A stretch of 45,698 nt of DNA, taken from Gemmatimonadota bacterium. GTDB taxonomy: Bacteria; Gemmatimonadota; Gemmatimonadetes; Gemmatimonadales; GWC2-71-9. A model generated the notes under the pieces. The model was not told where the DNA came from and ran no database searches. It saw only the letters and a list, made by a program, of their open reading frames with translations. Location: NCBI GenBank assembly GCA_016794825.1, contig JAEUJH010000672.1, positions 1 to 45,698 of the forward strand. Reading direction: 5' to 3'. Shown here piece after piece: positions 1 through 45,698 of the stretch. The translations under genes and the position numbers were made by a program. Each line of letters opens with the position of its first letter. Positions within the stretch are counted from its first letter, which is position 1.

Positions 1-450
1 ACGGAGCGAGACGAGATAGGCGGCGGTAATCCTGGTGGGCGGGGCGACGGACAGCAGCACCTGCGGGTTCGGACGACCGGTCAGGACCTGCGCCACCATG
101 AAGGCCGTGTCGCGCGCGTAGCGACTCATCGAGCGGACGGCTGTCCGCCGAACCCGGTGGCGGGCCAGGTCGAGCCGCGCCACATCAGCTGCCGACAGGA
201 CGAAGCCCGCCGGCTCGTGAACCAACTCGAACATGCTGATCCGGGGACCGCGCCGGACCACCGAGTCGAGCATGACGGTCGGGCACCGGCACAACTGCCG
301 CAGATCGACGGCCCGGATTGCGGTCAGGACGCCGGAGGAATCCACCGCCACCGGGAGGGGCGGGCGGGCCTGCGCGCCCAGCACGACCGCCCGCGTCGCG
401 ACGAGCAGTCCCGCCAGCCAGACCCCGCGCCGCCCCGCCCGCTTGATCAT
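1..450 (-). CDS. hypothetical exported protein, N-terminal 150 codons only (gene runs off the left edge)
   Basis: Own translation of the minus strand from ATG 450..448 gives MIKRAGRRGVWLAGLLVATRAVVLGAQARPPLPVAVDSSGVLTAIRAV... and stays open to nt 1. Third positions are almost all G/C and the N-terminus looks like a signal peptide. ATGA overlap with the stop of the upstream gene (447..449). Not in the ORF track because there is no stop in the window. Confidence 0.6.
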   Translation of the reverse strand, partial: MIKRAGRRGVWLAGLLVATRAVVLGAQARPPLPVAVDSSGVLTAIRAVDLRQLCRCPTVMLDSVVRRGPRISMFELVHEPAGFVLSAADVARLDLARHRVRRTAVRSMSRYARDTAFMVAQVLTGRPNPQVLLSVAPPTRITAAYLVSLR

Positions 451-887
451 CGCTCGATCGACACCGGCTTGATCGGAAGGTCCCAGTGGGCCAGCAGCAA
501 CTCGAAGCGGCGCTGTTCCTCCTTGCGATACCGGTCCTGATCGGGGAAACGCTGGGCCAGCCAGGCACCGAGGGTCGGATCCTCGCCGTGCGCTACCACC
601 ACGTCCTTGTACACTAGGGTGACGCGGTAGTCCCAGCGTCCCTCCTCCGTCGCGTGGTCGACCGGTGCCGCCACCTTGATCTCGAGAATGCGGCCCTGCT
701 CGACCTCCCGCTTCAGAATCGGGAGGTGGTTCTTGGTGAACAGCGTCCAGAACTCTTCCGCCGCACCCCACTTGACCTTGTAGTAGAACTCGATGGTGAA
801 GGGACCGCCGTTCTGGGTCTGGGCGGTCAGGGCGGTGGGGGCGCCGACGGCTAGGCCGGCAAGCAGCAGGACGGTGGCTCGAGTCAT
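447..887 (-). CDS. hypothetical secreted protein (small alpha+beta domain, family not recognised)
   Basis: Track ORF 447..914 opens at a TTG. The ATG at 887 gives a clean signal peptide, MTRATVLLLAGLAVGAPTALTA|QTQ. GC3-rich, with a non-repetitive mature sequence (FTIEFYYKVKWGAAEEFW...). Confidence 0.7.
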   Translation of the reverse strand: MTRATVLLLAGLAVGAPTALTAQTQNGGPFTIEFYYKVKWGAAEEFWTLFTKNHLPILKREVEQGRILEIKVAAPVDHATEEGRWDYRVTLVYKDVVVAHGEDPTLGAWLAQRFPDQDRYRKEEQRRFELLLAHWDLPIKPVSIER

Positions 888-930
888 GGCAGGTTGGGTT
901 GAAGGTGGCTGCAACGGAAAAGTCGGTTCG

Positions 931-1896
931 TCAATCGGAAATCTCCACGTCGACCTGCCGGACGATCCGGCCGGCGCGAATGGTGAGCATTACGTGTTCG
1001 ACGATCCGCCGGCCGTCGGGCAGCGAAACCCAGGCCCGGAACGCGATCCGGTCGCGGCCGATCACCTCGTCCTCGATCCGGAGGATCACGTTCGCGGTCC
1101 GGACTCGATCGAGGAAGCGGGCAATCACCTCTCGACCGGCCATCCGGCGGGGCGACCGGGGCGGATGTTTGGCCGTGTACTCCACCCATTCGGCGTCGGT
1201 GGCGTAGAAGTCGAGCCAGGTCTCGGTGTCCATCCGCTCGAAGGCGGCCTTGAAGCCGGCAAAATCGAAGTGGCGGGTCGACCCGCTGGGCCGGCCGCGG
1301 GTGGGGGCCGGGCGCTGGGCCAGGATCTGTACCACCGCCGACTTGCCCACGTGATACCGACCCTCGTGCAGATCGCGCTCCAGCTCTCGCGCCACCAGGA
1401 AGTCGAGCCCCCGCAACTCGGCCACGAGGTCGGTGCGGGTCATCAGGAGTTCGGGCGCCTTGGGCCCGCCGGTGCCGAGGGCAAGCTGGGCTGGCGCATA
1501 CGCCTCCAGCACGAAGCACCCGCCGGGACGGAGGCCTTCGACGGCGGCCTGATGGATCCGGCGGCGGAGGAGCGGCGGCAGATGCGCAAAGATCGCCACG
1601 ATTCCCGACCAGGTGCCGGGCTCGATCCGGAAATCCGCCAGGTCCGCCACCACGGTCTCGATCGTGGTGCCCGCCGCCGCGGCCAGATCGCGGGCGCGCG
1701 CCAGCCCGATGGCGGACTGATCGACCGCCGTAACCGGGTGGCCCCGGGACGCGAGGAACACGGCGTTCCGGCCCTGGCCCTCCGCCAGGCAGAGGACCGG
1801 GCCCGGCGGAATCCGATCCGCCACCTGAACCAGGAAGTCGTTCGGCGCGCTCCCGTAGGCCAGCTCCGCCTCGGCGTACCGGGCATCCCAGTCCAT
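931..1896 (-). CDS. class I SAM-dependent methyltransferase fused to a SnoaL/NTF2-like C-terminal domain
   Basis: Inner part of track ORF 931..2859; ATG at 1896 gives MDWDARYAE... SAM motif I is VLCLAEGQGRNAVFLA, followed by PGGCFVLE. The last ~120 aa (FDFAGFKAAFERMDTETWLDFYATDAEWVEY...RIVRQVDVEISD) look like a SnoaL-type fold. The upstream part of the long ORF is R/P/G-rich junk overlapping the MOSC gene. Confidence 0.75.
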   Translation of the reverse strand: MDWDARYAEAELAYGSAPNDFLVQVADRIPPGPVLCLAEGQGRNAVFLASRGHPVTAVDQSAIGLARARDLAAAAGTTIETVVADLADFRIEPGTWSGIVAIFAHLPPLLRRRIHQAAVEGLRPGGCFVLEAYAPAQLALGTGGPKAPELLMTRTDLVAELRGLDFLVARELERDLHEGRYHVGKSAVVQILAQRPAPTRGRPSGSTRHFDFAGFKAAFERMDTETWLDFYATDAEWVEYTAKHPPRSPRRMAGREVIARFLDRVRTANVILRIEDEVIGRDRIAFRAWVSLPDGRRIVEHVMLTIRAGRIVRQVDVEISD

Positions 1897-1904
1897 CGGC
1901 GTGG

Positions 1905-2783
1905 TCACGCCGGTCTCCGATCGCCGGGGGTCGTCGGCCGGACGACTCGAAGCGGATCGCCGCGGCGGATCGTCCCCGACCCGGTGACCGTGGCGTACCC
2001 GCCTAACGCCGCCGGTAACGGAACCCCGGGGGCGGCGGTGACGCTCGCCACCGGCGGGCACCGCGCGATGGTCCGGAGTACCGCCGGATCGGCGCCGAGT
2101 CCGGGTTGCGGCAGGGTGGTCGCCACGCAGCGCGGCGCCGGATCGATCATCCGGAGGTCGGCTCCGCCGATGCGAACCGTGTCGCCCAGCCACTCGAACT
2201 CCGGGAAGGGCGCCGTCGACGTCGTGTCGATGACCAGGTTGGGTCGGAACCGAGCCACCGAAAACTGGCTGGTTGGCGCCATGTCGCTCACCGTCCTGAG
2301 CGAGCGGGTCGAGAGGACGTGGATCGGCGCGTAGTCGAAGAACGTTCCCGGCGCCGCGAGTCCCATCGGTTCCACCCGGATCGCCTCGGTGTCGGGCTCG
2401 GCGTCGGGCGGGGCCCGGTTGGCTTCGCGGGTCGGCGCCTCGGCGCGGGACACCAGCTCGACCGCCCGTCCGAAGAGGTCCGACAGGGCTCGGGGCAGGG
2501 CCGGGTCGTCGCTGGCCAGGTGGCGGCCGTCCGGAAGGGTCACCACGATCGGCGGCAGCGGAAGGTCGGCTCGCGGCTCGGTCAGGAAGGTGGCGCGGCA
2601 TTCGAGCAGGCGGCGCCACTTCCGCGGGTGTTTGACACTGGCCACATGGCCGGTGTCGAGGTCGCGGATCGCGTAACCGCGGTCGCCAAGGAGGCCACCC
2701 GGGCCCAGGGCGACGGCCTCGAGCGCTTCGCCCAGCATCGACTTGACCGGGTAGCGCCAGATGGCCGACACGACGCCACTCAT
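1905..2783 (-). CDS. MOSC domain-containing protein (N-terminal beta-barrel plus MOSC)
   Basis: MSGVVSAIWRYPVKSMLGE... is the typical MOSC_N start. The C-terminal part carries ARFRPNLVID...PAPRCVATT with the conserved Cys. The ATG at 2783 overlaps the stop of the upstream gene (ATGA). Confidence 0.8.
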   Translation of the reverse strand: MSGVVSAIWRYPVKSMLGEALEAVALGPGGLLGDRGYAIRDLDTGHVASVKHPRKWRRLLECRATFLTEPRADLPLPPIVVTLPDGRHLASDDPALPRALSDLFGRAVELVSRAEAPTREANRAPPDAEPDTEAIRVEPMGLAAPGTFFDYAPIHVLSTRSLRTVSDMAPTSQFSVARFRPNLVIDTTSTAPFPEFEWLGDTVRIGGADLRMIDPAPRCVATTLPQPGLGADPAVLRTIARCPPVASVTAAPGVPLPAALGGYATVTGSGTIRRGDPLRVVRPTTPGDRRPA

Positions 2784-3223
2784 CCCGACGCGTCCCCGGC
2801 GGCGTCGACCCGCCCCAGTCCGGCCTCGATACCCCGCCGCACCATTTTGCCGTACCCATCGTCGGGCAGCGCCGAGACCCACTCGGCGGCGCGCCGGAAG
2901 GCTCGGCCCGCCTCGTCCGGCTGAGCGGTCAGCTCCTGCGACAGGCCCAGGTTGAGGTAGAGCGACGGCAACATCGCCGCGGTTCGTTCGGTCCCGGCCG
3001 CGAGCGCCCGGTCGAGTGCCACCTGGTTCCAGTGGAGCCCGTCCGCCGGGGACTGATGTCGCGCCAGGTAGTGGGCCGCGATCGCGGCCTCGAAGTCATC
3101 CCGGCTCCGGCTCCACGCCTCGAGGAACAGAGCCCGCGCCTCCTCGGCTCGGCCCTCGCCTTCCGCCATCATCCCCCGGGCGCACAGGTCGACGATCGGG
3201 TTGTCGGGATCGAACCCGCTCAT
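2780..3223 (-). CDS. hypothetical protein, helical/TPR-like
   Basis: 147-aa ORF with GC3-rich codons and a helical-repeat-like sequence (AEEARALFLEAWSRSRDDFEAAIAAHYLARHQ...). Its start abuts the stop of the VOC gene at 3224 and its stop overlaps the MOSC start. Confidence 0.65.
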   Translation of the reverse strand: MSGFDPDNPIVDLCARGMMAEGEGRAEEARALFLEAWSRSRDDFEAAIAAHYLARHQSPADGLHWNQVALDRALAAGTERTAAMLPSLYLNLGLSQELTAQPDEAGRAFRRAAEWVSALPDDGYGKMVRRGIEAGLGRVDAAGDASG

Positions 3224-3589
3224 TCAGTGGACCGCCGTCGGGTCGAAGTGCGGGTTCTCGATGATGCCGAAGGTGTTGCCGAACGGATCGGCCACCGCGG
3301 CCACCTTGATTCCGCCGCCGACGTCCTGGAGCGCCTCGCGGACCGGGGCGCCCATGGCCTCCAGTCGGGCCAGCGCCTCGGCCGCATCGGCCACGCCCCA
3401 GTAGGCGACGGTTCCGCCGGGGCCGGGCTTCCCGTCAGGGACCAGGCCGAGTTCGAATCCCCCGACGGAGAACCCGACGTAGAACGGCTCGTCGAAATAG
3501 GGGTCGATCTGGAGGACGTCCCGATACCATGCCTTGGCGCGGGCCAGGTCGGTGACGTGATAGGCGACGGTGCGCAACCCGCGGATCAT
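3224..3589 (-). CDS. VOC (glyoxalase/bleomycin-resistance/dioxygenase) family protein
   Basis: ATG at 3589 inside track ORF 3224..3718. MIRGLRTVAYHVTDLARAKAWYRDVL...FGNTFGIIENP is a typical single-domain VOC layout. Confidence 0.8.
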   Translation of the reverse strand: MIRGLRTVAYHVTDLARAKAWYRDVLQIDPYFDEPFYVGFSVGGFELGLVPDGKPGPGGTVAYWGVADAAEALARLEAMGAPVREALQDVGGGIKVAAVADPFGNTFGIIENPHFDPTAVH

Positions 3590-3621
3590 GCGGTGCCTCG
3601 ACGGACTCTGGACTCCCGAAT

Positions 3622-4335
3622 CTAACTCGGCGCCGCGGTCCCGTCCCGATCCGGCAGTTCGGCCACGCGCCAGAGACCGAGGCTCTTGTCGGCAAAGAGC
3701 CCACCGCCCTCGGTACACCGCTCGACGATTCGGTCGATCGGTGGCGGGAAACCGAACGGGGGGCGCTCCAGATTCAGTGGCCGCCAGTCGCCCGTGACGA
3801 TGTCGAGGTTGGTGGGCTCGTCGGGAAAGGTGGTCGTGAGCAGATACCGAATGCCGGCCCGGCGAACGTTGGCGAGGGCCCGCCGGATGTCGGCGGTCGA
3901 CAGATGGACCAGGCAGTCGCGGCAGAACAACAGGTCCACGGCCGGCAGTGGCGAGGTGGTGAGGTCGAGTTCGAGGTACGATCGGCCATCACCCCGGGCC
4001 CGGTTGGCGGCCACGACTTCCGGCACCAGGTCCGCCCCGAGGTACTCGACCGGTCCCAGATCCACGGTGGCCATCCACGACCCCTCGCCGCACGGGAGGT
4101 CGAGCAGGGACCGGATCGACCACCGGCGGAGGAGTTCGGGCAACTCGGTCCGAATGGCCGCGGTCTGTTCGAGGTCCGAGCCCGCGCCGGACCGTGACGC
4201 CGGGCCGGACCAGAAGTTGGTGCGGTAGATCATTCGGAACTTCGTCAGCGCATCGGCCGGCTCCGCCGCGGCCCGGGAGAAATGGTCCGGGTCGAAGGGC
4301 ACGGTGTGGCGACGATCTCCGCCGGAACGGGTCAT
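3622..4335 (-). CDS. class I SAM-dependent methyltransferase
   Basis: 237-aa ORF. Motif I-like LLDLPCGEGSWM, with LLFCRDCLVHL downstream. ATGA overlap with the RidA stop at 4332..4335. Confidence 0.75.
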   Translation of the reverse strand: MTRSGGDRRHTVPFDPDHFSRAAAEPADALTKFRMIYRTNFWSGPASRSGAGSDLEQTAAIRTELPELLRRWSIRSLLDLPCGEGSWMATVDLGPVEYLGADLVPEVVAANRARGDGRSYLELDLTTSPLPAVDLLFCRDCLVHLSTADIRRALANVRRAGIRYLLTTTFPDEPTNLDIVTGDWRPLNLERPPFGFPPPIDRIVERCTEGGGLFADKSLGLWRVAELPDRDGTAAPS

Positions 4336-4799
4336 GGGCGGGTGACCGCCACGGCCTCCACCTCGATCAGCACGTCGTCGCGAAACAACCGACGCACTTC
4401 GACCAGCGTGCTGGCCGGCGGCGCCGCCCGGTTCAGGTACTGGTCGCGAACCTCCCGGACCACGGCAATCTGGCCCGCGTCGAGGACGTAGTAGTTGAGC
4501 TTGATGACGTCCTTGAACGTCGCCCCCGCCGACTCGAGCGCCAGCCGGAGGTTCTCGAACACCTGGACGGTCTGGGCCCGGAGATCATTGGCGCCGACCA
4601 GGCGCCCCTCCCGGTCGAGCGCCACCTGGCCGGCAATGAACACCATCGTATTCCCGGCCGGAACCACGGCCACGTGCGAGTAGCCGCGCGGGGCGTGGAT
4701 CGAGGGCGGATTGTCGAGTCGAGGTGGCGCCTGGCCTTCGAGGCGGCCGGTGTCGAGGGGCAGGATGGCCAGGGCGGCCACGACGAGGAGGAGGCGCAC
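4332..4799 (-). CDS. RidA/YjgF/UK114 family protein with N-terminal signal peptide
   Basis: GTG start at 4799. VRLLLVVAALAILPLDTGRLEG|QAPP, then YSHVAVVPAGNTMVFIAGQVALD...NYYVLD...PASTLVEV, a typical RidA fold signature. Confidence 0.8.
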   Translation of the reverse strand: MRLLLVVAALAILPLDTGRLEGQAPPRLDNPPSIHAPRGYSHVAVVPAGNTMVFIAGQVALDREGRLVGANDLRAQTVQVFENLRLALESAGATFKDVIKLNYYVLDAGQIAVVREVRDQYLNRAAPPASTLVEVRRLFRDDVLIEVEAVAVTRP

Positions 4800-4853
4800 G
4801 ATGTCCGTCCCAGCGAAAAGACCGTCGAATGAACGCGGGCCTCGGCCCGGCGG

Positions 4854-5903
4854 TCAAGGCTGAGCGGGGCGCATCTCGATCAGGTGGACTTCCGGCGGTG
4901 CGTTGATCCGGATCGGCAGGGTCGTGCACCCCACGCCGCGCGAGACGATGAGGTGACGGCCGTCGCCGAGGCCGTACTCGCCCGCGGGATGGACGCGGCT
5001 GAGCGGGCCGTGCGGCAGGACCGGCCGCCAGCCGGCCCGGGTCGCGATCTGCCCGCCGTGGGTGTGTCCGGCCAGCGCCAGCGAGTACGGATGGTCGCCC
5101 GCGTCGAGGAGGCCCGACGGCTGGTGGATCAACAGGACTCGGGCCGCGCCGGCCGCTGCAAAGGCCGCGTCGGCGTCCGGGTAGCCGGTCATGTGGTCGT
5201 CGAGACCCACGATCGAGAGCCCGCCAAGCGCCGGGGGCAGGTCGGCCGATTCGTTGAGCAGGACTCGCACGCCGACCGTCTCGAGGTCCCGCGCCACGCG
5301 GCGACCGCCGGCATAGTGGTCGTGATTACCCAGGACCGCATAGCACCCGCCGGGCGCACTGAGGTCGCGGAGGATTGCCGTGAGATCGGGGAGGTGACGA
5401 GCCGTCGGGCTCACGAAATCGCCGCCGTACAGCAGGACATCGGGCTCGACGGCCGCCAACAGACTCGCCGCCTCCACAAGTGACTGGGTCGAGGTCGTCG
5501 GCCCGGCATGGAAGTCCGCGGCGAACGCGATCCGGACGGTACGCGTCAACGTACCTGGAGGAGCCGTTACGGCATGGAGGGACAACGAAACCGGCGACCG
5601 CCAGCCGATCGCGTCCGTTAGACGAACCGGCCAGCGGAACGGCGTGGCCAGATCCTGCAGCGCTTCCCAAAGCGGCCGCCAACCGCCGAAGTGGCGGACC
5701 GGGCGGTCCGGGAACCGCGGCTGGTTGGTCTCGGGATCGGAAACCGCGACTCGACCCGCGCGAGTCCGGCCAGGTCGGGCGACGGAAGTCAGAGGGGCCT
5801 CGGGGCGGATCGGTCCGGCGGCAACGAGTCCATCGATCGAATTATCGGCCGGCGCCCGGCGAACCGTGAGCGGGGCCTCAGTCGGCGCGCCCCTCGGCCT
5901 CAC
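4854..5903 (-). CDS. metallophosphoesterase (YkuE/COG1408-like); start codon uncertain
   Basis: C-terminal 230 aa carry RIAFAADFHAG, GGDFV, GNHDH and GHTHGGQ. Homology-like sequence continues upstream (WRSPVSLSLHAVTAPP...). I find no in-frame ATG/GTG/TTG between 5585 and 5870. The nearest upstream start is GTG 5903, overlapping the HD gene 3' end by 26 nt. TTG 5549 and TTG 5585 would truncate the conserved N-terminal region. Confidence 0.6.
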   Translation of the reverse strand: MRPRGAPTEAPLTVRRAPADNSIDGLVAAGPIRPEAPLTSVARPGRTRAGRVAVSDPETNQPRFPDRPVRHFGGWRPLWEALQDLATPFRWPVRLTDAIGWRSPVSLSLHAVTAPPGTLTRTVRIAFAADFHAGPTTSTQSLVEAASLLAAVEPDVLLYGGDFVSPTARHLPDLTAILRDLSAPGGCYAVLGNHDHYAGGRRVARDLETVGVRVLLNESADLPPALGGLSIVGLDDHMTGYPDADAAFAAAGAARVLLIHQPSGLLDAGDHPYSLALAGHTHGGQIATRAGWRPVLPHGPLSRVHPAGEYGLGDGRHLIVSRGVGCTTLPIRINAPPEVHLIEMRPAQP

Positions 5904-6477
5904 GGGCTCGTCGTTCGGTTTCCTGGTCGAGCGTGGAGCGGAGCGCCTCCAGGATCGGATTGCCGGCCGTGTACTGCCGGCCGTAGCCGAGGTTGAAGCG
6001 ATAGTCGAACCCCGTGGGGTTGTCGCCCTGGGTGTGCTGCAGGATGGTCTCGAGTTTGTCGAGCGCCTTGGCGAGCCGGGCTTCCGGGCTCGTGGCATTC
6101 TCGTACTCGTCCCAGAGAGATAGCACGGTGTTCCGGACGTCGAGCGGCAGGGTGGCCACCAGGGTTTCGAGATCCCGCCGTTCCTGGGCGCCCTTGCCGC
6201 CCGGCTCGGTGGCGAGCCGCCGCGCCTGCTCCGGGGCCGGGATGTCGCCGCCGATGGCCTCGCCCAGGTCGTGCACGAGACAGATCGCCAGGAGTCGTCC
6301 CAGATCGACATCGGGAAAGGCGGGGCGGAGGACCAGCGCCATGAGGCCGACTCGCCACGAGTGCTCGGCAACGCTCTCGACCTGCCCGGCCGAGGTATGG
6401 GCGCTTCGGCTCGTCGTCTTGAGGCGCTCGGCCTGGCGCAGGAAGGCGAGAACGCCGTCCAACTCGGCCGGCGTCAT
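5878..6477 (-). CDS. HD domain protein (YfbR-like 5'-nucleotidase family)
   Basis: 199 aa. ESVAEHSWRVGLMALVL...LAICLVHDLGEAIGGDIP matches the H..HD..D metal motif layout of YfbR-type HD hydrolases. ATGA overlap with the map stop. Confidence 0.8.
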   Translation of the reverse strand: MTPAELDGVLAFLRQAERLKTTSRSAHTSAGQVESVAEHSWRVGLMALVLRPAFPDVDLGRLLAICLVHDLGEAIGGDIPAPEQARRLATEPGGKGAQERRDLETLVATLPLDVRNTVLSLWDEYENATSPEARLAKALDKLETILQHTQGDNPTGFDYRFNLGYGRQYTAGNPILEALRSTLDQETERRAREAEGRAD

Positions 6478-7220
6478 GCCGTGGCCGTGAGGACCACCGG
6501 CTTTCCGCCGCGGATGACGATCGTGTTCTCGTAGTGGGCGGCGAGAGCGCCGTTGTGGGTCCGGAGGGTCCAGCCGTCGCCGGATTCGACCACGTGGGCC
6601 GGTTCGGTCGACAGCATGGGCTCCACCGCGAGCACCAGGCCCTCGTGGAGCCGATCGTTCGCGTCGGGGTCGTCGAAGTTCGGGACCGTCGGATCCTCGT
6701 GAATCGTCCGGCCCACGCCGTGGCCGGTCAGTTCCCGAAGGACCCAGTAGCCCGCTTTCCGGGCCGAGCGTTCGACGGCGCGGCCCAGACGGCGGACCGG
6801 CGCGTTCGGCGCGACCGCCGCCATCGCGGCGTCGAAGGCCTGCCGGGCCGCCCGGGCCAACCGGCGGGCGGCGGGCGAGGCGCCCGGGAGCGGAATGGTC
6901 CGCGCCGCGTCCGCGACGTACCCGTCCAGTTCGACGGTCACGTCGATCTTGAGCAGGTCACCAGCCGCCAGGCGCCGCGGTCCTGGAATTCCGTGGACGA
7001 TTTCGTCGTTGACGCTGAGGAGGGTAAAGCCGGGAAAACCGTACGTGAACTGCGGAGCCGAGCGCCCACCCCGGGCGGTCAGGAACGCCGCGGCCCGATC
7101 GTCGAGTTCGCCCGTCGTCATCCCGGGGGCAACCTGTTCGGCCAGGAACGCGTGGGCCTCGGCCACGAGTCGGCCGACGCGCTCCATGCCCTCGCGATCC
7201 GCCCGGGACGCCACGGTCAT
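6474..7220 (-). CDS. map: type I methionine aminopeptidase
   Basis: 248 aa. Motifs VNDEIVHGIP, DLLKIDV, GHGVGRTIHEDP, LAVEPM and HYENTIV match the MetAP type I metal-ligand pattern. Confidence 0.9.
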   Translation of the reverse strand: MTVASRADREGMERVGRLVAEAHAFLAEQVAPGMTTGELDDRAAAFLTARGGRSAPQFTYGFPGFTLLSVNDEIVHGIPGPRRLAAGDLLKIDVTVELDGYVADAARTIPLPGASPAARRLARAARQAFDAAMAAVAPNAPVRRLGRAVERSARKAGYWVLRELTGHGVGRTIHEDPTVPNFDDPDANDRLHEGLVLAVEPMLSTEPAHVVESGDGWTLRTHNGALAAHYENTIVIRGGKPVVLTATA

Positions 7221-7927
7221 GGGTGCGGCGCCTCAGGGAACGGCTCGGCCCAGCGGAGGCCGTCAGGCAGCGCCCGACCCGCAAACTCGACGTGCAGCAC
7301 CCGGCGGCGCGACGGTTCCGCCGCCGGCGCGGAGGAATGGAGCAACAGGGGGCGGAGGAGCAGCACCCCGCCGGCGGGTACCAGGCAGTCGACCGGCAGC
7401 GCCCGGCGCGAGGCGGACTCGATCTCGCCGTCGCCGAGCCGGCCGAAGCGATGGGTGCCGGGGATGACGCGAACCGGACCGTTGCCGGGGCCACAGGGAT
7501 CGAGATGCAGTCGGGCGGTCAGCATGTCCGCCAGCACCGGTGCCGGGGCGCGGACGTGCCAGCCGCCGTCCTTGCGCGACCACGGTCCCCAGCCGGCCTT
7601 TTCCTCGTAGTCGGTCACCCCGATGGTGACGTCCTGATGCCAGGTCACCTTCCAGTTGGCGACGGGCGTCTTGTCGAACAGCAGCACCCGGACCGCCACC
7701 GGGGCCGTGTCGAAATAGGGGCGCACCAGATCGCGCAGGGGGCCGGCGATGACCGGGCCGAGGGCCGGCACGCGGGCCAGCGCGTTCCGTACGCCGCCGC
7801 GGCCCGCGTGCTCCGCGAGGATGGGGGCGACGGCCTGTCGGAGGTCCTCGAGCGCCGCCTCCTCGAGGCCGGACTCGGCGATCGCGAAACCGTCGGCGAG
7901 CAGGGTGGGGGCCAGCGACGCGTTCAT
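7217..7927 (-). CDS. phytanoyl-CoA dioxygenase (PhyH) family Fe(II)/2-oxoglutarate oxygenase
   Basis: 236 aa. WHQDV (HxD facial-triad start), then VIPGTHRFG and LLHSS. Start and stop both overlap neighbouring genes by 4 nt. Confidence 0.75.
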   Translation of the reverse strand: MNASLAPTLLADGFAIAESGLEEAALEDLRQAVAPILAEHAGRGGVRNALARVPALGPVIAGPLRDLVRPYFDTAPVAVRVLLFDKTPVANWKVTWHQDVTIGVTDYEEKAGWGPWSRKDGGWHVRAPAPVLADMLTARLHLDPCGPGNGPVRVIPGTHRFGRLGDGEIESASRRALPVDCLVPAGGVLLLRPLLLHSSAPAAEPSRRRVLHVEFAGRALPDGLRWAEPFPEAPHP

Positions 7928-8469
7928 CGGGGGCTCGGGGTGGTGGCGGCGCGAGTCAGGTTGCGGAGCCGGAGGTCCGCCGAGAATCCGGTTCCGCCGA
8001 CCGGGCCGTCGGTCCCCTGGTAGCTGTACGACGAATCGGAATCGAACCGCATGGTGCGAATGTCGTAACGAAGGCGGCCGGTCGACAGTCGACCGCCCCG
8101 GGTCGGCGCGACCGTCACCGCGCCGGAGACCTCCAGGGTTCCGGCGGCGATCGAGTAGATCGCCCCGGCGCCGGTCAGCACGGCCGCCTGCTCGCCCCGT
8201 TCGTCGAACAGAGTCGCGGTCAGGCGACGGAACTCCACCTCCCGCGCCTCCTGCCGGACGAACGCCGAGTCGGCCACCACGAACCCTTTGCGCAGCCCCA
8301 GGCTGTCGGTCAGCGTGGTGCGGACCCCGACGATGATCTGTTCCGCGATCGGGGCGGCGGTCTCCTGTGCCGACGGGTCGGCGGACCCGCGGCAGGCCCC
8401 GAGCGCGGCCATCAGGACCACGCAGACTCTCGGTATCCGGATCAGCCGGACCATCGCGGCCTGGAACAT
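7924..8469 (-). CDS. LptC-like periplasmic/lipid-anchored protein
   Basis: ATG 8469 inside the long artefactual ORF 7924..10140. N-terminal anchor or lipobox VVLMAALGAC, then a beta-rich region resembling LptC/OstA-type folds (ADSAFVRQEAREVEF..ATLFDERGEQAAVLTGAGAIYS..GTLEVSGAVTV). The family call is by eye only. Confidence 0.55.
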   Translation of the reverse strand: MFQAAMVRLIRIPRVCVVLMAALGACRGSADPSAQETAAPIAEQIIVGVRTTLTDSLGLRKGFVVADSAFVRQEAREVEFRRLTATLFDERGEQAAVLTGAGAIYSIAAGTLEVSGAVTVAPTRGGRLSTGRLRYDIRTMRFDSDSSYSYQGTDGPVGGTGFSADLRLRNLTRAATTPSPR

Positions 8470-9287
8470 CAGGGGCGCCCGGCTCCCGGCGGTCGATCGA
8501 GCTTGAGTTCGAACAGTTCCGGCCACCGTTTGCCGGTCACCAGGAGGTGGCCGGTCGCGGAGTCGTAGGCGATCCCGTTGAGGACGTTTTCCGACGTGGC
8601 CGCGGCATTGTAGGCGGGCAGCAGCTCCGCCAGGTCGAGCACCTCCCGAACCACGCCGGTCTCGGCGTCGATCCGGAGAATCCAGTCGCTCTGGTAGACG
8701 TTGGCGAACACCTCGCCGCCGACGTACTCCAGCTCGTTCAGCTTGCCCACCGGGGTGCCGGTGGTAAAGCGAACCGGGAGCCGCCGCCGGACCGCGAACG
8801 TCCGGGGGTCGACGAACCGGAGGGTGTCGGATCCGTCGCTCATGATGAGCGATTGGCCGTCGGTGGTCAGACCCCAGCCTTCGCCCGGATAGGCGATCGA
8901 GTCGACCAGGGCAAACGTGGCCCGGTCGTACACGTAGGCGAGCTGCGATTGCCAGGTGAGCTGATAGAGGCGGTTTTCGAACCGCGCCAGACCTTCGCCG
9001 AACCGCTCGGCCGGGAGCGGTACCACCTTGTCCGCGACACCCGTCTTCAAGGCAACCGACCGCAGTTCCGACGAGCCATAGCGCCCCGTCGACTCGAGCA
9101 GGACGCCGCCCGACTCGAGCAGCAGTCCCTGGGTGTACGCGGCCGTGTCGTGGGGAAACCGAGCGACGACCACATAACTCCGCGGCGGGGGCGGGGGCGC
9201 GGCCTTGGCCGCGCAGGCGACGAGGAAGACCGTGCCGACCGCGGCCAACCAGGGCGCTTGGGACTGGATCAGGGGGAACCACGACAT
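8469..9287 (-). CDS. glutaminyl-peptide cyclotransferase (plant/bacterial beta-propeller type), lipoprotein
   Basis: YTQGLLLE..ESTGRYGSS..FGEGLA..LYQLTW..GEGWGLTTDGQSLIMSDGS..LNELEYVGGEVFANVY is the hallmark pattern of type I glutamine cyclotransferases. ATG 9287 gives MSWFPLIQSQAPWLAAVGTVFLVAC, which ends in a lipobox. The stop overlaps the next start by 1 nt (TGATG). Confidence 0.85.
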   Translation of the reverse strand: MSWFPLIQSQAPWLAAVGTVFLVACAAKAAPPPPPRSYVVVARFPHDTAAYTQGLLLESGGVLLESTGRYGSSELRSVALKTGVADKVVPLPAERFGEGLARFENRLYQLTWQSQLAYVYDRATFALVDSIAYPGEGWGLTTDGQSLIMSDGSDTLRFVDPRTFAVRRRLPVRFTTGTPVGKLNELEYVGGEVFANVYQSDWILRIDAETGVVREVLDLAELLPAYNAAATSENVLNGIAYDSATGHLLVTGKRWPELFELKLDRPPGAGRP

Positions 9288-9332
9288 GGGCGAAAAGTAC
9301 GCTTCGACCCGCACCGCGGAAAGCGGCCGGTG

Positions 9333-9986
9333 TCAGCCCGCCGGCGGGAGTCGGCGCTGCCGGATCCAGGCCCGAACCAGGCTGAGCCAATCCGACCGAG
9401 GCTGGTAGAACGCTCCATGGCCCAGCCCGGTGGCCAGGCTCCGCTCCTCGGTGATCGAACCGGCTCCAGCCCGGCGGAGCAGCCCTCGACACGACTGGCC
9501 CAGCGAGTCCGACTGCTCGAAAATCGAAAGGATGCGCCCCGAGACGGCCGGAAACTCGCCGCTGCCGTCTCCGCAACTGCCGAGAAACACGAACCCGACC
9601 TCCGGGCGGGCCAGCCGGGCGGCGGCCAGGATCGCGATGCCCCCGCCTTTCGAAAACCCCACCACGGTGACGTTCGCGGGATCGACGCCGGCCTTCGTCA
9701 GACTGTCGACCTGCGCGACGACCCGGCCCGCCCACTGCGACGGATCGGCGCCGGAGGGACGGAGGTCGGCGATGACGGACACCCCGCCGGCTCGGAGCGA
9801 GTCGACGATGGCATGGAACGCGTACGGGCCGAACACCGGACTGATGGCGCGGGGGCCCTGCTCCTCGATGATCCGACCGTGGAGGTAGATCGCCACCGGA
9901 GGGCGAGCCTGGGCGACGGCGGCGGCTCCGTTCAGGAGCCCGATCGCAATCGCCAGATGGATGGTTCGTTCGACCGAGCGGAGCAT
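9333..9986 (-). CDS. secreted alpha/beta hydrolase (dienelactone-hydrolase-like)
   Basis: ATG 9986 inside track ORF 9333..10307. Signal peptide MLRSVERTIHLAIAIGLLNGAAAVA|QARPP. Nucleophile elbow GFSKGG, and a C-terminal GLGHGAF. Confidence 0.7.
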   Translation of the reverse strand: MLRSVERTIHLAIAIGLLNGAAAVAQARPPVAIYLHGRIIEEQGPRAISPVFGPYAFHAIVDSLRAGGVSVIADLRPSGADPSQWAGRVVAQVDSLTKAGVDPANVTVVGFSKGGGIAILAAARLARPEVGFVFLGSCGDGSGEFPAVSGRILSIFEQSDSLGQSCRGLLRRAGAGSITEERSLATGLGHGAFYQPRSDWLSLVRAWIRQRRLPPAG

Positions 9987-10005
9987 ATCGCGGCTCCCGG
10001 AAGCA

Positions 10006-10040
10006 GCGACGGGTGCGCTCCCGCGGAACGCACCCGTCGC
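10006..10040 (-). terminator. 12-bp perfect GC-rich hairpin between the LVIVD gene and the hydrolase gene (terminator or attenuator candidate, no U-tract)
   Basis: GCGACGGGTGCG (10006..10017), an 11-nt loop, then CGCACCCGTCGC (10029..10040). It lies 24 nt downstream of the LVIVD stop and 20 nt upstream of the hydrolase start. Confidence 0.35.
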
Positions 10041-10063
10041 CTCGTTGAGGTCCGACCGTCGGA

Positions 10064-12040
10064 CTATCGCGCCAGGTCGCGAACCGCGCCGGCCAGCATC
10101 CGGACCTTGGCGGCGTCGCGGGAGCCCCGGGCGTCGGCATCGAGCCCGGAGGCGAGTTGCGACAGGGCGGTCTGCCGCGCCGGGCCGGAGGCCTGCTCGG
10201 CCCCGCTCAGCGCGTCCCGCACGGCCGAAATGCGCGCCGCCGAAAGACCCTGGGTCCGCGCCAGCTGATCCACGAACGCCCGGGCGAGCGCGAAGCTCGG
10301 CGGCCACACCATCTTCGGCTGGCCCTGCGCGTTCAGGTAGTCGAACCGGACCGTCTTGGCCGCGTCGATCTCGTTCTGGCTGATGAACCCGCTCGGGGTC
10401 AACTCGAAGATGTCGAGGCCGCGGGAAATCTCGGAGCTGACGATGACGCCGTTGTACCAGTACACCGACCAGGACCCGCCGTTGCCCATCCGGGCAGAAT
10501 CCACCGGGCCCCGATCGTGATAGGCGATCTCGATCGGCCGGGACGGATCGGTCCAGTCGAAGATCGAAATCCCGCCCTGGTACCAGGACTGCACCATGAC
10601 GTCCCGGCCCGGAATCGGAATCAGCGAGCCGTTATGGGCCACGCAGTTTTCCTGGGAGGTCTGCGGCGCCGGGAGCTTGTAGTAGCTCTTGAAGTGCATC
10701 TTCCGGTCGCTCAGCGTGAAGATGGCGTTGGCGCCCCATTCCTTCGGGTCGCTCTTGCGGCACTTCGGCCCGCCGCCGCCGCCCCATTCGTCGGTAAAGA
10801 GGATCTTGGTGCCGTCGTTGTTGAACGTGGCCGAGTGCCAGTACGAGAAGTTGGAGTCGGCCACGGCGCCGATCCGCTTCGGGTTGGCCGGGTCGGTGAT
10901 GTCGAGGAGGAGTCCGTACCCCTCGCAGGCGCCGCCGGCGAGCCCGATGGCCGGATAGACCGTGATGTCGTGGCACTGGGTCGGGCCGGGCTTGGGGCCC
11001 CGGTGGTCCGCGTCGGCGCCGGTCATCCGGGCGATCATGGCGGGCAACGCCGCCCGGAGCGCCGAGCTGTCGGCGCCGGTGGGCGCTCCGGTCCCGCCCC
11101 GCGCCTTCACGATGCTGTCGAGCATCGGCCGGGTCATTCCCGACGGCAGCACGAACGACTCGCCATCGAACTCCGCGATGAACGCGCCGCGGGCCCGGGC
11201 GGCCTCGGTGGCGGCCTTGTCGTCCGGCGCGGCGCCGTGCTTGGGCGGCGCGACCAGATCATTGAAGATCCGGGGCGAGCTGACGATCGCGGCCCGTTCG
11301 GGGTTGGCCACCGGGACCTTGATCACTTCGATCCGGAACAGGGCCGAGTTCGGGTCCTTGTCCGGCGTCGCGCTCGAACAGCCCGGGAGTTCGGATTCGG
11401 GCCGGACGCCCGCCGAGCCCGAGATGTAGACGTAGGCGTTGTCGGGGTCCTTCGGATCGATCAGGACGGTGTGGGTGTGCGAGCCCCGGCAGGTCTGGAC
11501 GTTGCCGACGTTCTTCGGCTTGGTGATGTCGGTGATGTCGAAGATCCGGAGGCCGCGGAGCCGGTCCTTGCTCGCCACTTCCCGGACGCCCTGCCCGCCG
11601 CAATCGAGGCGGCCGGTCAGGCCCTCGCCCGAGATGAACAGCAGATTCCGGTAGACCGACACGTCGCTCTGCGAGGCCGGGCAGTAATAGGCGGTCGTCA
11701 GGTTCGGCCGGCTCGGGTTGCTGATGTCCCAGATCTGCCAGCCGTTGTAGTTGCCCTGGATGACGTAGTTGCCCTTGAAGGCCAGATCCGAGTTCGTCAC
11801 GTTGAGGAATCGCTCGGACGGGGGCGTCTTCGACAGCACCCGGAGGTTCCACACCGCTTCGGCCGCGTCCATCCGCCCGGCGCGCAGCCCCACCCGCGGA
11901 TCAGGACTTGGCGCCGTTTCCGTGTACGCGGCGACCGGAGTCGGCACGCCGCCCGACGTCGAGGTCGACGAGGCGCATCCCGCCAGCGTGGCGACACCGA
12001 GCGCATAGCCGAGGCCGCGGTTTCGAAGGACTGAGACCAT
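10064..12040 (-). CDS. LVIVD-repeat beta-propeller lipoprotein
   Basis: ATG 12040 is preceded by GAGGAA. Lipobox MVSVLRNRGLGYALGVATLAGC. Repeated hydrophobic-I/V-D motifs (LRIFDITD, LLLDITD, ISIFDWTD, LDIFELT) are typical of LVIVD repeats. The upstream two thirds of track ORF 10064..13030 are junk. Confidence 0.8.
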   Translation of the reverse strand: MVSVLRNRGLGYALGVATLAGCASSTSTSGGVPTPVAAYTETAPSPDPRVGLRAGRMDAAEAVWNLRVLSKTPPSERFLNVTNSDLAFKGNYVIQGNYNGWQIWDISNPSRPNLTTAYYCPASQSDVSVYRNLLFISGEGLTGRLDCGGQGVREVASKDRLRGLRIFDITDITKPKNVGNVQTCRGSHTHTVLIDPKDPDNAYVYISGSAGVRPESELPGCSSATPDKDPNSALFRIEVIKVPVANPERAAIVSSPRIFNDLVAPPKHGAAPDDKAATEAARARGAFIAEFDGESFVLPSGMTRPMLDSIVKARGGTGAPTGADSSALRAALPAMIARMTGADADHRGPKPGPTQCHDITVYPAIGLAGGACEGYGLLLDITDPANPKRIGAVADSNFSYWHSATFNNDGTKILFTDEWGGGGGPKCRKSDPKEWGANAIFTLSDRKMHFKSYYKLPAPQTSQENCVAHNGSLIPIPGRDVMVQSWYQGGISIFDWTDPSRPIEIAYHDRGPVDSARMGNGGSWSVYWYNGVIVSSEISRGLDIFELTPSGFISQNEIDAAKTVRFDYLNAQGQPKMVWPPSFALARAFVDQLARTQGLSAARISAVRDALSGAEQASGPARQTALSQLASGLDADARGSRDAAKVRMLAGAVRDLAR

Positions 12041-12078
12041 GTGAGGTTCCTCTGAAGGGGTTCGAGACCAACGTCGGG

Positions 12079-12774
12079 TCACGGGGCCCGCCGAAGTCCG
12101 GCCAGTGCGGCCAGCATCGACTTCATCCGGGCGATTTCGGTGGACTGATCGACGTTCACGTCCGACGCGAACTTGAACACGATCTCGTCCTGCCCGGCAC
12201 CGTGAGAATCGAACAGGGTTTTGACCATCTCCACCGCGCCGCGGTGGTGCTGAATCATGTAGAGCAGAAAGAGCCGGTCGAACGCGGGGCCCCGCGCCGC
12301 GCGCAGTTCCTCGAGCTGTTCCGGGGTCAGCATGCCGGGCATCATCATGTCGTGCTCGACCCCGTTCATCACCATCTTCATGCCGGTCGGCCGGGCCTCG
12401 GGCACCGGCTGCAACCGCTCGCGGAGCCACTGCTGCATCAGCGCGATCTCGTCCCGCTGCGCGTTGATGATCCGCGCGGCCAGGGTGCGAACCGAGGGAC
12501 TCGCGTCCCGCTCCGCCGCCCACCCCGCGATCAGGATGGCCTGGGCGTGGTGACTGATCATCCCCGACATGAAGTGGATGTCGGCTTCGGTATAGGGATT
12601 CCGGAGGCTGTCGGCCCGGGCCCGGGCCACGGCCTCCGGATCCGGCGCGCGACTGGCGGCCGCCTGCGGAGCGGGCGGACTGCCGGCCGGGCCGGGTTTG
12701 GCGCATCCGGCGGCGAGCAGCACGCCCAGCAGGGTGCCTGAAAGGGACGTGAATCGGAATCGGGTCGACGGCAC
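12079..12774 (-). CDS. DUF305 family (ferritin-like four-helix) lipoprotein with Met-rich insert
   Basis: Two copies of the DUF305 His motif (IHFMSGMISHHAQAI and FLLYMIQHHRGAVEM). Met-rich stretch GMKMVMNGVEHDMMMPGM. GTG 12774 gives the lipobox signal PSTRFRFTSLSGTLLGVLLAAGC; GTG 12831 is the alternative longer start. Confidence 0.8.
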   Translation of the reverse strand: MPSTRFRFTSLSGTLLGVLLAAGCAKPGPAGSPPAPQAAASRAPDPEAVARARADSLRNPYTEADIHFMSGMISHHAQAILIAGWAAERDASPSVRTLAARIINAQRDEIALMQQWLRERLQPVPEARPTGMKMVMNGVEHDMMMPGMLTPEQLEELRAARGPAFDRLFLLYMIQHHRGAVEMVKTLFDSHGAGQDEIVFKFASDVNVDQSTEIARMKSMLAALAGLRRAP

Positions 12775-12965
12775 GGTGGTGCTTACGGCTCCTCGCGGGC
12801 AGGCGTTTCGAACGGCCGGGGTTTGAGCCACCCCATTCTAGGCGGAGCCCCGGTATCCCGTAAGTTCGACCCGGTCCGAGGCGGGGGTCAAGCGGACCCG
12901 GCCCGGTCACGTCGTGGTCACGGCCGATCGTCAGGTTGGGAGCGGCCTCAACCCCGGAGGGCTCC

Positions 12966-13783
12966 ATGTCGCGTTCGCTTCGTCGCCTGTCGATCATCGG
13001 CTTCGGGCTGCTGATCACCGTCGCGACCACCGGGCTGGGGCAGGGTGCCGTGCGCCGAGGGGCCGTCGTCGGCGGGGTCGCGGGCGCGATCGGCGCCGGG
13101 GCGCTTGGGGCCGTCCTGAGTCAGGCCATGTGCGACGCGGCGGATTGCGGCGGCGCCTGGGTCGAGGGCGCGGTGCCGGGCGCCGTGCTGGGGGAATCGG
13201 CGGCGCGATCCTGGGAGCCGGGGTCGGGGCGCTGGTGGGTGGAGGCTCGAGCGCCGCGGGGCCGCAAGCCCGGTCGGCGGTCGTGGTGTTGGTCGACGCC
13301 TCCGTCGCGCGCCTCGAATCGAACCTGGTCGAGCAGAACGCCACCGGGATCCGGGGTCTGGCCGGCCTGCGCCTCAAAGGGGGCCTTCTGGTCGGGCCGG
13401 CGGTGGAGCGGCTGGCCGGCGGCGGCTGGCGGGTCACCTCCCTCGGTGCCACGGCCCGCCTCGATCCCGGTCGGGGCGCGATCCGTCCCTTTGCCGAGGT
13501 CGACGTGGCCCGGTTCGACTGGCGGCATCCGGCCATCATCGCCACCTGCGGCCCGACCCTTCCGAGTTGCGTCTATGCCCCCGGGACCAAGACGGACGAC
13601 TACCTCGGCGTTGCGGGCGCGGTCGGCGCGTCGGTCGGTTCCGCCGGGGGTGGCTGGCGCGGGTTTGCGCTGGTTCGGTTCCACCACGCCGGCGGTCGTC
13701 CAGCGGGCGAACCCGCCTCGACCGAGTCCCGCCAGATCCGGCAGGTGGCCATCGGGGGCGAACTTGCCTTCCGGATCCGGTAG
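12966..13783 (+). pseudogene. glycine-zipper / beta-rich exported protein interrupted by a 1-nt frameshift in a G5 run
   Basis: Frame A (ATG 12966) encodes MSRSLRRLSIIGFGLLITVATTGLG|QGAV...GAVPGAVLG with high GC3, then becomes R/S/P junk. Frame B takes over at 13193 (GIGGAILGAGVGALVGGGSS...ELAFRIR*, high GC3, stop at 13783) but has no start of its own. The switch is at GGGGG 13190..13194; adding one G restores ...AVLGGIGGAILGAG... Confidence 0.55.
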
Positions 13784-13915
13784 GCCGACCGTTTCGACGC
13801 CGGGACCGGCGCTGACGGCGGTTTGCAGTTCGGGCCTCGTCCGAGTATCTTCCCGGCCTCTTAAGTCGTTGCAGGAATTGGGGCTTAGCCACGCGTCACC
13901 CGGCAATGAGGGCTC

Positions 13916-14554
13916 GTGAAACTCGTCACAAAGTCTCTCGAGCGGGCCTTTTTCGGACTGACCGACCCATTCGTTGCCTGGCTGATCCGCAATCAGGTCA
14001 GGCCGAACACCCTGACCACCATCGGTGCCCTGTTGGTGGTGGTGTCGGCGGTGGCCTTTGCCTTCGGCTGGATTCGGTGGGGCGGCGGGCTGCTCCTGCT
14101 GTCCGGCGTGGTCGATACTTTCGACGGCCAGGTCGCGCGCAAGACGGGGCAGGTATCGAAGTTCGGCGCGTTCTACGATTCCACGCTCGACCGCGTCGGC
14201 GACGGGGCGACGTTCATCGGGATCGCGGCCTACCTGCTCAAGGCCCCCGGGGTCCCGTTCCGGATCGAGACCGCCGTGGTCTGCATGGTGGCGGTGCTGA
14301 GTTCGCTGCTGGTGTCGTACGCCCGGGCCCGGGCCGAAGGGCTCGGGCTCGACTGCAAGGTCGGCATCGTGCAGCGGGCGGAACGGCTGCTCGCGCTCGG
14401 AGTACCGTCGGTTCTGGTGGGCGCGGGGCCGAACGGCATCGTGCTGCAGGTCATCGCCGTGGTGCTGGCGATCCTGTCGTCGATCACGGTGGTGCAGCGG
14501 TTCGTGTACGTCTATCAGGTGACGGAAGGCTCGGGCGCCGACAAGCCGCAGTGA
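13916..14554 (+). CDS. CDP-alcohol phosphatidyltransferase (phosphatidylinositol-phosphate synthase-like)
   Basis: GTG start. Full CDP-OH-P motif DTFDGQVARKTGQVSKFGAFYDSTLDRVGD (aa 67-96). About six hydrophobic segments in 212 aa. It sits directly upstream of the MIPS gene. Confidence 0.85.
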   Translation: MKLVTKSLERAFFGLTDPFVAWLIRNQVRPNTLTTIGALLVVVSAVAFAFGWIRWGGGLLLLSGVVDTFDGQVARKTGQVSKFGAFYDSTLDRVGDGATFIGIAAYLLKAPGVPFRIETAVVCMVAVLSSLLVSYARARAEGLGLDCKVGIVQRAERLLALGVPSVLVGAGPNGIVLQVIAVVLAILSSITVVQRFVYVYQVTEGSGADKPQ

Positions 14555-14620
14555 GGCCGGCGGCCCGTGCCGACGATGGCAACACGATGGCGCGGGAAAG
14601 TCTCGCGTCGTTCGACAACT

Positions 14621-14626
14621 AAGGAG
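14621..14626 (+). promoter_or_regulatory. Shine-Dalgarno sequence AAGGAG for the MIPS gene
   Basis: AAGGAG lies 5 nt upstream of GTG 14632. It is the strongest SD I see in the window. Confidence 0.5.
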
Positions 14627-14631
14627 ATCTC

Positions 14632-15963
14632 GTGGCTCAAGGAACTGCTCGTCCGATCGCCCCGGCGAACGGCAAGTTGGGAGTACTCTGCGTCGGATTG
14701 GGCGCCGTCGCGTCGACGTTCATCGCGGGCGTCGAGAACGTCCGGCGGGGCCGGGCGCAGGCCACCGGTTCGCTGACCCAGCTCGCCACCATTCGGCTCG
14801 GCAAACGGACCGACAAGCGGTCGCCGCTCATCAAGGATTTCGTCCCGCTCGCCAAACTCGAGGATCTGGTGTTCGGGGCCTGGGACCCGGTCCCGGACGA
14901 CTGCTATCAGTCGTGCCTCCACTGCGGCGTGCTCGACAAGCACGAGCACGTCGAGCCGATCGCCGATTTCCTCAAGACCATCAAGCCGATGCCGGCCGCC
15001 TTCGACCAGCACTACGTCAAGCGGCTCCAGGGCACCAACGTCAAGACCGGCACCAAGCGGCAGCAGGCCGAGGCGCTCCGGAAGGACATCCGGGACTTCA
15101 AGGCCAAGCATGGCTGCGATCGGTTGGTGATGGTCTGGTGCGCGTCGACGGAAATCTTCATCGCGCCCGGCGCCACCCATCAGTCGCTCGAGGCCTTCGA
15201 GAAGGCCATGGACGCCAACGACCCCTCGATCGCGCCCTCGATGCTGTACGCCTGGGCCTCGGTCATGGAGGGCGTGCCCTTCGCCAACGGCGCTCCGAAC
15301 CTGAGCTGCGACTTCCCGGCCCTCGAGGAACTCGCCAAGAAGAAGAAGGTCGCGATCGGCGGGAAGGACTTCAAGACCGGTCAGACCATGCTCAAGACCG
15401 TGCTCTCGCCGATGTTCAAGGCGCGGATGCTCGGCGTGTCGGGCTGGTACTCGACCAACATCCTCGGCAACCGGGACGGCGAGGTGCTCGACGATCCGGA
15501 GAGCTTCAAGACCAAGGAAGAGTCGAAGCTGGGCGTGCTGGAGCACATCCTCCAGCCCGAGTTGTATCCGAACCTCTACGGCAAGCTCTACCACAAGGTC
15601 CGGATCAACTACTATCCGCCCCGCGGCGACAACAAGGAGGGCTGGGACAACATCGACATCTTCGGATGGCTCGGCTATCCGATGCAGATCAAGGTCGATT
15701 TCCTCTGCCGCGACTCCATCCTGGCCGCGCCGCTGGTCCTCGATCTGGCCCTCTTCTTCGACCTGGCGCAGCGGGCCGGCATGCCGGGCGTCCAGGAGTG
15801 GCTCTCGTTCTACTTCAAGAGCCCCCAGACCGCTCCCGGGCTGTACCCGGAGCACGATCTGTTCATCCAGCAGACCAAGCTCAAGAACACCCTCCGCTAC
15901 CTGATGGGCGAGGAGCAGATCACCCATCTGGGCGTCGAGTACTACGAGTACGACAAGGAGTAG
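14632..15963 (+). CDS. ino1: myo-inositol-1-phosphate (inositol-3-phosphate) synthase
   Basis: 443 aa. N-terminal Rossmann segment GVLCVGLGAVAST. Conserved blocks NGAPNL, SGWYSTNILGNRDG, DNKEGWDNIDIFGWLGYPMQIKVDFLCRDSILAAPLVLDL. Confidence 0.9.
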   Translation: MAQGTARPIAPANGKLGVLCVGLGAVASTFIAGVENVRRGRAQATGSLTQLATIRLGKRTDKRSPLIKDFVPLAKLEDLVFGAWDPVPDDCYQSCLHCGVLDKHEHVEPIADFLKTIKPMPAAFDQHYVKRLQGTNVKTGTKRQQAEALRKDIRDFKAKHGCDRLVMVWCASTEIFIAPGATHQSLEAFEKAMDANDPSIAPSMLYAWASVMEGVPFANGAPNLSCDFPALEELAKKKKVAIGGKDFKTGQTMLKTVLSPMFKARMLGVSGWYSTNILGNRDGEVLDDPESFKTKEESKLGVLEHILQPELYPNLYGKLYHKVRINYYPPRGDNKEGWDNIDIFGWLGYPMQIKVDFLCRDSILAAPLVLDLALFFDLAQRAGMPGVQEWLSFYFKSPQTAPGLYPEHDLFIQQTKLKNTLRYLMGEEQITHLGVEYYEYDKE

Positions 15964-15969
15964 CCGGCC

Positions 15970-16260
15970 ATGAAGTACTTCCATCGCACCTCGGTCGCCC
16001 CGGACGACGTCGTCGCCCGGGCGGCCCGGTACTTCGGCGCCCGGATGAGCCCGACCGAGGAAGGCCTCCGGCGCCGGAAGTTCTCGAGCGCGGTCGGGCA
16101 GCTGTCGGTGTCGGTCCAGGCCGAGGGCGGCCACTACACCCTCGTCACGGTGGAAACCAATCAGCCCGGCGAGAGCGAACTCGACAAGTTCGCCAAGCGG
16201 TTCCTCGGGACGGTTCACACCATGGCGGACGAGACCCACGCGCTCCGGGGAGCCTACTGA
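15970..16260 (+). CDS. hypothetical small protein (96 aa)
   Basis: ATG lies 7 nt after the MIPS stop, and its own stop is 4 nt before the E1-alpha GTG. GC3-rich, non-repetitive sequence (MKYFHRTSVAPDDVVARAARYFGARMS...). No motif recognised. Confidence 0.6.
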   Translation: MKYFHRTSVAPDDVVARAARYFGARMSPTEEGLRRRKFSSAVGQLSVSVQAEGGHYTLVTVETNQPGESELDKFAKRFLGTVHTMADETHALRGAY

Positions 16261-16264
16261 TCCC

Positions 16265-17305
16265 GTGACCGCCACGCCGAACGCGGCAGCCATCCCGGCG
16301 GGGCTCCGCCGGGAGCAGCTGCACGAGCTGTACTACTGGATGCGGCTCACCCGCTCGCTCGAAGAGAAGCTGGTGAATCTGTATCGCCAGACCAAGGTCA
16401 TCGGCGGGCTGTTCCGTTCTCTCGGGCAGGAGGCCGACGCGGTCGGGAGCGCCTTCGCGCTCGACCGGACCAAGGGCGACATCCTCTCGCCCCTGATCCG
16501 GAACCTGGGCTCGATGCTGGTCCAGGGCGCCACCCCGATCGAGGTGCTCCGCCAGTACATGGCCAAGGCCGAGAGCCCCACCCGCGGCCGGGAACTCAAC
16601 ATCCACTTCAACGATCTCGAGCGTGGGTTCCTCGGCCAGATCTCCCACCTCGGCGACATGGTGCCGGTCATGGCCGGCGTCTGTCTCTCGTTCCGGATGC
16701 GGAAGCAGGACCGGGTCGGCATGGTGTACATCGGTGATGGCGCCATGAGCACCGGGTCGTTTCACGAGGGGATCAACTTCGCGGCCGTCCAGAAGCTCCC
16801 GCTCGTCATCATCTGCGAGAACAACGGCTACGCCTACTCCACGCCGATGAGTCGGCAGACCGCGGTCAAATTCCTGGTCGAGAAGGCGGCCGGCTACGGC
16901 GTCGCCGGCGAGCAGGCCGACGGCAACGACGTCCTGGCGGTCTACGAGACCACCAAGCGCGCGGTCGATCGGGCCCGTGCCGGCGGCGGCGTGACGCTGG
17001 TCGAGTTGATCACCTACCGCCGGAAGGGCCACGCCGAGCACGACAACCAGTCGTACGTCCCCAAGGAAGAGATCGAGGCCTGGGAGGCGCGCGACCCGAT
17101 CGACCGCTACACCCGTCGGCTGGTCGAAAGCGGCTGGGCCACGACCGCGGATCTCGCCGCGCTCGACGCCCGGGTTGCCGCCGAGATCGACGCCGCGGTG
17201 GCCATCTGCGAGAACGAGCCGCTGCCCGAGCCGCTCACCGCGCTCGACGGCGTGCTGGCCGACCCGCCCAAGGCGGAGCTCGAGTGGTATCGGAGGCTCC
17301 CGTGA
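16265..17305 (+). CDS. 2-oxo acid dehydrogenase E1 component alpha subunit (pyruvate/branched-chain type, ThDP-dependent)
   Basis: ThDP motif YIGDGAMSTGSFHEGINFAAVQKLPLVIICENNGYA. Also has the YRRKGHAEHD phospho-loop-like region. Confidence 0.9.
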   Translation: MTATPNAAAIPAGLRREQLHELYYWMRLTRSLEEKLVNLYRQTKVIGGLFRSLGQEADAVGSAFALDRTKGDILSPLIRNLGSMLVQGATPIEVLRQYMAKAESPTRGRELNIHFNDLERGFLGQISHLGDMVPVMAGVCLSFRMRKQDRVGMVYIGDGAMSTGSFHEGINFAAVQKLPLVIICENNGYAYSTPMSRQTAVKFLVEKAAGYGVAGEQADGNDVLAVYETTKRAVDRARAGGGVTLVELITYRRKGHAEHDNQSYVPKEEIEAWEARDPIDRYTRRLVESGWATTADLAALDARVAAEIDAAVAICENEPLPEPLTALDGVLADPPKAELEWYRRLP

Positions 17306-18279
17306 GCGAGGTCACTTACCTCGAGGCGCTCCGCGACGGCCTCCGCGAGGAGCTCGAGCGCGACGAGCGCGTCTTCATGCTCGGCGAGGACATCGGCGGC
17401 TACGGCGGCGCGTTCAAGGTCACCGACGGCTTCCAGGCCCGGTTCGGGGCCGAGCGAATCATCGAGACCCCGATTTCCGAAACGGCCATCATCGGAGCCG
17501 CCGCCGGCGCCGCGCACATGGGCTTCCGCCCGGTGTGCGAAATGCAGTTCATCGACTTCCTGTCCTGCGGCTACTCGATCCTGACCAACTACGTCGCCAC
17601 GGCGCGCTATCGGGCCGATCTCAAGACCCCGATGGTCATCCGCGGCCCGTCGGGCGGCTACGTCCGCGGAGGCCCGTTCCATTCCCAGAATCCCGAGGCC
17701 TCCTACGTCCACACGCCCGGCCTCAAGGTGGTGGCACCGGCCACCGCCCGCGACGCCAAGGGCCTGATCAAGGCGGCCATCCGCGACGATGATCCGGTGC
17801 TCTACTTCGAGCACAAGTACCTCTACCGCCGGATCAAGGAGAACCTCCCCGCCGGCGAGGAGATCCTCACCCCGATCGGGAAGGCCCGGACCGCGCGGGA
17901 AGGGAAGCACCTGACCATCATTACCTATTCGGCCATGGTCTGGAAGTCGCTCGAGGCCGCCGAGGTGCTCGACCGCGAGGGGGTGTCCGTCGAAGTGCTC
18001 GACCTCCGCACCCTGCTCCCCCTCGACGCCGACGCCATCGTCGCGAGCGTCCGGAAGACCAACCGGGCCCTGGTGGTGCACGAGGACACCCGGACCGGCG
18101 GACTCGCGGGCGAGATCGCGGCCCTGATCAACGAACGCTGTTTCGAATGGCTGGACGCCCCGGTCCGCCGGGTGTGCGCGCACGACGTGCCGCTGCCGTA
18201 CGCGCCGACCCTCGAGGACTTCGTCCTGCCGCAGACCGATGACATCGTCAAAGCCGCCCGCTGGATGGCGGCGTACTAG
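17302..18279 (+). CDS. 2-oxo acid dehydrogenase E1 component beta subunit
   Basis: GTG 17302 is preceded by GGAGG and overlaps the alpha stop (GTGA). VTYLEALRDGLREELERDERVFMLGEDIG.. and ETPISE, EHKYLYR motifs are present. Confidence 0.9.
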   Translation: MSEVTYLEALRDGLREELERDERVFMLGEDIGGYGGAFKVTDGFQARFGAERIIETPISETAIIGAAAGAAHMGFRPVCEMQFIDFLSCGYSILTNYVATARYRADLKTPMVIRGPSGGYVRGGPFHSQNPEASYVHTPGLKVVAPATARDAKGLIKAAIRDDDPVLYFEHKYLYRRIKENLPAGEEILTPIGKARTAREGKHLTIITYSAMVWKSLEAAEVLDREGVSVEVLDLRTLLPLDADAIVASVRKTNRALVVHEDTRTGGLAGEIAALINERCFEWLDAPVRRVCAHDVPLPYAPTLEDFVLPQTDDIVKAARWMAAY

Positions 18280-18294
18280 CTGGAGAGAGACTCA

Positions 18295-19677
18295 ATGGCC
18301 CGCATCGACGTCGCAATGCCCCAGATGGGCGAGTCCATCGCCGAGGGCACCCTGTCCAAGTGGCTGAAGAAGGTCGGAGACCCCGTCAAGCGGGACGAGC
18401 CGATCTTCGAGATCTCGACCGACAAGGTCGACGCCGAAATCCCCTCGCCGACGGCCGGGGTGCTGGCCGAAATCCTGGTGCTCGAAGGGCAGACCGTGCC
18501 CGTCCAGACCCTGGTGGCGCGGATCGAAACCGACGCGGGCGCCGCCGCGGCCCCGGCCGCCCCCGCCGCGCCGGCCCCAGCTCCCGCCGCCGCGTCCGCT
18601 CCAGCGCCGGCTGCCGCCAAGCCCGCCGCGCCGGCGCCGGCTCCCGCGCCCGCCAAGGCGCCGCCGCCGCCCCCGGCCGTCCCGGCCGAGGAGTCGATGG
18701 AAGACCGGCTCCGTCGGAAGTCGACGCCGGTGGTTCGGAAGATCGCGGCCGAGCACGGCGTCGACATCAGCGCGGTGCCCGGAACCGGCCTCGCCGGCCG
18801 GGTGACCAAGCACGACCTCCTCGGCTTCCTCGAATCCGGCGCGGCCGCGCCGGCGCCCGCCGCCCCCGCGGCGCCGGCCGCACCCCGAGCTCCCGCCGCT
18901 CCCGCGGCCCCGCCGCCGGTGGCGGCGCCCGCCGGTGGCGTTACGGTCATTCCTGGGCCGGTGGTCGAACCGTGGGAGGGCGACAAGGTCGAGCCGTGGT
19001 CGCGGATCCGGAAGCTCACCGCCGACCACATGATCATGTCCCGGCGGGTGTCGCCCCACGTGGCGAGCCTGATCGAGATCGACTACACCCGGGTGTCCCA
19101 GGTCCGGGCGCGTCGCAAGGCGGAGTTCGCGGAGCGGGGCGTCAACCTGACGTTCCTCGCGTTCATCGCCAAGGCGGTGGCGGACAATCTCCGCAAGCAC
19201 CCGGTCGTCAACTCCGCCGTCATGGGCGAGGCCACCATTCTCCGGCGCGAGATCAACCTCGGCATTGCCGTGGCCCTCGACTGGGGTCTGATCGTGCCGG
19301 TCGTGCGCCGCGCCGATGAACTCAACCTGTTTGGTCTGGCCCGCTCGATCGGCGATCTCGCCGACCGGGCCCGGAACAAGAAGCTCTCGCCCGATGAGGT
19401 CCAGAAGGGGACGTTCACCATCACCAACCCGGGCGGGTTCGGGACGATCGTCGGCCTGCCGATCATCAACCAGCCGCAGTCGGCCATCCTCGCCGTCGGG
19501 GCCATCGAAAAGCAGCCGGCCGTGATCACCCAGCCGGACGGCACCGACACCATCGCCATTCGCACCAAGGGCATCCTGGCGATGTCGTTCGATCACCGGG
19601 TCGTCGACGGGGCGGACGCCGATCGGTTCCTGGCCGATCTCAAGAAGTCGCTCCACGAATTCCCCGACAACGCCTGA
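18295..19677 (+). CDS. dihydrolipoamide acyltransferase (E2) with one lipoyl domain
   Basis: Lipoyl motif EISTDKVDAEIPS. Two Ala/Pro linkers. Peripheral subunit-binding domain (STPVVRKIAAEHGVDISAVPGTGLAGRVTKHDL). Catalytic domain with SFDHRVVDG. Confidence 0.9.
   Translation: MARIDVAMPQMGESIAEGTLSKWLKKVGDPVKRDEPIFEISTDKVDAEIPSPTAGVLAEILVLEGQTVPVQTLVARIETDAGAAAAPAAPAAPAPAPAAASAPAPAAAKPAAPAPAPAPAKAPPPPPAVPAEESMEDRLRRKSTPVVRKIAAEHGVDISAVPGTGLAGRVTKHDLLGFLESGAAAPAPAAPAAPAAPRAPAAPAAPPPVAAPAGGVTVIPGPVVEPWEGDKVEPWSRIRKLTADHMIMSRRVSPHVASLIEIDYTRVSQVRARRKAEFAERGVNLTFLAFIAKAVADNLRKHPVVNSAVMGEATILRREINLGIAVALDWGLIVPVVRRADELNLFGLARSIGDLADRARNKKLSPDEVQKGTFTITNPGGFGTIVGLPIINQPQSAILAVGAIEKQPAVITQPDGTDTIAIRTKGILAMSFDHRVVDGADADRFLADLKKSLHEFPDNA
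18535..18687 (+). repeat. low-complexity GC-rich Ala/Pro-coding linker 1 of E2
   Basis: Encodes AGAAAAPAAPAAPAPAPAAASAPAPAAAKPAAPAPAPAPAKAPPPPPAVP. It is the source of several spurious antisense ORFs. Confidence 0.7.
18838..18933 (+). repeat. low-complexity Ala/Pro-coding linker 2 of E2
   Basis: Encodes AAAPAPAAPAAPAAPRAPAAPAAPPPVAAPAG. Confidence 0.7.
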
Positions 19678-19691
19678 CGGAGACGACGATC

Positions 19692-19949
19692 ATGCCGCGC
19701 ATCATCGAGGTCGACGGGGCTCGCTGGACGGTGACGCCGAGTGGTCGGCGGACCCAGTATGCCAAGGACGAGTTCACCGTCCAGTTCGCCCGGGCCGACG
19801 GGTCCGAGGTTCGGGCCGCCCGGTATTCGCCGCGCGACTCGAAGGCTCGGGAGGATTCACTCTTCGAGCTCACCGAGGCCCAGCTGACCGACCTGTTCCG
19901 ACGGTCCCAGCCGTCGTGGACCACGCCGGAACTCGGGTACCGCCGCTGA
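19692..19949 (+). CDS. hypothetical small protein (85 aa)
   Basis: ATG lies 14 nt after the E2 stop, preceded by GGAG. GC3-rich, non-repetitive (MPRIIEVDGARWTVTPSGRRTQYAKDEFTVQF...). No motif recognised. Confidence 0.55.
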   Translation: MPRIIEVDGARWTVTPSGRRTQYAKDEFTVQFARADGSEVRAARYSPRDSKAREDSLFELTEAQLTDLFRRSQPSWTTPELGYRR

Positions 19950-20797
19950 GCGCCTTCGCGGACCTCCATCTCCACAGCACGGCCTCCGACGGGACGCTCG
20001 CTCCGTCGGAGGTCGTTCGTCTTGGGGTCGAAGCCGGGCTCGCGGCGATCGGGCTGACCGATCACGACACGGTGGCCGGCGTCGCGGAAGCCCGCGCCGC
20101 GGGGCTCGCCGCCGGGATCCGGGTGGTGGCGGGCTGCGAGTTCTCGGTTGGGGCCGATGGTGGCGAAGTGCACCTGCTTGGCTACGCGCTGCCCGACACC
20201 GATCCCGAACTGCTGACCACGCTCGACCGGATGCGGGCCGCCCGGGCCGACCGCGGGCATGCGATGGTGGCCCGGATCGCCGCCTGCGGAATTCCGCTCG
20301 AGTACGCCGACGTCGAACGGGAGGCCGCCGGGGCGCCGATCGGCCGCCCTCACGTGGCCCGGGCGTTGATCGCCCGCAAGGCGGTCCGTTCGATCGAGGA
20401 GGCGTTCGACCGCCTGCTGGGCCGGGGCCGGCCGGCGTTCGTGCCGAAGGCGTTGCCGGAGTTGGCGGAGATCTGCGATCTGATCCGCCGGGTCGGTGGC
20501 GTCTCGTCGATCGCCCACCCCAAGGACCGGCTCAACCGGGCGGCGCTGGAGGAACTGCGGGCCCAGGGGCTCGACGCGATCGAGGTGTGTCACCCGAGCC
20601 ATTCCGGCCCGGTTCGCGCCAACCTCGAACGGCTCGCGGCCGAACTCGGTCTGCTGCCGACCGGGGGCAGCGACTCTCACGGCGCGGCCGCCGCCAGTCC
20701 GTCGCACGCGGTGGTCGGCGGCGAGCGGATCCCGATCGCCTGGGTCGACCGCCTCGAAGCCCTGGCCGCCAGTCGGCGGGCGCCGTCGGTTTCCTGA
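19916..20797 (+). CDS. PHP domain phosphoesterase (TrpH/YciV family)
   Basis: ADLHLHSTASDGTL, GLTDHDT, the CEFS..HLLGY block, and HP...GGSDSHG. GTG 19916 overlaps the small upstream ORF by 34 nt, so the start is uncertain. Confidence 0.8.
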   Translation: MDHAGTRVPPLSAFADLHLHSTASDGTLAPSEVVRLGVEAGLAAIGLTDHDTVAGVAEARAAGLAAGIRVVAGCEFSVGADGGEVHLLGYALPDTDPELLTTLDRMRAARADRGHAMVARIAACGIPLEYADVEREAAGAPIGRPHVARALIARKAVRSIEEAFDRLLGRGRPAFVPKALPELAEICDLIRRVGGVSSIAHPKDRLNRAALEELRAQGLDAIEVCHPSHSGPVRANLERLAAELGLLPTGGSDSHGAAAASPSHAVVGGERIPIAWVDRLEALAASRRAPSVS

Positions 20798-20861
20798 CGA
20801 GCCGGTCGAGAGGGTCGCTGCGGGCGGGTGCGGTGCCCCGCGCGCGTGGAGGTGAGGCGCG

Positions 20862-21641
20862 ATGACACACGAGGCAGAAGACGAGGCCCCCGTGGTGGCC
20901 ACCACCTTTCGCGACGTGGTGGTGATCGGGGGCGGCTGCTACGGGACGTTCTACGCCGGCCAGCTCCACGAAGCCCGTGCCCGGGGCAAGGCCGACTTCC
21001 GCTCCGTCCTCGTGGTCGATCGCGACCCGGCCTGCCAGGCGGTCCGCGAAGGGCGTCTGGGCGAGCGCGTCGAACTGGTGGTGGCCGACTGGAGCGCCTT
21101 CCTCGACGCCTTTCTCGAGCGCCCGGCGCCGGCCCCGGGCCAGCCGGACGACGCCATCGTCCCCTCGCCGTTGATGCCGCACCTGATGGCTCAGTGGCTC
21201 GAACGAACCGCCAGCCGACTCGCCCCGAGTCGGCACCCCCGGCCGGTGCCCGCCGAGCGTCCCCTCGGCACGCCCTACGACGTCCTGGCGCCCGACGGGA
21301 CCCGCTATGTCTCGTTTGCCGACTGGCTCTGTCCCACCCATTGCATCGAGCCCGCCATCTGCCCGGTCATTCGGGCGCCCCGGACCTGGGAAATGGGCGA
21401 TGCCCTGGAGCACTACGTCCAGCGGGCCGATCGGCGGCGCCCGACGCTCGGCCCCGCCTTGTTCGTCACCCGCCACCGCGCGTTCGGCGTCGGGATGTTC
21501 GACGTGGCCGAGGCGCGAGCCGCCCGCGCGGTCGTGGAGCAGGCCGTCGCCCGACCGGACCCGGTCGAGGTGGTGGTGGCGACCATTTCCTCCTGCCACG
21601 GCGCGGTTGGGGTGTTGCGATTCGACCCGGCGACGGGCTGA
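20862..21641 (+). CDS. hypothetical dinucleotide-binding (Rossmann-like) protein with a Cys cluster
   Basis: DVVVIGGGCYGTFYAGQL followed by SVLVVDRD is a GxGxxG plus acidic beta2 end. CPTHCIEPAICP (C-x3-C-x6-C) plus a distal SSCHG. GC3-rich, with GGAGGTGAGG upstream of the ATG. Family not recognised. Confidence 0.65.
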   Translation: MTHEAEDEAPVVATTFRDVVVIGGGCYGTFYAGQLHEARARGKADFRSVLVVDRDPACQAVREGRLGERVELVVADWSAFLDAFLERPAPAPGQPDDAIVPSPLMPHLMAQWLERTASRLAPSRHPRPVPAERPLGTPYDVLAPDGTRYVSFADWLCPTHCIEPAICPVIRAPRTWEMGDALEHYVQRADRRRPTLGPALFVTRHRAFGVGMFDVAEARAARAVVEQAVARPDPVEVVVATISSCHGAVGVLRFDPATG

Positions 21642-21671
21642 CCCGCCGGAGACCCGATCGGCCCGTGCTCC

Positions 21672-22190
21672 TCAGAGGACCAGGGCCAGCACCGTCAGGG
21701 CGGCGATGCACTGGCCCGCGAGGACATCGCCGGGGTAGTGGACCCCGAGCATCACCCGGCTCCAACCGACCAGCAGGCCGATGGTGACGAGCGGAAGGGT
21801 CAGGGCGGGGAACGCCGTCGCGTAGGCCAGGGCCACGGCCAGGCTCGAGGCGGAGTGTCCGGATGGGAACGAGAACCGATCGGGATTGGCGATCGTGGCT
21901 CGGCCCGGGTGCGCGGTCGACGGTCTTGGCCGCCCGATGAGCCGCTTGGCGACCTGGATGACCAGGTGCGAGATGACCAGCGCCAGCGCCGCCCTGATGG
22001 AGACGTCCCGGGGCCAGGGTTCGAGCGCGAGTGGAAGGGTCACGGCGGCGATGGTGACGACCGCGCTGCCGAGGGCCGTGATGCCGATCCAGACCCGGCG
22101 GCGGATTCGAGAGCCCTCGGAGCCGAGCGACCAGCGGAGAAAGAGATCCCGATCGCGGCGGTCGAGGCGGTGGAGCAGGCTGGCGCGCAT
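21672..22190 (-). CDS. PAP2 family lipid phosphatase
   Basis: ATG 22190 inside track ORF 21672..22274. Canonical C1/C2/C3 motifs KRLIGRPRP, PSGHS, SRVMLGVHYPGD. Several TM segments. Confidence 0.8.
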   Translation of the reverse strand: MRASLLHRLDRRDRDLFLRWSLGSEGSRIRRRVWIGITALGSAVVTIAAVTLPLALEPWPRDVSIRAALALVISHLVIQVAKRLIGRPRPSTAHPGRATIANPDRFSFPSGHSASSLAVALAYATAFPALTLPLVTIGLLVGWSRVMLGVHYPGDVLAGQCIAALTVLALVL

Positions 22191-22291
22191 GGCGGACCCC
22201 CGGGTCCAGGAGACGGGGTAAAGGTCGGGGACGGTCGTTAGGCCCCGGCCACGGGCCGGTCTCGATCGAGTCACGAGGCCTCCGGACCGAT

Positions 22292-22309
22292 CCGTGACCG
22301 GAGCCTAAC
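22292..22309 (+). promoter_or_regulatory. composite cis-element CCGTGACCGG-a-GCCTAAC upstream of GT4-A
   Basis: The 10-mer at 22292..22301 ends 40 nt before ATG 22342. The same 10-mer in the same gene-relative orientation lies 33 nt before GTG 25916 and 41 nt before ATG 30135 (minus strand). A GTTAGGC/GCCTAAC word adjoins it in all three places. Confidence 0.45.
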
Positions 22310-22341
22310 GTCATCGTGACGGCGGCCGGCCATCGTTCGGG

Positions 22342-23565
22342 ATGCGCGCCCTCTATTTCAGCGATACCTATCCCCCCCAGGTCAACGGCGTCTCCGTCGT
22401 CACCGAACTGTCCGTGGCCGGTCTGCTCGACCGCGGCTGGGACGTCGGGCTGGTCACGCCCCGGTACCCCGGCGGGCCAGGCGTGTTCGGTCGGGCCGCC
22501 GGGCAGTCGCTGCTGGAACTGCCCGCGCGGCCCTGCCCGGGCTATCCCGAAATCCAGCTGGCAGCCCCCCGGTTCGTGAAGGCGCTCGGGGCGGCTCGGC
22601 GGTTCCGCCCCGACCTGATCCACTGCGCCACCGAATTCTCCACCGGTTGGGTCGGTCAGTGGGTCGCCCGCCGGCTCGGCGTGCCGGTCGTCACCTCCTA
22701 TCACACCGACTTCGGCCGCTACATGGAGGCGTACGGGGTTCCCTGGCTCCGGTCGCCGGTGACCCGGTTCCTGACCGGCTTCCATCGGCGGGCCCGCCGG
22801 ACTCTGACGCCGTCGCGGGTCACCCGCACCGAGCTGGTGGAGCGGGGCATCGAACGAGCGATGGTCTGGGGTTGCGGGGTCGACGCGGTCCGGTTCGCGC
22901 CGGGGCGGCGCTCGGAGGAGCGGCGCCGGGCCCTCGGCGTCGACGGCCGGTTCCTGTTCCTTCATGTCGGTCGGCTCGCGCCCGAAAAGGGGGTCGACCG
23001 GATCCTGGCCGCGTTTGGGCGGTGCCGGGCCGTCCTGGGCGACCGGGTCCAGCTGATCATCGCCGGCGACGGTCCGGCCCGCGAGGAGCTGGCCCGCCTG
23101 GCGCCACCCGGCGTCACCCTGCTCGGTTACCTCGACCGCCACGTCGACCTGCCGGAGCTCTACGCCAGCGCCGACGCCTTCCTCTTCGCCTCCGAAACGG
23201 AGACCCTCGGGCTCGTCATCCTCGAGGCCATGGCCAGCGGGTTGCCCGTGGTCGCCGCCCCGGCGGGAGGGGTGGCGGATCACCTCGAGCACGGCGTCAA
23301 CGGCCTGGCGTTCGCGCCCGGTGATGGGGAGGCGATGACCCGCTTCATGATCGAGCTGGTGGAGCATCCCCCGTTCCGGAACGCGCTCGCCGACGGGGCC
23401 CGCCGGACCGCCGAACGGCTCTCGTGGGATCTCGAGCTCGACCGGCTCGATCGCTGCTACCGGGAGGTGTTGGCCGAGGGCGCCGGGGCCGTCGCGGCGA
23501 CGGCCGAGTTGCCGGAACGATCCGATCGATCGATGATTCCGGCGGCTCCCACCCCTCCGGCATGA
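22342..23565 (+). CDS. GT4 family glycosyltransferase (lipid-directed MgtA/PimB/SqdX-like), GT4-A
   Basis: MRALYFSDTYPPQVNGVS N-terminus. GRLAPEKG, and a C-terminal ETLGLVILEAMASGLPVVA...E motif (EX7E). Confidence 0.85.
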   Translation: MRALYFSDTYPPQVNGVSVVTELSVAGLLDRGWDVGLVTPRYPGGPGVFGRAAGQSLLELPARPCPGYPEIQLAAPRFVKALGAARRFRPDLIHCATEFSTGWVGQWVARRLGVPVVTSYHTDFGRYMEAYGVPWLRSPVTRFLTGFHRRARRTLTPSRVTRTELVERGIERAMVWGCGVDAVRFAPGRRSEERRRALGVDGRFLFLHVGRLAPEKGVDRILAAFGRCRAVLGDRVQLIIAGDGPAREELARLAPPGVTLLGYLDRHVDLPELYASADAFLFASETETLGLVILEAMASGLPVVAAPAGGVADHLEHGVNGLAFAPGDGEAMTRFMIELVEHPPFRNALADGARRTAERLSWDLELDRLDRCYREVLAEGAGAVAATAELPERSDRSMIPAAPTPPA

Positions 23566-24182
23566 CCGATTCGACCGGCTTCATTCACCTTCATCACCCG
23601 CCCCCGGAAGGGGAAACCCGCTACCTGCTCCTGCTCCACGGCACCGGGGGCGACGAGCACGACATGGTGTCGCTTGGCCGGATCGTCGCGCCCGCGTTCG
23701 GCTACCTGGCGCCCCGCGGCCAGGTTCTCGAGGGCGCCGCGCACCGGTACTTCCGCCGCCTGGCCGAGGGCGTCTTCGACGTTCCCGACCTGAAGCGCCG
23801 CGCCGACCAGCTGGCCGACTGGATCGTTGCCGCCGCCACTCGCTACCGGATCGATCGGACCCGGCTGACGGCGCTGGGATTCTCCAACGGCGCCAACATC
23901 GCGAGCGCCATGCTGTTTCAGCGCCCCGAGGCCTTCGGCGACGCGGTCCTGCTCCGCCCGATGGTGCCGTTCGAGCCGGATCCGGGTGACCTCGGGGGGC
24001 GTCGGATCCTCGCGCTGGGCGGAAGCCTGGACCCCATCACTCCGACCGAGCACCTCGACCGGCTGACGACCCTGTTGGCGGAACGGGGCGCCACGGTCGA
24101 CGCCCGCGTCGTCCCGGCCGGGCACGGCCTCGTCCGCGCCGACCTCGAGGCCGTGGCCAGCTGGCTGCAACGGACCCCCTGA
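23562..24182 (+). CDS. phospholipase/carboxylesterase family alpha/beta hydrolase
   Basis: The ATG overlaps the GT4-A stop (ATGA). LLLLHGTGGDEHD, nucleophile elbow GFSNGA, and a distal D and H (PAGHG). Confidence 0.8.
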   Translation: MTDSTGFIHLHHPPPEGETRYLLLLHGTGGDEHDMVSLGRIVAPAFGYLAPRGQVLEGAAHRYFRRLAEGVFDVPDLKRRADQLADWIVAAATRYRIDRTRLTALGFSNGANIASAMLFQRPEAFGDAVLLRPMVPFEPDPGDLGGRRILALGGSLDPITPTEHLDRLTTLLAERGATVDARVVPAGHGLVRADLEAVASWLQRTP

Positions 24183-24216
24183 GGAACTCGGCCCCGGCCG
24201 GCACACTACTATATTT

Positions 24217-24233
24217 GGGCCCGCTTCGGGCCC
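24217..24233 (+). terminator. GC hairpin after the esterase gene / in the trxB leader (function uncertain)
   Basis: GGGCCCG-ctt-CGGGCCC is preceded by the only AT-rich patch of this gap (TATATT, 24210..24215). There is no downstream U-tract, so it could equally be a 5'-UTR hairpin of a trxB transcript. Confidence 0.3.
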
Positions 24234-24275
24234 CCGGTCGCGGGGCGACGGACCTCTGAGGAGATTGCGCCGATC

Positions 24276-25217
24276 ATGGATCGATTCGATGTCATCATCG
24301 TGGGCGCCGGCCCGGCGGGCCTGTGCGCCGCGATGTATGCCGGGCGGGGAATGTTGAACGCCGTCGTGCTCGAACGCGGCATCCCCGGCGGGGAGTTGCT
24401 CAACACGGAAAAGATCGAGGACTATCCGGGGTTCGAGTCGATCCTCGGCCCCGAGCTCGCCACCCGGATGACCGATCACGCCAAGAAGTTCGGCGCCGAC
24501 ATCCGGATGGAGAACGTCGAGGGCATCCACCCGCAACCCGGCGGTGGGTTCCGGGTCACCACCAGTTCGGGGGCCGAGTTCGAGGCTCCCACGGTCATCC
24601 TCACCGCAGGTGGGACGCCCACCAAGCTCGGGGTGCCCGGCGAGGCCGAGTACGCCGGGCGGGGCGTGTCGTACTGCGCGGTCTGCGACGGCGCCTTCTT
24701 CAAGGGCGAGCAGATCGCGGTCATCGGTGGCGGCGACGCGGCCGTCGAGGAGGCGGACTACCTGACCCGCTACGCCTCCAAGGTCACCATCGTGCACCGC
24801 CGCGATGCCTTCCGGGCCTCGAAGGTCGTCCAGGAACGGGCCCTCCGGAACCCGAAGATCGAGGTGCTCTGGAACAAGAAGGTCCTCGAAATGGTCGGCG
24901 ACCCGACCGGTTTGAAGCGGCTGGACCTCGAGGACACCGTCACCGGCGCCCGCTCCGAGCTGGCCGCGACCGGCGCGTTCGTGTTCATCGGCTTTACGCC
25001 CAACAGCGGGCTGGTCAAGGCGCACATCAACCACGACCCGTCGGGGTATCTCCTCACCGACGACCGGATGATGACCTCGATCCCCGGGCTGTTCGCCGCC
25101 GGCGACCTCCGGGTCCAGTTGACCCGTCAGGTCACCACCGCCGTCGGCGACGCGACCACCGCGGCCATTGCCGTCGAGAAGTACCTCACCGAACTCAAGA
25201 GCCGAGCGGCGGTCTGA
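24276..25217 (+). CDS. trxB: thioredoxin-disulfide reductase
   Basis: 313 aa. FAD motif IIVGAGPAGL, redox-active CAVCDG, NADPH motif VIGGGDAAVEEA, C-terminal GLFAAGD. Confidence 0.9.
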   Translation: MDRFDVIIVGAGPAGLCAAMYAGRGMLNAVVLERGIPGGELLNTEKIEDYPGFESILGPELATRMTDHAKKFGADIRMENVEGIHPQPGGGFRVTTSSGAEFEAPTVILTAGGTPTKLGVPGEAEYAGRGVSYCAVCDGAFFKGEQIAVIGGGDAAVEEADYLTRYASKVTIVHRRDAFRASKVVQERALRNPKIEVLWNKKVLEMVGDPTGLKRLDLEDTVTGARSELAATGAFVFIGFTPNSGLVKAHINHDPSGYLLTDDRMMTSIPGLFAAGDLRVQLTRQVTTAVGDATTAAIAVEKYLTELKSRAAV

Positions 25218-25220
25218 TCG

Positions 25221-25856
25221 ATGGCTCCGCTCCGGATCGTCACGATCCCGAACGGCCAGTTCCAGGAGAACTGCTACCTGCTGGCGGAAGCGGGCTCCAC
25301 CGACGCGGTGATCGTGGATCCCGGCGAGGAGCCCGAGCTCTTCCTGGCCACGGCGGAACGGGAAGGCCTCCAGATCCGGGAAATCTGGCTCACCCACGCG
25401 CACCTCGACCATGTCGTCGGCGTCGCCGACATCAAGGCCGCCACCGGCGCGCCGATCTTCCTCCACCCCGCTGACGAACCCCTCTACCGGAACCTTCCCC
25501 AGCAGGGGCTCTGGTTCGGCCTCCGCCTGTCGGCGCCGCCGCCGGTCGACCGACAACTGAGCCACGGCGGGAGCCTCACCCTCGGGTCGACGGTGTTCCA
25601 GGTGCGGCACACCCCCGGACACTCGGCCGGCAGCGTCTGTTTCATCACCGACGGCATCGTCATCGGCGGCGACGTCCTGTTCCAGGGCTCGATCGGCCGG
25701 ACCGACCTTCCGGGCGGGAACTTCGAGCGCCTGATCCAGTCGATCCGGGACGAGCTGCTGCCTCTGCCGGACGCCACCGTGGTCTACTCGGGGCATGGCC
25801 CCGCCACGACCGTCGGCGCCGAGCGCCGTGGTAACCCGTTCCTCGTGGAGGCGTGA
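25221..25856 (+). CDS. MBL-fold metallo-hydrolase (hydroxyacylglutathione hydrolase-like)
   Basis: THAHLDHVVG (HxHxDH), HTPGHS, GDVLF..GRTD. Starts 3 nt after the trxB stop. Confidence 0.85.
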   Translation: MAPLRIVTIPNGQFQENCYLLAEAGSTDAVIVDPGEEPELFLATAEREGLQIREIWLTHAHLDHVVGVADIKAATGAPIFLHPADEPLYRNLPQQGLWFGLRLSAPPPVDRQLSHGGSLTLGSTVFQVRHTPGHSAGSVCFITDGIVIGGDVLFQGSIGRTDLPGGNFERLIQSIRDELLPLPDATVVYSGHGPATTVGAERRGNPFLVEA

Positions 25857-25859
25857 CCT

Positions 25860-25882
25860 GTTAGGCACGAAGCCGTGACCGG
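25860..25882 (+). promoter_or_regulatory. composite cis-element GTTAGGC-n6-CCGTGACCGG upstream of GT4-B
   Basis: See element 22292..22309. The 10-mer at 25873..25882 ends 33 nt before GTG 25916. Extra CGTGAC(C) copies lie at 25852 and 25915. Confidence 0.45.
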
Positions 25883-25915
25883 GAGGAGGGGCGGCCGCCG
25901 CTAGCTTGTCAGTCC

Positions 25916-27178
25916 GTGACGAGGCTCACCGCCCTTCCGACCCTCTCGTCCGGAGCCGCTTCGGCGGATCGCTCCGGGGCCGAATTGCCCCCCCGCCTCA
26001 GACCGCACGCCCGCCTCGGCGTCCTCGACGTCACCAAGTACTTCGGCACCACCAGCGGCGGGATCAAGACCTATCTCCTGGAAAAGGCCCGCTTCGTGGC
26101 CGTCCGTCCGGAGCTTCGTCAGATCATGGTGGTTCCCGGGCCCGCCGACCGGGTCGATACCCGGAACGGGTCCCGGATCTACGCGCTTCGCGGGCCCCGG
26201 ATCCCGGCCAATCCCCCCTACCGATTCCTGCTTGCCACGCGGTCATTCCGGCGGATCGTCGAACACGAGCGGCCCGACGTCATCGAGGTCGGCAGTCCAT
26301 TTCTGGTGCCCTGGTTGAGCCGGCTGGCCAATCGGCGCCACGAAGCGCCGATGGTCTGGTACTACCATACCAACGTTCCCCGTCTGGTCGGTCCCGAGTT
26401 CGGATTGGCGCGGACTCGGGGGCTCGCGACGGCGGCGCTCGAGCGCTATGTCCGGTTCCTGGGGCGCCGGTTTCCGGTGGTCATCTGCGCCTCCGACTAC
26501 GCCGCGGCCGAACTCCACGGCTGCGGGGTCGAGCGAGTCGTCCGGGTCCCGTTAGGCGTCGACACGATCACGTTCCACCCCCGGCGGCGCGAGTGGGCAT
26601 CGGAGACGAGGGCGGTCCACGGCCTCCCGGACGGCCCCCTGGCCATCTACGCCGGCCGGTTCGCGGCCGAAAAGCGGCTCGATGTCGTCCTGGACGCGTG
26701 GGCCGAGGTGGAGCGGCGGAGTCGGATGCGGCTTGCCCTGGTCGGCGCCGGCCCGGACGAGGCCCGCCTTCGGGCTCACCCGTATGCCGCCCGGGTCACC
26801 TGGCTCCCGTACCAACGGGAGCGGGATCGGCTGGCCGACCTCCTGGCGGCCGCCGACGTGGCGGTTGCTCCGGGTCCCTCCGAGACGTTCGGGCTGGCGG
26901 TTCTCGAGAGCCTCGCGTCCGGCACCCCGGTCCTGTCCGTGGACGCCGGCGGCGCGGGCGAACTGGCGTTCCGGTCCAGAGCTGGAGAGCGCTACCGCGA
27001 TGGAGACGTCGGCCATCTCGCCCAGGCGGCGGTCTGGCTGGCGCGCCAGAACCTCCCGTTTCTCGGGGAGCGGGCTCGTCGCTACGCCGAGGCCGAGCAT
27101 TCGTGGGACGCCGTGTTCGCGGCCCTGTTCGAGGTCTACAGAGGCGTCACCAGTGGTTCGTGGCCGGAGCCCCGATGA
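25916..27178 (+). CDS. GT4 family glycosyltransferase, GT4-B
   Basis: GTG start. GRFAAEKR, and a C-terminal SETFGLAVLESLASGTPVLS (EX7E-like). The N-terminal half differs from GT4-A and GT4-C. Confidence 0.8.
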   Translation: MTRLTALPTLSSGAASADRSGAELPPRLRPHARLGVLDVTKYFGTTSGGIKTYLLEKARFVAVRPELRQIMVVPGPADRVDTRNGSRIYALRGPRIPANPPYRFLLATRSFRRIVEHERPDVIEVGSPFLVPWLSRLANRRHEAPMVWYYHTNVPRLVGPEFGLARTRGLATAALERYVRFLGRRFPVVICASDYAAAELHGCGVERVVRVPLGVDTITFHPRRREWASETRAVHGLPDGPLAIYAGRFAAEKRLDVVLDAWAEVERRSRMRLALVGAGPDEARLRAHPYAARVTWLPYQRERDRLADLLAAADVAVAPGPSETFGLAVLESLASGTPVLSVDAGGAGELAFRSRAGERYRDGDVGHLAQAAVWLARQNLPFLGERARRYAEAEHSWDAVFAALFEVYRGVTSGSWPEPR

Positions 27179-28038
27179 CGATTGGCCTGGCGGGCCACGT
27201 TGCCGCGGTTGGCCTGGTTGGCCTCGATCTCGCGGCCCGCACGGAACGGCTCCGCCTCCTGCTCGGCGCCGCCGGTCAGCGGATTGCGGGCGGCGAGGCG
27301 TTCCGGGCCAACCTCCTGGCCGATTTCGGATCGGCGATCACGCCGATGCGGGTTGGCGGCGAGCCAGCCCGGGCGGCGGGACTTCGGATGGCCGGTGTGT
27401 CCTGGCCGCGCGTCGTCGCCGCCCTCGCGACCGAGGTGGCCGTGGCGGCTCCGGTCACCGTGGGGGTTGGTGTCGGCCTGCTCGCTGCCTTTGGGGGCCA
27501 ATGGTGGCGGGACGCGGGTCTGCGGGTCCGGCAATCACCGGGGTCGATCGGCTCCTGGGTCGCGATGGTCGTCGTGGTGGCCGGATTGGCGTGGTGGGTC
27601 AGGCGCCGTTGGGCCGGACATGGGGGAGGGTCCGTGGCGGTGGCCGCCCCGGGCTCGGTCGCGGATTGCCCGGCGCCGAGCCGGCCCGGACTCGCCGGCG
27701 GTGCCCGGATCGCGGGCGTCGCGGCGCTGCTCTCGGCCGTCAATGTCCTCTGCCGGGTCTCGATTCTCCCGGTGCTGGCTTGGAGCGCCGGCGACACCAC
27801 CGCGATTGGAACGCTCGCGGTCGGCGCGTTCCTGCTGATCTATGGTCAGCTGGTGACCCCGTCGCCAGCCGGGGTCGGGATGGTCGACGCGGCGTTCCTG
27901 GCGGGCGGCGCGGGCGCGACCGACCTCGGGCTGCTCCTCGCGTGGCGCTTCTACACCACCGGCGTCGGGGCGGGGTTGGGGGGGCTGGTGGCGGCCACCC
28001 GCTTGAGCCAGCTTCGGCTGGGTCGACGCGAACGTTAG
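27175..28038 (+). CDS. UPF0104 / lysyl-PG-synthase-TM-type (flippase-like) membrane protein
   Basis: ATG 27175 overlaps the GT4-B stop (ATGA). About 8 hydrophobic segments with Gly/Ala-rich TM helices. Family call is by eye from the topology, the PMRVGGEPARAAGL-type loop, and its GT-coupled context. Confidence 0.65.
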   Translation: MTIGLAGHVAAVGLVGLDLAARTERLRLLLGAAGQRIAGGEAFRANLLADFGSAITPMRVGGEPARAAGLRMAGVSWPRVVAALATEVAVAAPVTVGVGVGLLAAFGGQWWRDAGLRVRQSPGSIGSWVAMVVVVAGLAWWVRRRWAGHGGGSVAVAAPGSVADCPAPSRPGLAGGARIAGVAALLSAVNVLCRVSILPVLAWSAGDTTAIGTLAVGAFLLIYGQLVTPSPAGVGMVDAAFLAGGAGATDLGLLLAWRFYTTGVGAGLGGLVAATRLSQLRLGRRER

Positions 28039-29180
28039 GCGGCCCTGGCCGGCCGGCCGGCGGCTGCCGCCTCGGCGTACGACCCAACCAGCTGGTCGTA
28101 GATCGGTCCCCAGGCCCGTCCCAGCGCCGTGGTCCGGGCCGCCTTGGCCAGGTTGCGGCGGAGGGCCGCATCGCCGAGCAGGCGGTCGAGCGCGTCGCGG
28201 AACGCGCCCGGGTCCACCGGGTCGGCAAGCAGGGCGTTGACCCCGTCCACTCCGAACTCGCCGATGCCGCCCGCGTTCATCGCGACCGGCGCCACACCGG
28301 CCGCCATCGCCTCCAGGGTCACGTTGCCGAAGGTCTCCGTCACCGACGGCATCGCGAAGACGTCGGCCGAAGCGTAGGCGGTCGCGAGGTCGATGCCTCG
28401 TTTCATTCCCGTCAGGTGGACTCTCGGCAGGGCCCGGCGCCGGATCGCCGGCTCCATCAGGCCCTGGCCGGTGAACACCAGGTGGGAGCGGGGGTATCGG
28501 GGGGCGAGGGACTCCCACGCGTCGAGCAGCCGTTCCACTCCCTTTTCCGGGGCGATCCGGCCGACGTAGCCGACCAGGAGGTCGTCGGGGCCGATCCCGA
28601 GATCCGATCGGTACCGGGCCGAGCGGAACGACGGCGAGAACTGGTCGGCGTCGACTCCCCGGGTCCAGATCCCGGTGTGCTCGATCCCCCGGCTCCGAAG
28701 GTGTCGTTCGAACGAGGCGCTGGGCGCCAGCACCCGATGCGCGTGCCGGTAGAACCACCGGAGGTAGATCCACCCGGCCCCGACGGCCCAGCGCATCCCG
28801 TAGCGTCCAGCGTAGCGCTCGTAGTCGGTGTGCGCCGACGCGATGATCGGCGCCCCGATGGCCCGGGCCGCGCGGAGGCCGGCGTAGCCCATCGCGAACT
28901 CCGTCGCCAGGTGAACCACGTCCGGTCGGAAGCGAGCGAGATCCGCGGTGATCTCGTCCTGGTCCGGCGCGGCCCACTGCACCTCCGGCGAGAGGAAGAA
29001 CGTACGCCCCGCGCTCCGGTGCACCTCCGGCCGATCCGCCGCGCCGCCGAGCGGGTAGGCCGCGGAGTAGACCCGGAGCTGGTGGCCGCGCCGCATCAGC
29101 GCATCGGCGGTCCGCGTCAACGTGGTCGAGACGCCACTGACCATCGGCCAGTACACCTCGGAGAAGATGGCGATTCGCAT
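28035..29180 (-). CDS. GT4 family glycosyltransferase, GT4-C (paralogue of GT4-A)
   Basis: ATG 29180 gives MRIAIFSEVYWPMVSGVS. HLATEFAMGY..HTDYERY..GRIAPEKG..ETFGNVTLEAMAAGVAPVA is colinear with GT4-A. Confidence 0.85.
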   Translation of the reverse strand: MRIAIFSEVYWPMVSGVSTTLTRTADALMRRGHQLRVYSAAYPLGGAADRPEVHRSAGRTFFLSPEVQWAAPDQDEITADLARFRPDVVHLATEFAMGYAGLRAARAIGAPIIASAHTDYERYAGRYGMRWAVGAGWIYLRWFYRHAHRVLAPSASFERHLRSRGIEHTGIWTRGVDADQFSPSFRSARYRSDLGIGPDDLLVGYVGRIAPEKGVERLLDAWESLAPRYPRSHLVFTGQGLMEPAIRRRALPRVHLTGMKRGIDLATAYASADVFAMPSVTETFGNVTLEAMAAGVAPVAMNAGGIGEFGVDGVNALLADPVDPGAFRDALDRLLGDAALRRNLAKAARTTALGRAWGPIYDQLVGSYAEAAAAGRPARAA

Positions 29181-29193
29181 CGAGTCGCTCCGG

Positions 29194-30135
29194 TCAGGTG
29201 GCTTCGGGCAGGCCCGACGGCAGCAGGACCGAATGCGGCTGCCGCTGGCGAACCAGCCCGGTAAGGGACGGGACCACGACCGCCTGGAGGAAACCGGCCA
29301 CCACGAGGCCGGCGACCGTGTCGATCGCGAAGTGGTTCTGGGTATAGACCGTCGCCAATGCAATCAGGCCCGCGAGCACGGTGACCAGGGAGGCAATCCC
29401 CGGCCGCCCGATCCGCCACGCGATCCACGCGAACGTGACCGCGCCGACCGTGTGGGAACTCGGAAACGCGGTGCCGAGCGAATCGCCCGCCGATCGGAGC
29501 CCGAGGTTGAGTTGATAGAAGTAGCCCGAGGTGAGGTCACCCTGGTAAATCGGCCACAGTTCCCGAGGACCGACCACCGGGAAGTACGAGTAGATCAGGA
29601 AGCAGCCCAGATACGACACCGCGATCCGCAGCACGACCTCCCGGCGGATTGCCAGATCTCGTCCGGCCAACAGGACGAGCGGAATCGCCGCCAGCATCAG
29701 GTAGTAAGTGAAGTAGGCCCCTTGCATCACCTCGCTCATCGCCGTCGACGGCATCGTCTCCACCCAGCTCAGGTTGAGGTGGGTTCCGAAGAGCTGGAGG
29801 TCCCACCCCGCCACCAGGGGATCGTTGATCGGCTCGGGCAGCAGGTCGTGGCGGAGACCCAACTCGCTCCAGAACATCGCCGTCCACAACAAGGGATACG
29901 TCTCCCGTAGCCCGGCCGTGACCTGGCTCAGGGGAGCCTGGACCCGGCGCAGCAGCCAGGGGAGTGCGAGCGCGCCGAGATGCACGGCGGCGAACCAGCG
30001 GGCGGAGGGGAGGCGGGGGACGAGGGGAAGCCAGGAACAGAGGAGGAGGACGTTGACCAGGGCCACCCAGCGATCGACGGGCAGCAGGGCCTCGGAATCC
30101 CGCATCGGCGCTCTCGGTTCGAGTCGCCGTAACAT
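29194..30135 (-). CDS. polytopic PAP2-superfamily protein, Aur1/Ipt1-like (PAP2_3-type) candidate phospho-headgroup transferase
   Basis: 313 aa with about 8 TM segments. C2/C3-like motifs FPSSHT and YTQNHFAIDTVAG, with no KxxxxxxRP C1 motif. Its stop lies 13 nt upstream of the GT4-C start. Confidence 0.7.
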   Translation of the reverse strand: MLRRLEPRAPMRDSEALLPVDRWVALVNVLLLCSWLPLVPRLPSARWFAAVHLGALALPWLLRRVQAPLSQVTAGLRETYPLLWTAMFWSELGLRHDLLPEPINDPLVAGWDLQLFGTHLNLSWVETMPSTAMSEVMQGAYFTYYLMLAAIPLVLLAGRDLAIRREVVLRIAVSYLGCFLIYSYFPVVGPRELWPIYQGDLTSGYFYQLNLGLRSAGDSLGTAFPSSHTVGAVTFAWIAWRIGRPGIASLVTVLAGLIALATVYTQNHFAIDTVAGLVVAGFLQAVVVPSLTGLVRQRQPHSVLLPSGLPEAT

Positions 30136-30176
30136 GGGGGTCGAATGCCTCGGGCCGACGACCGGTCGGTCACCAG

Positions 30177-30217
30177 CCGGTCACGGGGCGGTGGCGATAC
30201 GGCGTCGACGGTTAGGC
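30177..30217 (-). promoter_or_regulatory. composite cis-element (GCCTAAC-n24-CCGTGACCGG on the gene strand) upstream of the PAP2_3/GT4-C operon
   Basis: The plus strand reads CCGGTCACGG at 30177..30186 and GTTAGGC at 30211..30217. On the minus strand the 10-mer ends 41 nt before ATG 30135. Confidence 0.45.
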
Positions 30218-30257
30218 AGGTCTGGGGTCGCGGGGGGCTGGGTCGCCGTCGCCCCCG

Positions 30258-30581
30258 TCAGGGCGGCGGGGCCATGCCGATCATCATGATCGTCCGCTCG
30301 AGCGCCGCCGCCACCCCGTGGGGCACGTCGGCGGGCGCCCAGACCACCTGGCCGGGCCCGGCGTCGAACCGGTCGTCGCCGACGATCATGCTCGCCTTTC
30401 CCGAGACGATCAGATAGAATTTGTCCGCGCCTCGATGGGCGTGGACCGGTTGGGACTGACCCGGCTCGAAGCAGTTGAGTCCCAGGAACAACTGCGTGCC
30501 CCGAACCAGGTCGGTCTTGGTGGCCTTGTCGGCCGAGAATCGGCCCGCCGCGGCGGGGTCCAGCAGATACCCACTCGTCAT
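30258..30581 (-). CDS. cupin domain protein
   Basis: ATG 30581 is preceded by GGAG at -9..-6. G(X)5HxH-like PVHAHRGADKFYLIVSG, and a second motif GQVVWAPADVPHGV. Confidence 0.75.
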   Translation of the reverse strand: MTSGYLLDPAAAGRFSADKATKTDLVRGTQLFLGLNCFEPGQSQPVHAHRGADKFYLIVSGKASMIVGDDRFDAGPGQVVWAPADVPHGVAAALERTIMMIGMAPPP

Positions 30582-30615
30582 CCGATCTCCGATCTCTTTC
30601 CCCGACGAGACGGCC

Positions 30616-32034
30616 ATGTCGTACCGCATCGAGCAGGATCCCCTCGGCGAACGGCAGGTGCCGGCCGCCGCGCTGTACGGGATCCAGACCCAGAGGGCCG
30701 TCGAGAACTTCCCGATCTCAGGTCTTCGCCCGCTGCCGGTCTTCGTCGACGCGGTCATCTGGATCAAGCGGTCGGCCGCCGAGACCCATCGTCAGACCGG
30801 TCGCCTGGAACCGCGCCTGGCCGACGCGATCATCGCTGCGGCCGACGAAATCCTCGCCGGCCAGCATCGCGAGCAGTTCGTCGTCGATGTCTACCAGGCC
30901 GGCGCCGGGACCTCCCACAACATGAACTGCAACGAGGTCCTCGCCAACCGCGCCAACGAGATCCTTGGCGGCCGGCGGGGAACCTACGCGCCGATCCATC
31001 CCAACGATCACGTCAACATGGCGCAAAGCACCAACGACGTGATCCCGACGGCGCTGCGCCTTGCCGCGCTGGCCACGCTGCCGAACCTGCTCGACGCGGT
31101 CGGCGGGCTGGCCGCCACCCTGGCGGCCAAGGGCCGAGCGTTCGACCATATCGTCAAGTCGGGCCGCACCCATCTCCAGGACGCGACCCCCATCCGACTC
31201 GGCCAGGAGTTTGCCGCCTGGGGACGCACCCTCGCTCGCCACCACGCCAAACTGGTCGAGGCCGCCCGCTGGCTCCAGCCCCTGCCGATCGGCGGGACCG
31301 CGGTCGGGACGGGCCTCAATGCCGAGCCCGATTATCCGCGCCTCATGGTCGACCGGCTCCGGGCTCTGACGGGGCTCGATGTGGCCCTGGCCGACGACCG
31401 GATCGAGCTGATGCAGTCGATGGGCGACGTCGCGACGATGTCCGGTGCGATCCGCGCCTGTGCCCTCGACCTCAACAAGATCGCCAACGACATCCGGCTC
31501 CTCGCCTCCGGCCCGCGGACCGGTCTCGCCGAAATCGTGCTGCCCGCCGTGCAGCCCGGGTCGAGCATCATGCCGGGCAAGGTCAATCCGTCGATCGCCG
31601 AGATGGTCAACCAGGTCTGCTTCCAGGTCCTCGGCCTCGATGCCACGGTGGCCCTGGCGGCCGAGGCGGGGCAGCTCGAGCTCAATGTGATGATGCCGGT
31701 CATTGCCCACAACCTGCTCTTCGGGATGACGATCCTGGCCAATGCCATCCGGCAGTTCGATCGGGCCTGCGTGGCGGGCATCGAGGCCGACGAGCGGCAG
31801 TCCGCTCATTGGCTCGAGCGGAGCCCGGCATTGGTCACGGCGCTCGCGCCCAAGATCGGCTACGCGGAAGCGGCCAAGCTGGCCAAGGAGGCGCTGGCCA
31901 CGGGGCTTTCGGTCAGGGAACTGGTCGTGAGCCGGGGGCTGTTGCAGGGCAGGGAACTGGACGAGATCCTCGACTTGCGAGCCATGACGGAACCGGGCGT
32001 GCCGGGCGGTCGCCCGCTGCCGGGTGGCGGGTGA
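30616..32034 (+). CDS. aspA: aspartate ammonia-lyase (class II fumarase/aspartase superfamily)
   Basis: MSYRIEQDPLGERQVP start. GTSHNMNCNEVLANRA, QSTNDVIPTA (aspartase-like rather than the QSSND of FumC), and signature GSSIMPGKVNP. Confidence 0.8.
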   Translation: MSYRIEQDPLGERQVPAAALYGIQTQRAVENFPISGLRPLPVFVDAVIWIKRSAAETHRQTGRLEPRLADAIIAAADEILAGQHREQFVVDVYQAGAGTSHNMNCNEVLANRANEILGGRRGTYAPIHPNDHVNMAQSTNDVIPTALRLAALATLPNLLDAVGGLAATLAAKGRAFDHIVKSGRTHLQDATPIRLGQEFAAWGRTLARHHAKLVEAARWLQPLPIGGTAVGTGLNAEPDYPRLMVDRLRALTGLDVALADDRIELMQSMGDVATMSGAIRACALDLNKIANDIRLLASGPRTGLAEIVLPAVQPGSSIMPGKVNPSIAEMVNQVCFQVLGLDATVALAAEAGQLELNVMMPVIAHNLLFGMTILANAIRQFDRACVAGIEADERQSAHWLERSPALVTALAPKIGYAEAAKLAKEALATGLSVRELVVSRGLLQGRELDEILDLRAMTEPGVPGGRPLPGGG

Positions 32035-32074
32035 GCGCCGGGCGGGGCTGAGACCGATTCGACAAGGGGAATCC

Positions 32075-33724
32075 ATGCGACGATTGTTGGCGGGACTGAT
32101 CGCGGCGACGGTACTGGCGGGACGGGCGGAGGGGCAGCGGGTCGAGGTCGCGGTCGGCCCCGGTCTGGTCGACGGCCCGATCACCGGCCGGGCCTACGTC
32201 ATTTTTTCTCGAGACAACAGCCGCGAGCCCCGGTTGCAGGCCGGGTCGTACGCGGGCGGCGTCCCGTTCTTCGGCGTCGACGTCGAGGAACTCCGCGGTG
32301 CCACGCCCGCCGTGTTCGACGCCTCGACCCTCGGCTTTCCGGTCAAGAGCATGCGCGACATTCCGGCCGGTGACTACTTCGTGCAGGGCTTGCTGGCCCC
32401 CTACACCAAGGTGACGCCCAAGCACGGCAAGACCATCTGGGTGCCGTGGGACCAGTGGGAAGGCCGCCAGTGGAACCGGACGCCGGGAAACCTCGTGAGT
32501 GAGGTCCAGCAGGTCCGCTGGGATCCAGGCAGCTCGACTGTCCGGGTCACCCTGACCCGCAAGCTGCCGCCGATCGAGTCGCCGCCGGACACCCGCTGGG
32601 TCAAGCGGATCAAGATGCAGAGCAAGCTGCTCTCCGAGTGGTGGGGGCACCCGGTGTATCTCGGCGCCACGGTCCTGCTGCCCCGAGGCTGGGACGAGAA
32701 CCCGACCACCCGCTATCCCGCCATCTACATCCAGGGCCATTTCAGCGAGGGCGCTCCGTTCGGGTTCAACCCCGACGGGCAACCCGAAACCGCCGAGGCG
32801 CGGAAGGCCCGCTTGGTCCGCACCGCGCGGGAACCCGGATACGAGTTTGCCCAGGCGTGGATGGGCCCCAACTTCCCCCGGATGGTGGCGGTCACCTTCC
32901 AGCACCCGACGCCCTACTACGACGATTCCTACGCGGTCAACTCGGCCAACACCGGGCCGTATCAGGACGCCTTGCTCCAGGAGTTGATCCCGTTCCTGGA
33001 AGAGAAGTTCCGTCTCATCCCGAAGAGCTACGCCCGGCTCCTCACCGGCGGGTCGACCGGTGGCTGGGAAGCGCTGGCTCTGCAGATCCAGCAACCGAAG
33101 TTCTTCGGCGGGACCTGGTCGCTCTATCCGGACGCGGTCGACTTTTCCCGCAACCAGATGATCGACAACTACGCCGATTCCAACGCGTTCATGCCGAACG
33201 CCCGGCCCAACCAGTGGTTGCTCCACGACCGGTTCCTTAGCCGTGGCGAGGACGGTCAGCCCTGGACCACGGTTAGGCAGATGGCCCAACTCGAAATGGT
33301 GCTCGGCTCCAAGGGTCGCGGGGGACAGCAGCTCCAGGTCTACGACGCCGCCTACGGTCCCGTCGGCGACGACGGCTATCCCAAGCCGCTCTTCGACCGG
33401 GTCACCGGCACGATCGACAAGAGCGTCGCCCAGTACTGGCGTGACAACGGGTACGACCTCAATCACTACCTCCGCCAGAACTGGTCGACGATCGGCAAGG
33501 ATCTCAACGGCAAGATCACGGTCTGGACCGGCGACATGGACAACTACTTCCTCAACCTCGCCGTCTACGAGATGGAGAAGACCATCAAGGAGCTCGGCGG
33601 CCGGGCCACGTTCGGGTACGGCCGCCCCATGAAGCCTCATGGATGGCAGCCGGTGAGCAACGCCGAAATGGTGCGCCAGATGTCCCGGCACGTGGCGGCG
33701 CGGGCCAACGTCGAGGGTCGGTGA
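32075..33724 (+). CDS. secreted esterase-family (putative esterase / enterochelin-esterase-like) protein
   Basis: ATG 32075 is preceded by AAGGGGA. Signal peptide MRRLLAGLIAATVLAGRAEG|QRVE. C-terminal alpha/beta-hydrolase-like block with LLTGGSTGGWEAL. Confidence 0.7.
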   Translation: MRRLLAGLIAATVLAGRAEGQRVEVAVGPGLVDGPITGRAYVIFSRDNSREPRLQAGSYAGGVPFFGVDVEELRGATPAVFDASTLGFPVKSMRDIPAGDYFVQGLLAPYTKVTPKHGKTIWVPWDQWEGRQWNRTPGNLVSEVQQVRWDPGSSTVRVTLTRKLPPIESPPDTRWVKRIKMQSKLLSEWWGHPVYLGATVLLPRGWDENPTTRYPAIYIQGHFSEGAPFGFNPDGQPETAEARKARLVRTAREPGYEFAQAWMGPNFPRMVAVTFQHPTPYYDDSYAVNSANTGPYQDALLQELIPFLEEKFRLIPKSYARLLTGGSTGGWEALALQIQQPKFFGGTWSLYPDAVDFSRNQMIDNYADSNAFMPNARPNQWLLHDRFLSRGEDGQPWTTVRQMAQLEMVLGSKGRGGQQLQVYDAAYGPVGDDGYPKPLFDRVTGTIDKSVAQYWRDNGYDLNHYLRQNWSTIGKDLNGKITVWTGDMDNYFLNLAVYEMEKTIKELGGRATFGYGRPMKPHGWQPVSNAEMVRQMSRHVAARANVEGR

Positions 33725-34968
33725 CCGACGCGGGGCCACGCGGTGGGGCGGGGGGCGGGCCGGCAGCGGCCCGCCCCTTCGTCATGTTGGGCTTGATCGC
33801 GGTCGTCGAACTGCTCGGGATGGCCGGCTGGTTTGCGGGCGGCGTCGCGGCCCGGGATCTGGGCGTTCGCTGGCAACTCTCCGCGGTGGAAGCGGCGTGG
33901 CTCACCTCCATCGTCCAGCTGGGTTTCGTGGCCGGCACGCTGGTCGCCGCGGTGCTCAATCTTCCCGATCTGCTCCCAAGTCGCTGGTACGTGGCCGGCG
34001 CCGCGCTGGCCGCCGCCGGGGTCAACGGCTCGATCCTCGTGGTGGACGGCTATCCGGCGGCGCTGGCCACTCGGTTCTTCCTGGGCTTCTGCCTCGCCGG
34101 CGTGTATCCGCCGGCCATGAAGATGGCCGCCACCTGGTTTCGCGATCGCCGCGGGTTTGCCATCGGGGCCGTGGTGGGCGCTCTGACGGTCGGCAAGGCG
34201 TCGCCGTACCTGGTCGAGGCGCTCGGCGGCCTCGGTCTCGAGGCCGTCATCGGATCGACCGCGGCCGCCGCGCTCGCGGCCTCGCTCCTCGTGGCCGTGG
34301 CCTATCGCGACGGACCCTACGGGTTTCCGCGCCGCCCGTTTTCCTGGCGACTCGTGGGCGAGGTGGCCCGGGTGCCCGCGCTCCGCCTGGTCACCGCCGG
34401 CTACCTCGGCCACATGTGGGAACTCTACGCGTTCTGGGGGTTCGTCGCGGCATACTGGGCGGCGTCGCTCGAGGCGGCGGGGTCGCCTGGATCACCCGCG
34501 TTGGTCGCCGGGCTCGCGTTCGTCAGCATTGCGGTGGGGGTGGTGGGGTGCCTCTGGGGCGGACGAGCCGCCGACCGGCTCGGGCGCGAGCGGGTGGTGA
34601 TCTGGTCGCTTGCCGCGAGCGGGACGGCCGCAGTGCTCTCGACCGCGGTCTTCGGTGGGCCGCTCGCGCTCACGCTGGTGGTCATCCTCGTCTGGGGCGT
34701 TGCCGTCATCGCCGACTCGGCCCAGTACAGCGCCCTCGTCACCGAGGTGGCGCCCCCGCACGCCGTGGGCACCGCGCTCACCCTACAGACCTCCCTCGGC
34801 TTCCTCCTGACGATGGTGGCGATCCAGTTCGTCGCGGCGGCCGGTGGGCCCGCCACCCGGTGGGCGTTTCCGGCGCTCGCGTTAGGCCCGGTGGCCGGAA
34901 TTCTGGCCATGTCCGCGCTGGTCCGGGCCCGGCGGGTCCGACTGGAGCCCGGTGGCCCGACCGGATAG
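33721..34968 (+). CDS. MFS transporter
   Basis: About 12 hydrophobic segments. MFS loop-like motifs GRAADRLGRER and FLGFCLAGVYPPA. GTG 33721 overlaps the upstream stop (GTGA); ATG 33784 is an alternative start. Confidence 0.75.
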   Translation: MTDAGPRGGAGGGPAAARPFVMLGLIAVVELLGMAGWFAGGVAARDLGVRWQLSAVEAAWLTSIVQLGFVAGTLVAAVLNLPDLLPSRWYVAGAALAAAGVNGSILVVDGYPAALATRFFLGFCLAGVYPPAMKMAATWFRDRRGFAIGAVVGALTVGKASPYLVEALGGLGLEAVIGSTAAAALAASLLVAVAYRDGPYGFPRRPFSWRLVGEVARVPALRLVTAGYLGHMWELYAFWGFVAAYWAASLEAAGSPGSPALVAGLAFVSIAVGVVGCLWGGRAADRLGRERVVIWSLAASGTAAVLSTAVFGGPLALTLVVILVWGVAVIADSAQYSALVTEVAPPHAVGTALTLQTSLGFLLTMVAIQFVAAAGGPATRWAFPALALGPVAGILAMSALVRARRVRLEPGGPTG

Positions 34969-34977
34969 GTTCCGCCG

Positions 34978-36684
34978 ATGCTGAAGCCGTCGAGGGCCGG
35001 GGTCCGGAGTTTTCTTGCGGGAGGGTTGTTGTGGGCTGCCGTCACCGCGGCACCGCTCCGGGCCCAGGTCGTCACCATCACCGCCACGGACGGCATTTCC
35101 CGCCGGCCATTGGTCGGTGCGCTGCTGTCGCTTCGGGACACCCGGGGCGTTCCGGTGGCCCGGGTGCTGGCCGACGACCGAGGCCGCGGCGTCCTCAAGG
35201 CGCCGGCTCCCGGGCGGTTCGTGGCCCGAGCCGACGCGATCGGGTATCGCGGCACCGCCTCCGAGCCGTTCGACCTCGCGGCCGGGGCCACGCCCGCCGT
35301 GGCCCTGACGCTCGAACCGGCTCCGCTCGGTCTCAACGAACTGGTCGTCGGATCGGAACGAAAGGCGGTCTGCCGCCTCGATGCTCGAACCGGCGGGGCG
35401 ACCTCGCGCCTCTGGGAGGAGGCCCGCAAGGCGCTGACGAGTACGTCGATCGTCGCCTCGTCGCCCTCGGTCATCGAGATCGCGAGCTACGAGCGCCGGC
35501 TCGATCTCTCCGGAACGGTGGTGACCGAAGACCGGGCAGTCCGCCAGACCGGCTCCGTCAAGCCTTTCGTCTCCGCCGATCCCGAGGATCTCCATCGGAA
35601 CGGCTGGGTCCAAACCCGACCCGACGGCGTCTGGTATTTCGGCCCCGACGCCGATCTGCTGCTTTCCGATCAGTTCCTGAACGACCACTGCTTCCGGATC
35701 GAGATGCCGCGGGACGGGCTGGTCGGTCTCTCGTTCGAACCCCATCGCGATCGCGACAAATCCGACGTCAACGGGACCCTCTGGCTCGATGCCCAGTCCC
35801 TCGAACTGCGGCGCCTCGAGTTCGGCTTCATCGGCGTCACCCTCCCGCCCGAAGCCCGCGGCATCGGCGGTCTGGTCGAATTCACCCGCCACCCCACCGG
35901 CGCGTGGTACGTCCAGCGGTGGAGAATCCGGATGCCGACATTCACCCGCATCCTCAAGGCCGTCGGCGCCCGGGACACGCTGACCGGATATCGGGAGGCC
36001 GGCGGCGAAGCGTCGCTGATCGCGGCCGGGCGCCCCGTGCGCCCGGGGGCGACGACGGTGCAGGGCACCGTGTTCGACTCGGTGGCCGGCAAACCGCTGG
36101 CCGGCGTGGCGGTGGCGCTCGGCGGCGGCCGCGCCGATACCACCGACGCCGCCGGCCGATACCTGATCGAGTCGGCCGGGGTCGGGACCTACCTGGTCAC
36201 CTTCGATCACCCACGGTTCGTCGCCCTCGGCCTGGGTCAGCTCCGGGCGGCTGCCAGTCTCCGCCGCGGCCTGGCCGACACCGTCGACCTGGCCACTCCC
36301 TCCGCGGCCACGCTGTTCCGCCGCCTCTGCCCCGCCGACTCGACGCCGGACCTCGGAGCCGTCTTCGGCATCGTGCTCGACAGCGCCACCGGGGCACCGA
36401 TCGAGCGATCCGTCGTCACCCTCCGTGTTTCCGGCGGGTTCACCATGCGCTCCACCCCCACCGACGCCCGGGCCCCGGGCGGGAGCGGGCTTCGGGTCTC
36501 CGTGGTCCAGGATGGCGTGATTTGGGAGGTAACCCCTCCACCCGCTGGCCCGTTTCACGTCTGCGGCGTCCCCAGGCAGCGGCCCCTCAAGGTCCGGGTC
36601 GAGGTACCCGGCCGACCGGCCGTGACGGTCGATCTTGCGCCCAATCCCGACCCGCTTCGCGACCTGATCATCCGGGTGCCCTAG
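34978..36684 (+). CDS. secreted carboxypeptidase-regulatory-like (CarboxypepD_reg) domain protein
   Basis: Signal peptide ...WAAVTAAPLRA|QVVTI. Two CarboxypepD_reg-like beta-sandwich segments (TATDGISRRPLVGALLSL.. and VQGTVFDSVAGKPLAGVAVALGG..TDAAGRYLI). Confidence 0.75.
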   Translation: MLKPSRAGVRSFLAGGLLWAAVTAAPLRAQVVTITATDGISRRPLVGALLSLRDTRGVPVARVLADDRGRGVLKAPAPGRFVARADAIGYRGTASEPFDLAAGATPAVALTLEPAPLGLNELVVGSERKAVCRLDARTGGATSRLWEEARKALTSTSIVASSPSVIEIASYERRLDLSGTVVTEDRAVRQTGSVKPFVSADPEDLHRNGWVQTRPDGVWYFGPDADLLLSDQFLNDHCFRIEMPRDGLVGLSFEPHRDRDKSDVNGTLWLDAQSLELRRLEFGFIGVTLPPEARGIGGLVEFTRHPTGAWYVQRWRIRMPTFTRILKAVGARDTLTGYREAGGEASLIAAGRPVRPGATTVQGTVFDSVAGKPLAGVAVALGGGRADTTDAAGRYLIESAGVGTYLVTFDHPRFVALGLGQLRAAASLRRGLADTVDLATPSAATLFRRLCPADSTPDLGAVFGIVLDSATGAPIERSVVTLRVSGGFTMRSTPTDARAPGGSGLRVSVVQDGVIWEVTPPPAGPFHVCGVPRQRPLKVRVEVPGRPAVTVDLAPNPDPLRDLIIRVP

Positions 36685-36737
36685 TCGCACCCCGACAAGA
36701 CTGGTCGGAATTCCAGCCGGACACTACATTGGGGTCC

Positions 36738-37202
36738 ATGCGCATCACGACCTGGACCGAATACAGTCTGATCATTTCGATCCACTTGGCCAAACGGGGC
36801 CGCCGGGGTGCTTCTCCGGTGGCGGCCCGAGAACTGGCCGAAGTCGAACGCCTCCCCGCCGACTACGTCGAGCAGATCCTGCTCCGGCTCCGCCGGGCCG
36901 GCATCGTCGAGAGCGTGCGCGGTGCCAAGGGCGGGTACTTCCTGGCCCGGGAGCCCGGCCTGATCACGGTGCGCGACGTGATGGCCGCCTCCGAACACCA
37001 GACGTTCGAAATGAACTGCGACACCCATCCGGTGGACGCGGACCGGTGCTCCCCGAGCAGTGCCTGCGCCATTCGACCGGTCTGGCAGGGGCTGCAGCGC
37101 CGGATCGACGATTTCCTCGGCAGCGTCCCCCTGACCGAGCTGCTCCGCGACGAGCCCGGCCCGGAGTTGGTCCCGCTCACCTCGTCGCCGGCGTCGTCCT
37201 GA
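36738..37202 (+). CDS. Rrf2 family transcriptional regulator
   Basis: MRITTWTEYSLIISIHLAK...ELAEVERLPADYVEQILLRLRRAGIVESVRGAKGGYFLA is a winged-HTH. Three Cys (C-x9-C-x5-C) sit in the usual cluster-ligand region. This is the terminal part of the artefactual 1101-aa ORF. Confidence 0.85.
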   Translation: MRITTWTEYSLIISIHLAKRGRRGASPVAARELAEVERLPADYVEQILLRLRRAGIVESVRGAKGGYFLAREPGLITVRDVMAASEHQTFEMNCDTHPVDADRCSPSSACAIRPVWQGLQRRIDDFLGSVPLTELLRDEPGPELVPLTSSPASS

Positions 37203-37221
37203 CGCCGGCCGGGCGGCCCTC

Positions 37222-38352
37222 GTGTCGCTCTCTCCCGACGAACTCACTCGATACGCCCGTCACCTGACCCTCGCCGAGGTCGGGGTGGCGGGGCAGGAAC
37301 GCCTGAAGGCCGCCCGGGTCCTGATCGTCGGAGCCGGTGGACTCGGCTCACCGGCCGCGCTCTATCTGGCCGCCGCCGGCGTCGGCACGATCGGCATCGT
37401 CGACGCCGACCGAGTCGACCTCACCAACCTCCAGCGCCAGATCCTCCATGGCACGGCCTCCATCGGCTTCGGAAAGGCCGCGTCGGCCGCGGACCGCCTC
37501 GAGGATCTCAACCCCACGGTGACGGTGGTGCCGCATCCGGTCCGGCTGACCGCCGCGAACGCGGCCGCGGTGGTCCGCGACTATGACCTGGTCGTCGACG
37601 GCAGCGACAATTTCCCGACTCGCTACCTGATCAACGACGTCGCGGTCCTGGCGGGAAAGCCCGTGGTGCACGCGGCCATCTTCCGGTTCTCGGGCCAGGT
37701 GTCGGTGCTCGGCGCGCCCGGTGGACCCTGCTACCGCTGCCTCTATCCCGAGCCGCCGGAGCCGGGGCTGATTCCCAATTGCGCCGAAGCCGGCGTCCTC
37801 GGCGTGCTGCCCGGCGTTGTCGGCTCCCTCCAGGCCACCGAGGTTCTGAAGTGGATTCTCGGTCTGGGCCAACCCCTGGTCGGCCGGCTCCTCCTCTACG
37901 ACGGCCTCGCGGCCACGACCACGACGATCGCCGTCCGTCGCGATCCCCGGTGCGCCCTCTGTGGCGACGCCCCGACCATCGTGGCGCCAAGCGACCTCGT
38001 GGCGTCGTGCGAGCCGGCGGAACCGCCGGAGTCGCTCCCGGCCGAGATCGCCGTCGCCGACCTGGTCGCGCTGCGGGCGGCGGGTTCCGTCCTCCAGATC
38101 GTCGATGTCCGGGAGGGCTGGGAAGTGGCCATTGCCAGGTTCCCCGACGCCCGGGTCGTGCCCCTCGGCGACCTCCCGGCGCGATTGGCCGATCTCGATC
38201 CCGCCCTCGACGTCATCACCGTCTGTCATCACGGCCAGCGCTCCCTCGTCGCGCAACGGTTTCTGGCTGCCGCCGGCTTCCGGGCCCGGAGTCTGGCCGG
38301 CGGCATCGATGCCTGGGCCGCCACCGTCGATCCCACCCTGTCCCGCTACTGA
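37222..38352 (+). CDS. ThiF/MoeB-type adenylyltransferase with C-terminal rhodanese domain (MoeZ/MoeBR-like sulfur-carrier activating enzyme)
   Basis: GTG start. YARHLTLAEVGVAGQERLKAARVLIVGAGGLGSPAALYLAAAGVG, two CxxC pairs (CYRC, CALC), and a rhodanese active-site loop CHHGQRS. Confidence 0.85.
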   Translation: MSLSPDELTRYARHLTLAEVGVAGQERLKAARVLIVGAGGLGSPAALYLAAAGVGTIGIVDADRVDLTNLQRQILHGTASIGFGKAASAADRLEDLNPTVTVVPHPVRLTAANAAAVVRDYDLVVDGSDNFPTRYLINDVAVLAGKPVVHAAIFRFSGQVSVLGAPGGPCYRCLYPEPPEPGLIPNCAEAGVLGVLPGVVGSLQATEVLKWILGLGQPLVGRLLLYDGLAATTTTIAVRRDPRCALCGDAPTIVAPSDLVASCEPAEPPESLPAEIAVADLVALRAAGSVLQIVDVREGWEVAIARFPDARVVPLGDLPARLADLDPALDVITVCHHGQRSLVAQRFLAAAGFRARSLAGGIDAWAATVDPTLSRY

Positions 38353-38658
38353 CGGATCCGCCTAACGCCGCGTCAGGGATCGCCGACGGCGACGACCCGG
38401 TCGTTGGCGCGGGCCGGCGACACGTGTGGCCAGCCCGTTTCGGGGAGTGCCGAAGCGGCCGTCACGGTTCTGGTCGGCACGCCGTCGAGAATCCGAACGA
38501 TGACTCGGAACCCGGACCAACCCCGATCCCGATGCGGGGTCCGCGTTTACGGGTCCGCCGTGCGAGAAGCTGCGCGCCCGAATTCAAGGCTTCTTCACGA
38601 TCTGGCACCGCGCTTGCCCTTCGACCTCATCGACACTCACTCGATCGAGGCCCTGGTC

Positions 38659-39231
38659 ATGCTCGCTACTCGTCGTTGGCGCCACGCGCTCGTCGCCGTC
38701 ACCCTGATCGCGACCGCCGGCGTCGGGTGCGGCGGTGACCTGGTGGCGCCCCAGCCCGAACCGCCGACCGGCCCGGAGCTGAGCCTCCTCGGCGATCTGG
38801 CCGGGACCACCAGAACCGTCCTCCGCAAGACCACCGGGCTCGTCTTCGGGCTGCTGCGCTGTGTCCCGCTCCAGGGCGACGTCACCAGCCGGAACATCGG
38901 ACCCGCGGGCGGGGTCATCCGCGCCGGGGAGTACACCCTCGCCGTTCCCGCGGGGGCGCTCGATCGAACCGTCCGGATCACGATGGAGCAGGTCCGCGAT
39001 ACCGTGAACTCGGTTCGGTTCGCGCCGGAGGGGCTCCACTTTGCCCGCTCCGCGCGCCTCACGATGAGCTACGAGAATTGTCGGCCGGCGCCCGGTGGTC
39101 GTGATCACCGCATCGTCTACGTCGACGAAGCGCTCCGGGTGCTCGAGACGCCCGCGTCCCGCGACGATCGCCGGGCCGAGGAAGTCTCCGGGCAGGTCGA
39201 TCACTTCTCCAGATACGCGGTGGCCTGGTAG
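38659..39231 (+). CDS. hypothetical lipoprotein
   Basis: ATG 38659 gives a canonical lipobox signal, MLATRRWRHALVAVTLIATAGVGC. GC3-rich. The upstream part of track ORF 38404..39231 lacks coding character. Confidence 0.65.
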   Translation: MLATRRWRHALVAVTLIATAGVGCGGDLVAPQPEPPTGPELSLLGDLAGTTRTVLRKTTGLVFGLLRCVPLQGDVTSRNIGPAGGVIRAGEYTLAVPAGALDRTVRITMEQVRDTVNSVRFAPEGLHFARSARLTMSYENCRPAPGGRDHRIVYVDEALRVLETPASRDDRRAEEVSGQVDHFSRYAVAW

Positions 39232-39243
39232 AGGCCCGCGCTC

Positions 39244-40293
39244 ATGCACCTCGCTCCGGCCGGGGACCGTCTCGAGGACGACGGGGCAGGGGCCCGGGCC
39301 CGGGGGATACTGGCCGACGCGGTCGCCCTCGACCGCGCCGGCCGATCGCGTCGCGCCGAGGTTGCCCTGGCCGAGGCGGCCGAGATGGGTCGCCTGGTCG
39401 GCGACCGGCTGATCGAGTCCGAGGCGCACCGACGCCTCGCGGTCATCCGGCACCACGCGGGCGATCGCGTCGACGCCGGACGCCACGGCAACGCCGCGCT
39501 GGCGGCCGCCCGGGCCGCGGCCGATCCCGCGGCCGAGGCTCACTGCCTCAACGTACTCGGCGGGATCGCCCTCGAGCTTGGAGACCTGGAGGAGGCTCGA
39601 GCCGCTTTCGTCGCGGCTCGCCACCTGGCGGTGCCCGACGCCCTCATCGGTCGGATCGAGCAGAATCTCGGGATCGTCGCCGACGTGGCCGGCGATTCCG
39701 CGGCCGCGCTCCAGCACTACGGCTGCGCCCTCCGGGCCTTTGGCCGCGCCGGCGACGACCACGGGGTCGCCATCGCCCATCACAACCTGGGCAAGCTCAG
39801 CTTCACCCGCGGCGAGTTCGGCCTCGCGGAGCGGTACTTCGACCGCGCGCTCGGGGCCGCGGTGCGGGTCGGCGACCTCCGGCTCGAGGGGCTCTGCCAT
39901 CTGAACCGGGCCGAGGCGCGGTTGTCGCAGGGCCGGCCCGAGGCCGCCTGGGACGATGTCGAGCGCGCCCAGGCGCTCTTCTCCCAGCTGGGGTCCTTGG
40001 TCGAGGAGGCCGAGGTCTATCGCCTGTTCGGCGCGGTCTTCCGTCATCTCGGCCGCGACGGAACCGCCGAGGCCAACTTGCTCGCCGCCTGCGAGCACGC
40101 TCGACGGACCGGCGCCGTCCTGACCGAAGCGGCGAGTCATCGCGAGTTGGCCCGGCTCCGACTCGATCAGGGACGGACCACCGAGGCGGTCGAGGCCTAC
40201 CGGCGGGCCGGCACGCTGTTCGACCGGATCGGAGCCCGCGGTGAGGGGGCCGAGATCGATGCCTGCCTCGCCACGGTCGGAGCGTCCCCATGA
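39244..40293 (+). CDS. TPR-repeat protein (stand-alone paralogue of the N-terminal domain of the next gene)
   Basis: Repeated 40-aa helical pairs (..NLGIVADVAGDSAAALQHYGCAL.., ..HHNLGKLSFTRGEFGLAERYFDRAL..) are colinear with aa 90-330 of the HD-GYP protein. The stop overlaps the next start (ATGA). Confidence 0.75.
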   Translation: MHLAPAGDRLEDDGAGARARGILADAVALDRAGRSRRAEVALAEAAEMGRLVGDRLIESEAHRRLAVIRHHAGDRVDAGRHGNAALAAARAAADPAAEAHCLNVLGGIALELGDLEEARAAFVAARHLAVPDALIGRIEQNLGIVADVAGDSAAALQHYGCALRAFGRAGDDHGVAIAHHNLGKLSFTRGEFGLAERYFDRALGAAVRVGDLRLEGLCHLNRAEARLSQGRPEAAWDDVERAQALFSQLGSLVEEAEVYRLFGAVFRHLGRDGTAEANLLAACEHARRTGAVLTEAASHRELARLRLDQGRTTEAVEAYRRAGTLFDRIGARGEGAEIDACLATVGASP

Positions 40294-41891
40294 CGACGGT
40301 CGCAACTCCCACCACGCCGCCGGCCGCGCGGGATCTGGCGGAGCGCGGTCTCGACATCGAGCGAAAGGGCGATGTCGCCGGCGCGATGACCAGCTATCGC
40401 GACGCGATCGCCGCGGCGCAGGCGGAGGCCGACCCGAGAGCGCTGGCCGTGGCGCTCCGCCGACTGGCCGTGCTCCATCACCACGCCAACGAGCCGGACG
40501 AGGCTCGGCGCCTGGCTGAGCGAAGCTACGAGGTGGCGTTGAGCCTGGGTGATCCCGTCCTGGCGGCCGAGGCCCAGAACGTCCTGGCCGGCTTTGCCCT
40601 CGAGCACGGCGAACTCGCCGCGGCCCAGGAACGGTATCACCAGGCGGTGGCCCTCGGCGGCGCCGATCCCCTCCTCAAGGGCCGGGTGGAGCAGAACCTC
40701 GGCATCATCGCCAACGTCCATGGCGACTGGGTCGAGGCCCGGCACCACTACGAACGGTCGCTCGCCGCCTTCGTGACCGCGCGCGACGAGCGCGGGTGCG
40801 CCATCGCGTACCACAATCTCGGCATGGTGAGCGCCGACCATGGCGATTGGGCGGGCGCGGAGCGCTACCTCGACCACAGTCGGGCCGTGGCCGCTCGGCT
40901 CGGCGACGTTCGCCTGGAGGGACTGGCCCGGCTCAATGGCGCCGAGGTCCAGCTGGCCCTTGGCCGGGTCGAACGGGGCCTGACCGACGCCAATGCCGCG
41001 CTCCGGATCTTCACGCAACTCGGCTCCGAACTCGACAAAGCCGACGCCTACCGGGTCATCGGCGCCGCCTATCGCCGCTCCGGTCAGCGGGAACTGGCGC
41101 TGGCCCGACTCGATGACGCGGTTGGGCTGTCGGAGCGGACCGGGGCCACCCTGAGCGAGGCCGAGGCGGTTCGCGAACGCGCCCTCCTCTTTCACGACCT
41201 GGGCCGGAACCAGGAGGCGCTTCGCAACCTCACTCGCGCCCACCGCGTGTTCGGCCGACTCGACGCCCGTCACGAACTGATCGACGTTGCCGCCAAGGTT
41301 CGCTCGCTCGAAGAGACCTACCTCGAAGTGGTGAGGGAGTGGGGGCAGTCGATCGAATCGAAGGACAGCTACACCTTCGGGCACTGCGAGCGGGTGGCCA
41401 CCTTCGGCACCCAGGTGGCCGGGGCCCTGGGGGTCGACGCCATCGGCGAGCGGACCATTCGCCTCGGCGCGTATCTCCACGACCTCGGCAAAGTCCGGGT
41501 GCCCCACGAGATCCTCAACAAGCCCGGGCGGCTCACCGACGACGAGTTCGAAGTCATCAAACGCCATCCGGTATGGGGCGTCGAACTCCTGAGCGACGTC
41601 GAGTTTCCGTGGGACCTCCATCCCATCATCCGCTCGCACCACGAGCGCCTCGACGGCACCGGCTACCCGGATCGCCTGGCCGGCGATGCGATTCCCCTTT
41701 CGGCCCAGATCATCTGCGTCGTCGATGTCTGGGACGCCCTGACGACCACCCGGAGTTATCGGGGTGCCCTCGACCTCGACCGCGCGCTTGGCATCATGGA
41801 AGAGAACCGCCACTGGTGGCGGCCCGAGGTGTACGCCGCCTTCGTCGCCACCGTGCCCGATACCACCGGGAAAGTGGCCGAACCGGGCTGA
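40290..41891 (+). CDS. TPR-repeat / HD-GYP domain protein (candidate c-di-GMP phosphodiesterase)
   Basis: The C-terminal domain has HCERVA, HDLGKVRVP, and HHERLDGTGYP (the HD-GYP signature). The N-terminal ~330 aa are TPR-like. Confidence 0.85.
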   Translation: MTTVATPTTPPAARDLAERGLDIERKGDVAGAMTSYRDAIAAAQAEADPRALAVALRRLAVLHHHANEPDEARRLAERSYEVALSLGDPVLAAEAQNVLAGFALEHGELAAAQERYHQAVALGGADPLLKGRVEQNLGIIANVHGDWVEARHHYERSLAAFVTARDERGCAIAYHNLGMVSADHGDWAGAERYLDHSRAVAARLGDVRLEGLARLNGAEVQLALGRVERGLTDANAALRIFTQLGSELDKADAYRVIGAAYRRSGQRELALARLDDAVGLSERTGATLSEAEAVRERALLFHDLGRNQEALRNLTRAHRVFGRLDARHELIDVAAKVRSLEETYLEVVREWGQSIESKDSYTFGHCERVATFGTQVAGALGVDAIGERTIRLGAYLHDLGKVRVPHEILNKPGRLTDDEFEVIKRHPVWGVELLSDVEFPWDLHPIIRSHHERLDGTGYPDRLAGDAIPLSAQIICVVDVWDALTTTRSYRGALDLDRALGIMEENRHWWRPEVYAAFVATVPDTTGKVAEPG

Positions 41892-41931
41892 TCCGCGGCC
41901 GCCCCGCCCACCCCGGCCGGGTTCTGACCAT

Positions 41932-41972
41932 CCGAGAAAAGAAATCGGCGGTTGCGTTTCGCAACCGCCGAT
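41932..41972 (-). terminator. intrinsic terminator of tRNA-Leu (possibly bidirectional, also closing the HD-GYP operon)
   Basis: Perfect 12-bp stem ATCGGCGGTTGC / GCAACCGCCGAT (41944..41955 and 41961..41972) with a 5-nt loop. On the minus strand it is followed by TTCTTTTCT; on the plus strand it is preceded by an A-tract. Confidence 0.75.
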
Positions 41973-41975
41973 CAG

Positions 41976-42059
41976 TGCCGAAGGGGGGACTCGAACCCCC
42001 ACGGGCTTGCGCCCACTGCGCCCTGAACGCAGCGCGTCTACCAGTTCCACCACTTCGGC
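41976..42059 (-). tRNA. tRNA-Leu (anticodon CAG), type II with long variable arm, CCA not encoded
   Basis: The reverse complement reads GCCGAAG-TG-GTGGAACTGGTAGACGCG-C-TGCGT-TTCAGGG... The acceptor GCCGAAG pairs with CTTCGGC. Anticodon stem CTGCG/CGCAG with loop TTCAGGG. Variable arm GGGCGCAAGCCCG. T-arm GGGGG-TTCGAGT-CCCCC. Near-colinear with E. coli tRNA-Leu(CAG). Confidence 0.9.
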
Positions 42060-42068
42060 GGGAGCGCA

Positions 42069-42097
42069 AAGCTAGAACCACCATGCAGTTATGGCAA
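42069..42097 (-). promoter_or_regulatory. candidate sigma70-like promoter for tRNA-Leu
   Basis: The minus strand reads TTGCCA (42097..42092), a 17-nt spacer, then TAGCTT (42074..42069). The -10 ends 9 nt before the mature 5' end. Pattern match only. Confidence 0.35.
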
Positions 42098-42105
42098 GCG
42101 GTCCG

Positions 42106-42134
42106 TTGCACCTCCCGGGGCAACTCCCTATCTT
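42106..42134 (+). promoter_or_regulatory. candidate sigma70-like promoter for the smpB operon
   Basis: TTGCAC (42106..42111), a 17-nt spacer, then TATCTT (42129..42134), 18 nt before ATG 42153. Pattern match only. Confidence 0.3.
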
Positions 42135-42152
42135 GCTGTGCGAGTGAGACTT

Positions 42153-42638
42153 ATGAGCCGAGGCCCGAAAACGACGGATGAAGGAAACGACCGGATCCCG
42201 GTGGCACGGAATCCGCGGGCCACTCACGACTACCACATCCTCGAGACCCATGAGGCCGGCATCGTCCTCACCGGAACCGAGGTCAAGAGCCTCCGCCAGG
42301 GGAAGGCGTCGATCAAGGAGGCGTACGGGCTGGTTCGCAACGGCGAGGTGTGGCTGGAGGGGATGCACATCACGCCGTATGAGCAGGGCAACCGGTACAA
42401 CCACGAGCCGGTCCGGGGGCGGAAACTGCTCCTCCATCGGCGCGAAATCGAACGTCTGATCGGGGCGACGGAACAGAAGGGTTGCACCCTGGTTCCGCTC
42501 GAGTTGTACTTCAAGAAGGGCCGCGCCAAAGTGGCCCTGGCGTTAGGGAAGGGGAAGAAGGTGCACGATCGGCGGGAAGATCTGAAACGGCGCATCGCGG
42601 ACCGCGAAATGGCCCGGGCGATGAAGAGCGGACGATGA
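42153..42638 (+). CDS. smpB: SsrA-binding protein SmpB
   Basis: NPRATHDYHILETHEAGIVLTGTEVKSLR..GKASIKEAY..GEVWLEGMHITPYE..GNRYNHEPVRGRKLLLHRREI..L is the highly conserved SmpB core. ATG 42153 lies within track ORF 42138..42638. Confidence 0.9.
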   Translation: MSRGPKTTDEGNDRIPVARNPRATHDYHILETHEAGIVLTGTEVKSLRQGKASIKEAYGLVRNGEVWLEGMHITPYEQGNRYNHEPVRGRKLLLHRREIERLIGATEQKGCTLVPLELYFKKGRAKVALALGKGKKVHDRREDLKRRIADREMARAMKSGR

Positions 42639-43924
42639 ACGCGCTGACCGTTCTCGCCGTGGCGTTGGCGGCCACGCCGCATCCGGTCCCGCGCGCGGCC
42701 GCGCCGATGGTGGTGCTCGTCGCCACCGCCCGCGGCGACGTCCGGATTCTGGTTCGGTCCGACCCCGTGGCCGGACCGGTGGTGGCCGCGCCGACCCTGC
42801 TCGGCGCCGTCGGCGGCCGCGGCGCGGTCGAAGGCGCCTGGGCCGAAATCGAAATTGCCCGGCAGTCGTTCCGGCTCCTGATCGGCGGACCCTACTACAG
42901 CCTCGGGTCGGGCCTCAAGCCGCTGGTCGGTACCGCCTCGGTTCGCCGCGATACGCTCTTCCTGCCGATCCAGTTCATCACTCACGTCCTCCCGGCCGAA
43001 CTCAAGGAGCGGTTTCGCTACGACGCCCAGGCTGGCCGGCTCGACGACCTGACGATCATCCGGGTGGCCGCGGCGACTCCGAACCGCGCCGCCCCGAATC
43101 GGACGTCGCCCCCGGCGCGCCAGCCCGAGCCGGCATCGACCGCCCCCTCGGATCCCGACCTGCTGCCCAACGGTCTCCGGAAGGGGCACGTCGTCACGAT
43201 CGATCCCGGGCACGGCGGCGTCGACCCCGGCAATCCGGGGATCTTCTTTCCCCGCGGCCTCAAGGAGAAGGACGTCACCCTGCAGGTGGGCCTGCTGGTC
43301 CGCCAGGAGTTGCTCAAGCGGGGCGTGGGCGTGACGATGACGCGGACCACCGACACCCTCATCAACCTCTACGATCGGGGCGCCTACTGCACCGATCGGT
43401 GCGGGCTCTTCGTCAGCCTCCACGTCAATTCGCTCAAGAAGCGGCCCGGCTACAGCAAGGTCCGGGGCTTCGAGACCTACTACCTCGACGTCGCCCGAAC
43501 CGAGGACGCGGCCCGCGTGGCCCAGATGGAAAACGAGGCCGTCCGGTTCGAGGCCGAGGACGGCCAGAGCGCCGGCCTCGGCGGGCTCGACTTCATCCTC
43601 AAGGACCTCCAGACCAACGAGTACCTCCGGGAGTCGGTTCGGCTGGCCGAGCTGATGCAGTCGCATGTGGGTGAGGTGCACCCCGGGCCCGACAAGGGCG
43701 TCAAGCCGGCCCGACTCATCGTCCTGGGTACCGCCCGGCGGCCCGCCATTCTCTTCGAGATGGGCTTCAGCACCAACCCCGAGGACGCCAAGCTGATGAC
43801 CGAGTCGCGGTCGCAGCGGAATCTCGCCGCCTCGATTGCCGATGCGGTCGTGTCCTACCTCCTCGAGTACCAGCAGCGGGTCGGCTCGGTCGTTCAGAGC
43901 TCGTCCGGACGGGGCCGGGAGTGA
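42635..43924 (+). CDS. N-acetylmuramoyl-L-alanine amidase (Amidase_3 family) with N-terminal targeting domain
   Basis: The ATG overlaps the smpB stop (ATGA). Catalytic domain VVTIDPGHGGVDPG..., LFVSLHVNS, ILFEMGFSTNPED. Confidence 0.85.
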   Translation: MNALTVLAVALAATPHPVPRAAAPMVVLVATARGDVRILVRSDPVAGPVVAAPTLLGAVGGRGAVEGAWAEIEIARQSFRLLIGGPYYSLGSGLKPLVGTASVRRDTLFLPIQFITHVLPAELKERFRYDAQAGRLDDLTIIRVAAATPNRAAPNRTSPPARQPEPASTAPSDPDLLPNGLRKGHVVTIDPGHGGVDPGNPGIFFPRGLKEKDVTLQVGLLVRQELLKRGVGVTMTRTTDTLINLYDRGAYCTDRCGLFVSLHVNSLKKRPGYSKVRGFETYYLDVARTEDAARVAQMENEAVRFEAEDGQSAGLGGLDFILKDLQTNEYLRESVRLAELMQSHVGEVHPGPDKGVKPARLIVLGTARRPAILFEMGFSTNPEDAKLMTESRSQRNLAASIADAVVSYLLEYQQRVGSVVQSSSGRGRE

Positions 43925-44796
43925 CCGCCGGCGTTCGCCCCGCCCCGATCGCCCTCTTCGGCACCACGTTCCAGAATCCCATCCTGCTCGCGGCCGGCAC
44001 CGCGGGCTTCGGCCGCGAGTTGGCGGCCACCGTCGACCTCGAGGCGTTAGGCGGCCTGGTCAGCAAGGCCGTGTCGGTCGAGCCCCGGCCGGGTAACCGC
44101 TCACCTCGGGTGGCGGAGTTCGACGGCGGCATGCTCAACTCGATCGGACTCGCCAACCCGGGGCTGGCCCAGGTGGCGCGGGACGAACTGCCCTGGATGG
44201 CGGCCAACCTCCGGCGGCCCCGGATCCTCGTCAACGTCGTCGGGTTTGCCGAAGACGAGTACCTCCGGGTCATCGAGGGTCTCGAACCGGTCGGTGGCAT
44301 GGTGGGCTACGAACTCAATCTCTCCTGTCCCAACACGTCGGCCGGCGGGATCGAGTTCGGCGCCGACGCCGGCGCCATTCGCCGGATCGTCTCGCGCTGC
44401 CGCGCGGCGACCCGCCGCGCCCTCCTCGCCAAGCTCTCGCCCGCGCTGCCCGACATTCCGGGGCTCGCCGCCGCCGCGGTCGACGCGGGGGCCGACGGAA
44501 TCTCGGTCGTCAACACCATGCCGGGCCTCGTCTACGAGGGCGACCATCCCCGGCTCGGGAACGGCAACGGCGGGGTCAGTGGACCCGCCCTCCTGCCCGT
44601 CGGCCTGCTGGCGACGGCGCGCGTCCGTCGCCACCTTCCGTCGGTTCCGATCATCGGAGTCGGTGGTGTCCGCAGCCTCGAACATGTCCGCCAGTACCTC
44701 GCCTCCGGGGCCAACCTCGTCGCCATCGGCACCGCCGGCCTTGCCGATCCCCGCCTCCCGGAGCGACTCGCCCGGGCTTGGGAAGCCGGTGGCTGA
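43921..44796 (+). CDS. pyrD: dihydroorotate dehydrogenase, class 1 (Cys active-site base)
   Basis: The GTG overlaps the amidase stop (GTGA). FQNPILLAAGT, NSIGLANPG, ELNLSCPN (class 1 Cys), GGVSGPAL, IIGVGGV. No pyrK-like gene is adjacent. Confidence 0.9.
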   Translation: MTAGVRPAPIALFGTTFQNPILLAAGTAGFGRELAATVDLEALGGLVSKAVSVEPRPGNRSPRVAEFDGGMLNSIGLANPGLAQVARDELPWMAANLRRPRILVNVVGFAEDEYLRVIEGLEPVGGMVGYELNLSCPNTSAGGIEFGADAGAIRRIVSRCRAATRRALLAKLSPALPDIPGLAAAAVDAGADGISVVNTMPGLVYEGDHPRLGNGNGGVSGPALLPVGLLATARVRRHLPSVPIIGVGGVRSLEHVRQYLASGANLVAIGTAGLADPRLPERLARAWEAGG

Positions 44797-45469
44797 ACTC
44801 GTCCTTGCCCTCGACGTCGCCGACCGGGAGGCCGCCCTTCGGCTGCTCGACCGGATCCCCGGGGTCGGCTGGGTCAAGCTCGGTTCGGTGCTCTTTACCC
44901 GAACCGGTCCAGCCCTGATCGCCGAACTCAAGGCTCGAGGCCACCAGATCTTCCTCGACCTCAAGTGGCACGACATCCCCAACACGGTGCAGGGGGCGGT
45001 GGCCCAGGCGCGCGAGGTTGGCGTCGACATGGTGACGGTCCACGCCCTCGGCGGGGCCGCGATGATCGCGGCCGCCAAGGCGGCCGCCGGTGACCGGGTT
45101 CAGGTCGTGGCGGTGACGGTCCTGACCTCCCACTCGACCGCCGAGCTGGCCTCGCTGCTCGGACGGCCCACCGCCACCCCGGCCGACGAAGTCCTCCGGT
45201 TGGCCCGACTGGCCCGCCAGGCCGGCGCCGACGGAGTCGTTTCCTCGCCCCTCGAAACCGCCTTGCTGCGGGCCGACCTCGGGCCGGGCGCCCTGCTGGT
45301 GACCCCGGGGATCCGATCGCCCACCGATCCCAAGGGCGACCAGACCCGGACCGCCACCGCGGCCGAGGCGGCCCGAGCCGGGAGCACCCACCTGGTCGTT
45401 GGCCGGCCGGTCCTCCAGGCCGCCGACCCGGCGGCCGCGTGGGCCGGCCTGGTGGAGTCGATCCGGTGA
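44789..45469 (+). CDS. pyrF: orotidine-5'-phosphate decarboxylase
   Basis: GTG 44789 has an 8-nt overlap with pyrD. LVLALDV, IFLDLKWHDIPNTV (DxKxxD motif), VTVHALGG, LVVGRPV. The upstream part of track ORF 44246..45469 is out-of-frame pyrD sequence. Confidence 0.85.
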   Translation: MAELVLALDVADREAALRLLDRIPGVGWVKLGSVLFTRTGPALIAELKARGHQIFLDLKWHDIPNTVQGAVAQAREVGVDMVTVHALGGAAMIAAAKAAAGDRVQVVAVTVLTSHSTAELASLLGRPTATPADEVLRLARLARQAGADGVVSSPLETALLRADLGPGALLVTPGIRSPTDPKGDQTRTATAAEAARAGSTHLVVGRPVLQAADPAAAWAGLVESIR

Positions 45470-45698
45470 TCCGCGCCGCCCTCCTGCTCCTGTTCCTTCA
45501 GGCTCCGCCGCAGCCGACCGCGGACCTGGGCCGACTGGCCGAGTCCGCACGGCGAGCCTTTCAGCAACGGGAGTTCAACGCCTTGTTCGACGCCCGCGAG
45601 CCGGTCCGGCTCGAACTGCCGAACCAGCCCGCGTCGGTGTCGGTGGCGGGCCGAGTGGCCGCGGCTGCCTTGAGCGGGTTGGTCCGGCGGACCGAGGA
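45466..45698 (+). CDS. hypothetical protein, N-terminal fragment (runs off the right edge)
   Basis: The GTG overlaps the pyrF stop (GTGA). Own translation VIRAALLLLFLQAPPQPTADLGRLAESARRAFQQREFNALFDAREPVRLELPNQ... stays open to the window end and is GC3-rich. Confidence 0.45.
   Translation, partial: MIRAALLLLFLQAPPQPTADLGRLAESARRAFQQREFNALFDAREPVRLELPNQPASVSVAGRVAAAALSGLVRRTE

Follow-up and report, generated by a model that had tools for sequence, protein, structure and literature searches.

Does a bacterium outside the Bacteroidetes expose glutamine at the N-terminus of most of its exported proteins and cap it with a lipid-anchored glutaminyl cyclase (QC)? The question is raised by a stretch of 45,698 nucleotides of ~70% GC from a Gemmatimonadota bacterium (contig JAEUJH010000672.1, hereafter the window). 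In Bacteroidetes this behaviour is known as the Q-rule, defined by Gln at +1 in the majority of signal peptidase I (SPase I) substrates and by species Q-values above ~48%, the mean being 71% (PMC5837995). The literature treats the rule as specific to Bacteroidetes, and it is the basis of QC inhibitors against periodontal pathogens. High Q-values have also been reported for Ignavibacterium album (77%), Chloroherpeton thalassium (55%) and a few cyanobacteria (40–67%), non-Bacteroidetes species that were termed outliers ‘with no obvious pattern’ (PMC5837995).

Gemmatimonadota are not mentioned in the Q-rule papers PMC5837995 and PMC10653852, Gemmatimonas and Acidobacteria are not among the entries of the supplementary tables of PMC5837995, and a literature search for Gemmatimonadota or Acidobacteriota together with glutaminyl cyclase or pyroglutamate returned nothing relevant. 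The original prediction presented a possible Q-rule outside Bacteroidetes and knew of no description for a high-GC lineage; we found no description of it for Gemmatimonadota, but given the outliers of PMC5837995 its occurrence outside Bacteroidetes is not wholly new. On the evidence below, we estimate at about three in four the probability that a Q-rule like that of Bacteroidetes is followed by this bacterium and apparently by its phylum.

A predicted lipoprotein glutaminyl cyclase

The ORF at 8469–9287 (minus strand) encodes a 272-aa product with the N-terminus MSWFPLIQSQAPWLAAVGTVFLVA↓CAAK. On the strength of PF05096 (Glu_cyclase_2) and the lipobox, it is a glutaminyl-peptide cyclotransferase of type I (beta-propeller) whose signal peptide is that of a lipoprotein. 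Both the predicted enzyme family and the predicted lipobox were thus confirmed. In the comparison with a glutamine cyclotransferase HMM that had been named as a check, PF05096 matched with E 3.7e-88 and 295.6 bits (cut-off 22.3) over nearly the whole profile (positions 16–249 of 249); no NCBIfam model matched. Residues 28–269 align full-length with four QCs of solved structure (E 1.5e-39 to 3.9e-55), those of Xanthomonas campestris (3mbr, E 3.9e-55), Zymomonas mobilis (3nol, E 1e-53), papaya (2faw, E 3.8e-52) and Myxococcus xanthus (3nok), and identity to the bacterial and plant type I QCs of solved structure is ~45%. The conserved blocks PHD..T.GL, ESTG, F.EG, QLTW, GEGWGLTTDG, NELE, AN, NGIA and TGK.W are intact and shared with the solved enzymes, and the family-invariant Glu of the ESTG block is kept in the predicted protein. 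In an alignment with 78 homologues, 56 of the 57 columns conserved at 90% or more are retained, the sole departure being Ala208 in a column that is 96% Pro. This substitution and the lipobox set the window QC apart from the solved enzymes.

The lipobox, L-V-A-C at residues 22–25 (Cys codon 9213–9215), satisfies the pattern [LVI][ASTVI][GAS]C closing a hydrophobic core. Counted from the ATG start, the n-region is without Lys or Arg; a second possible start, a GTG at 9314, contributes an Arg. The lipobox Cys is present in all 19 other Gemmatimonadota QCs, and type I QCs of Bacteroidota are lipoproteins in seven of seven cases. An exported, membrane-associated QC, as the Q-rule demands, is therefore predicted to be encoded, and its production as a lipoprotein is a feature shared with Bacteroidetes. 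Plant-type (type I) QCs are also known from Bacteroidetes, namely Nonlabens and Alistipes (PMC5837995, PMC10653852), and were among the heterologous enzymes substituted for PgQC (PMC10653852); the window QC is 44–50% identical to those of Alistipes. The genes surrounding the window QC (LptC-like, hydrolase, PhyH, LVIVD, DUF305) were sought as conserved neighbours around the 19 Gemmatimonadota QCs and none was found. Since QC neighbours vary across the phylum, the adjacency of the enzyme to Gln-start genes in the window carries no weight.

The host lies outside the Bacteroidetes: for three genes of the window, the best matches are all to Gemmatimonadota. These matches are to metagenome-assembled genomes, with identities of 58–63% for the QC, up to 80% for E1-beta and 77% for the protein encoded at 34978.

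Signal peptides in the window

The original prediction listed eight signal peptides followed by Gln, and all eight were found, with a CAG codon at each proposed +1. Six are clear. The small, familyless exported protein of 447–887 (minus strand), which neither Pfam nor NCBIfam matches, reads MTRATVLLLAGLAVGAPTALTA↓QTQNG (Gln codon 819–821), and LTA↓Q is its highest-scoring site when sites are ranked blind to Gln. More generally, the exported proteins without known function in the window are matched by no NCBIfam model. The exported RidA/L-PSP family protein (PF01042; 4332–4799, minus strand) reads VRLLLVVAALAILPLDTGRLEG↓QAPPRL (Gln codon 4731–4733). Its predicted cleavage site is odd taken alone and is fixed by homology: among homologues with a signal peptide, 76 of 79 have an allowed site and then Gln, and one reading NSDA↓QTAPRL aligns with G↓QAPPRL of the window.

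The exported alpha/beta hydrolase of 9333–9986 (minus strand), which is dienelactone-hydrolase-like, reads MLRSVERTIHLAIAIGLLNGAAAVA↓QARPP (Gln codon 9909–9911); in 40 of 77 homologues Gln follows the Gln-blind top site, and the residue past it is R, S, T, A, P or K. On the plus strand, a Gly-zipper-rich exported protein (12966–13783) reads MSRSLRRLSIIGFGLLITVATTGLG↓QGAVR (Gln codon 13041–13043). Its gene lacks 1 nt at about position 13192 when compared with contig L327, which is 99.6% identical and carries the gene intact, encoding 272 aa; the frameshift leaves the signal peptide untouched, and 13919, given earlier as the end of the gene, is an out-of-frame stop. The exported esterase-family protein (PF00756; 32075–33724, plus strand) reads MRRLLAGLIAATVLAGRAEG↓QRVEV (Gln codon 32135–32137). 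Orthologues at 67% (locus L082) and 42% identity (locus L008) were found, and the orthologous N-termini PGLAA↓QSVQV and SQILA↓QGPRF put Gln at the same boundary. The sixth, an exported protein with CarboxypepD_reg domains (PF13620; 34978–36684, plus strand), reads MLKPSRAGVRSFLAGGLLWAAVTAAPLRA↓QVVTI (Gln codon 35065–35067); across 78 Gemmatimonadota loci, the N-termini of its paralogues and orthologues fit A↓Q[A/T/S/I/E/Q]V[R/H]G, Gln being constant and the next residue variable.

The two remaining peptides are of lesser value. At 1–450 (minus strand), an exported protein without assigned function, 167 aa in full and running past the window edge, reads MIKRAGRRGVWLAGLLVATRAVVLGA↓QARPP (Gln codon 370–372). 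Either A↓Q or AQA↓ could be its cleavage site, because QAR is invariant in its 25 homologues and F or L precedes Gln in two of them. The peptide VIRAALLLLFL↓QAPPQ (45466–45698, plus strand) was not counted, since Leu at −1 and −3 and a hydrophobic core of only eight residues do not make a credible SPase I site. One protein had been overlooked: an N-acetylmuramoyl-L-alanine amidase (Amidase_3, PF01520; 42635–43924, plus strand) has an N-terminus that resembles a signal peptide, MNALTVLAVALA↓ATPHP, lacks any Gln near the ALA↓ATP site, and is a probable exception to the pattern. Just beyond the window, the same organism's contig encodes a GH3 protein with Gln (SAAA↓QSAP) and a NamZ protein without it (IATA↓APPR). 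In place of ‘eight of eight’, the tally is six clear cases and one each that is ambiguous or weak, set against one or two exceptions.

The five proteins with a lipobox had been set outside the pattern, and rightly so. Besides the QC, they are an LptC-domain lipoprotein (PF06835; 7924–8469, minus strand; VVLMAALGA↓CRGS, an SPII substrate with Cys at +1), an LVIVD-repeat lipoprotein (10064–12040, minus strand; GVATLAG↓CASS), a DUF305 lipoprotein (12079–12773, minus strand; GVLLAAG↓CAKP) and a lipoprotein without family match (38659–39231, plus strand; LIATAGVG↓CGGD). All five have Cys and not Gln at +1, in keeping with the exemption of SPII substrates in the Bacteroidetes Q-rule. The start codon of the LptC-like gene and the stop codon of the QC gene overlap by 1 nt, as in the gene calls of L327 (5513–6331 and 6331–6876).

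An allowed (−3,−1) site and then Gln occurs in seven of the seven usable window signal peptides, against a baseline of 35% in E. coli signal peptides and 7–9% in control windows from mature regions. By our own arithmetic (0.35^7, or ~6e-4), the run in the window exceeds chance.

Gln enrichment across the phylum

To compare the +1 residue with background Gln, 177 further loci of Gemmatimonadota were taken, drawn from many species of Gemmatimonadales and Longimicrobiales. They comprise 2,355 called genes, of which 183 qualified as strict signal-peptide candidates, grouped into 95 families. A home-made signal-peptide and cleavage heuristic was used rather than SignalP; it takes the best (−3,−1) site blind to Gln, weights by family, and was correct for about two in three of those E. 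coli signal peptides that could be judged against known sites. The strict candidate sets still include membrane and cytoplasmic false positives. A first heuristic called ~40% of genes positive and, in Bacteroidota as the positive control, gave no more than 20% Gln; it was replaced by the stricter one. In E1-beta neighbourhoods, which hold few secreted proteins, the signal was diluted by false positives (SDR, inositol-phosphate synthase, CDP-alcohol transferases).

The enrichment that had been predicted was found with this predictor. No residue follows the Gln-blind top site more often than Gln, whose family-weighted share of 0.35 is a lower bound and stands against a background of 0.031. An allowed site and then Gln is found in 69% of the Gemmatimonadota candidates and in 59 of the 95 families, the control figure being 4 of 26 (Fisher p = 3.6e-5). 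At the secretion-rich loci of the CarboxypepD_reg family, the figure is 101 of 126 candidates. Because the AQA↓ sites of E. coli inflate this count (6/17), we added a conservative metric, in which the allowed site and Gln must be followed by a non-small residue; it gave 34 of 95 Gemmatimonadota families and 2 of 34 in controls (p = 6e-4). Finally, an EM model with the classical −3/−1 weights held fixed estimated Gln at +1 at 0.71 in Gemmatimonadota and 0.67 in Bacteroidota, values that may run too high as the estimate is self-reinforcing; in E. coli and other controls it gave 0.33 for Ala and 0.12 for Gln at +1. A version with all columns free had collapsed onto hydrophobic-core patterns and was replaced by the fixed one.

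The majority of SPase I substrates in Gemmatimonadota would accordingly be predicted to carry Gln at +1, ~0.7 here compared with the published 71% in Bacteroidetes. Some likely exported proteins lack it, including the amidase, NamZ and several sampled families. The size of the enrichment is comparable to that in Ignavibacterium, Chloroherpeton and the cyanobacterial outliers, but here it extends over 177 loci and is not isolated.

Discussion

Taken together, the identity of the QC, the conservation of its lipobox and the phylum-wide Gln enrichment support the Q-rule interpretation at the level of sequence. The cleavage sites suggest that SPase I would cut non-lipoprotein Sec-exported proteins directly before Gln. 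The QC of 8469–9287 would be exported and, being lipid-anchored through a lipobox Cys that is conserved in the phylum, would face the periplasm. There it may turn the exposed N-terminal Gln into pyroglutamate, as its ~45% identity to solved QCs and its conserved residues lead us to infer. By analogy with Porphyromonas gingivalis, the blocked N-terminus would shield proteins of the periplasm and outer membrane, and those that are secreted, against aminopeptidases (PMC10653852). Lipoproteins, with an acylated Cys at the N-terminus, would be exempt, as they are in Bacteroidetes. What differs from the Bacteroidetes system is the host phylum, which was analysed in neither Q-rule paper and for which the rule is predicted here from sequence. 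The substrate set proposed for the window QC, a whole exoproteome, also distinguishes it from the solved bacterial type I QCs, whose natural substrates are not established (PMC7948796).

Alternatively, Gln at +1 may be selected for some other reason, such as a preference of SPase I, a sorting signal or spontaneous cyclisation, while the QC acts on a few dedicated substrates. This explanation draws its strength from lineages in which the two traits come apart. Opitutaceae have QC lipoproteins that are 50–55% identical, yet their EM estimate for Gln at +1 is 0.08 and a Gln site occurs in only 8 of 27 families; Chloroflexota and Planctomycetota loci with QC likewise show little or no enrichment. 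QC and Q-rule are thus separable, and the correlation between them that had been named as a check holds in one direction: the strongly enriched groups of this data set (Bacteroidota, Gemmatimonadota and Blastocatellia) all have an exported QC, nearly always a lipoprotein, but Opitutaceae have the enzyme without the rule. That none of these enriched groups lacks the enzyme counts against an unrelated cause. Moreover, N-terminal Gln is the exact substrate of this enzyme family, and experiments in P. gingivalis tie Gln at +1 and QC to protein stability (PMC10653852). We therefore regard the explanation as unlikely.

A second alternative, already raised as a caveat in the original prediction, is that Gln occupies −2 of an ordinary AQA↓ motif, common in Proteobacteria, so that the mature protein starts one or two residues later. 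Two window cases do read AQA↓R, the 1–450 family has the invariant QAR and the F or L before Gln noted above, and in E. coli the Gln sites are AQA in five of seven. Across Gemmatimonadota, however, the position past Gln is occupied by A, G, T, D, Q, E, S, R, K, N, V or P, among other residues. In homologues of three window proteins (9333–9986, 4332–4799 and 34978), Gln is fixed and the next residue is variable and often disallowed at −1, which for the hydrolase argues directly against Gln as −2 of AQA↓. The EM model places Gln at −2 with a frequency of 0.28 in controls and 0.02 in Gemmatimonadota. The caveat is largely answered, 1–450 remaining ambiguous, and the alternative is very improbable. 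Less credible still is a chance run, or sites picked to land on Gln: although LEG↓Q, AEG↓Q and LFL↓Q were placed to suit the hypothesis and a Gln-less signal peptide was omitted, the enrichment was reproduced with Gln-blind sites, family weighting and independent loci, and homologues back the odd-looking sites. We reject this reading on those tests.

Returning to the Q-rule, we incline to the view that Gln exposure, with a type I QC lipoprotein capping the residue as pyroglutamate, is a multi-phylum trait of abundant soil and sediment bacteria, found in Gemmatimonadota, in the Blastocatellia/Pyrinomonadaceae and probably the Bryobacterales of the Acidobacteriota, and perhaps in others. As the Opitutaceae, Chloroflexota and Planctomycetota indicate, the presence of QC alone fails to predict the rule, so that another factor would decide its adoption, for instance the load of periplasmic aminopeptidases or the specificity of signal peptidase. 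These data lend themselves to a comparison of the QC-bearing lineages that follow the rule with those that do not, to find the factor that divides them. If the rule holds this widely, a general physiological function could be assigned to the type I QCs of bacteria, the targets of which are described as ‘not fully known’, and cleavage-site prediction, N-terminal proteomics and heterologous expression for poorly cultured soil phyla would have to allow for pyroglutamate.

Gemmatimonadota are usually placed in the FCB superphylum. As given in PMC5837995, FCB consists of Fibrobacteres, Chlorobi and Bacteroidetes only. If the rule is phylum-wide in Gemmatimonadota and shared by one class of Acidobacteriota, it would have arisen earlier, or been acquired more often, than has been thought; the same Gln(+1) rule in that class, the Blastocatellia, was noticed in passing.

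RESULTS

Identity and context of the cyclase gene

ORF 8469–9287, on the reverse strand, encodes a protein of 272 aa with the N-terminus MSWFPLIQSQAPWLAAVGTVFLVA|CAAKAAPPPPP (vertical bars mark cleavage sites throughout) and a canonical lipobox, L-V-A-C. It matches Pfam PF05096 (Glu_cyclase_2) over profile positions 16–249 of 249 (E 3.7e-88, 295.6 bits; cut-off 22.3 bits) and gives full-length alignments to type I (beta-propeller, plant-type) glutaminyl cyclases (QCs) of known structure, those of Xanthomonas (3mbr, E 3.9e-55), Zymomonas (3nol), papaya (2faw) and Myxococcus (3nok). Among 78 homologues from several phyla, 57 columns are ≥90% conserved and the protein retains 56 of them, Ala208 in place of Pro being the sole departure; the Glu of the ESTG block, QLTW, GEGWGLTTDG, NELE, NGIA and TGK.W are all conserved. 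The family match, the structural alignments, the conserved columns and the lipobox thus bear out the original prediction of a beta-propeller QC carrying its own lipobox.

The QC stop codon overlaps by one base, at 8469, with the start of an LptC-like lipoprotein gene (7924–8469), which suggests translational coupling. Nineteen other Gemmatimonadota QC loci conserve neither this pairing nor the other QC neighbours, so the position of the gene among Gln-start genes is incidental. The window has a GC content of ~70%, and the closest relatives of three unrelated genes are all Gemmatimonadota MAGs (identities of 58–63% for QC, up to 80% for E1-beta and 77% for the CarboxypepD_reg protein). Logan contig L327, 99.6% identical across 14.8 kb, stems from this organism or from a strain very close to it.

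Gln after signal peptides in the window

All eight peptides for which Gln had been claimed directly after the signal peptidase I (SPase I) site are found in the window, and in each the proposed +1 position is encoded by CAG. Six are clear, namely 447–887 (LTA|QTQ), the CarboxypepD_reg protein at 34978–36684 (LRA|QVV), the hydrolase at 9333–9986 (AVA|QAR), the exported RidA protein at 4332–4799, reverse strand (LEG|QAP), the esterase at 32075–33724 (AEG|QRV) and the forward-strand gene starting at 12966 (GLG|QGA). The esterase, RidA and hydrolase sites look forced or ambiguous alone and are settled by homologues. Esterase orthologues share the boundary (GLAA|QSVQV in locus L082, QILA|QGPRF in L008). 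An allowed site followed by Gln occurs in 76 of the 79 RidA homologues bearing signal peptides, and sequences such as SDA|QTAPRL and LDA|QPAARL align with G|QAPPRL of the window. Hydrolase homologues retain Gln whatever follows it (R, S, T, A, P or K), which excludes cleavage after AQA in that family.

The protein at 1–450 can be read as LGA|QAR or AQA|R, since QAR is invariant in 25/25 homologues and F or L precedes Gln in two of them. The caution originally attached to these two proteins, that cleavage after AQA would place Gln at −2, is accordingly lifted for the hydrolase and stands for 1–450. The gene starting at 45466 (LFL|Q) is a weak case and not credible, and the forward-strand Amidase_3 protein at 42635–43924 (MNALTVLAVALA|ATPHP, with a Gln-free vicinity) is a probable exception. 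The predicted 'eight of eight' therefore reduces to six clear cases, one ambiguous and one weak, with one or two exceptions (the amidase and, outside the window, a NamZ protein); the five lipobox proteins are as originally described. Even after this correction the count well exceeds what chance would give: as a baseline, 35% of E. coli signal peptides and 7–9% of mature-region control windows have an allowed site with Gln behind it.

Just beyond the window, L327 encodes a GH3 protein with SAAA|QSAP, thus with Gln at +1, a NamZ (14887–16080) with IATA|APPR and no Gln, and a beta-lactamase-family lipoprotein. The AmiC-like amidase has a signal-peptide-like N-terminus with an n-region without Lys or Arg, and NamZ is alike in this; a different export route or a role as signal anchor might explain both exceptions. 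The unrelated exported proteins 1–450 and 9333–9986 would share the N-terminal pentapeptide QARPP (Gln codons 370–372 and 9909–9911). Relative to the 99.6% identical L327, gene 12966–13783 carries a 1-nt deletion at ~13192 that frameshifts a Gly-zipper exported protein after ~75 residues (intact in L327, 272 aa); either a misassembly or a genuine pseudogene may underlie this.

Survey across phyla

A purpose-written pipeline was applied to 19 QC, 80 E1-beta and 78 CarboxypepD_reg paralogue neighbourhoods of Gemmatimonadota, to QC neighbourhoods of Verrucomicrobiota, Acidobacteriota, Chloroflexota, Planctomycetota, Bacteroidota and others, and to 300 kb of E. coli K-12 as control; these loci cover parts of proteomes, and the negative controls are few (34 families). 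Genes were called by a self-training codon-usage caller. Signal peptides had to show a charged n-region and an 8–18-residue hydrophobic core and to lack both a Rossmann motif and any transmembrane stretch further on, and lipoboxes were filtered separately; the candidate sets still hold false positives. The cleavage chooser used only −3, −1 and distance from the core, being blind to +1 except that Pro was excluded, and on E. coli K-12 it recovered about two thirds of the known sites considered. Weighting by BLASTP family prevented orthologues from being counted many times.

Of the 2,355 genes called in Gemmatimonadota, 183 passed as strict candidates, and these fall into 95 families. After the Gln-blind top site Gln outnumbered every other residue (family-weighted frequency 0.35; next came Leu and Ala, each with 0.11), and its share of the mature sequence in the same candidates is 3.1%. 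An allowed site followed by Gln was found in 59/95 families versus 4/26 non-Q control families (Fisher p = 3.6e-5). In the secretion-rich CarboxypepD_reg paralogue loci the raw count was 101/126, and most misses were AQA|VRG calls in a family reading Q[A/T/S/I/E/Q]V[R/H]G. Because A-Q-A|, which places Gln at −2, is frequent in E. coli, a conservative measure (allowed site, Gln, then a non-small residue) was added, and it still separated 34/95 Gemmatimonadota from 2/34 control families (p = 6e-4). The residue after Gln is diverse in Gemmatimonadota; it is Ala in 5/7 E. coli cases.

An EM model with classical −3/−1 weights fixed, learning only −2, +1, +2 and spacing, gave the textbook pattern in controls. 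Its +1 Gln estimates, which may run somewhat high owing to the self-reinforcing method, were 0.71 for Gemmatimonadota, 0.70 for Acidobacteriota, 0.67 for Bacteroidota (positive control; 71% published) and 0.08 for Verrucomicrobiota; E. coli and other controls gave Ala 0.33, Glu 0.14 and Gln 0.12 at +1, and Gln 0.28 at −2.

DISCUSSION

Gemmatimonadota are usually placed in the FCB superphylum, so that an extension to them of the known Q-rule (Gln at +1 after SPase I cleavage) would be plausible rather than shocking. The most likely account of the observations (QC family membership, lipobox, Gln statistics and conservation among homologues) is exposure of Gln through Sec export and SPase I cleavage, followed by capping. 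On this mechanism, cleavage at the predicted positions would leave an N-terminal Gln, which a lipid-anchored QC, presumably facing the periplasm, would cyclise to pyroglutamate. The blocked N-terminus would resist aminopeptidases, a benefit suggested by work on P. gingivalis, where the heterologous replacements for the native enzyme included plant-type QCs (PMC10653852). Bacteroidetes, for which the rule was formulated, reach a Q-value (its percentage per species) of 71% on average; values are low in most Chlorobi, Spirochaetes, Chlamydiae and cyanobacteria, with outliers 'with no obvious pattern' such as Ignavibacterium album (77%), Chloroherpeton (55%) and a few cyanobacteria (PMC5837995). 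Gemmatimonadota and Acidobacteria are absent from both papers (PMC5837995, PMC10653852) and the supplement searched, and further literature searches were also empty.

Like the P. gingivalis QC, those of Gemmatimonadota are predicted lipoproteins: a Cys after G, A or S directly behind the hydrophobic core occurs in 19/19 other Gemmatimonadota QCs, as in 7/7 from Bacteroidota and 11/12 from Acidobacteriota. In the last phylum (Blastocatellia/Pyrinomonadaceae and one Bryobacterales contig; QC loci L023–L071, gyrA neighbourhoods L245–L323) the rule is as strong as in Bacteroidota. The 79 independent gyrA loci yielded 95 strict candidates in 50 families, with Gln after the Gln-blind top site in 48% (runner-up residue 6%) and a Gln site in 30/50 families. 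Acidobacteriota are not part of the FCB group, and we found no literature description of the Q-rule in them.

The presence of a QC does not suffice for the rule. Verrucomicrobiota (L009–L078), Chloroflexota (L011–L056) and Planctomycetota (L034, L050) have QC homologues 46–55% identical to that of the window, 22/27 of the Verrucomicrobiota enzymes being lipoproteins, yet Gln is enriched barely or not at all behind their signal peptides (8/27 families); the close QC lipoproteins of Opitutaceae likewise coexist with little enrichment.

Lineages seem to switch between lipobox and SPase I–Gln fates, as single families are split between members with a lipobox Cys and members with an SPase I site followed by Gln, both in Gemmatimonadales E1-beta loci (L126, L129 and L142 versus L150 and L151) and in the 9333–9986 hydrolase family (proteins P0049, P0059 and P0094 versus the remainder). 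In a Bryobacterales QC (L047:9986–10747) the lipobox is replaced by a signal peptide of SPase I type with the end VALLA|QTKASP, and this enzyme would thus be one of its own substrates.

RidA is normally cytoplasmic. RidA/L-PSP (enamine deaminase) homologues with signal peptides form a large family (window 4332–4799 and proteins P0122–P0240), nearly all with A|Q at the signal-peptide end. At 13910–15963, on the forward strand, a CDP-alcohol phosphatidyltransferase gene is followed by one for myo-inositol-1-phosphate synthase; the pair, which recurs in other Gemmatimonadales E1-beta loci, suggests inositol phospholipid synthesis.

Follow-up and report, generated by a model that had tools for sequence, protein, structure and literature searches.

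A putative membrane-lipid head-group island with a gpgSDF-related core on a conserved Gemmatimonadota backbone

A 45,698-nucleotide stretch of DNA from a Gemmatimonadota bacterium (the window, meaning the whole stretch that we analysed) carries three GT4 glycosyltransferase genes together with two types of PAP2 gene, an esterase gene and a gene for a polytopic UPF0104 protein. Which membrane lipid might such a set of genes produce, and do the inositol genes in the same window bear on the answer?

Genes of the region and their relation to gpgSDF

Every gene, motif and junction given in a preliminary description of this DNA was found in place when the sequence was re-read and searched for domains. 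The features considered here are as follows.

13916-16260, forward strand: conserved backbone unit of CDP-alcohol transferase, MIPS and a conserved 96-aa ORF
13916-14554, forward strand: PIP-synthase-like CDP-alcohol transferase (profile matches)
14632-15963, forward strand: MIPS (profile matches)
21672-22274, reverse strand: small PAP2 (Pfam PAP2, 75 bits)
22342-23565, forward strand: GT4-A (Pfam Glyco_transf_4 and Glycos_transf_1)
23562-24182, forward strand: esterase, a carboxylesterase-like alpha/beta-hydrolase (Pfam Abhydrolase_2, marginal; NCBIfam)
24276-25217, forward strand: thioredoxin reductase TrxB (TIGR01292, 360 bits, above cut-off)
25221-25856, forward strand: MBL-fold hydrolase (domain search)
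25916-27178, forward strand: GT4-B, GpgS-like (Pfam; NF053787)
27175-28038, forward strand: UPF0104/LPG_synthase_TM protein, GpgF-like (Pfam, 64.8 bits; cut-off 33.4)
28035-29180, reverse strand: GT4-C, paralogue of GT4-A (Pfam)
29194-30135, reverse strand: PAP2_3, 313 aa, 8-TM (Pfam PAP2_3)

The sequence reads ATGA at 23562-23565, where GT4-A stops and the esterase starts, and again at 27175-27178 between GT4-B and UPF0104; a 13-nt spacer, ccGGAGcgactcg, separates PAP2_3 from GT4-C. TrxB and the MBL hydrolase, which sit mid-region and were missing from the earlier gene list, are conserved backbone outside the variable lipid module. TrxB adjoins GT4-B-like genes even in distant taxa. The gap between MIPS and the module is filled by a 2-oxoacid dehydrogenase E1a/E1b/E2 operon, a PHP phosphoesterase and an AF_1314_C-like gene. 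The same gene pairs reappear in many independent loci and in varied gene orders, which argues that the grouping is more than chance.

The layout had been described as matching no known operon, a statement that we revise. Judged by sequence, GT4-B and UPF0104 are homologous to gpgS and gpgF of Pseudomonas aeruginosa (PMC12713373), and sister genomes carry the full synthase-deacetylase-flippase (S-D-F) set at the same site. GT4-B is the core of the lipid module, and the core of the region is a deacetylase-less relative of gpgSDF. The top curated match of GT4-B is NF053787 (GlcNAc-PG synthase), at 248.5 bits (E 8.6e-74) over the full length; this is far under the equivalog cut-off of 480 bits, and thus the donor and acceptor may differ from those of GpgS. 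Transferases of the GT4-B type score equally against this model in every context, canonical S-D-F triads included, and more than 1150 homologs exist at ~55% identity or above. In the S-D-F locus L088, at the identical backbone site, GT4-B is followed by DUF2334 and then by a UPF0104 protein that ours matches at 124 bits; the DUF2334 protein best matches NF053788 (GlcNAc-PG deacetylase model) at 145 bits, also under its equivalog cut-off. A search of the whole window found no deacetylase gene. At least 14 loci show the S-D-F order and at least 13 show S-F, which omits the deacetylase; this gene has been lost at least four times in Gemmatimonadota. All three GTs have NF053787, the model of a lipid-directed GT4, as their best curated NCBIfam match, above LPS-core and EPS enzymes. 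Domains and curated matches agree with the preliminary description's picture of a membrane glycolipid or head-group gene set with a flippase-like UPF0104 partner.

Two PAP2-type enzymes, each paired with a transferase

The protein encoded at 29194-30135, whose start in the database is probably at 30105, scores 66.5 bits against Pfam PAP2_3 and 34.4 bits against plain PAP2. Its His-His-Asp triad (H228, H268 and D272) is invariant in an alignment of homologues and lines up with H255/H294/D298 of Aur1 in an HMM alignment (PMC13133130). An AF2 model of the protein (pLDDT 89.3) has Aur1 structures as its top Foldseek matches (9vj4_A, TM 0.59/0.65; 9ivc_A, TM 0.54/0.51), a moderate fold similarity (TM ~0.6) over 285 aligned columns at ~15% identity. 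Sequence and predicted fold thus place the protein in the PAP2_3/Aur1 branch and not with PgpB/BcrC, as had been suspected. PAP2 phosphatases hold the phosphomonoester through Lys/Arg. No Lys or Arg is found among the invariant or near-invariant columns of the PAP2_3 alignment, and the C1 Lys/Arg and C3 Arg are absent; since every phosphomonoester-holding residue is missing, PAP2_3 would be expected to cleave phosphodiesters.

GT4-C is co-transcribed downstream of PAP2_3 and is indeed a paralogue of GT4-A (39% identity over the full length). In neighbour-joining trees, built without support values, each member of the GT4-C orthologous clade adjoins a clade-A PAP2_3; clade A itself specifically neighbours GT4-C, GT4-B or UPF0104, whereas for the sister clade of clade A the neighbour is UPF0104. 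In L121-125 and L163-168, GT4-B is immediately preceded by a GT4-C-like gene. Several S-F loci have no PAP2_3 (L089, L091, L092, L101 and L112) and L079 has PAP2_3 and GT4-C next to a complete S-D-F, which argues against linking the role of PAP2_3 to the loss of the deacetylase.

The small PAP2 reads KRLIGRPRP, PSGHS and SRVMLGVHYPGD in translation, following the pattern C1 KxxxxxxRP, C2 PSGH and C3 SRxxxxxHxxxD. Its start is likely the ATG at 22190, giving 172 aa, a length like that of its orthologues, with the GTG at 22274 as an alternative. NCBIfam matches are weak (undecaprenyl-diphosphatase, PgpB, LpxE). All GT4-A orthologues adjoin a small PAP2 by tree and neighbourhood, the two genes being divergently oriented, and in L012, L086, L108 and L119 a small PAP2 gene immediately precedes GT4-B. 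In NCBIfam, GT4-A best matches NF053787 (171 bits, covering part of its length); the MGlcDAG synthase model gives 85 bits over the full length. The esterase scores 22.7 bits against Abhydrolase_2 (cut-off 23) and 130 bits against the MhqD-like carboxylesterase model of NCBIfam (cut-off 325). It is not present in the syntenic locus L001 and is a lineage-specific addition, ATGA-coupled to GT4-A. The conserved PAP2_3/GT4-C and small PAP2/GT4-A pairs are two previously undescribed add-ons.

Inositol genes and competing readings

The region had also been tied to MIPS and the CDP-alcohol transferase. Both genes are real, the PIP-synthase-like enzyme scoring 158 bits against a model cut-off of 170, and the transferase-MIPS-96-aa-ORF triad is kept in L169, L170 and L171 whether the module is present or not. 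The functional link did not hold up, as module and MIPS do not co-vary among the neighbourhoods of relatives. L169 and L171 (MIPS 84-91% identical) keep PIP synthase, MIPS, 2-oxoacid dehydrogenase, TrxB, MBL and cupin genes and have no GT, PAP2 or UPF0104 genes, the insertion site being empty. L088, L087, L086 and L012 carry the lipid module without an adjacent MIPS, and L012 has all six genes in compact form without TrxB or MBL. A shared chromosomal backbone alone accounts for the proximity of the module to the inositol genes.

This lack of co-variation weighs on the possibility that GT4-B, with GT4-A and GT4-C, glycosylates phosphatidylinositol like PimA/PimB or PIG-A, that UPF0104 flips the product, and that PAP2_3 transfers (glycosyl)inositol-phosphate to a lipid. 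We consider this unlikely. MIPS is extremely conserved across the phylum, so phosphatidylinositol is probably available in this genome, which has MIPS and a PIP-synthase-like enzyme; Aur1, the nearest structural relative of PAP2_3, takes phosphatidylinositol as donor (PMC13133130); sequence searches of the PDB with the GTs match PimA and PimB', among others (42-61 bits); the automatic JGI label of GT4-B is 'alpha-1,6-mannosyltransferase'; and its score under the GpgS cut-off would allow another acceptor. However, GT4-B and the sister-lineage deacetylase best match the PG-specific gpgS and gpgD models, and PatA-type acyltransferase and sphingolipid genes are absent from the window. The product may still be phosphatidylinositol-based, since the inositol genes seem to belong to the core gene set of the phylum, but no feature of the region points specifically there.

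It seems rather more doubtful that the region is a phosphate-sparing system like PlcP/Agt, in which both PAP2s convert phospholipids or phosphatidate to diacylglycerol, GT4-A and GT4-C serve as glycosyl-DAG synthases, and GT4-B with UPF0104 is a separate neighbour. The alpha-monoglucosyl-DAG synthase model does cover GT4-A and GT4-C in full (85-90 bits), each of the two always has a PAP2-superfamily enzyme as its partner, and the small PAP2 has the complete phosphatase motif set. Yet the GlcNAc-PG synthase model gives both transferases higher scores (171 bits for GT4-A, 146 bits for GT4-C), PAP2_3 is without the residues expected in a phosphatidate phosphatase, and the adjacency of GT4-A/C-type genes to GT4-B, found at 17 or more loci and in five or more arrangements, speaks for a single pathway.

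It is very improbable that the genes serve envelope-polysaccharide, LPS-core or lipid-A remodelling, with the PAP2s dephosphorylating lipid A or undecaprenyl-PP and the GT4s acting as transferases for core or EPS, or that they are neighbours by chance without a common pathway: the small PAP2 best matches undecaprenyl-diphosphatases and weakly LpxE (54 and 20 bits), GT4 EPS families and WaaG are among the weaker matches, and close relatives are syntenic across the whole region, housekeeping genes included, but EPS and LPS models score well under the lipid-GT model, Wzx/Wzy, polyprenyl-phosphate transferase and export genes are absent from the window, and the pairings recur in other orders and at other sites (L012, L079, L086, L087, L119, L121-125) and so are not due to backbone synteny.

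A three-module proposal and its known relatives

We favor, with a probability of roughly 55%, an accessory membrane-lipid head-group island of three modules that occupies two insertion sites in a conserved Gemmatimonadota backbone; the sites would be the AF_1314_C/TrxB and MBL/cupin intervals. Module 1, GT4-B and UPF0104, is a gpgS-gpgD-gpgF homologue minus the deacetylase. By analogy, GT4-B, working at the cytoplasmic face, would use a nucleotide sugar to add an N-acetylhexosamine (or hexose) to an anionic glycerophospholipid head group, and UPF0104 would carry the glycosylated lipid to the outer leaflet, its sugar presumably remaining N-acetylated and neutral without a deacetylase. In module 2, PAP2_3 might cut the phosphodiester of an outer-leaflet lipid, passing the phospho-head group to another hydroxyl (or water) and freeing diacylglycerol, while GT4-C could act on the same lipid family by extending the glycan or glycosylating the freed diacylglycerol. 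Module 3 would pair the small canonical PAP2, a putative phosphomonoesterase making or trimming an acceptor (PGP to PG or PA to DAG), with its own GT, GT4-A; the esterase would join in this lineage only. A literature search found no published lipid data on this phylum.

The actinobacterial PIM pathway (PgsA1, PimA, PatA, PimB') resembles this genome in combining PIP synthase, MIPS and GT4 lipid GTs. Unlike in that pathway, the GTs of the window neither adjoin nor co-vary with inositol genes, no PatA-type acyltransferase is present in the window, and GpgS is a closer relative of the GTs than PimA or PimB' is. Aur1, the catalytic subunit of fungal inositol-phosphorylceramide synthase (PDB 9vj4, 9ivc; PMC13133130), shares with our PAP2_3 the Pfam family, an 8-TM fold, the triad of C2 His and C3 HxxxD, and the motifs 'AFPSxH' and 'T-x-Y-x-x-x-H', in which Thr replaces the phosphatase Arg. 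In contrast to Aur1, PAP2_3 has no evident Kei1-like partner, and its neighbors are GT4 and UPF0104 genes, with sphingolipid genes absent nearby. hexSDF of Clostridioides difficile follows a shared logic, a lipid GT, an optional deacetylase and an MprF-like flippase altering membrane charge (PMC10128005). Its product is aminohexosyl-hexosyl-diradylglycerol, HexS is annotated as MGDG-synthase/MurG-like and not GT4, the acceptor is a glycolipid rather than a phospholipid, and there are no PAP2 partners (PMC10128005). The closest parallel is the P. aeruginosa gpgSDF operon for GlcN-PG synthesis (Khan, Palmer & Guan, J Bacteriol 2025; PMC12713373), whose function was established by genetics and heterologous expression, with phosphatidylglycerol as acceptor and a still putative flippase role for UPF0104/GpgF (PMC12713373). 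There, as here, a GT4 synthase is followed by a UPF0104 flippase-like protein, and the matching locus of sister Gemmatimonadota holds the complete order, including a GpgD-like DUF2334. gpgSDF differs in having a deacetylase, which the window does not, and GT4-B and the relatives' deacetylase each fall under the equivalog cut-offs; to the gpgSDF scheme the region adds two GT4s and two PAP2-superfamily enzymes.

Gene content of the lipid region

The window has a G+C content of ~70%, and its proteins are nearest to those of Gemmatimonadota MAGs. Identity is 91% between the PAP2_3 protein and one from "uncultured Gemmatimonadetes bacterium RBC063" (L006; L-numbers denote the loci or contigs of relatives compared with the window), and 91-92% between MIPS and MAG proteins of Gemmatimonadetes/Gemmatimonadales. 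Because long spurious open reading frames (ORFs) are common at such G+C, gene calling started from GC3, which on its own dropped real genes in favor of antisense ORFs, and moved on to a codon log-odds model with the window as training set. The gene order is as follows.

13916-14554, PIP-synthase-like CDP-alcohol transferase
14632-15963, MIPS
15970-16260 (+), 96-aa ORF without a Pfam or NCBIfam match
16265-19677, 2-oxoacid dehydrogenase E1a, E1b and E2
19692-19949 (+), 85-aa ORF
19916-20797 (+), PHP-domain phosphoesterase
20862-21641 (+), AF_1314_C-like gene (259-aa protein)
21672-22190 (-), small PAP2 phosphatase
22342-23565 (+), glycosyltransferase GT4-A
next, alpha/beta-hydrolase (esterase)
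24276-25217, TrxB-like gene
next, MBL hydrolase
25916-27178 (+), glycosyltransferase GT4-B
27175-28038 (+), UPF0104 (LPG_synthase_TM) protein
28035-29180 (-), glycosyltransferase GT4-C
29194-30135 (-), PAP2_3 protein (313 aa)
next (-), cupin
next, aspartase/fumarase-type lyase

All elements listed in the preliminary description are present, and profile matches confirm their domains. The translation of the small PAP2 gene contains all three phosphatase motifs (C1 KxxxxxxRP, C2 PSGH, C3 SRxxxxxHxxxD; PF01569, 75 bits), and FPSSHT...NHFAIDTVAG is seen in the large PAP2 protein. The two ATGA overlaps are confirmed, as are the paralogy of GT4-A and GT4-C (39% identity over the full length) and the 13-nt spacer between PAP2_3 and GT4-C, which holds GGAG. 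That description mentioned neither TrxB and the MBL hydrolase, which lie inside the 8.5 kb, nor the dehydrogenase operon that stands between MIPS and the lipid region.

Several further features of the map were observed. A 421-aa ORF at 19640-20905 (-) was rejected by the codon log-odds model as a high-G+C antisense artifact; the real genes there are the plus-strand 85-aa ORF and PHP phosphoesterase, as in L001, L088 and L171. UPF0104 and GT4-C converge with overlapping stop codons (TAG, 28036-28038; TAA on the minus strand, 28035-28037), leaving no intergenic room for a terminator (28035-28038), and a scan for sigma-70 promoters and terminators found no more than chance level. The 259-aa AF_1314_C-like protein has no significant match in local Pfam and NCBIfam copies, and its orthologs bear the precomputed label PF27252 (AF_1314_C); its gene constantly neighbors TrxB and is directly followed by the inserted PAP2/GT4-A module. 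At 39244-41891 (+), two TPR-containing genes adjoin, of which the second also carries a fused HD_5 (HD-GYP-like) domain.

The GT4-B/UPF0104 core and its missing deacetylase

Of the NCBIfam models, the one that GT4-B matches best is "N-acetylglucosaminyl phosphatidylglycerol synthase" (NF053787; E 8.6e-74), with 248.5 bits over model positions 3-360 of 361, a score below the equivalog cut-off of 480. This model represents GpgS of Pseudomonas aeruginosa, the only species in which gpgSDF has been described (2024-25), as an operon of gpgS (GT4), gpgD (COG3233 deacetylase) and gpgF (UPF0104) that makes GlcNAc-PG and then GlcN-PG; the evidence comes from transposon mutants and expression in E. coli, and the flippase role of GpgF is predicted only (PMC12713373). 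Downstream of GT4-B in the window, the UPF0104 protein scores 64.8 bits against PF03706 (cut-off 33.4) and 124 bits against the UPF0104 protein of L088; a PDB sequence search with it gave nothing useful. The ATGA overlap joining the two genes leaves no deacetylase between them, and a search of all six frames of the window found no homolog of DUF2334, the GpgD-like deacetylase. Judged from these matches, the core appears to be a relative of gpgSDF that lacks the deacetylase.

A direct comparison is offered by L088, which has the same backbone as the window (E1a, E1b, E2, PHP, AF_1314_C, TrxB, MBL ... cupin, lyase) and carries, at the same chromosomal site, GT4-B, DUF2334 and LPG_synthase_TM in that order. 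Its DUF2334 protein has NF053788 (GlcNAc-PG deacetylase) as best match (145 bits, full length).

The family of GT4-B is very large and well conserved (more than 1150 matches, with identity still ~55% at rank 120). We scanned metagenome contigs with GT4-B as anchor and labeled genes at the domain level. The order GT4-B, DUF2334, UPF0104 occurred at 11 loci, and at three loci it was followed by a GT4-A/C-like gene; such a gene also followed GT4-B plus DUF2334 (three loci) or GT4-B alone (two loci). GT4-B with UPF0104 and no DUF2334 was found at six metagenome loci, in the window-type genome loci (L001, L006, L008), in L003/L004 and in L012. GT4-B scores against the GpgS model were 239-251 bits whatever the context, full triads included, so the low score reflects phylum-level divergence, and the window GT4-B seems no further drifted than other Gemmatimonadota copies. 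In a neighbor-joining tree (drawn with no support values), loci without the deacetylase occupy at least four separate positions, which suggests repeated loss.

We considered whether the PAP2_3 protein substitutes for the missing deacetylase. This was rejected, since L079 has both and five loci with GT4-B and UPF0104 have neither; the placement of PAP2_3 and GT4-C next to a complete triad in L079 points to PAP2_3 as an add-on.

Two side observations concern the neighbors of GT4-B. In L087, the GT4-A/C-like gene that follows GT4-B and DUF2334 (11948-13163) was called as two pieces, of 292 aa with the N-domain and 114 aa with Glycos_transf_1, and may be frameshifted, a pseudogene or a product of misassembly. 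In Gemmatimonadota the TrxB-like gene lies upstream of GT4-B with MBL in between; in a distant group of ~55% G+C (L131-L161, e.g., L145 4681-7176), it is directly upstream of a GT4-B-like gene whose product is only 30-33% identical. Inspection of L145 gave no clue to the reason for this adjacency.

The PAP2_3 protein and the glycosyltransferase pairings

The preliminary description tentatively placed the large PAP2 protein in the Aur1 branch, and score, triad and fold all agree with this placement rather than with the PgpB/BcrC clade. The protein scores 66.5 bits against PF14378 (PAP2_3), above the gathering score, versus 34.4 bits against PF01569 (PAP2). Across 36 aligned members of the family, H228, H268 and D272 never vary, and no column that is invariant or at least 90% conserved has Lys or Arg. 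The C3 "SR" of phosphatases (-7/-6 relative to H268) gives way to "AT"; Aur1 has "ST" and the phosphatase LpxE "ER" there. The family profile aligns the triad to H255/H294/D298 of Aur1, which mutagenesis showed to be essential for IPC synthesis (PMC13133130). In a Foldseek search of the PDB with an AlphaFold2 model (pLDDT 89.3, pTM 0.87), the two best matches were both Aur1, with moderate similarity for 9vj4_A (E 1.5e-4, TM 0.59/0.65, 285 columns) and TM 0.54/0.51 for 9ivc_A; for B. subtilis PgpB, SMSr and LpxE, only the catalytic core aligned (TMq ≤0.40). From the model helices and the positive-inside rule, we infer eight TM helices with both termini inside and a periplasmic triad. This is the usual PAP2 arrangement; with the triad so placed, the lipid substrate would have to be in the outer leaflet. 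We found no paper on bacterial Aur1-like enzymes in the literature.

Relatives of the PAP2_3 protein numbered 128 in 185,579 species genomes and are nearly confined to Gemmatimonadota, with some in Eisenbacteria and a few in stray MAGs. Context labeling and a tree (likewise with no support values) divided them into three clades. Clade A, which includes the window, neighbors GT4-C, GT4-B and UPF0104. Its sister, clade B, has HAD-NeuB and fatty-acid hydroxylase genes before PAP2_3 and UPF0104 after it. The large clade C typically has alpha/beta-hydrolase, fatty-acid desaturase and epimerase genes before PAP2_3 and epimerase and CPBP protease genes after it, and also takes in a radical-SAM context and the Eisenbacteria type. 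Among genome loci L005-L085, at least three other conserved Gemmatimonadota contexts were counted: the hydrolase-desaturase-epimerase type, ending in a CPBP/Rce1-like protease (~37 loci); the HAD-NeuB-hydroxylase type, with an aminotransferase-SDR fusion (~9 loci); and radical-SAM followed by PAP2_3 (5-6 loci). These look like undescribed lipid head-group pathways; some genomes have two PAP2_3 paralogs.

The tree of GT4-A/C-like proteins, also drawn with no support values, contains two clean orthologous groups. GT4-A orthologs all adjoin the small PAP2 gene (window, L001, L119, L086, L027, L050), and GT4-C orthologs all adjoin clade-A PAP2_3 (window, L001, L002, L006, L008, L029, L019, L079, L012). 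In distant lineages (L121-125, L163-168), a GT4-C-like gene is directly upstream of GT4-B, a position held by the small PAP2 gene in L012, L086, L108 and L119. All six genes are compact in L012, which has neither TrxB nor MBL: GT4-A (reverse), PAP2, GT4-B, UPF0104, PAP2_3, one more gene and GT4-C (reverse). The recurrence of these pairings in varied orders and genomic sites argues for one functional system made up of three modules. The esterase is absent from L001 and is apparently specific to the window's lineage.

Inositol genes, a proposed pathway and known systems

The preliminary description tied the lipid cluster functionally to MIPS and the CDP-alcohol transferase, a tie that the absence of co-variation in L169, L171, L088, L087, L086 and L012 speaks against. 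The window MIPS is genuine and the transferase has PIP synthase as its best match (158 bits; cut-off 170), so the organism probably makes phosphatidylinositol (PI). Across thousands of matches, MIPS identity stays at 84-92%. In L169 (MIPS 91% identical) and L171 (84%), the transferase, MIPS, 96-aa ORF, E1a, E1b, E2, PHP and AF_1314_C genes continue into TrxB, MBL, cupin (reverse) and lyase, with no GT4, UPF0104 or PAP2 genes at either locus and 55 bp between MBL and cupin in L169. L170 keeps only the transferase, MIPS and 96-aa ORF, which form a conserved Gemmatimonadota inositol unit even where the downstream genes differ. The 96-aa ORF always follows MIPS (L169 11335-11625, L170 11406-11696, L171 11351-11641, window 15970-16260 (+)). 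L088 has an amidase instead of MIPS before E1a, and L086, L087 and L012 carry the module at unrelated sites without adjacent MIPS. Thus, a conserved backbone carries the lipid genes as variable inserts, and backbone synteny alone accounts for their closeness to MIPS.

PI may still serve as a substrate, given that inositol genes seem to occur throughout the phylum; the neighborhood gives no support for this. It could be envisaged that GT4-B, DUF2334 where present, and UPF0104 act on PI instead of PG, and that the Aur1-fold PAP2_3 protein is a (glycosyl)inositol-phosphotransferase building an outer-leaflet GIPC/GPI-like lipid. Such a route, from GlcNAc-PI to GlcN-PI and then flipping, would parallel in bacteria the first three eukaryotic GPI-anchor steps; PIG-A is a GT4 enzyme too. 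We regard this combined scenario as unlikely.

More probably, by homology to gpgSDF, GT4-B would glycosylate an anionic phospholipid head group at the cytoplasmic side (PG and GlcNAc are acceptor and sugar in the characterized system), and UPF0104 would then translocate the product, whose sugar would stay neutral with no deacetylase. The periplasm-facing PAP2_3 protein would most plausibly cleave or transfer a phosphodiester head group, releasing diacylglycerol; its lack of monoester-binding residues suggests diester chemistry. GT4-C could extend the glycolipid or glycosylate the released diacylglycerol. With all phosphatase motifs present, the small PAP2 protein might plausibly supply or trim the acceptor for GT4-A. 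All of these substrate assignments are inferences; a literature search on Gemmatimonadota polar lipids and inositol lipids found nothing relevant.

A gpgSDF-type system appears widespread, modular and highly variable in Gemmatimonadota, an abundant, poorly cultured soil phylum with essentially uncharacterized polar lipids, where repeated deacetylase loss would turn a cationic sugar head group into a neutral one. The same chromosomal site is found empty, with GT4-B/UPF0104, with the full triad, and with GT4-B/UPF0104 plus PAP2_3 and GT4-C, a natural genotype series for comparative lipidomics. Having a defined pathway around one bacterial Aur1-like enzyme would also provide a tractable handle on the function of the many orphan bacterial PAP2_3 proteins.

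Among known systems, Aur1 is characterized by a PI donor, a ceramide acceptor and the Kei1 partner; neither sphingolipid-synthesis genes nor an obvious small Kei1-type partner gene was seen in the window. As for a PIM-type pathway, the glycosyltransferases show no neighborhood linkage or co-variation with PIP synthase and MIPS; against PDB entries for PimA and PimB', they score only 42-61 bits. The system resembles hexSDF (PMC10128005) in its working, more loosely than it resembles gpgSDF. With gpgSDF of P. aeruginosa it shares the downstream UPF0104 gene; the window GT4-B has the GpgS model as best match but is under its equivalog threshold, the deacetylase, a defining gpgSDF feature, is missing, and two undescribed partnerships are added: the Aur1-fold PAP2_3 protein with GT4-C, and the small PAP2 protein with GT4-A.

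Follow-up and report, generated by a model that had tools for sequence, protein, structure and literature searches.

Probable Pho-box-type operators before four predicted glycolipid promoters in a Gemmatimonadota genome

Described Pho operators and a glycolipid gene cluster

Pho boxes consist of 11-nt direct-repeat units with a species-specific core, which are combined into simple or complex operators (PMC4415409). The Escherichia coli Pho box (CTGTCAT-N4-CTGTCAT) is formed by 11-bp direct repeats upstream of pstS (PMC4415409), to which a winged-helix response regulator binds head to tail at the place of the −35 element. In the high-GC bacterium Streptomyces coelicolor, the PHO boxes read by PhoP (core GTTCACC) contain a variable number of 11-nt units, strong and degenerate, and the operators overlap the core promoter (PMC4415409). 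Pho boxes have also been reported before glycolipid glycosyltransferase operons in Proteobacteria (PMC4796936, PMC8528852). For example, the PlcP-Agt operons of SAR11, Phaeobacter, Agrobacterium and Pseudomonas aeruginosa, in which GT4-type glycolipid genes lie beside the gene for a diacylglycerol-supplying enzyme, have Pho boxes in front and are induced by phosphate limitation (PMC4796936, PMC8528852).

The stretch of Gemmatimonadota DNA analysed here (45,698 nucleotides, hereafter the window) contains a gene cluster that invites comparison with these operons. A PAP2-family lipid phosphatase gene (21672..22190, minus strand; Pfam PAP2, E = 5.5e-21) is divergent from a glycosyltransferase gene, GT4-A (22342-23565, plus strand, from the gene call and family profiles), and this divergent pair is kept in many loci. 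An identical GT4-A is present in the metagenome-assembled genome GCA_033763235.1. In the window, GT4-A overlaps an alpha/beta-hydrolase gene of the phospholipase/carboxylesterase family (23562-24182, plus strand). The plus strand also carries GT4-B (25916-27178) and the gene for an LPG_synthase_TM membrane protein (27175-28038), and a minus-strand unit consists of GT4-C (28035-29180) and the PAP2_3 phosphatase gene (29194-30135), the ATG of which (30135) is kept in the related locus L003. The nearest NCBIfam models for the GT4 proteins are GlcNAc-phosphatidylglycerol synthase and monoglucosyl-diacylglycerol synthase, both matched below their cut-offs. In an arrangement that may parallel the PlcP-Agt operons, GT4-type genes adjoin the gene for a putative diacylglycerol-supplying enzyme, here PAP2, with probable Pho-type operators and a linkage to pst, phoBR and ppk genes. 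Unlike those operons, the cluster carries three GT4 paralogues plus LPG_synthase_TM, and it has a PAP2-family phosphatase instead of PlcP; no PlcP partner (metallophosphoesterase phospholipase C) was found in the cluster, the partners being the PAP2 and PAP2_3 phosphatases, and the window's Metallophos gene (4854-6371) has no array of the kind described below. No regulator gene was found in or beside the cluster.

Operator arrays, their conservation and the predicted promoters

What is the conserved element upstream of these genes? The original prediction singled out a 10-mer, CCGTGACCGG, and the exact word is indeed present at 22292-22301 (+), 25873-25882 (+) and 30177-30186 (−). Its proposed rarity was confirmed, with three copies in the window against 0.61 expected and 0 of 100 dinucleotide-preserving shuffles reaching three. 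All three copies are intergenic and in sense, inside ~360 nt of gaps, and they lie at the distances claimed: 40 nt ahead of the ATG at 22342, 33 nt ahead of the GTG at 25916 and 41 nt ahead of the ATG at 30135, start codons taken from the gene calls. The idea that the 10-mer and a neighbouring GTTAGGC form the functional unit had to be abandoned: the unit is a 6-bp word, CGTGAC, with the variants CCTAAC, CGAGAC and GGTGAC, repeated head to tail in arrays with an exact 11-bp spacing. The variants CGTCAC, CTTCAC, CGTTAC and TGTAAC are tolerated in relatives. The best reading of the 10-mer is that it represents one unit, with GC-rich flanks, of Pho-box-type operators.

The GT4-A operator array (22293..22320, plus strand) consists of CGTGAC at 22293-98 (the core of the 10-mer), CCTAAC at 22304-09 and CGTGAC at 22315-20, with starts 11 nt apart, and a degenerate fourth unit, CCGGAC, is located at 22282-87 on the same strand. 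The PAP2 operator array on the minus strand (22237..22275) comprises CGTGAC at 22275-70, CGAGAC at 22264-59, CGTGGC at 22253-48 and CCTAAC at 22242-37, again 11 nt apart. The PAP2/GT4-A gap contains two back-to-back arrays, one per gene, and these opposed arrays account for the inverted repeats described in the original prediction. The 13-bp repeat itself extends to 26 nt with 85% complementarity (22236-61 with 22285-310), and GTCACGA (22270) and TCGTGAC (22314) are perfectly complementary, as had been noted.

In the GT4-B operator (25852..25879, plus strand), CGTGAC at 25852-57, which overlaps the stop codon of a metallo-beta-lactamase-fold (MBL) gene, is followed 22 nt further on by CGTGAC at 25874-79 (the core of the 10-mer), and GTTAGGC lies between these units at 25860-66 in the opposite orientation. 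The PAP2_3/GT4-C operator (30169..30196, minus strand) is composed of CGCCAC at 30196-91, CGTGAC at 30185-80 (the 10-mer core) and GGTGAC at 30174-69, 11 nt apart, and 33 nt (22 + 11) separate the end of its last strong unit from the ATG at 30135. The extra CGTGAC copies expected near the 10-mer were found 22 nt away from it in both cases, at 22315 and 25852, and in the PAP2_3 gap GGTGAC lies 11 nt downstream of it. The three transcription units of the original prediction carry the exact 10-mer; a fourth promoter, that of PAP2, has an array without it.

The GTTAGGC/GCCTAAC word does accompany the 10-mer, at distances of 1, 6 and 24 nt (22303-09, 25860-66 and 30211-17), and is only partly an array unit. 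It is not a partner specific to the cluster, the window containing 11 copies where 1.27 would be expected. The GCCTAAC upstream of the PAP2_3 array (30211..30217, minus strand) is out of phase, 31 nt before CGTGAC; relatives have it upstream of PAP2_3 too, at the same 31 nt in L003 and at 27 nt in locus L010. Elsewhere in the window, a CGTGAC-N5-CGTGAC pair (12906..12922, minus strand) stands in sense to a DUF305/CopM-like gene (12079-12831, minus strand), possibly a further regulon member. The array words were absent from the other intergenic gaps of the window (the Ino1, CDP-alcohol transferase, thioredoxin-reductase-like (TrxR-like) and aspA promoters), and the 7.4 kb of genome beyond the window contained ribosomal genes and one more GCCTAACG copy, with no array.

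The same words, with the same spacing and orientation, are found upstream of GT4-A orthologues across Gemmatimonadales. An alignment of 10 species is gapless over the whole 84-bp block, and its invariant positions fall in the hexamers and not in the spacers: GTGAC, CTxAC and GTxA are invariant or nearly so in the GT4-A array, and GTTAGG, xxxACG, GTCTCG and GTCACG occur in the PAP2 array at alignment columns 14, 25, 36 and 47. Same-strand pairs of C[GT]TNAC peak at a start-to-start distance of 11, both in GT4-A loci (69 versus 1 in a reversed-sequence control) and in pstS loci (93 versus 0 in the same kind of control), with echoes at 22 and 33. The strict double unit was found 36 times in 912 kb, compared with 0 in the control, nearly always in sense upstream of GT4-A orthologues; in these, 21-27 nt separate the last unit from the start codon. 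Both L003 and L010 also have the YGTGAC...YGTGAC pair, 22 nt apart, upstream of GT4-B and keep CCGTGAC-N5-KTGACM in the PAP2_3 gap; distant GT4-A orthologues keep direct repeats only. In orthologues, the hexamers at 11-bp spacing and the core (Y)CGTGAC are kept, and the full 10-mer is not. The exact composite CGTGAC-N5-CCTAACG-N4-CGTGA was rejected as a dispersed repeat, with five matches in all reference genomes, three of which are the orthologous site, one in Trueperaceae and one in Planctomycetota. A degenerate three-unit pattern searched in all genomes returned mostly Actinomycetota among the matches listed and is useless for regulon finding; in Gemmatimonas, the matches listed were three, GT4-A twice and a pentapeptide-repeat protein once.

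The 3′ end of the E. coli Pho box lies ~10 bp from the −10 hexamer. Here, the proximal unit ends ~10 nt before a predicted −10 element in the case of GT4-A, PAP2 and the GT4-B gene of L010. The predicted −10-like hexamer of GT4-A, CATCGT (22331..22336, plus strand), is separated from the last unit by 10 nt and from the ATG at 22342 by 5 nt. All 10 species share the A and T of its nAnnnT pattern (alignment A108 and T112), and the position of the hexamer predicts a leaderless or nearly leaderless mRNA. For PAP2, the predicted hexamer is GACCTT (22221..22226, minus strand), 10 nt after the promoter-proximal unit, with a leader of ~24 nt to the ATG at 22190; it corresponds to a conserved block, (C/G)AnC(G/T)T, on the minus strand of the orthologue alignment, for which we infer a −10 role. 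The predicted GT4-B hexamer, TAGCTT (25902..25907, plus strand), precedes the GTG at 25916 by 8 nt, and the window, L003 and L010 all keep TAGSYT-N8-GTG; the L010 promoter is shorter by about one 11-nt unit, with 10 nt between its last unit and TAGCTT. The predicted hexamers (CATCGT, GACCTT and the TAGCTT of L010), together with the 21-27 nt to the ATG, would fit arrays placed so as to replace the −35 element, and they suggest that genes of the cluster may be transcribed as leaderless mRNAs. The predicted −10-like element resembles that of the Bacteroidota type. Sigma-70 (−35/17 bp/−10) and ECF-type (GAAC-N16-CGT) readings, made by eye, were dropped on account of spacings that are inconsistent across orthologues.

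How do these arrays compare with the described Pho boxes? The head-to-tail architecture of the units agrees with that of E. coli in its 11-bp direct repeats and in its presence upstream of pstS in relatives; unlike in E. coli, the core is CGTGAC/CGTTAC and not CTGTCAT, an array usually has three to four units, the promoters are predicted to have little or no leader and the −10-like element is not TATAAT. The operators resemble those of S. coelicolor in their high-GC setting, in the variable number of strong and degenerate units and in overlapping the predicted core promoter, and the CTTCACC unit of relatives (L011 and L012) is one base from GTTCACC; they differ in belonging to another phylum and another regulator lineage, and in that CGTGAC is the commonest unit. 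Neither published consensus, CTGTCAT or GTTCACC, was matched, CGTGAC and CCTAAC sharing only the T, A and C positions. This mismatch speaks against identity of sequence and not against identity of kind, because the consensus of the Pho box differs between species (PMC4415409).

The link to phosphate genes and competing explanations

The same words, spacing and orientation recur in ~60 of 76 Gemmatimonadaceae genomes, there in front of pstS, pstC and porin genes and beside a phoB/phoR-like pair. Under one start-codon assignment, 46 of the 76 genomes have [CT]GT[GA]AC-N5-C[GT]T[TA]AC within the 170 nt that precede pstS, and the hexamers CGTTAC (43 versus 3.3) and CGTGAC (39 versus 8.1) are enriched upstream of pstS; under a separate downstream-gene assignment, 73 copies in pstS loci included 50 before pstS, 7 before pstC and 4 before porin-like genes. 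Directly upstream of pstS in L282 lie genes for a histidine kinase and a response regulator with PhoB as its best NCBIfam match; the PhoB-like regulator scores 228 versus 296 bits, below the NCBIfam equivalog cut-off. Moreover, pst (pstS/C/A), phoB/R or ppk1/ppx genes are located within 6 kb in 20 of 80 GT4-A loci, and the double unit also precedes ppk1. The link to phosphate is drawn from pst and pho genes in other families of the phylum.

A unit matrix trained on pstS sites only was run on the 45.7-kb window. Its top four three-unit matches were 22293+, 22275−, 25852+ and 30196−, corresponding in this order to GT4-A, PAP2, GT4-B and PAP2_3/GT4-C and all in sense to the downstream gene; the PAP2_3/GT4-C array is also the second-best two-unit match of the window. 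The GT4-A score (17.2) exceeds the shuffle maximum of 9.9, whereas the other three (5.9-7.0) are below it, and the argument rests on the location of the matches. Two-unit scores of 10.5-12.1 are within the range of shuffled sequences (mean maximum 10.4), including that of the CopM-like pair, the best two-unit match of the window (12.1). The CCTAAC unit of the window's clade was absent from the pstS boxes used for training.

With good confidence, we propose that the promoters have short leaders or none, that Pho-box arrays take the place of their −35 element and that the PAP2 and GT4 genes belong to the Pho regulon, the 10-mer being probably the core of a Pho box (a putative PhoB site) before four glycolipid promoters. 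In such a process, a response regulator of the OmpR/PhoB family, most probably the orthologue of PhoB after its phosphorylation by PhoR at low phosphate, would bind two to four 6-bp units (consensus CGTGAC) as a head-to-tail oligomer. Because the units recur head to tail every 11 bp, all of them face one side of the helix. The array would end ~10 bp upstream of a weak −10-like hexamer, stand in for the −35 element and recruit RNA polymerase. Four promoters would be wired in this way: those of PAP2, of GT4-A with the hydrolase, of GT4-B with LPG_synthase_TM and of PAP2_3 with GT4-C. The PAP2 phosphatases would yield diacylglycerol and phosphate, and the GT4 enzymes would glycosylate the lipid to give phosphorus-free glycolipids, an output that is probably phosphate-starvation lipid remodelling by genes switched on when phosphate runs out. 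We infer activation rather than repression, although a repressor would likewise be compatible with arrays overlapping the core promoter. Regulation of this kind is already known; for the consensus described here, no earlier report was found in the literature. Of the original suggestion of a shared operator, promoter or leader tying the units into one regulon, the operator and the regulon are supported; the leader is unlikely, because the arrays would occupy the −35 place of transcripts with predicted start sites at or near the start codon.

Might another transcription factor read these operators? Either a different OmpR-family regulator that shares the hexamer, responding for instance to envelope or metal stress, or a dimeric helix-turn-helix protein that reads CGTTAGG-N4-CCTAACG might govern a small lipid-specific regulon unrelated to phosphate. 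An 11-bp repeat architecture is common to many OmpR-family regulators, and arrays also stand before CopM-like and Fur-like genes, which are not classical Pho targets and count against the Pho reading. In the genome L075, moreover, the pstS box is TGTAAC-N5-TGTAAC but the GT4-A units are CGTGAC. Nevertheless, pstS boxes most often begin with CGTGAC (34 of 46 sites), which also precedes pstC, porin genes and ppk1, GT4-A arrays elsewhere (L049) contain CGTTAC, the typical second unit of pstS boxes, and GT4-A repeatedly adjoins phoBR and pst genes. As for a dimeric protein, CGTTAGG-N4-CCTAACG is a perfect 18-bp palindrome in L003, L004, L006 and L007, and L010 has five CGTTAGG/CCTAACG words within ~100 nt of the PAP2/GT4-A gap, but in the window the palindrome is degenerate (second arm GCCACGG), and the cluster and its borders lack a regulator gene. 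We regard control by another factor as improbable, though it is the strongest of the alternatives.

A structured RNA leader (a riboswitch or attenuator), in which an outer stem CGUUAGG/CCUAACG and an inner stem GUCACG/CGUGAC control GT4-A through alternative pairings, is very unlikely. The inverted repeats (26 nt at 85% complementarity and a perfect 7 nt) are present, and RNAalifold draws both stems in the 10 species (−14.4 kcal/mol), with U-A replaced by C-G at one pair in two sequences and G-C by C-G at another in one. However, RNAalifold gives a covariation term of 0.06 for pairs that hardly vary, the arms being kept as sequence and not as pairs. The supposed loops hold conserved hexamers (GTCTCG and xxxACG), and all blocks keep an exact 11-nt spacing free of indels, neither of which RNA folding requires. 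The same words in the GT4-B and PAP2_3 gaps are arranged in ways unable to form stems, distant orthologues have direct repeats only, the words upstream of pstS form direct repeats as well, and an Rfam search over 21500-30800 gave no match at E up to 1. The inverted repeats of the original prediction are the mirror image of two opposed arrays and not a hairpin, for which covariation support is nil. Metatranscriptome contigs (thin, low-depth Logan assemblies that carry no strand or end information) cover 22259-22559 and 22291-22493, and the RNA-derived sequence over 22259-22341 would favour a leader; such RNA upstream of the ATG would not be expected from a GT4-A start site at the ATG itself, and DNA carry-over or read-through is possible.

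The least likely reading, that no dedicated element exists and that the words arose by chance in GC-rich intergenic DNA or as general −35-like words (GTGACA/TTGACA) of many genes, can point to the resemblance of GTGACA to TTGACA, to a TTGACA at a unit position in L003, to the 28 one-mismatch copies of CCGTGACCGG in the window and to a bare CGTGAC that is not over-represented (32 copies versus ~31 expected, as estimated from base composition), but it is already contradicted by the comparative data, given three exact 10-mers, all in sense, in ~360 nt of gaps against 0.61 expected, 36 strict double units against 0 that are confined to a few gene families, the lack of the words at the Ino1, CDP-alcohol transferase, TrxR-like and aspA promoters and a spacing to any −10-like hexamer that misfits a 17-bp sigma-70 promoter.

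A dispersed octamer and the significance of the Pho-box model

The most over-represented 8-mer of the whole window is CGTTAGGC (8 copies versus 0.26 expected), and in clade A, where fragments of genomes were sampled, it occurs 23 times versus 1.4. One copy lies within GT4-B (26550..26557, plus strand), where it is read as CCG-TTA-GGC (Pro-Leu-Gly); others are located at 2001-08 (−), 28033-40, 34880-87, 38360-67 (−) and 44045-52. In coding regions, the word forces rare TTA codons; of these, the genes of the window have seven at most, three of them inside the word. In dense loci, with one CGTTAGGC per 0.6-1 kb, TTA is used in 23 of 45 xLG tripeptides, compared with 0 of 161 in sparse genomes (fragments of genomes in this comparison). 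Coding copies are mostly on the sense strand. In these genome fragments, the word thus has the features of a hyper-abundant word, present in coding and non-coding DNA and kept through codon choice. A per-reading-frame conversion rate was set aside as confounded by antisense shadow ORFs, and the top 8-mers of other loci were rejected as dispersed words, since they come from tandem repeats of local extent or from repeats within proteins. Searching the literature for CGTTAGGC gave only primer noise.

To our knowledge, no methyltransferase, competence system or uptake bias is associated with CGTTAGGC. The cyanobacterial word HIP1 (GCGATCGC) and the DNA uptake sequences known from Neisseriaceae and Pasteurellaceae are dispersed, lineage-specific, hyper-abundant words kept through codon choice (PMC5861425, PMC4390886, PMC1939737). 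CGTTAGGC is similar to them in being a short word dispersed through coding and non-coding DNA with an effect on codon choice, and differs in not being a palindrome. Tentatively, CGTTAGGC might be an undescribed genome-wide DNA signal of some Gemmatimonadota, of the HIP1 or uptake kind, under a selection or molecular drive that rewrites about half of the Ala/Pro/Thr/Ser-Leu-Gly tripeptides with the almost unused TTA; the GTTAGGC beside the 10-mer might then represent copies that settled at unit positions of the Pho box, which they could do because CCTAAC satisfies the xxTxAC core of the regulator. Such a word would illustrate neatly how selection on the DNA itself can override codon usage in a genome of high GC content and, if it truly serves as a signal for uptake, recombination or methylation, it would add a new case to a rare class.

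In soil and wastewater, Gemmatimonadota are abundant, but only a handful have been cultured; our literature search found no report of published promoters or regulons for the phylum. The Pho-box model proposed here, in which CGTGAC-N5-CGTTAC is the pattern and three or four units recur at 11-bp intervals, should allow prediction of the phosphate-starvation regulon in hundreds of metagenome-assembled genomes of this phylum. The first Gemmatimonas was isolated from an enhanced biological phosphorus removal setting. The model would assign the conserved PAP2/GT4 gene set to phosphate-sparing lipid remodelling, a process that matters not only for phosphorus cycling, but also for enhanced biological phosphorus removal.

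Genes of the cluster and their source

What does the 10-mer CCGTGACCGG, found upstream of GT4-A, GT4-B and PAP2_3, represent? We considered that it is best explained as a fragment of larger elements, namely, predicted Pho-box arrays. The gene map, based on source-contig gene calls and Pfam, begins with PAP2 on the minus strand (21672-22190), followed by GT4-A (22342-23565), an alpha/beta hydrolase gene overlapping GT4-A (23562-24182), and a TrxR-like gene and an MBL-fold gene, which are listed between the hydrolase and GT4-B (25916-27178). GT4-B is paired with the gene for an LPG_synthase_TM protein (27175-28038), and on the minus strand lie GT4-C (28035-29180) and PAP2_3 (29194-30135), after which come a small cupin gene and aspA. 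GlcNAc-phosphatidylglycerol synthase and monoglucosyl-diacylglycerol synthase are the models that come nearest to the three GT4 proteins, with scores below the cut-offs, so the label 'glycolipid cluster' is reasonable but unproven. Three related genomes (L006, L008 and L009) lack, between their MBL-fold gene and aspA, the block from GT4-B through LPG_synthase_TM, GT4-C and PAP2_3 to the cupin gene (window 25857-30615), which would represent a variable insertion carrying its own operators. The same gene calls and Pfam matches revealed no regulator gene within or adjoining the cluster; the sole transcription factor gene seen in the window, of the Rrf2 family (36738-37202), precedes a ThiF/rhodanese (MoeB-like) gene. 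Elsewhere, a CDP-alcohol phosphatidyltransferase gene adjoins a myo-inositol-1-phosphate synthase gene (13916-15963), a pair that suggests inositol phospholipid synthesis; operator units are absent upstream.

The window has a G+C content of 70%. The sequencing runs containing its sequence are sludge, wastewater and biofilm metagenomes, the source being activated sludge and biofilm, and the best 80 relatives of the GT4-A protein are all from Gemmatimonadota MAGs, the closest of them being 81% identical.

Phased arrays and promoter geometry

The coordinates of the original prediction are all correct: CCGTGACCGG occurs exactly at 22292, 25873 and 30177 (minus strand), 40, 33 and 41 nt before the start codons, with a GTTAGGC/GCCTAAC word 1, 6 or 24 nt away from each copy. 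Three copies exceed the chance expectation of 0.61, and no shuffle reached three. In relatives, it is the core of the 10-mer that is conserved and not the full 10 nt, whose identity inside this genome owes something to GC-rich flanks.

The conserved structure emerges from an alignment of the PAP2/GT4-A gap in ten species whose GT4-A proteins are 61-81% identical. The whole block aligns without gaps, the invariant columns fall within 6-bp words whose starts are exactly 11 columns apart, and the spacers are free to vary. The reverse words GTTAGG, xxxACG, GTCTCG and GTCACG start at 22237, 22248, 22259 and 22270, a degenerate forward unit at 22282, and the forward words CGTGAC, CCTAAC and CGTGAY at 22293, 22304 and 22315; read toward its own gene, each array consists of CGTGAC-like words repeated head to tail. 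What is kept upstream of the orthologous clusters is the 6-bp word at 11-nt phase. The inverted repeat originally noted in this gap is real, reaching 26 nt with 85% complementarity; it reflects two arrays of similar words that face in opposite directions. The GT4-B gap contains two YGTGAC words 22 nt apart, and the PAP2_3 gap CCGTGAC-N5-KTGACM, in the window as well as in L003 and L010. In GT4-A orthologues of only 52-57% identity, the arrangement persists with different word variants (for example, CGTGAC-N5-CTTCAC-N5-CGTCAC, CGTGAC-N5-CGTCAC-N5-GGTGAC and TGTGAC-N5-CGTAAC-N5-TCTCAC); CCTAAC therefore fills a unit position in the clade of the window.

The strict double unit C[GT]T[GC]AC-N5-C[GT]T[GC]AC was found 36 times in 912 kb of Gemmatimonadota loci, nearly always 40-140 nt upstream of GT4-A orthologues in the sense orientation, versus 0 times in reversed sequence. 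For hexamer pairs on the same strand, 11 is the commonest start-to-start distance (69 pairs versus 1 in the control), with echoes at 22 and 33. Units that recur once per turn, undisturbed by indels, suggest recognition by a protein contacting a single face of the DNA. The words are absent from the other gaps of the window, including those before Ino1, the CDP-alcohol transferase gene, the TrxR-like gene and aspA, and so are not general promoter elements. The comparative counts exclude a chance or general promoter word.

In the classical PhoB arrangement, the operator replaces the -35 element, with about 10 bp separating it from the -10 hexamer. The candidate arrays, ending about 10 bp before a predicted -10, would resemble this arrangement. 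Between the end of the last unit and the start codon lie 21-27 nt in the window (22320-22344) and the GT4-A orthologues (L011-L078), enough for approximately 10 bp, a hexamer and 5-7 nt; an nAnnnT hexamer whose A and T are kept in the alignment (CATCGT, 22331-36) lies 5 nt before the GT4-A ATG. This short distance, without a ribosome-binding site at a usable position in GT4-A and the orthologues L011-L078, suggests that the GT4-A mRNA is probably leaderless or nearly so. A weakness of this prediction is the overlap of thin metatranscriptome contigs with 22259-22341. Counted from the start codon, units begin at -49, -38 and -27 for GT4-A, at -61, -50 and -39 for PAP2_3, and at -64 and -42 for GT4-B. 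Upstream of GT4-B, TAGCTT-N8-GTG is kept in three species; the L010 promoter is shorter by roughly one 11-nt unit, which places the end of its last unit 10 nt before TAGCTT. For PAP2, GACCTT lies 10 nt past the proximal unit, with a predicted leader of about 24 nt. We also observed candidate -10 elements that resemble those of Bacteroidota, TAnnTTTG or TA(A/G)CTTTC (24210-24217; 25902-25907; pstS loci L217-L265), such as TATATTTG upstream of the TrxR-like gene, TAGCTT upstream of GT4-B, and TATCTT, TAACTTTC and TAGCTTTC upstream of pstS; promoters of Gemmatimonadota may be of the Bacteroidota type.

The GTTAGGC-containing octamer

The predicted Pho boxes leave the abundance of CGTTAGGC unexplained, and this appears to be a separate, more unusual phenomenon. 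This octamer is the most over-represented 8-mer of the window (8 copies versus 0.26 expected; 2001-2008(-), 22236-43, 22303-10(-), 26550-57, 28033-40, 34880-87, 38360-67(-) and 44045-52) and ranks first among 8-mers in the clade's loci too (23 versus 1.4). It is dispersed and lineage-specific: some other Gemmatimonadaceae carry it at high density, with up to 10 copies in 6 kb (abundant loci are L249, L283, L022, L041 and L216), and most lack it; no conserved flanks were found. About 40% of the copies are non-coding, and 58 of 84 coding copies read nCG-TTA-GGC, encoding Ala/Pro/Thr/Ser-Leu-Gly. In the dense loci, TTA is used in 23 of 45 such tripeptides and accounts for 36 of 1750 Leu codons overall, whereas genomes lacking the octamer use TTA in 0 of 161; in the window, 3 of at most 7 TTA codons lie inside it (in GT4-B, an MFS gene and pyrD). 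Judging from this codon pattern, selection or drive at the DNA level would be operating, reminiscent of HIP1 or uptake sequences (PMC5861425, PMC1939737). The overlapping stop codons of the convergent LPG_synthase_TM (TAG) and GT4-C (TAA) genes lie within one copy (28033-28040), and the same junction holds the octamer in L003 (6690) and L010 (8748). CCTAAC retains the T, A and C common to all units, and we infer that this allowed the octamer to come to rest at unit positions in this clade; at these positions, more distant orthologues have CTGAC, CTTCAC or CGTCAT.

Phosphate genes and lipid synthesis

The link to phosphate was drawn from the pst and pho genes of related genomes. Pho boxes consist of 11-nt repeat units with a species-specific core, in simple and complex operators (PMC4415409). 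We collected pstS loci from 80 Gemmatimonadaceae genomes and counted hexamers without bias in the 170 nt upstream of pstS (76 regions). CGTTAC was found in 43 regions (3.3 expected), CGTGAC in 39 (8.1 expected) and GTGACA in 34 (2.8 expected), and the recurrent site [CT]GTGAC-N5-C[GT]T[TA]AC, for example CGTGACAATCTCGTTAC, in 46 of the 76 genomes. In a separate assignment of 73 site copies to downstream genes, 50 preceded pstS, 7 pstC and 4 porin-like genes, the remainder being mostly pstS too, outside the ORF filter. In one locus (L282), a histidine kinase gene is present and a response regulator gene (Response_reg and Trans_reg_C), whose best NCBIfam match is PhoB (228 bits versus a cut-off of 296), lies directly upstream of pstS. 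The enrichment and the adjoining PhoB-like regulator together suggest that the motif is the Pho box of the lineage.

This motif and the window sites share the core word, spacing and orientation. We scanned the window for three units 11 nt apart with a 10-nt unit matrix trained exclusively on pstS sites from other genomes, among whose units the CCTAAC variant does not occur. The top four hits, 22293+ (17.2), 22275- (7.0), 25852+ (6.0) and 30196- (5.9), coincide with the cluster's four promoters and are all in the sense orientation of the respective gene; in 30 shuffles the maximum averaged 1.9 and was at most 9.9. Taken singly, the lower scores are not significant; what is significant is that they fall within approximately 360 nt of the 45.7-kb window. 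For two units, the five best hits comprise the gaps of these four promoters and the DUF305/CopM-like gap at 12922. The originally proposed single regulon is thus borne out by phased words that are kept upstream of orthologues and match the pstS-upstream motif.

Gene neighbourhoods point in the same direction: pstS, pstC, pstA, phoB, phoR, ppk1 or ppx lies within 6 kb of GT4-A in 20 of the 80 loci, in several of which phoR and phoB are directly downstream of GT4-A. A Gemmatimonadaceae locus (L075, 1-12630) has the order ppk1, ppx, GT4-A, pstB, pstB, pstA, pstC, pstS, with operator units before ppk1 (an extra double unit), GT4-A and pstS, and so would form a compact phosphate island.

It is possible that a different regulator, or a second protein, binds the element. 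The palindrome CGTTAGG-N4-CCTAACG is present in four species and the CGTTAGG/CCTAACG word is piled up in L010; moreover, arrays precede CopM-like and Fur-like genes, which are not classical Pho targets. A CGTGAC-N5-CGTGAC pair (12906-12922, minus strand), the best two-unit score of the window, lies 74 nt upstream of the DUF305/CopM-like metallochaperone gene. In another locus (L014, 8102-8118), a Fur-family regulator gene has a CGTCAC-N5-CGTCAC pair 43 nt upstream, possibly cross-linking phosphate and metal regulation. In a Trueperaceae (Deinococcota) MAG (L082, 5633-5715), an sdhC-like gene is preceded by a run of 11-nt units with the words CGTGAC, CCTAAC, CCTGAC and CGTAAC, so that a second phylum may have this kind of regulator site. 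Of the original wording 'operator, promoter or leader', the operator is supported, and a structured RNA leader is unlikely: although RNAalifold recovers the two stems, the covariation term is 0.06, the supposed loops contain conserved, phased words, the other gaps are unable to form the same fold, and Rfam gives no match.

Our literature search turned up neither a Gemmatimonadota Pho box nor its lipid targets. A phylum survey reports pstSCAB, phoR-phoB and ppk to be widespread in Gemmatimonadota (PMC10581226); a term search of it found no mention of glycolipids or competence, and no Pho box was found for it. In Proteobacteria, Pho boxes precede glycolipid glycosyltransferase operons, and glycolipids replace phospholipids under phosphate stress (PMC4796936, PMC8528852). 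The diacylglycerol can derive from PlcP or from phosphatidate dephosphorylation (PMC4796936); the partners of the GT4 genes in the window are PAP2-family phosphatases. Read as predicted Pho-box arrays, the elements would place the PAP2/GT4 lipid cluster in the phosphate-starvation regulon of this lineage.
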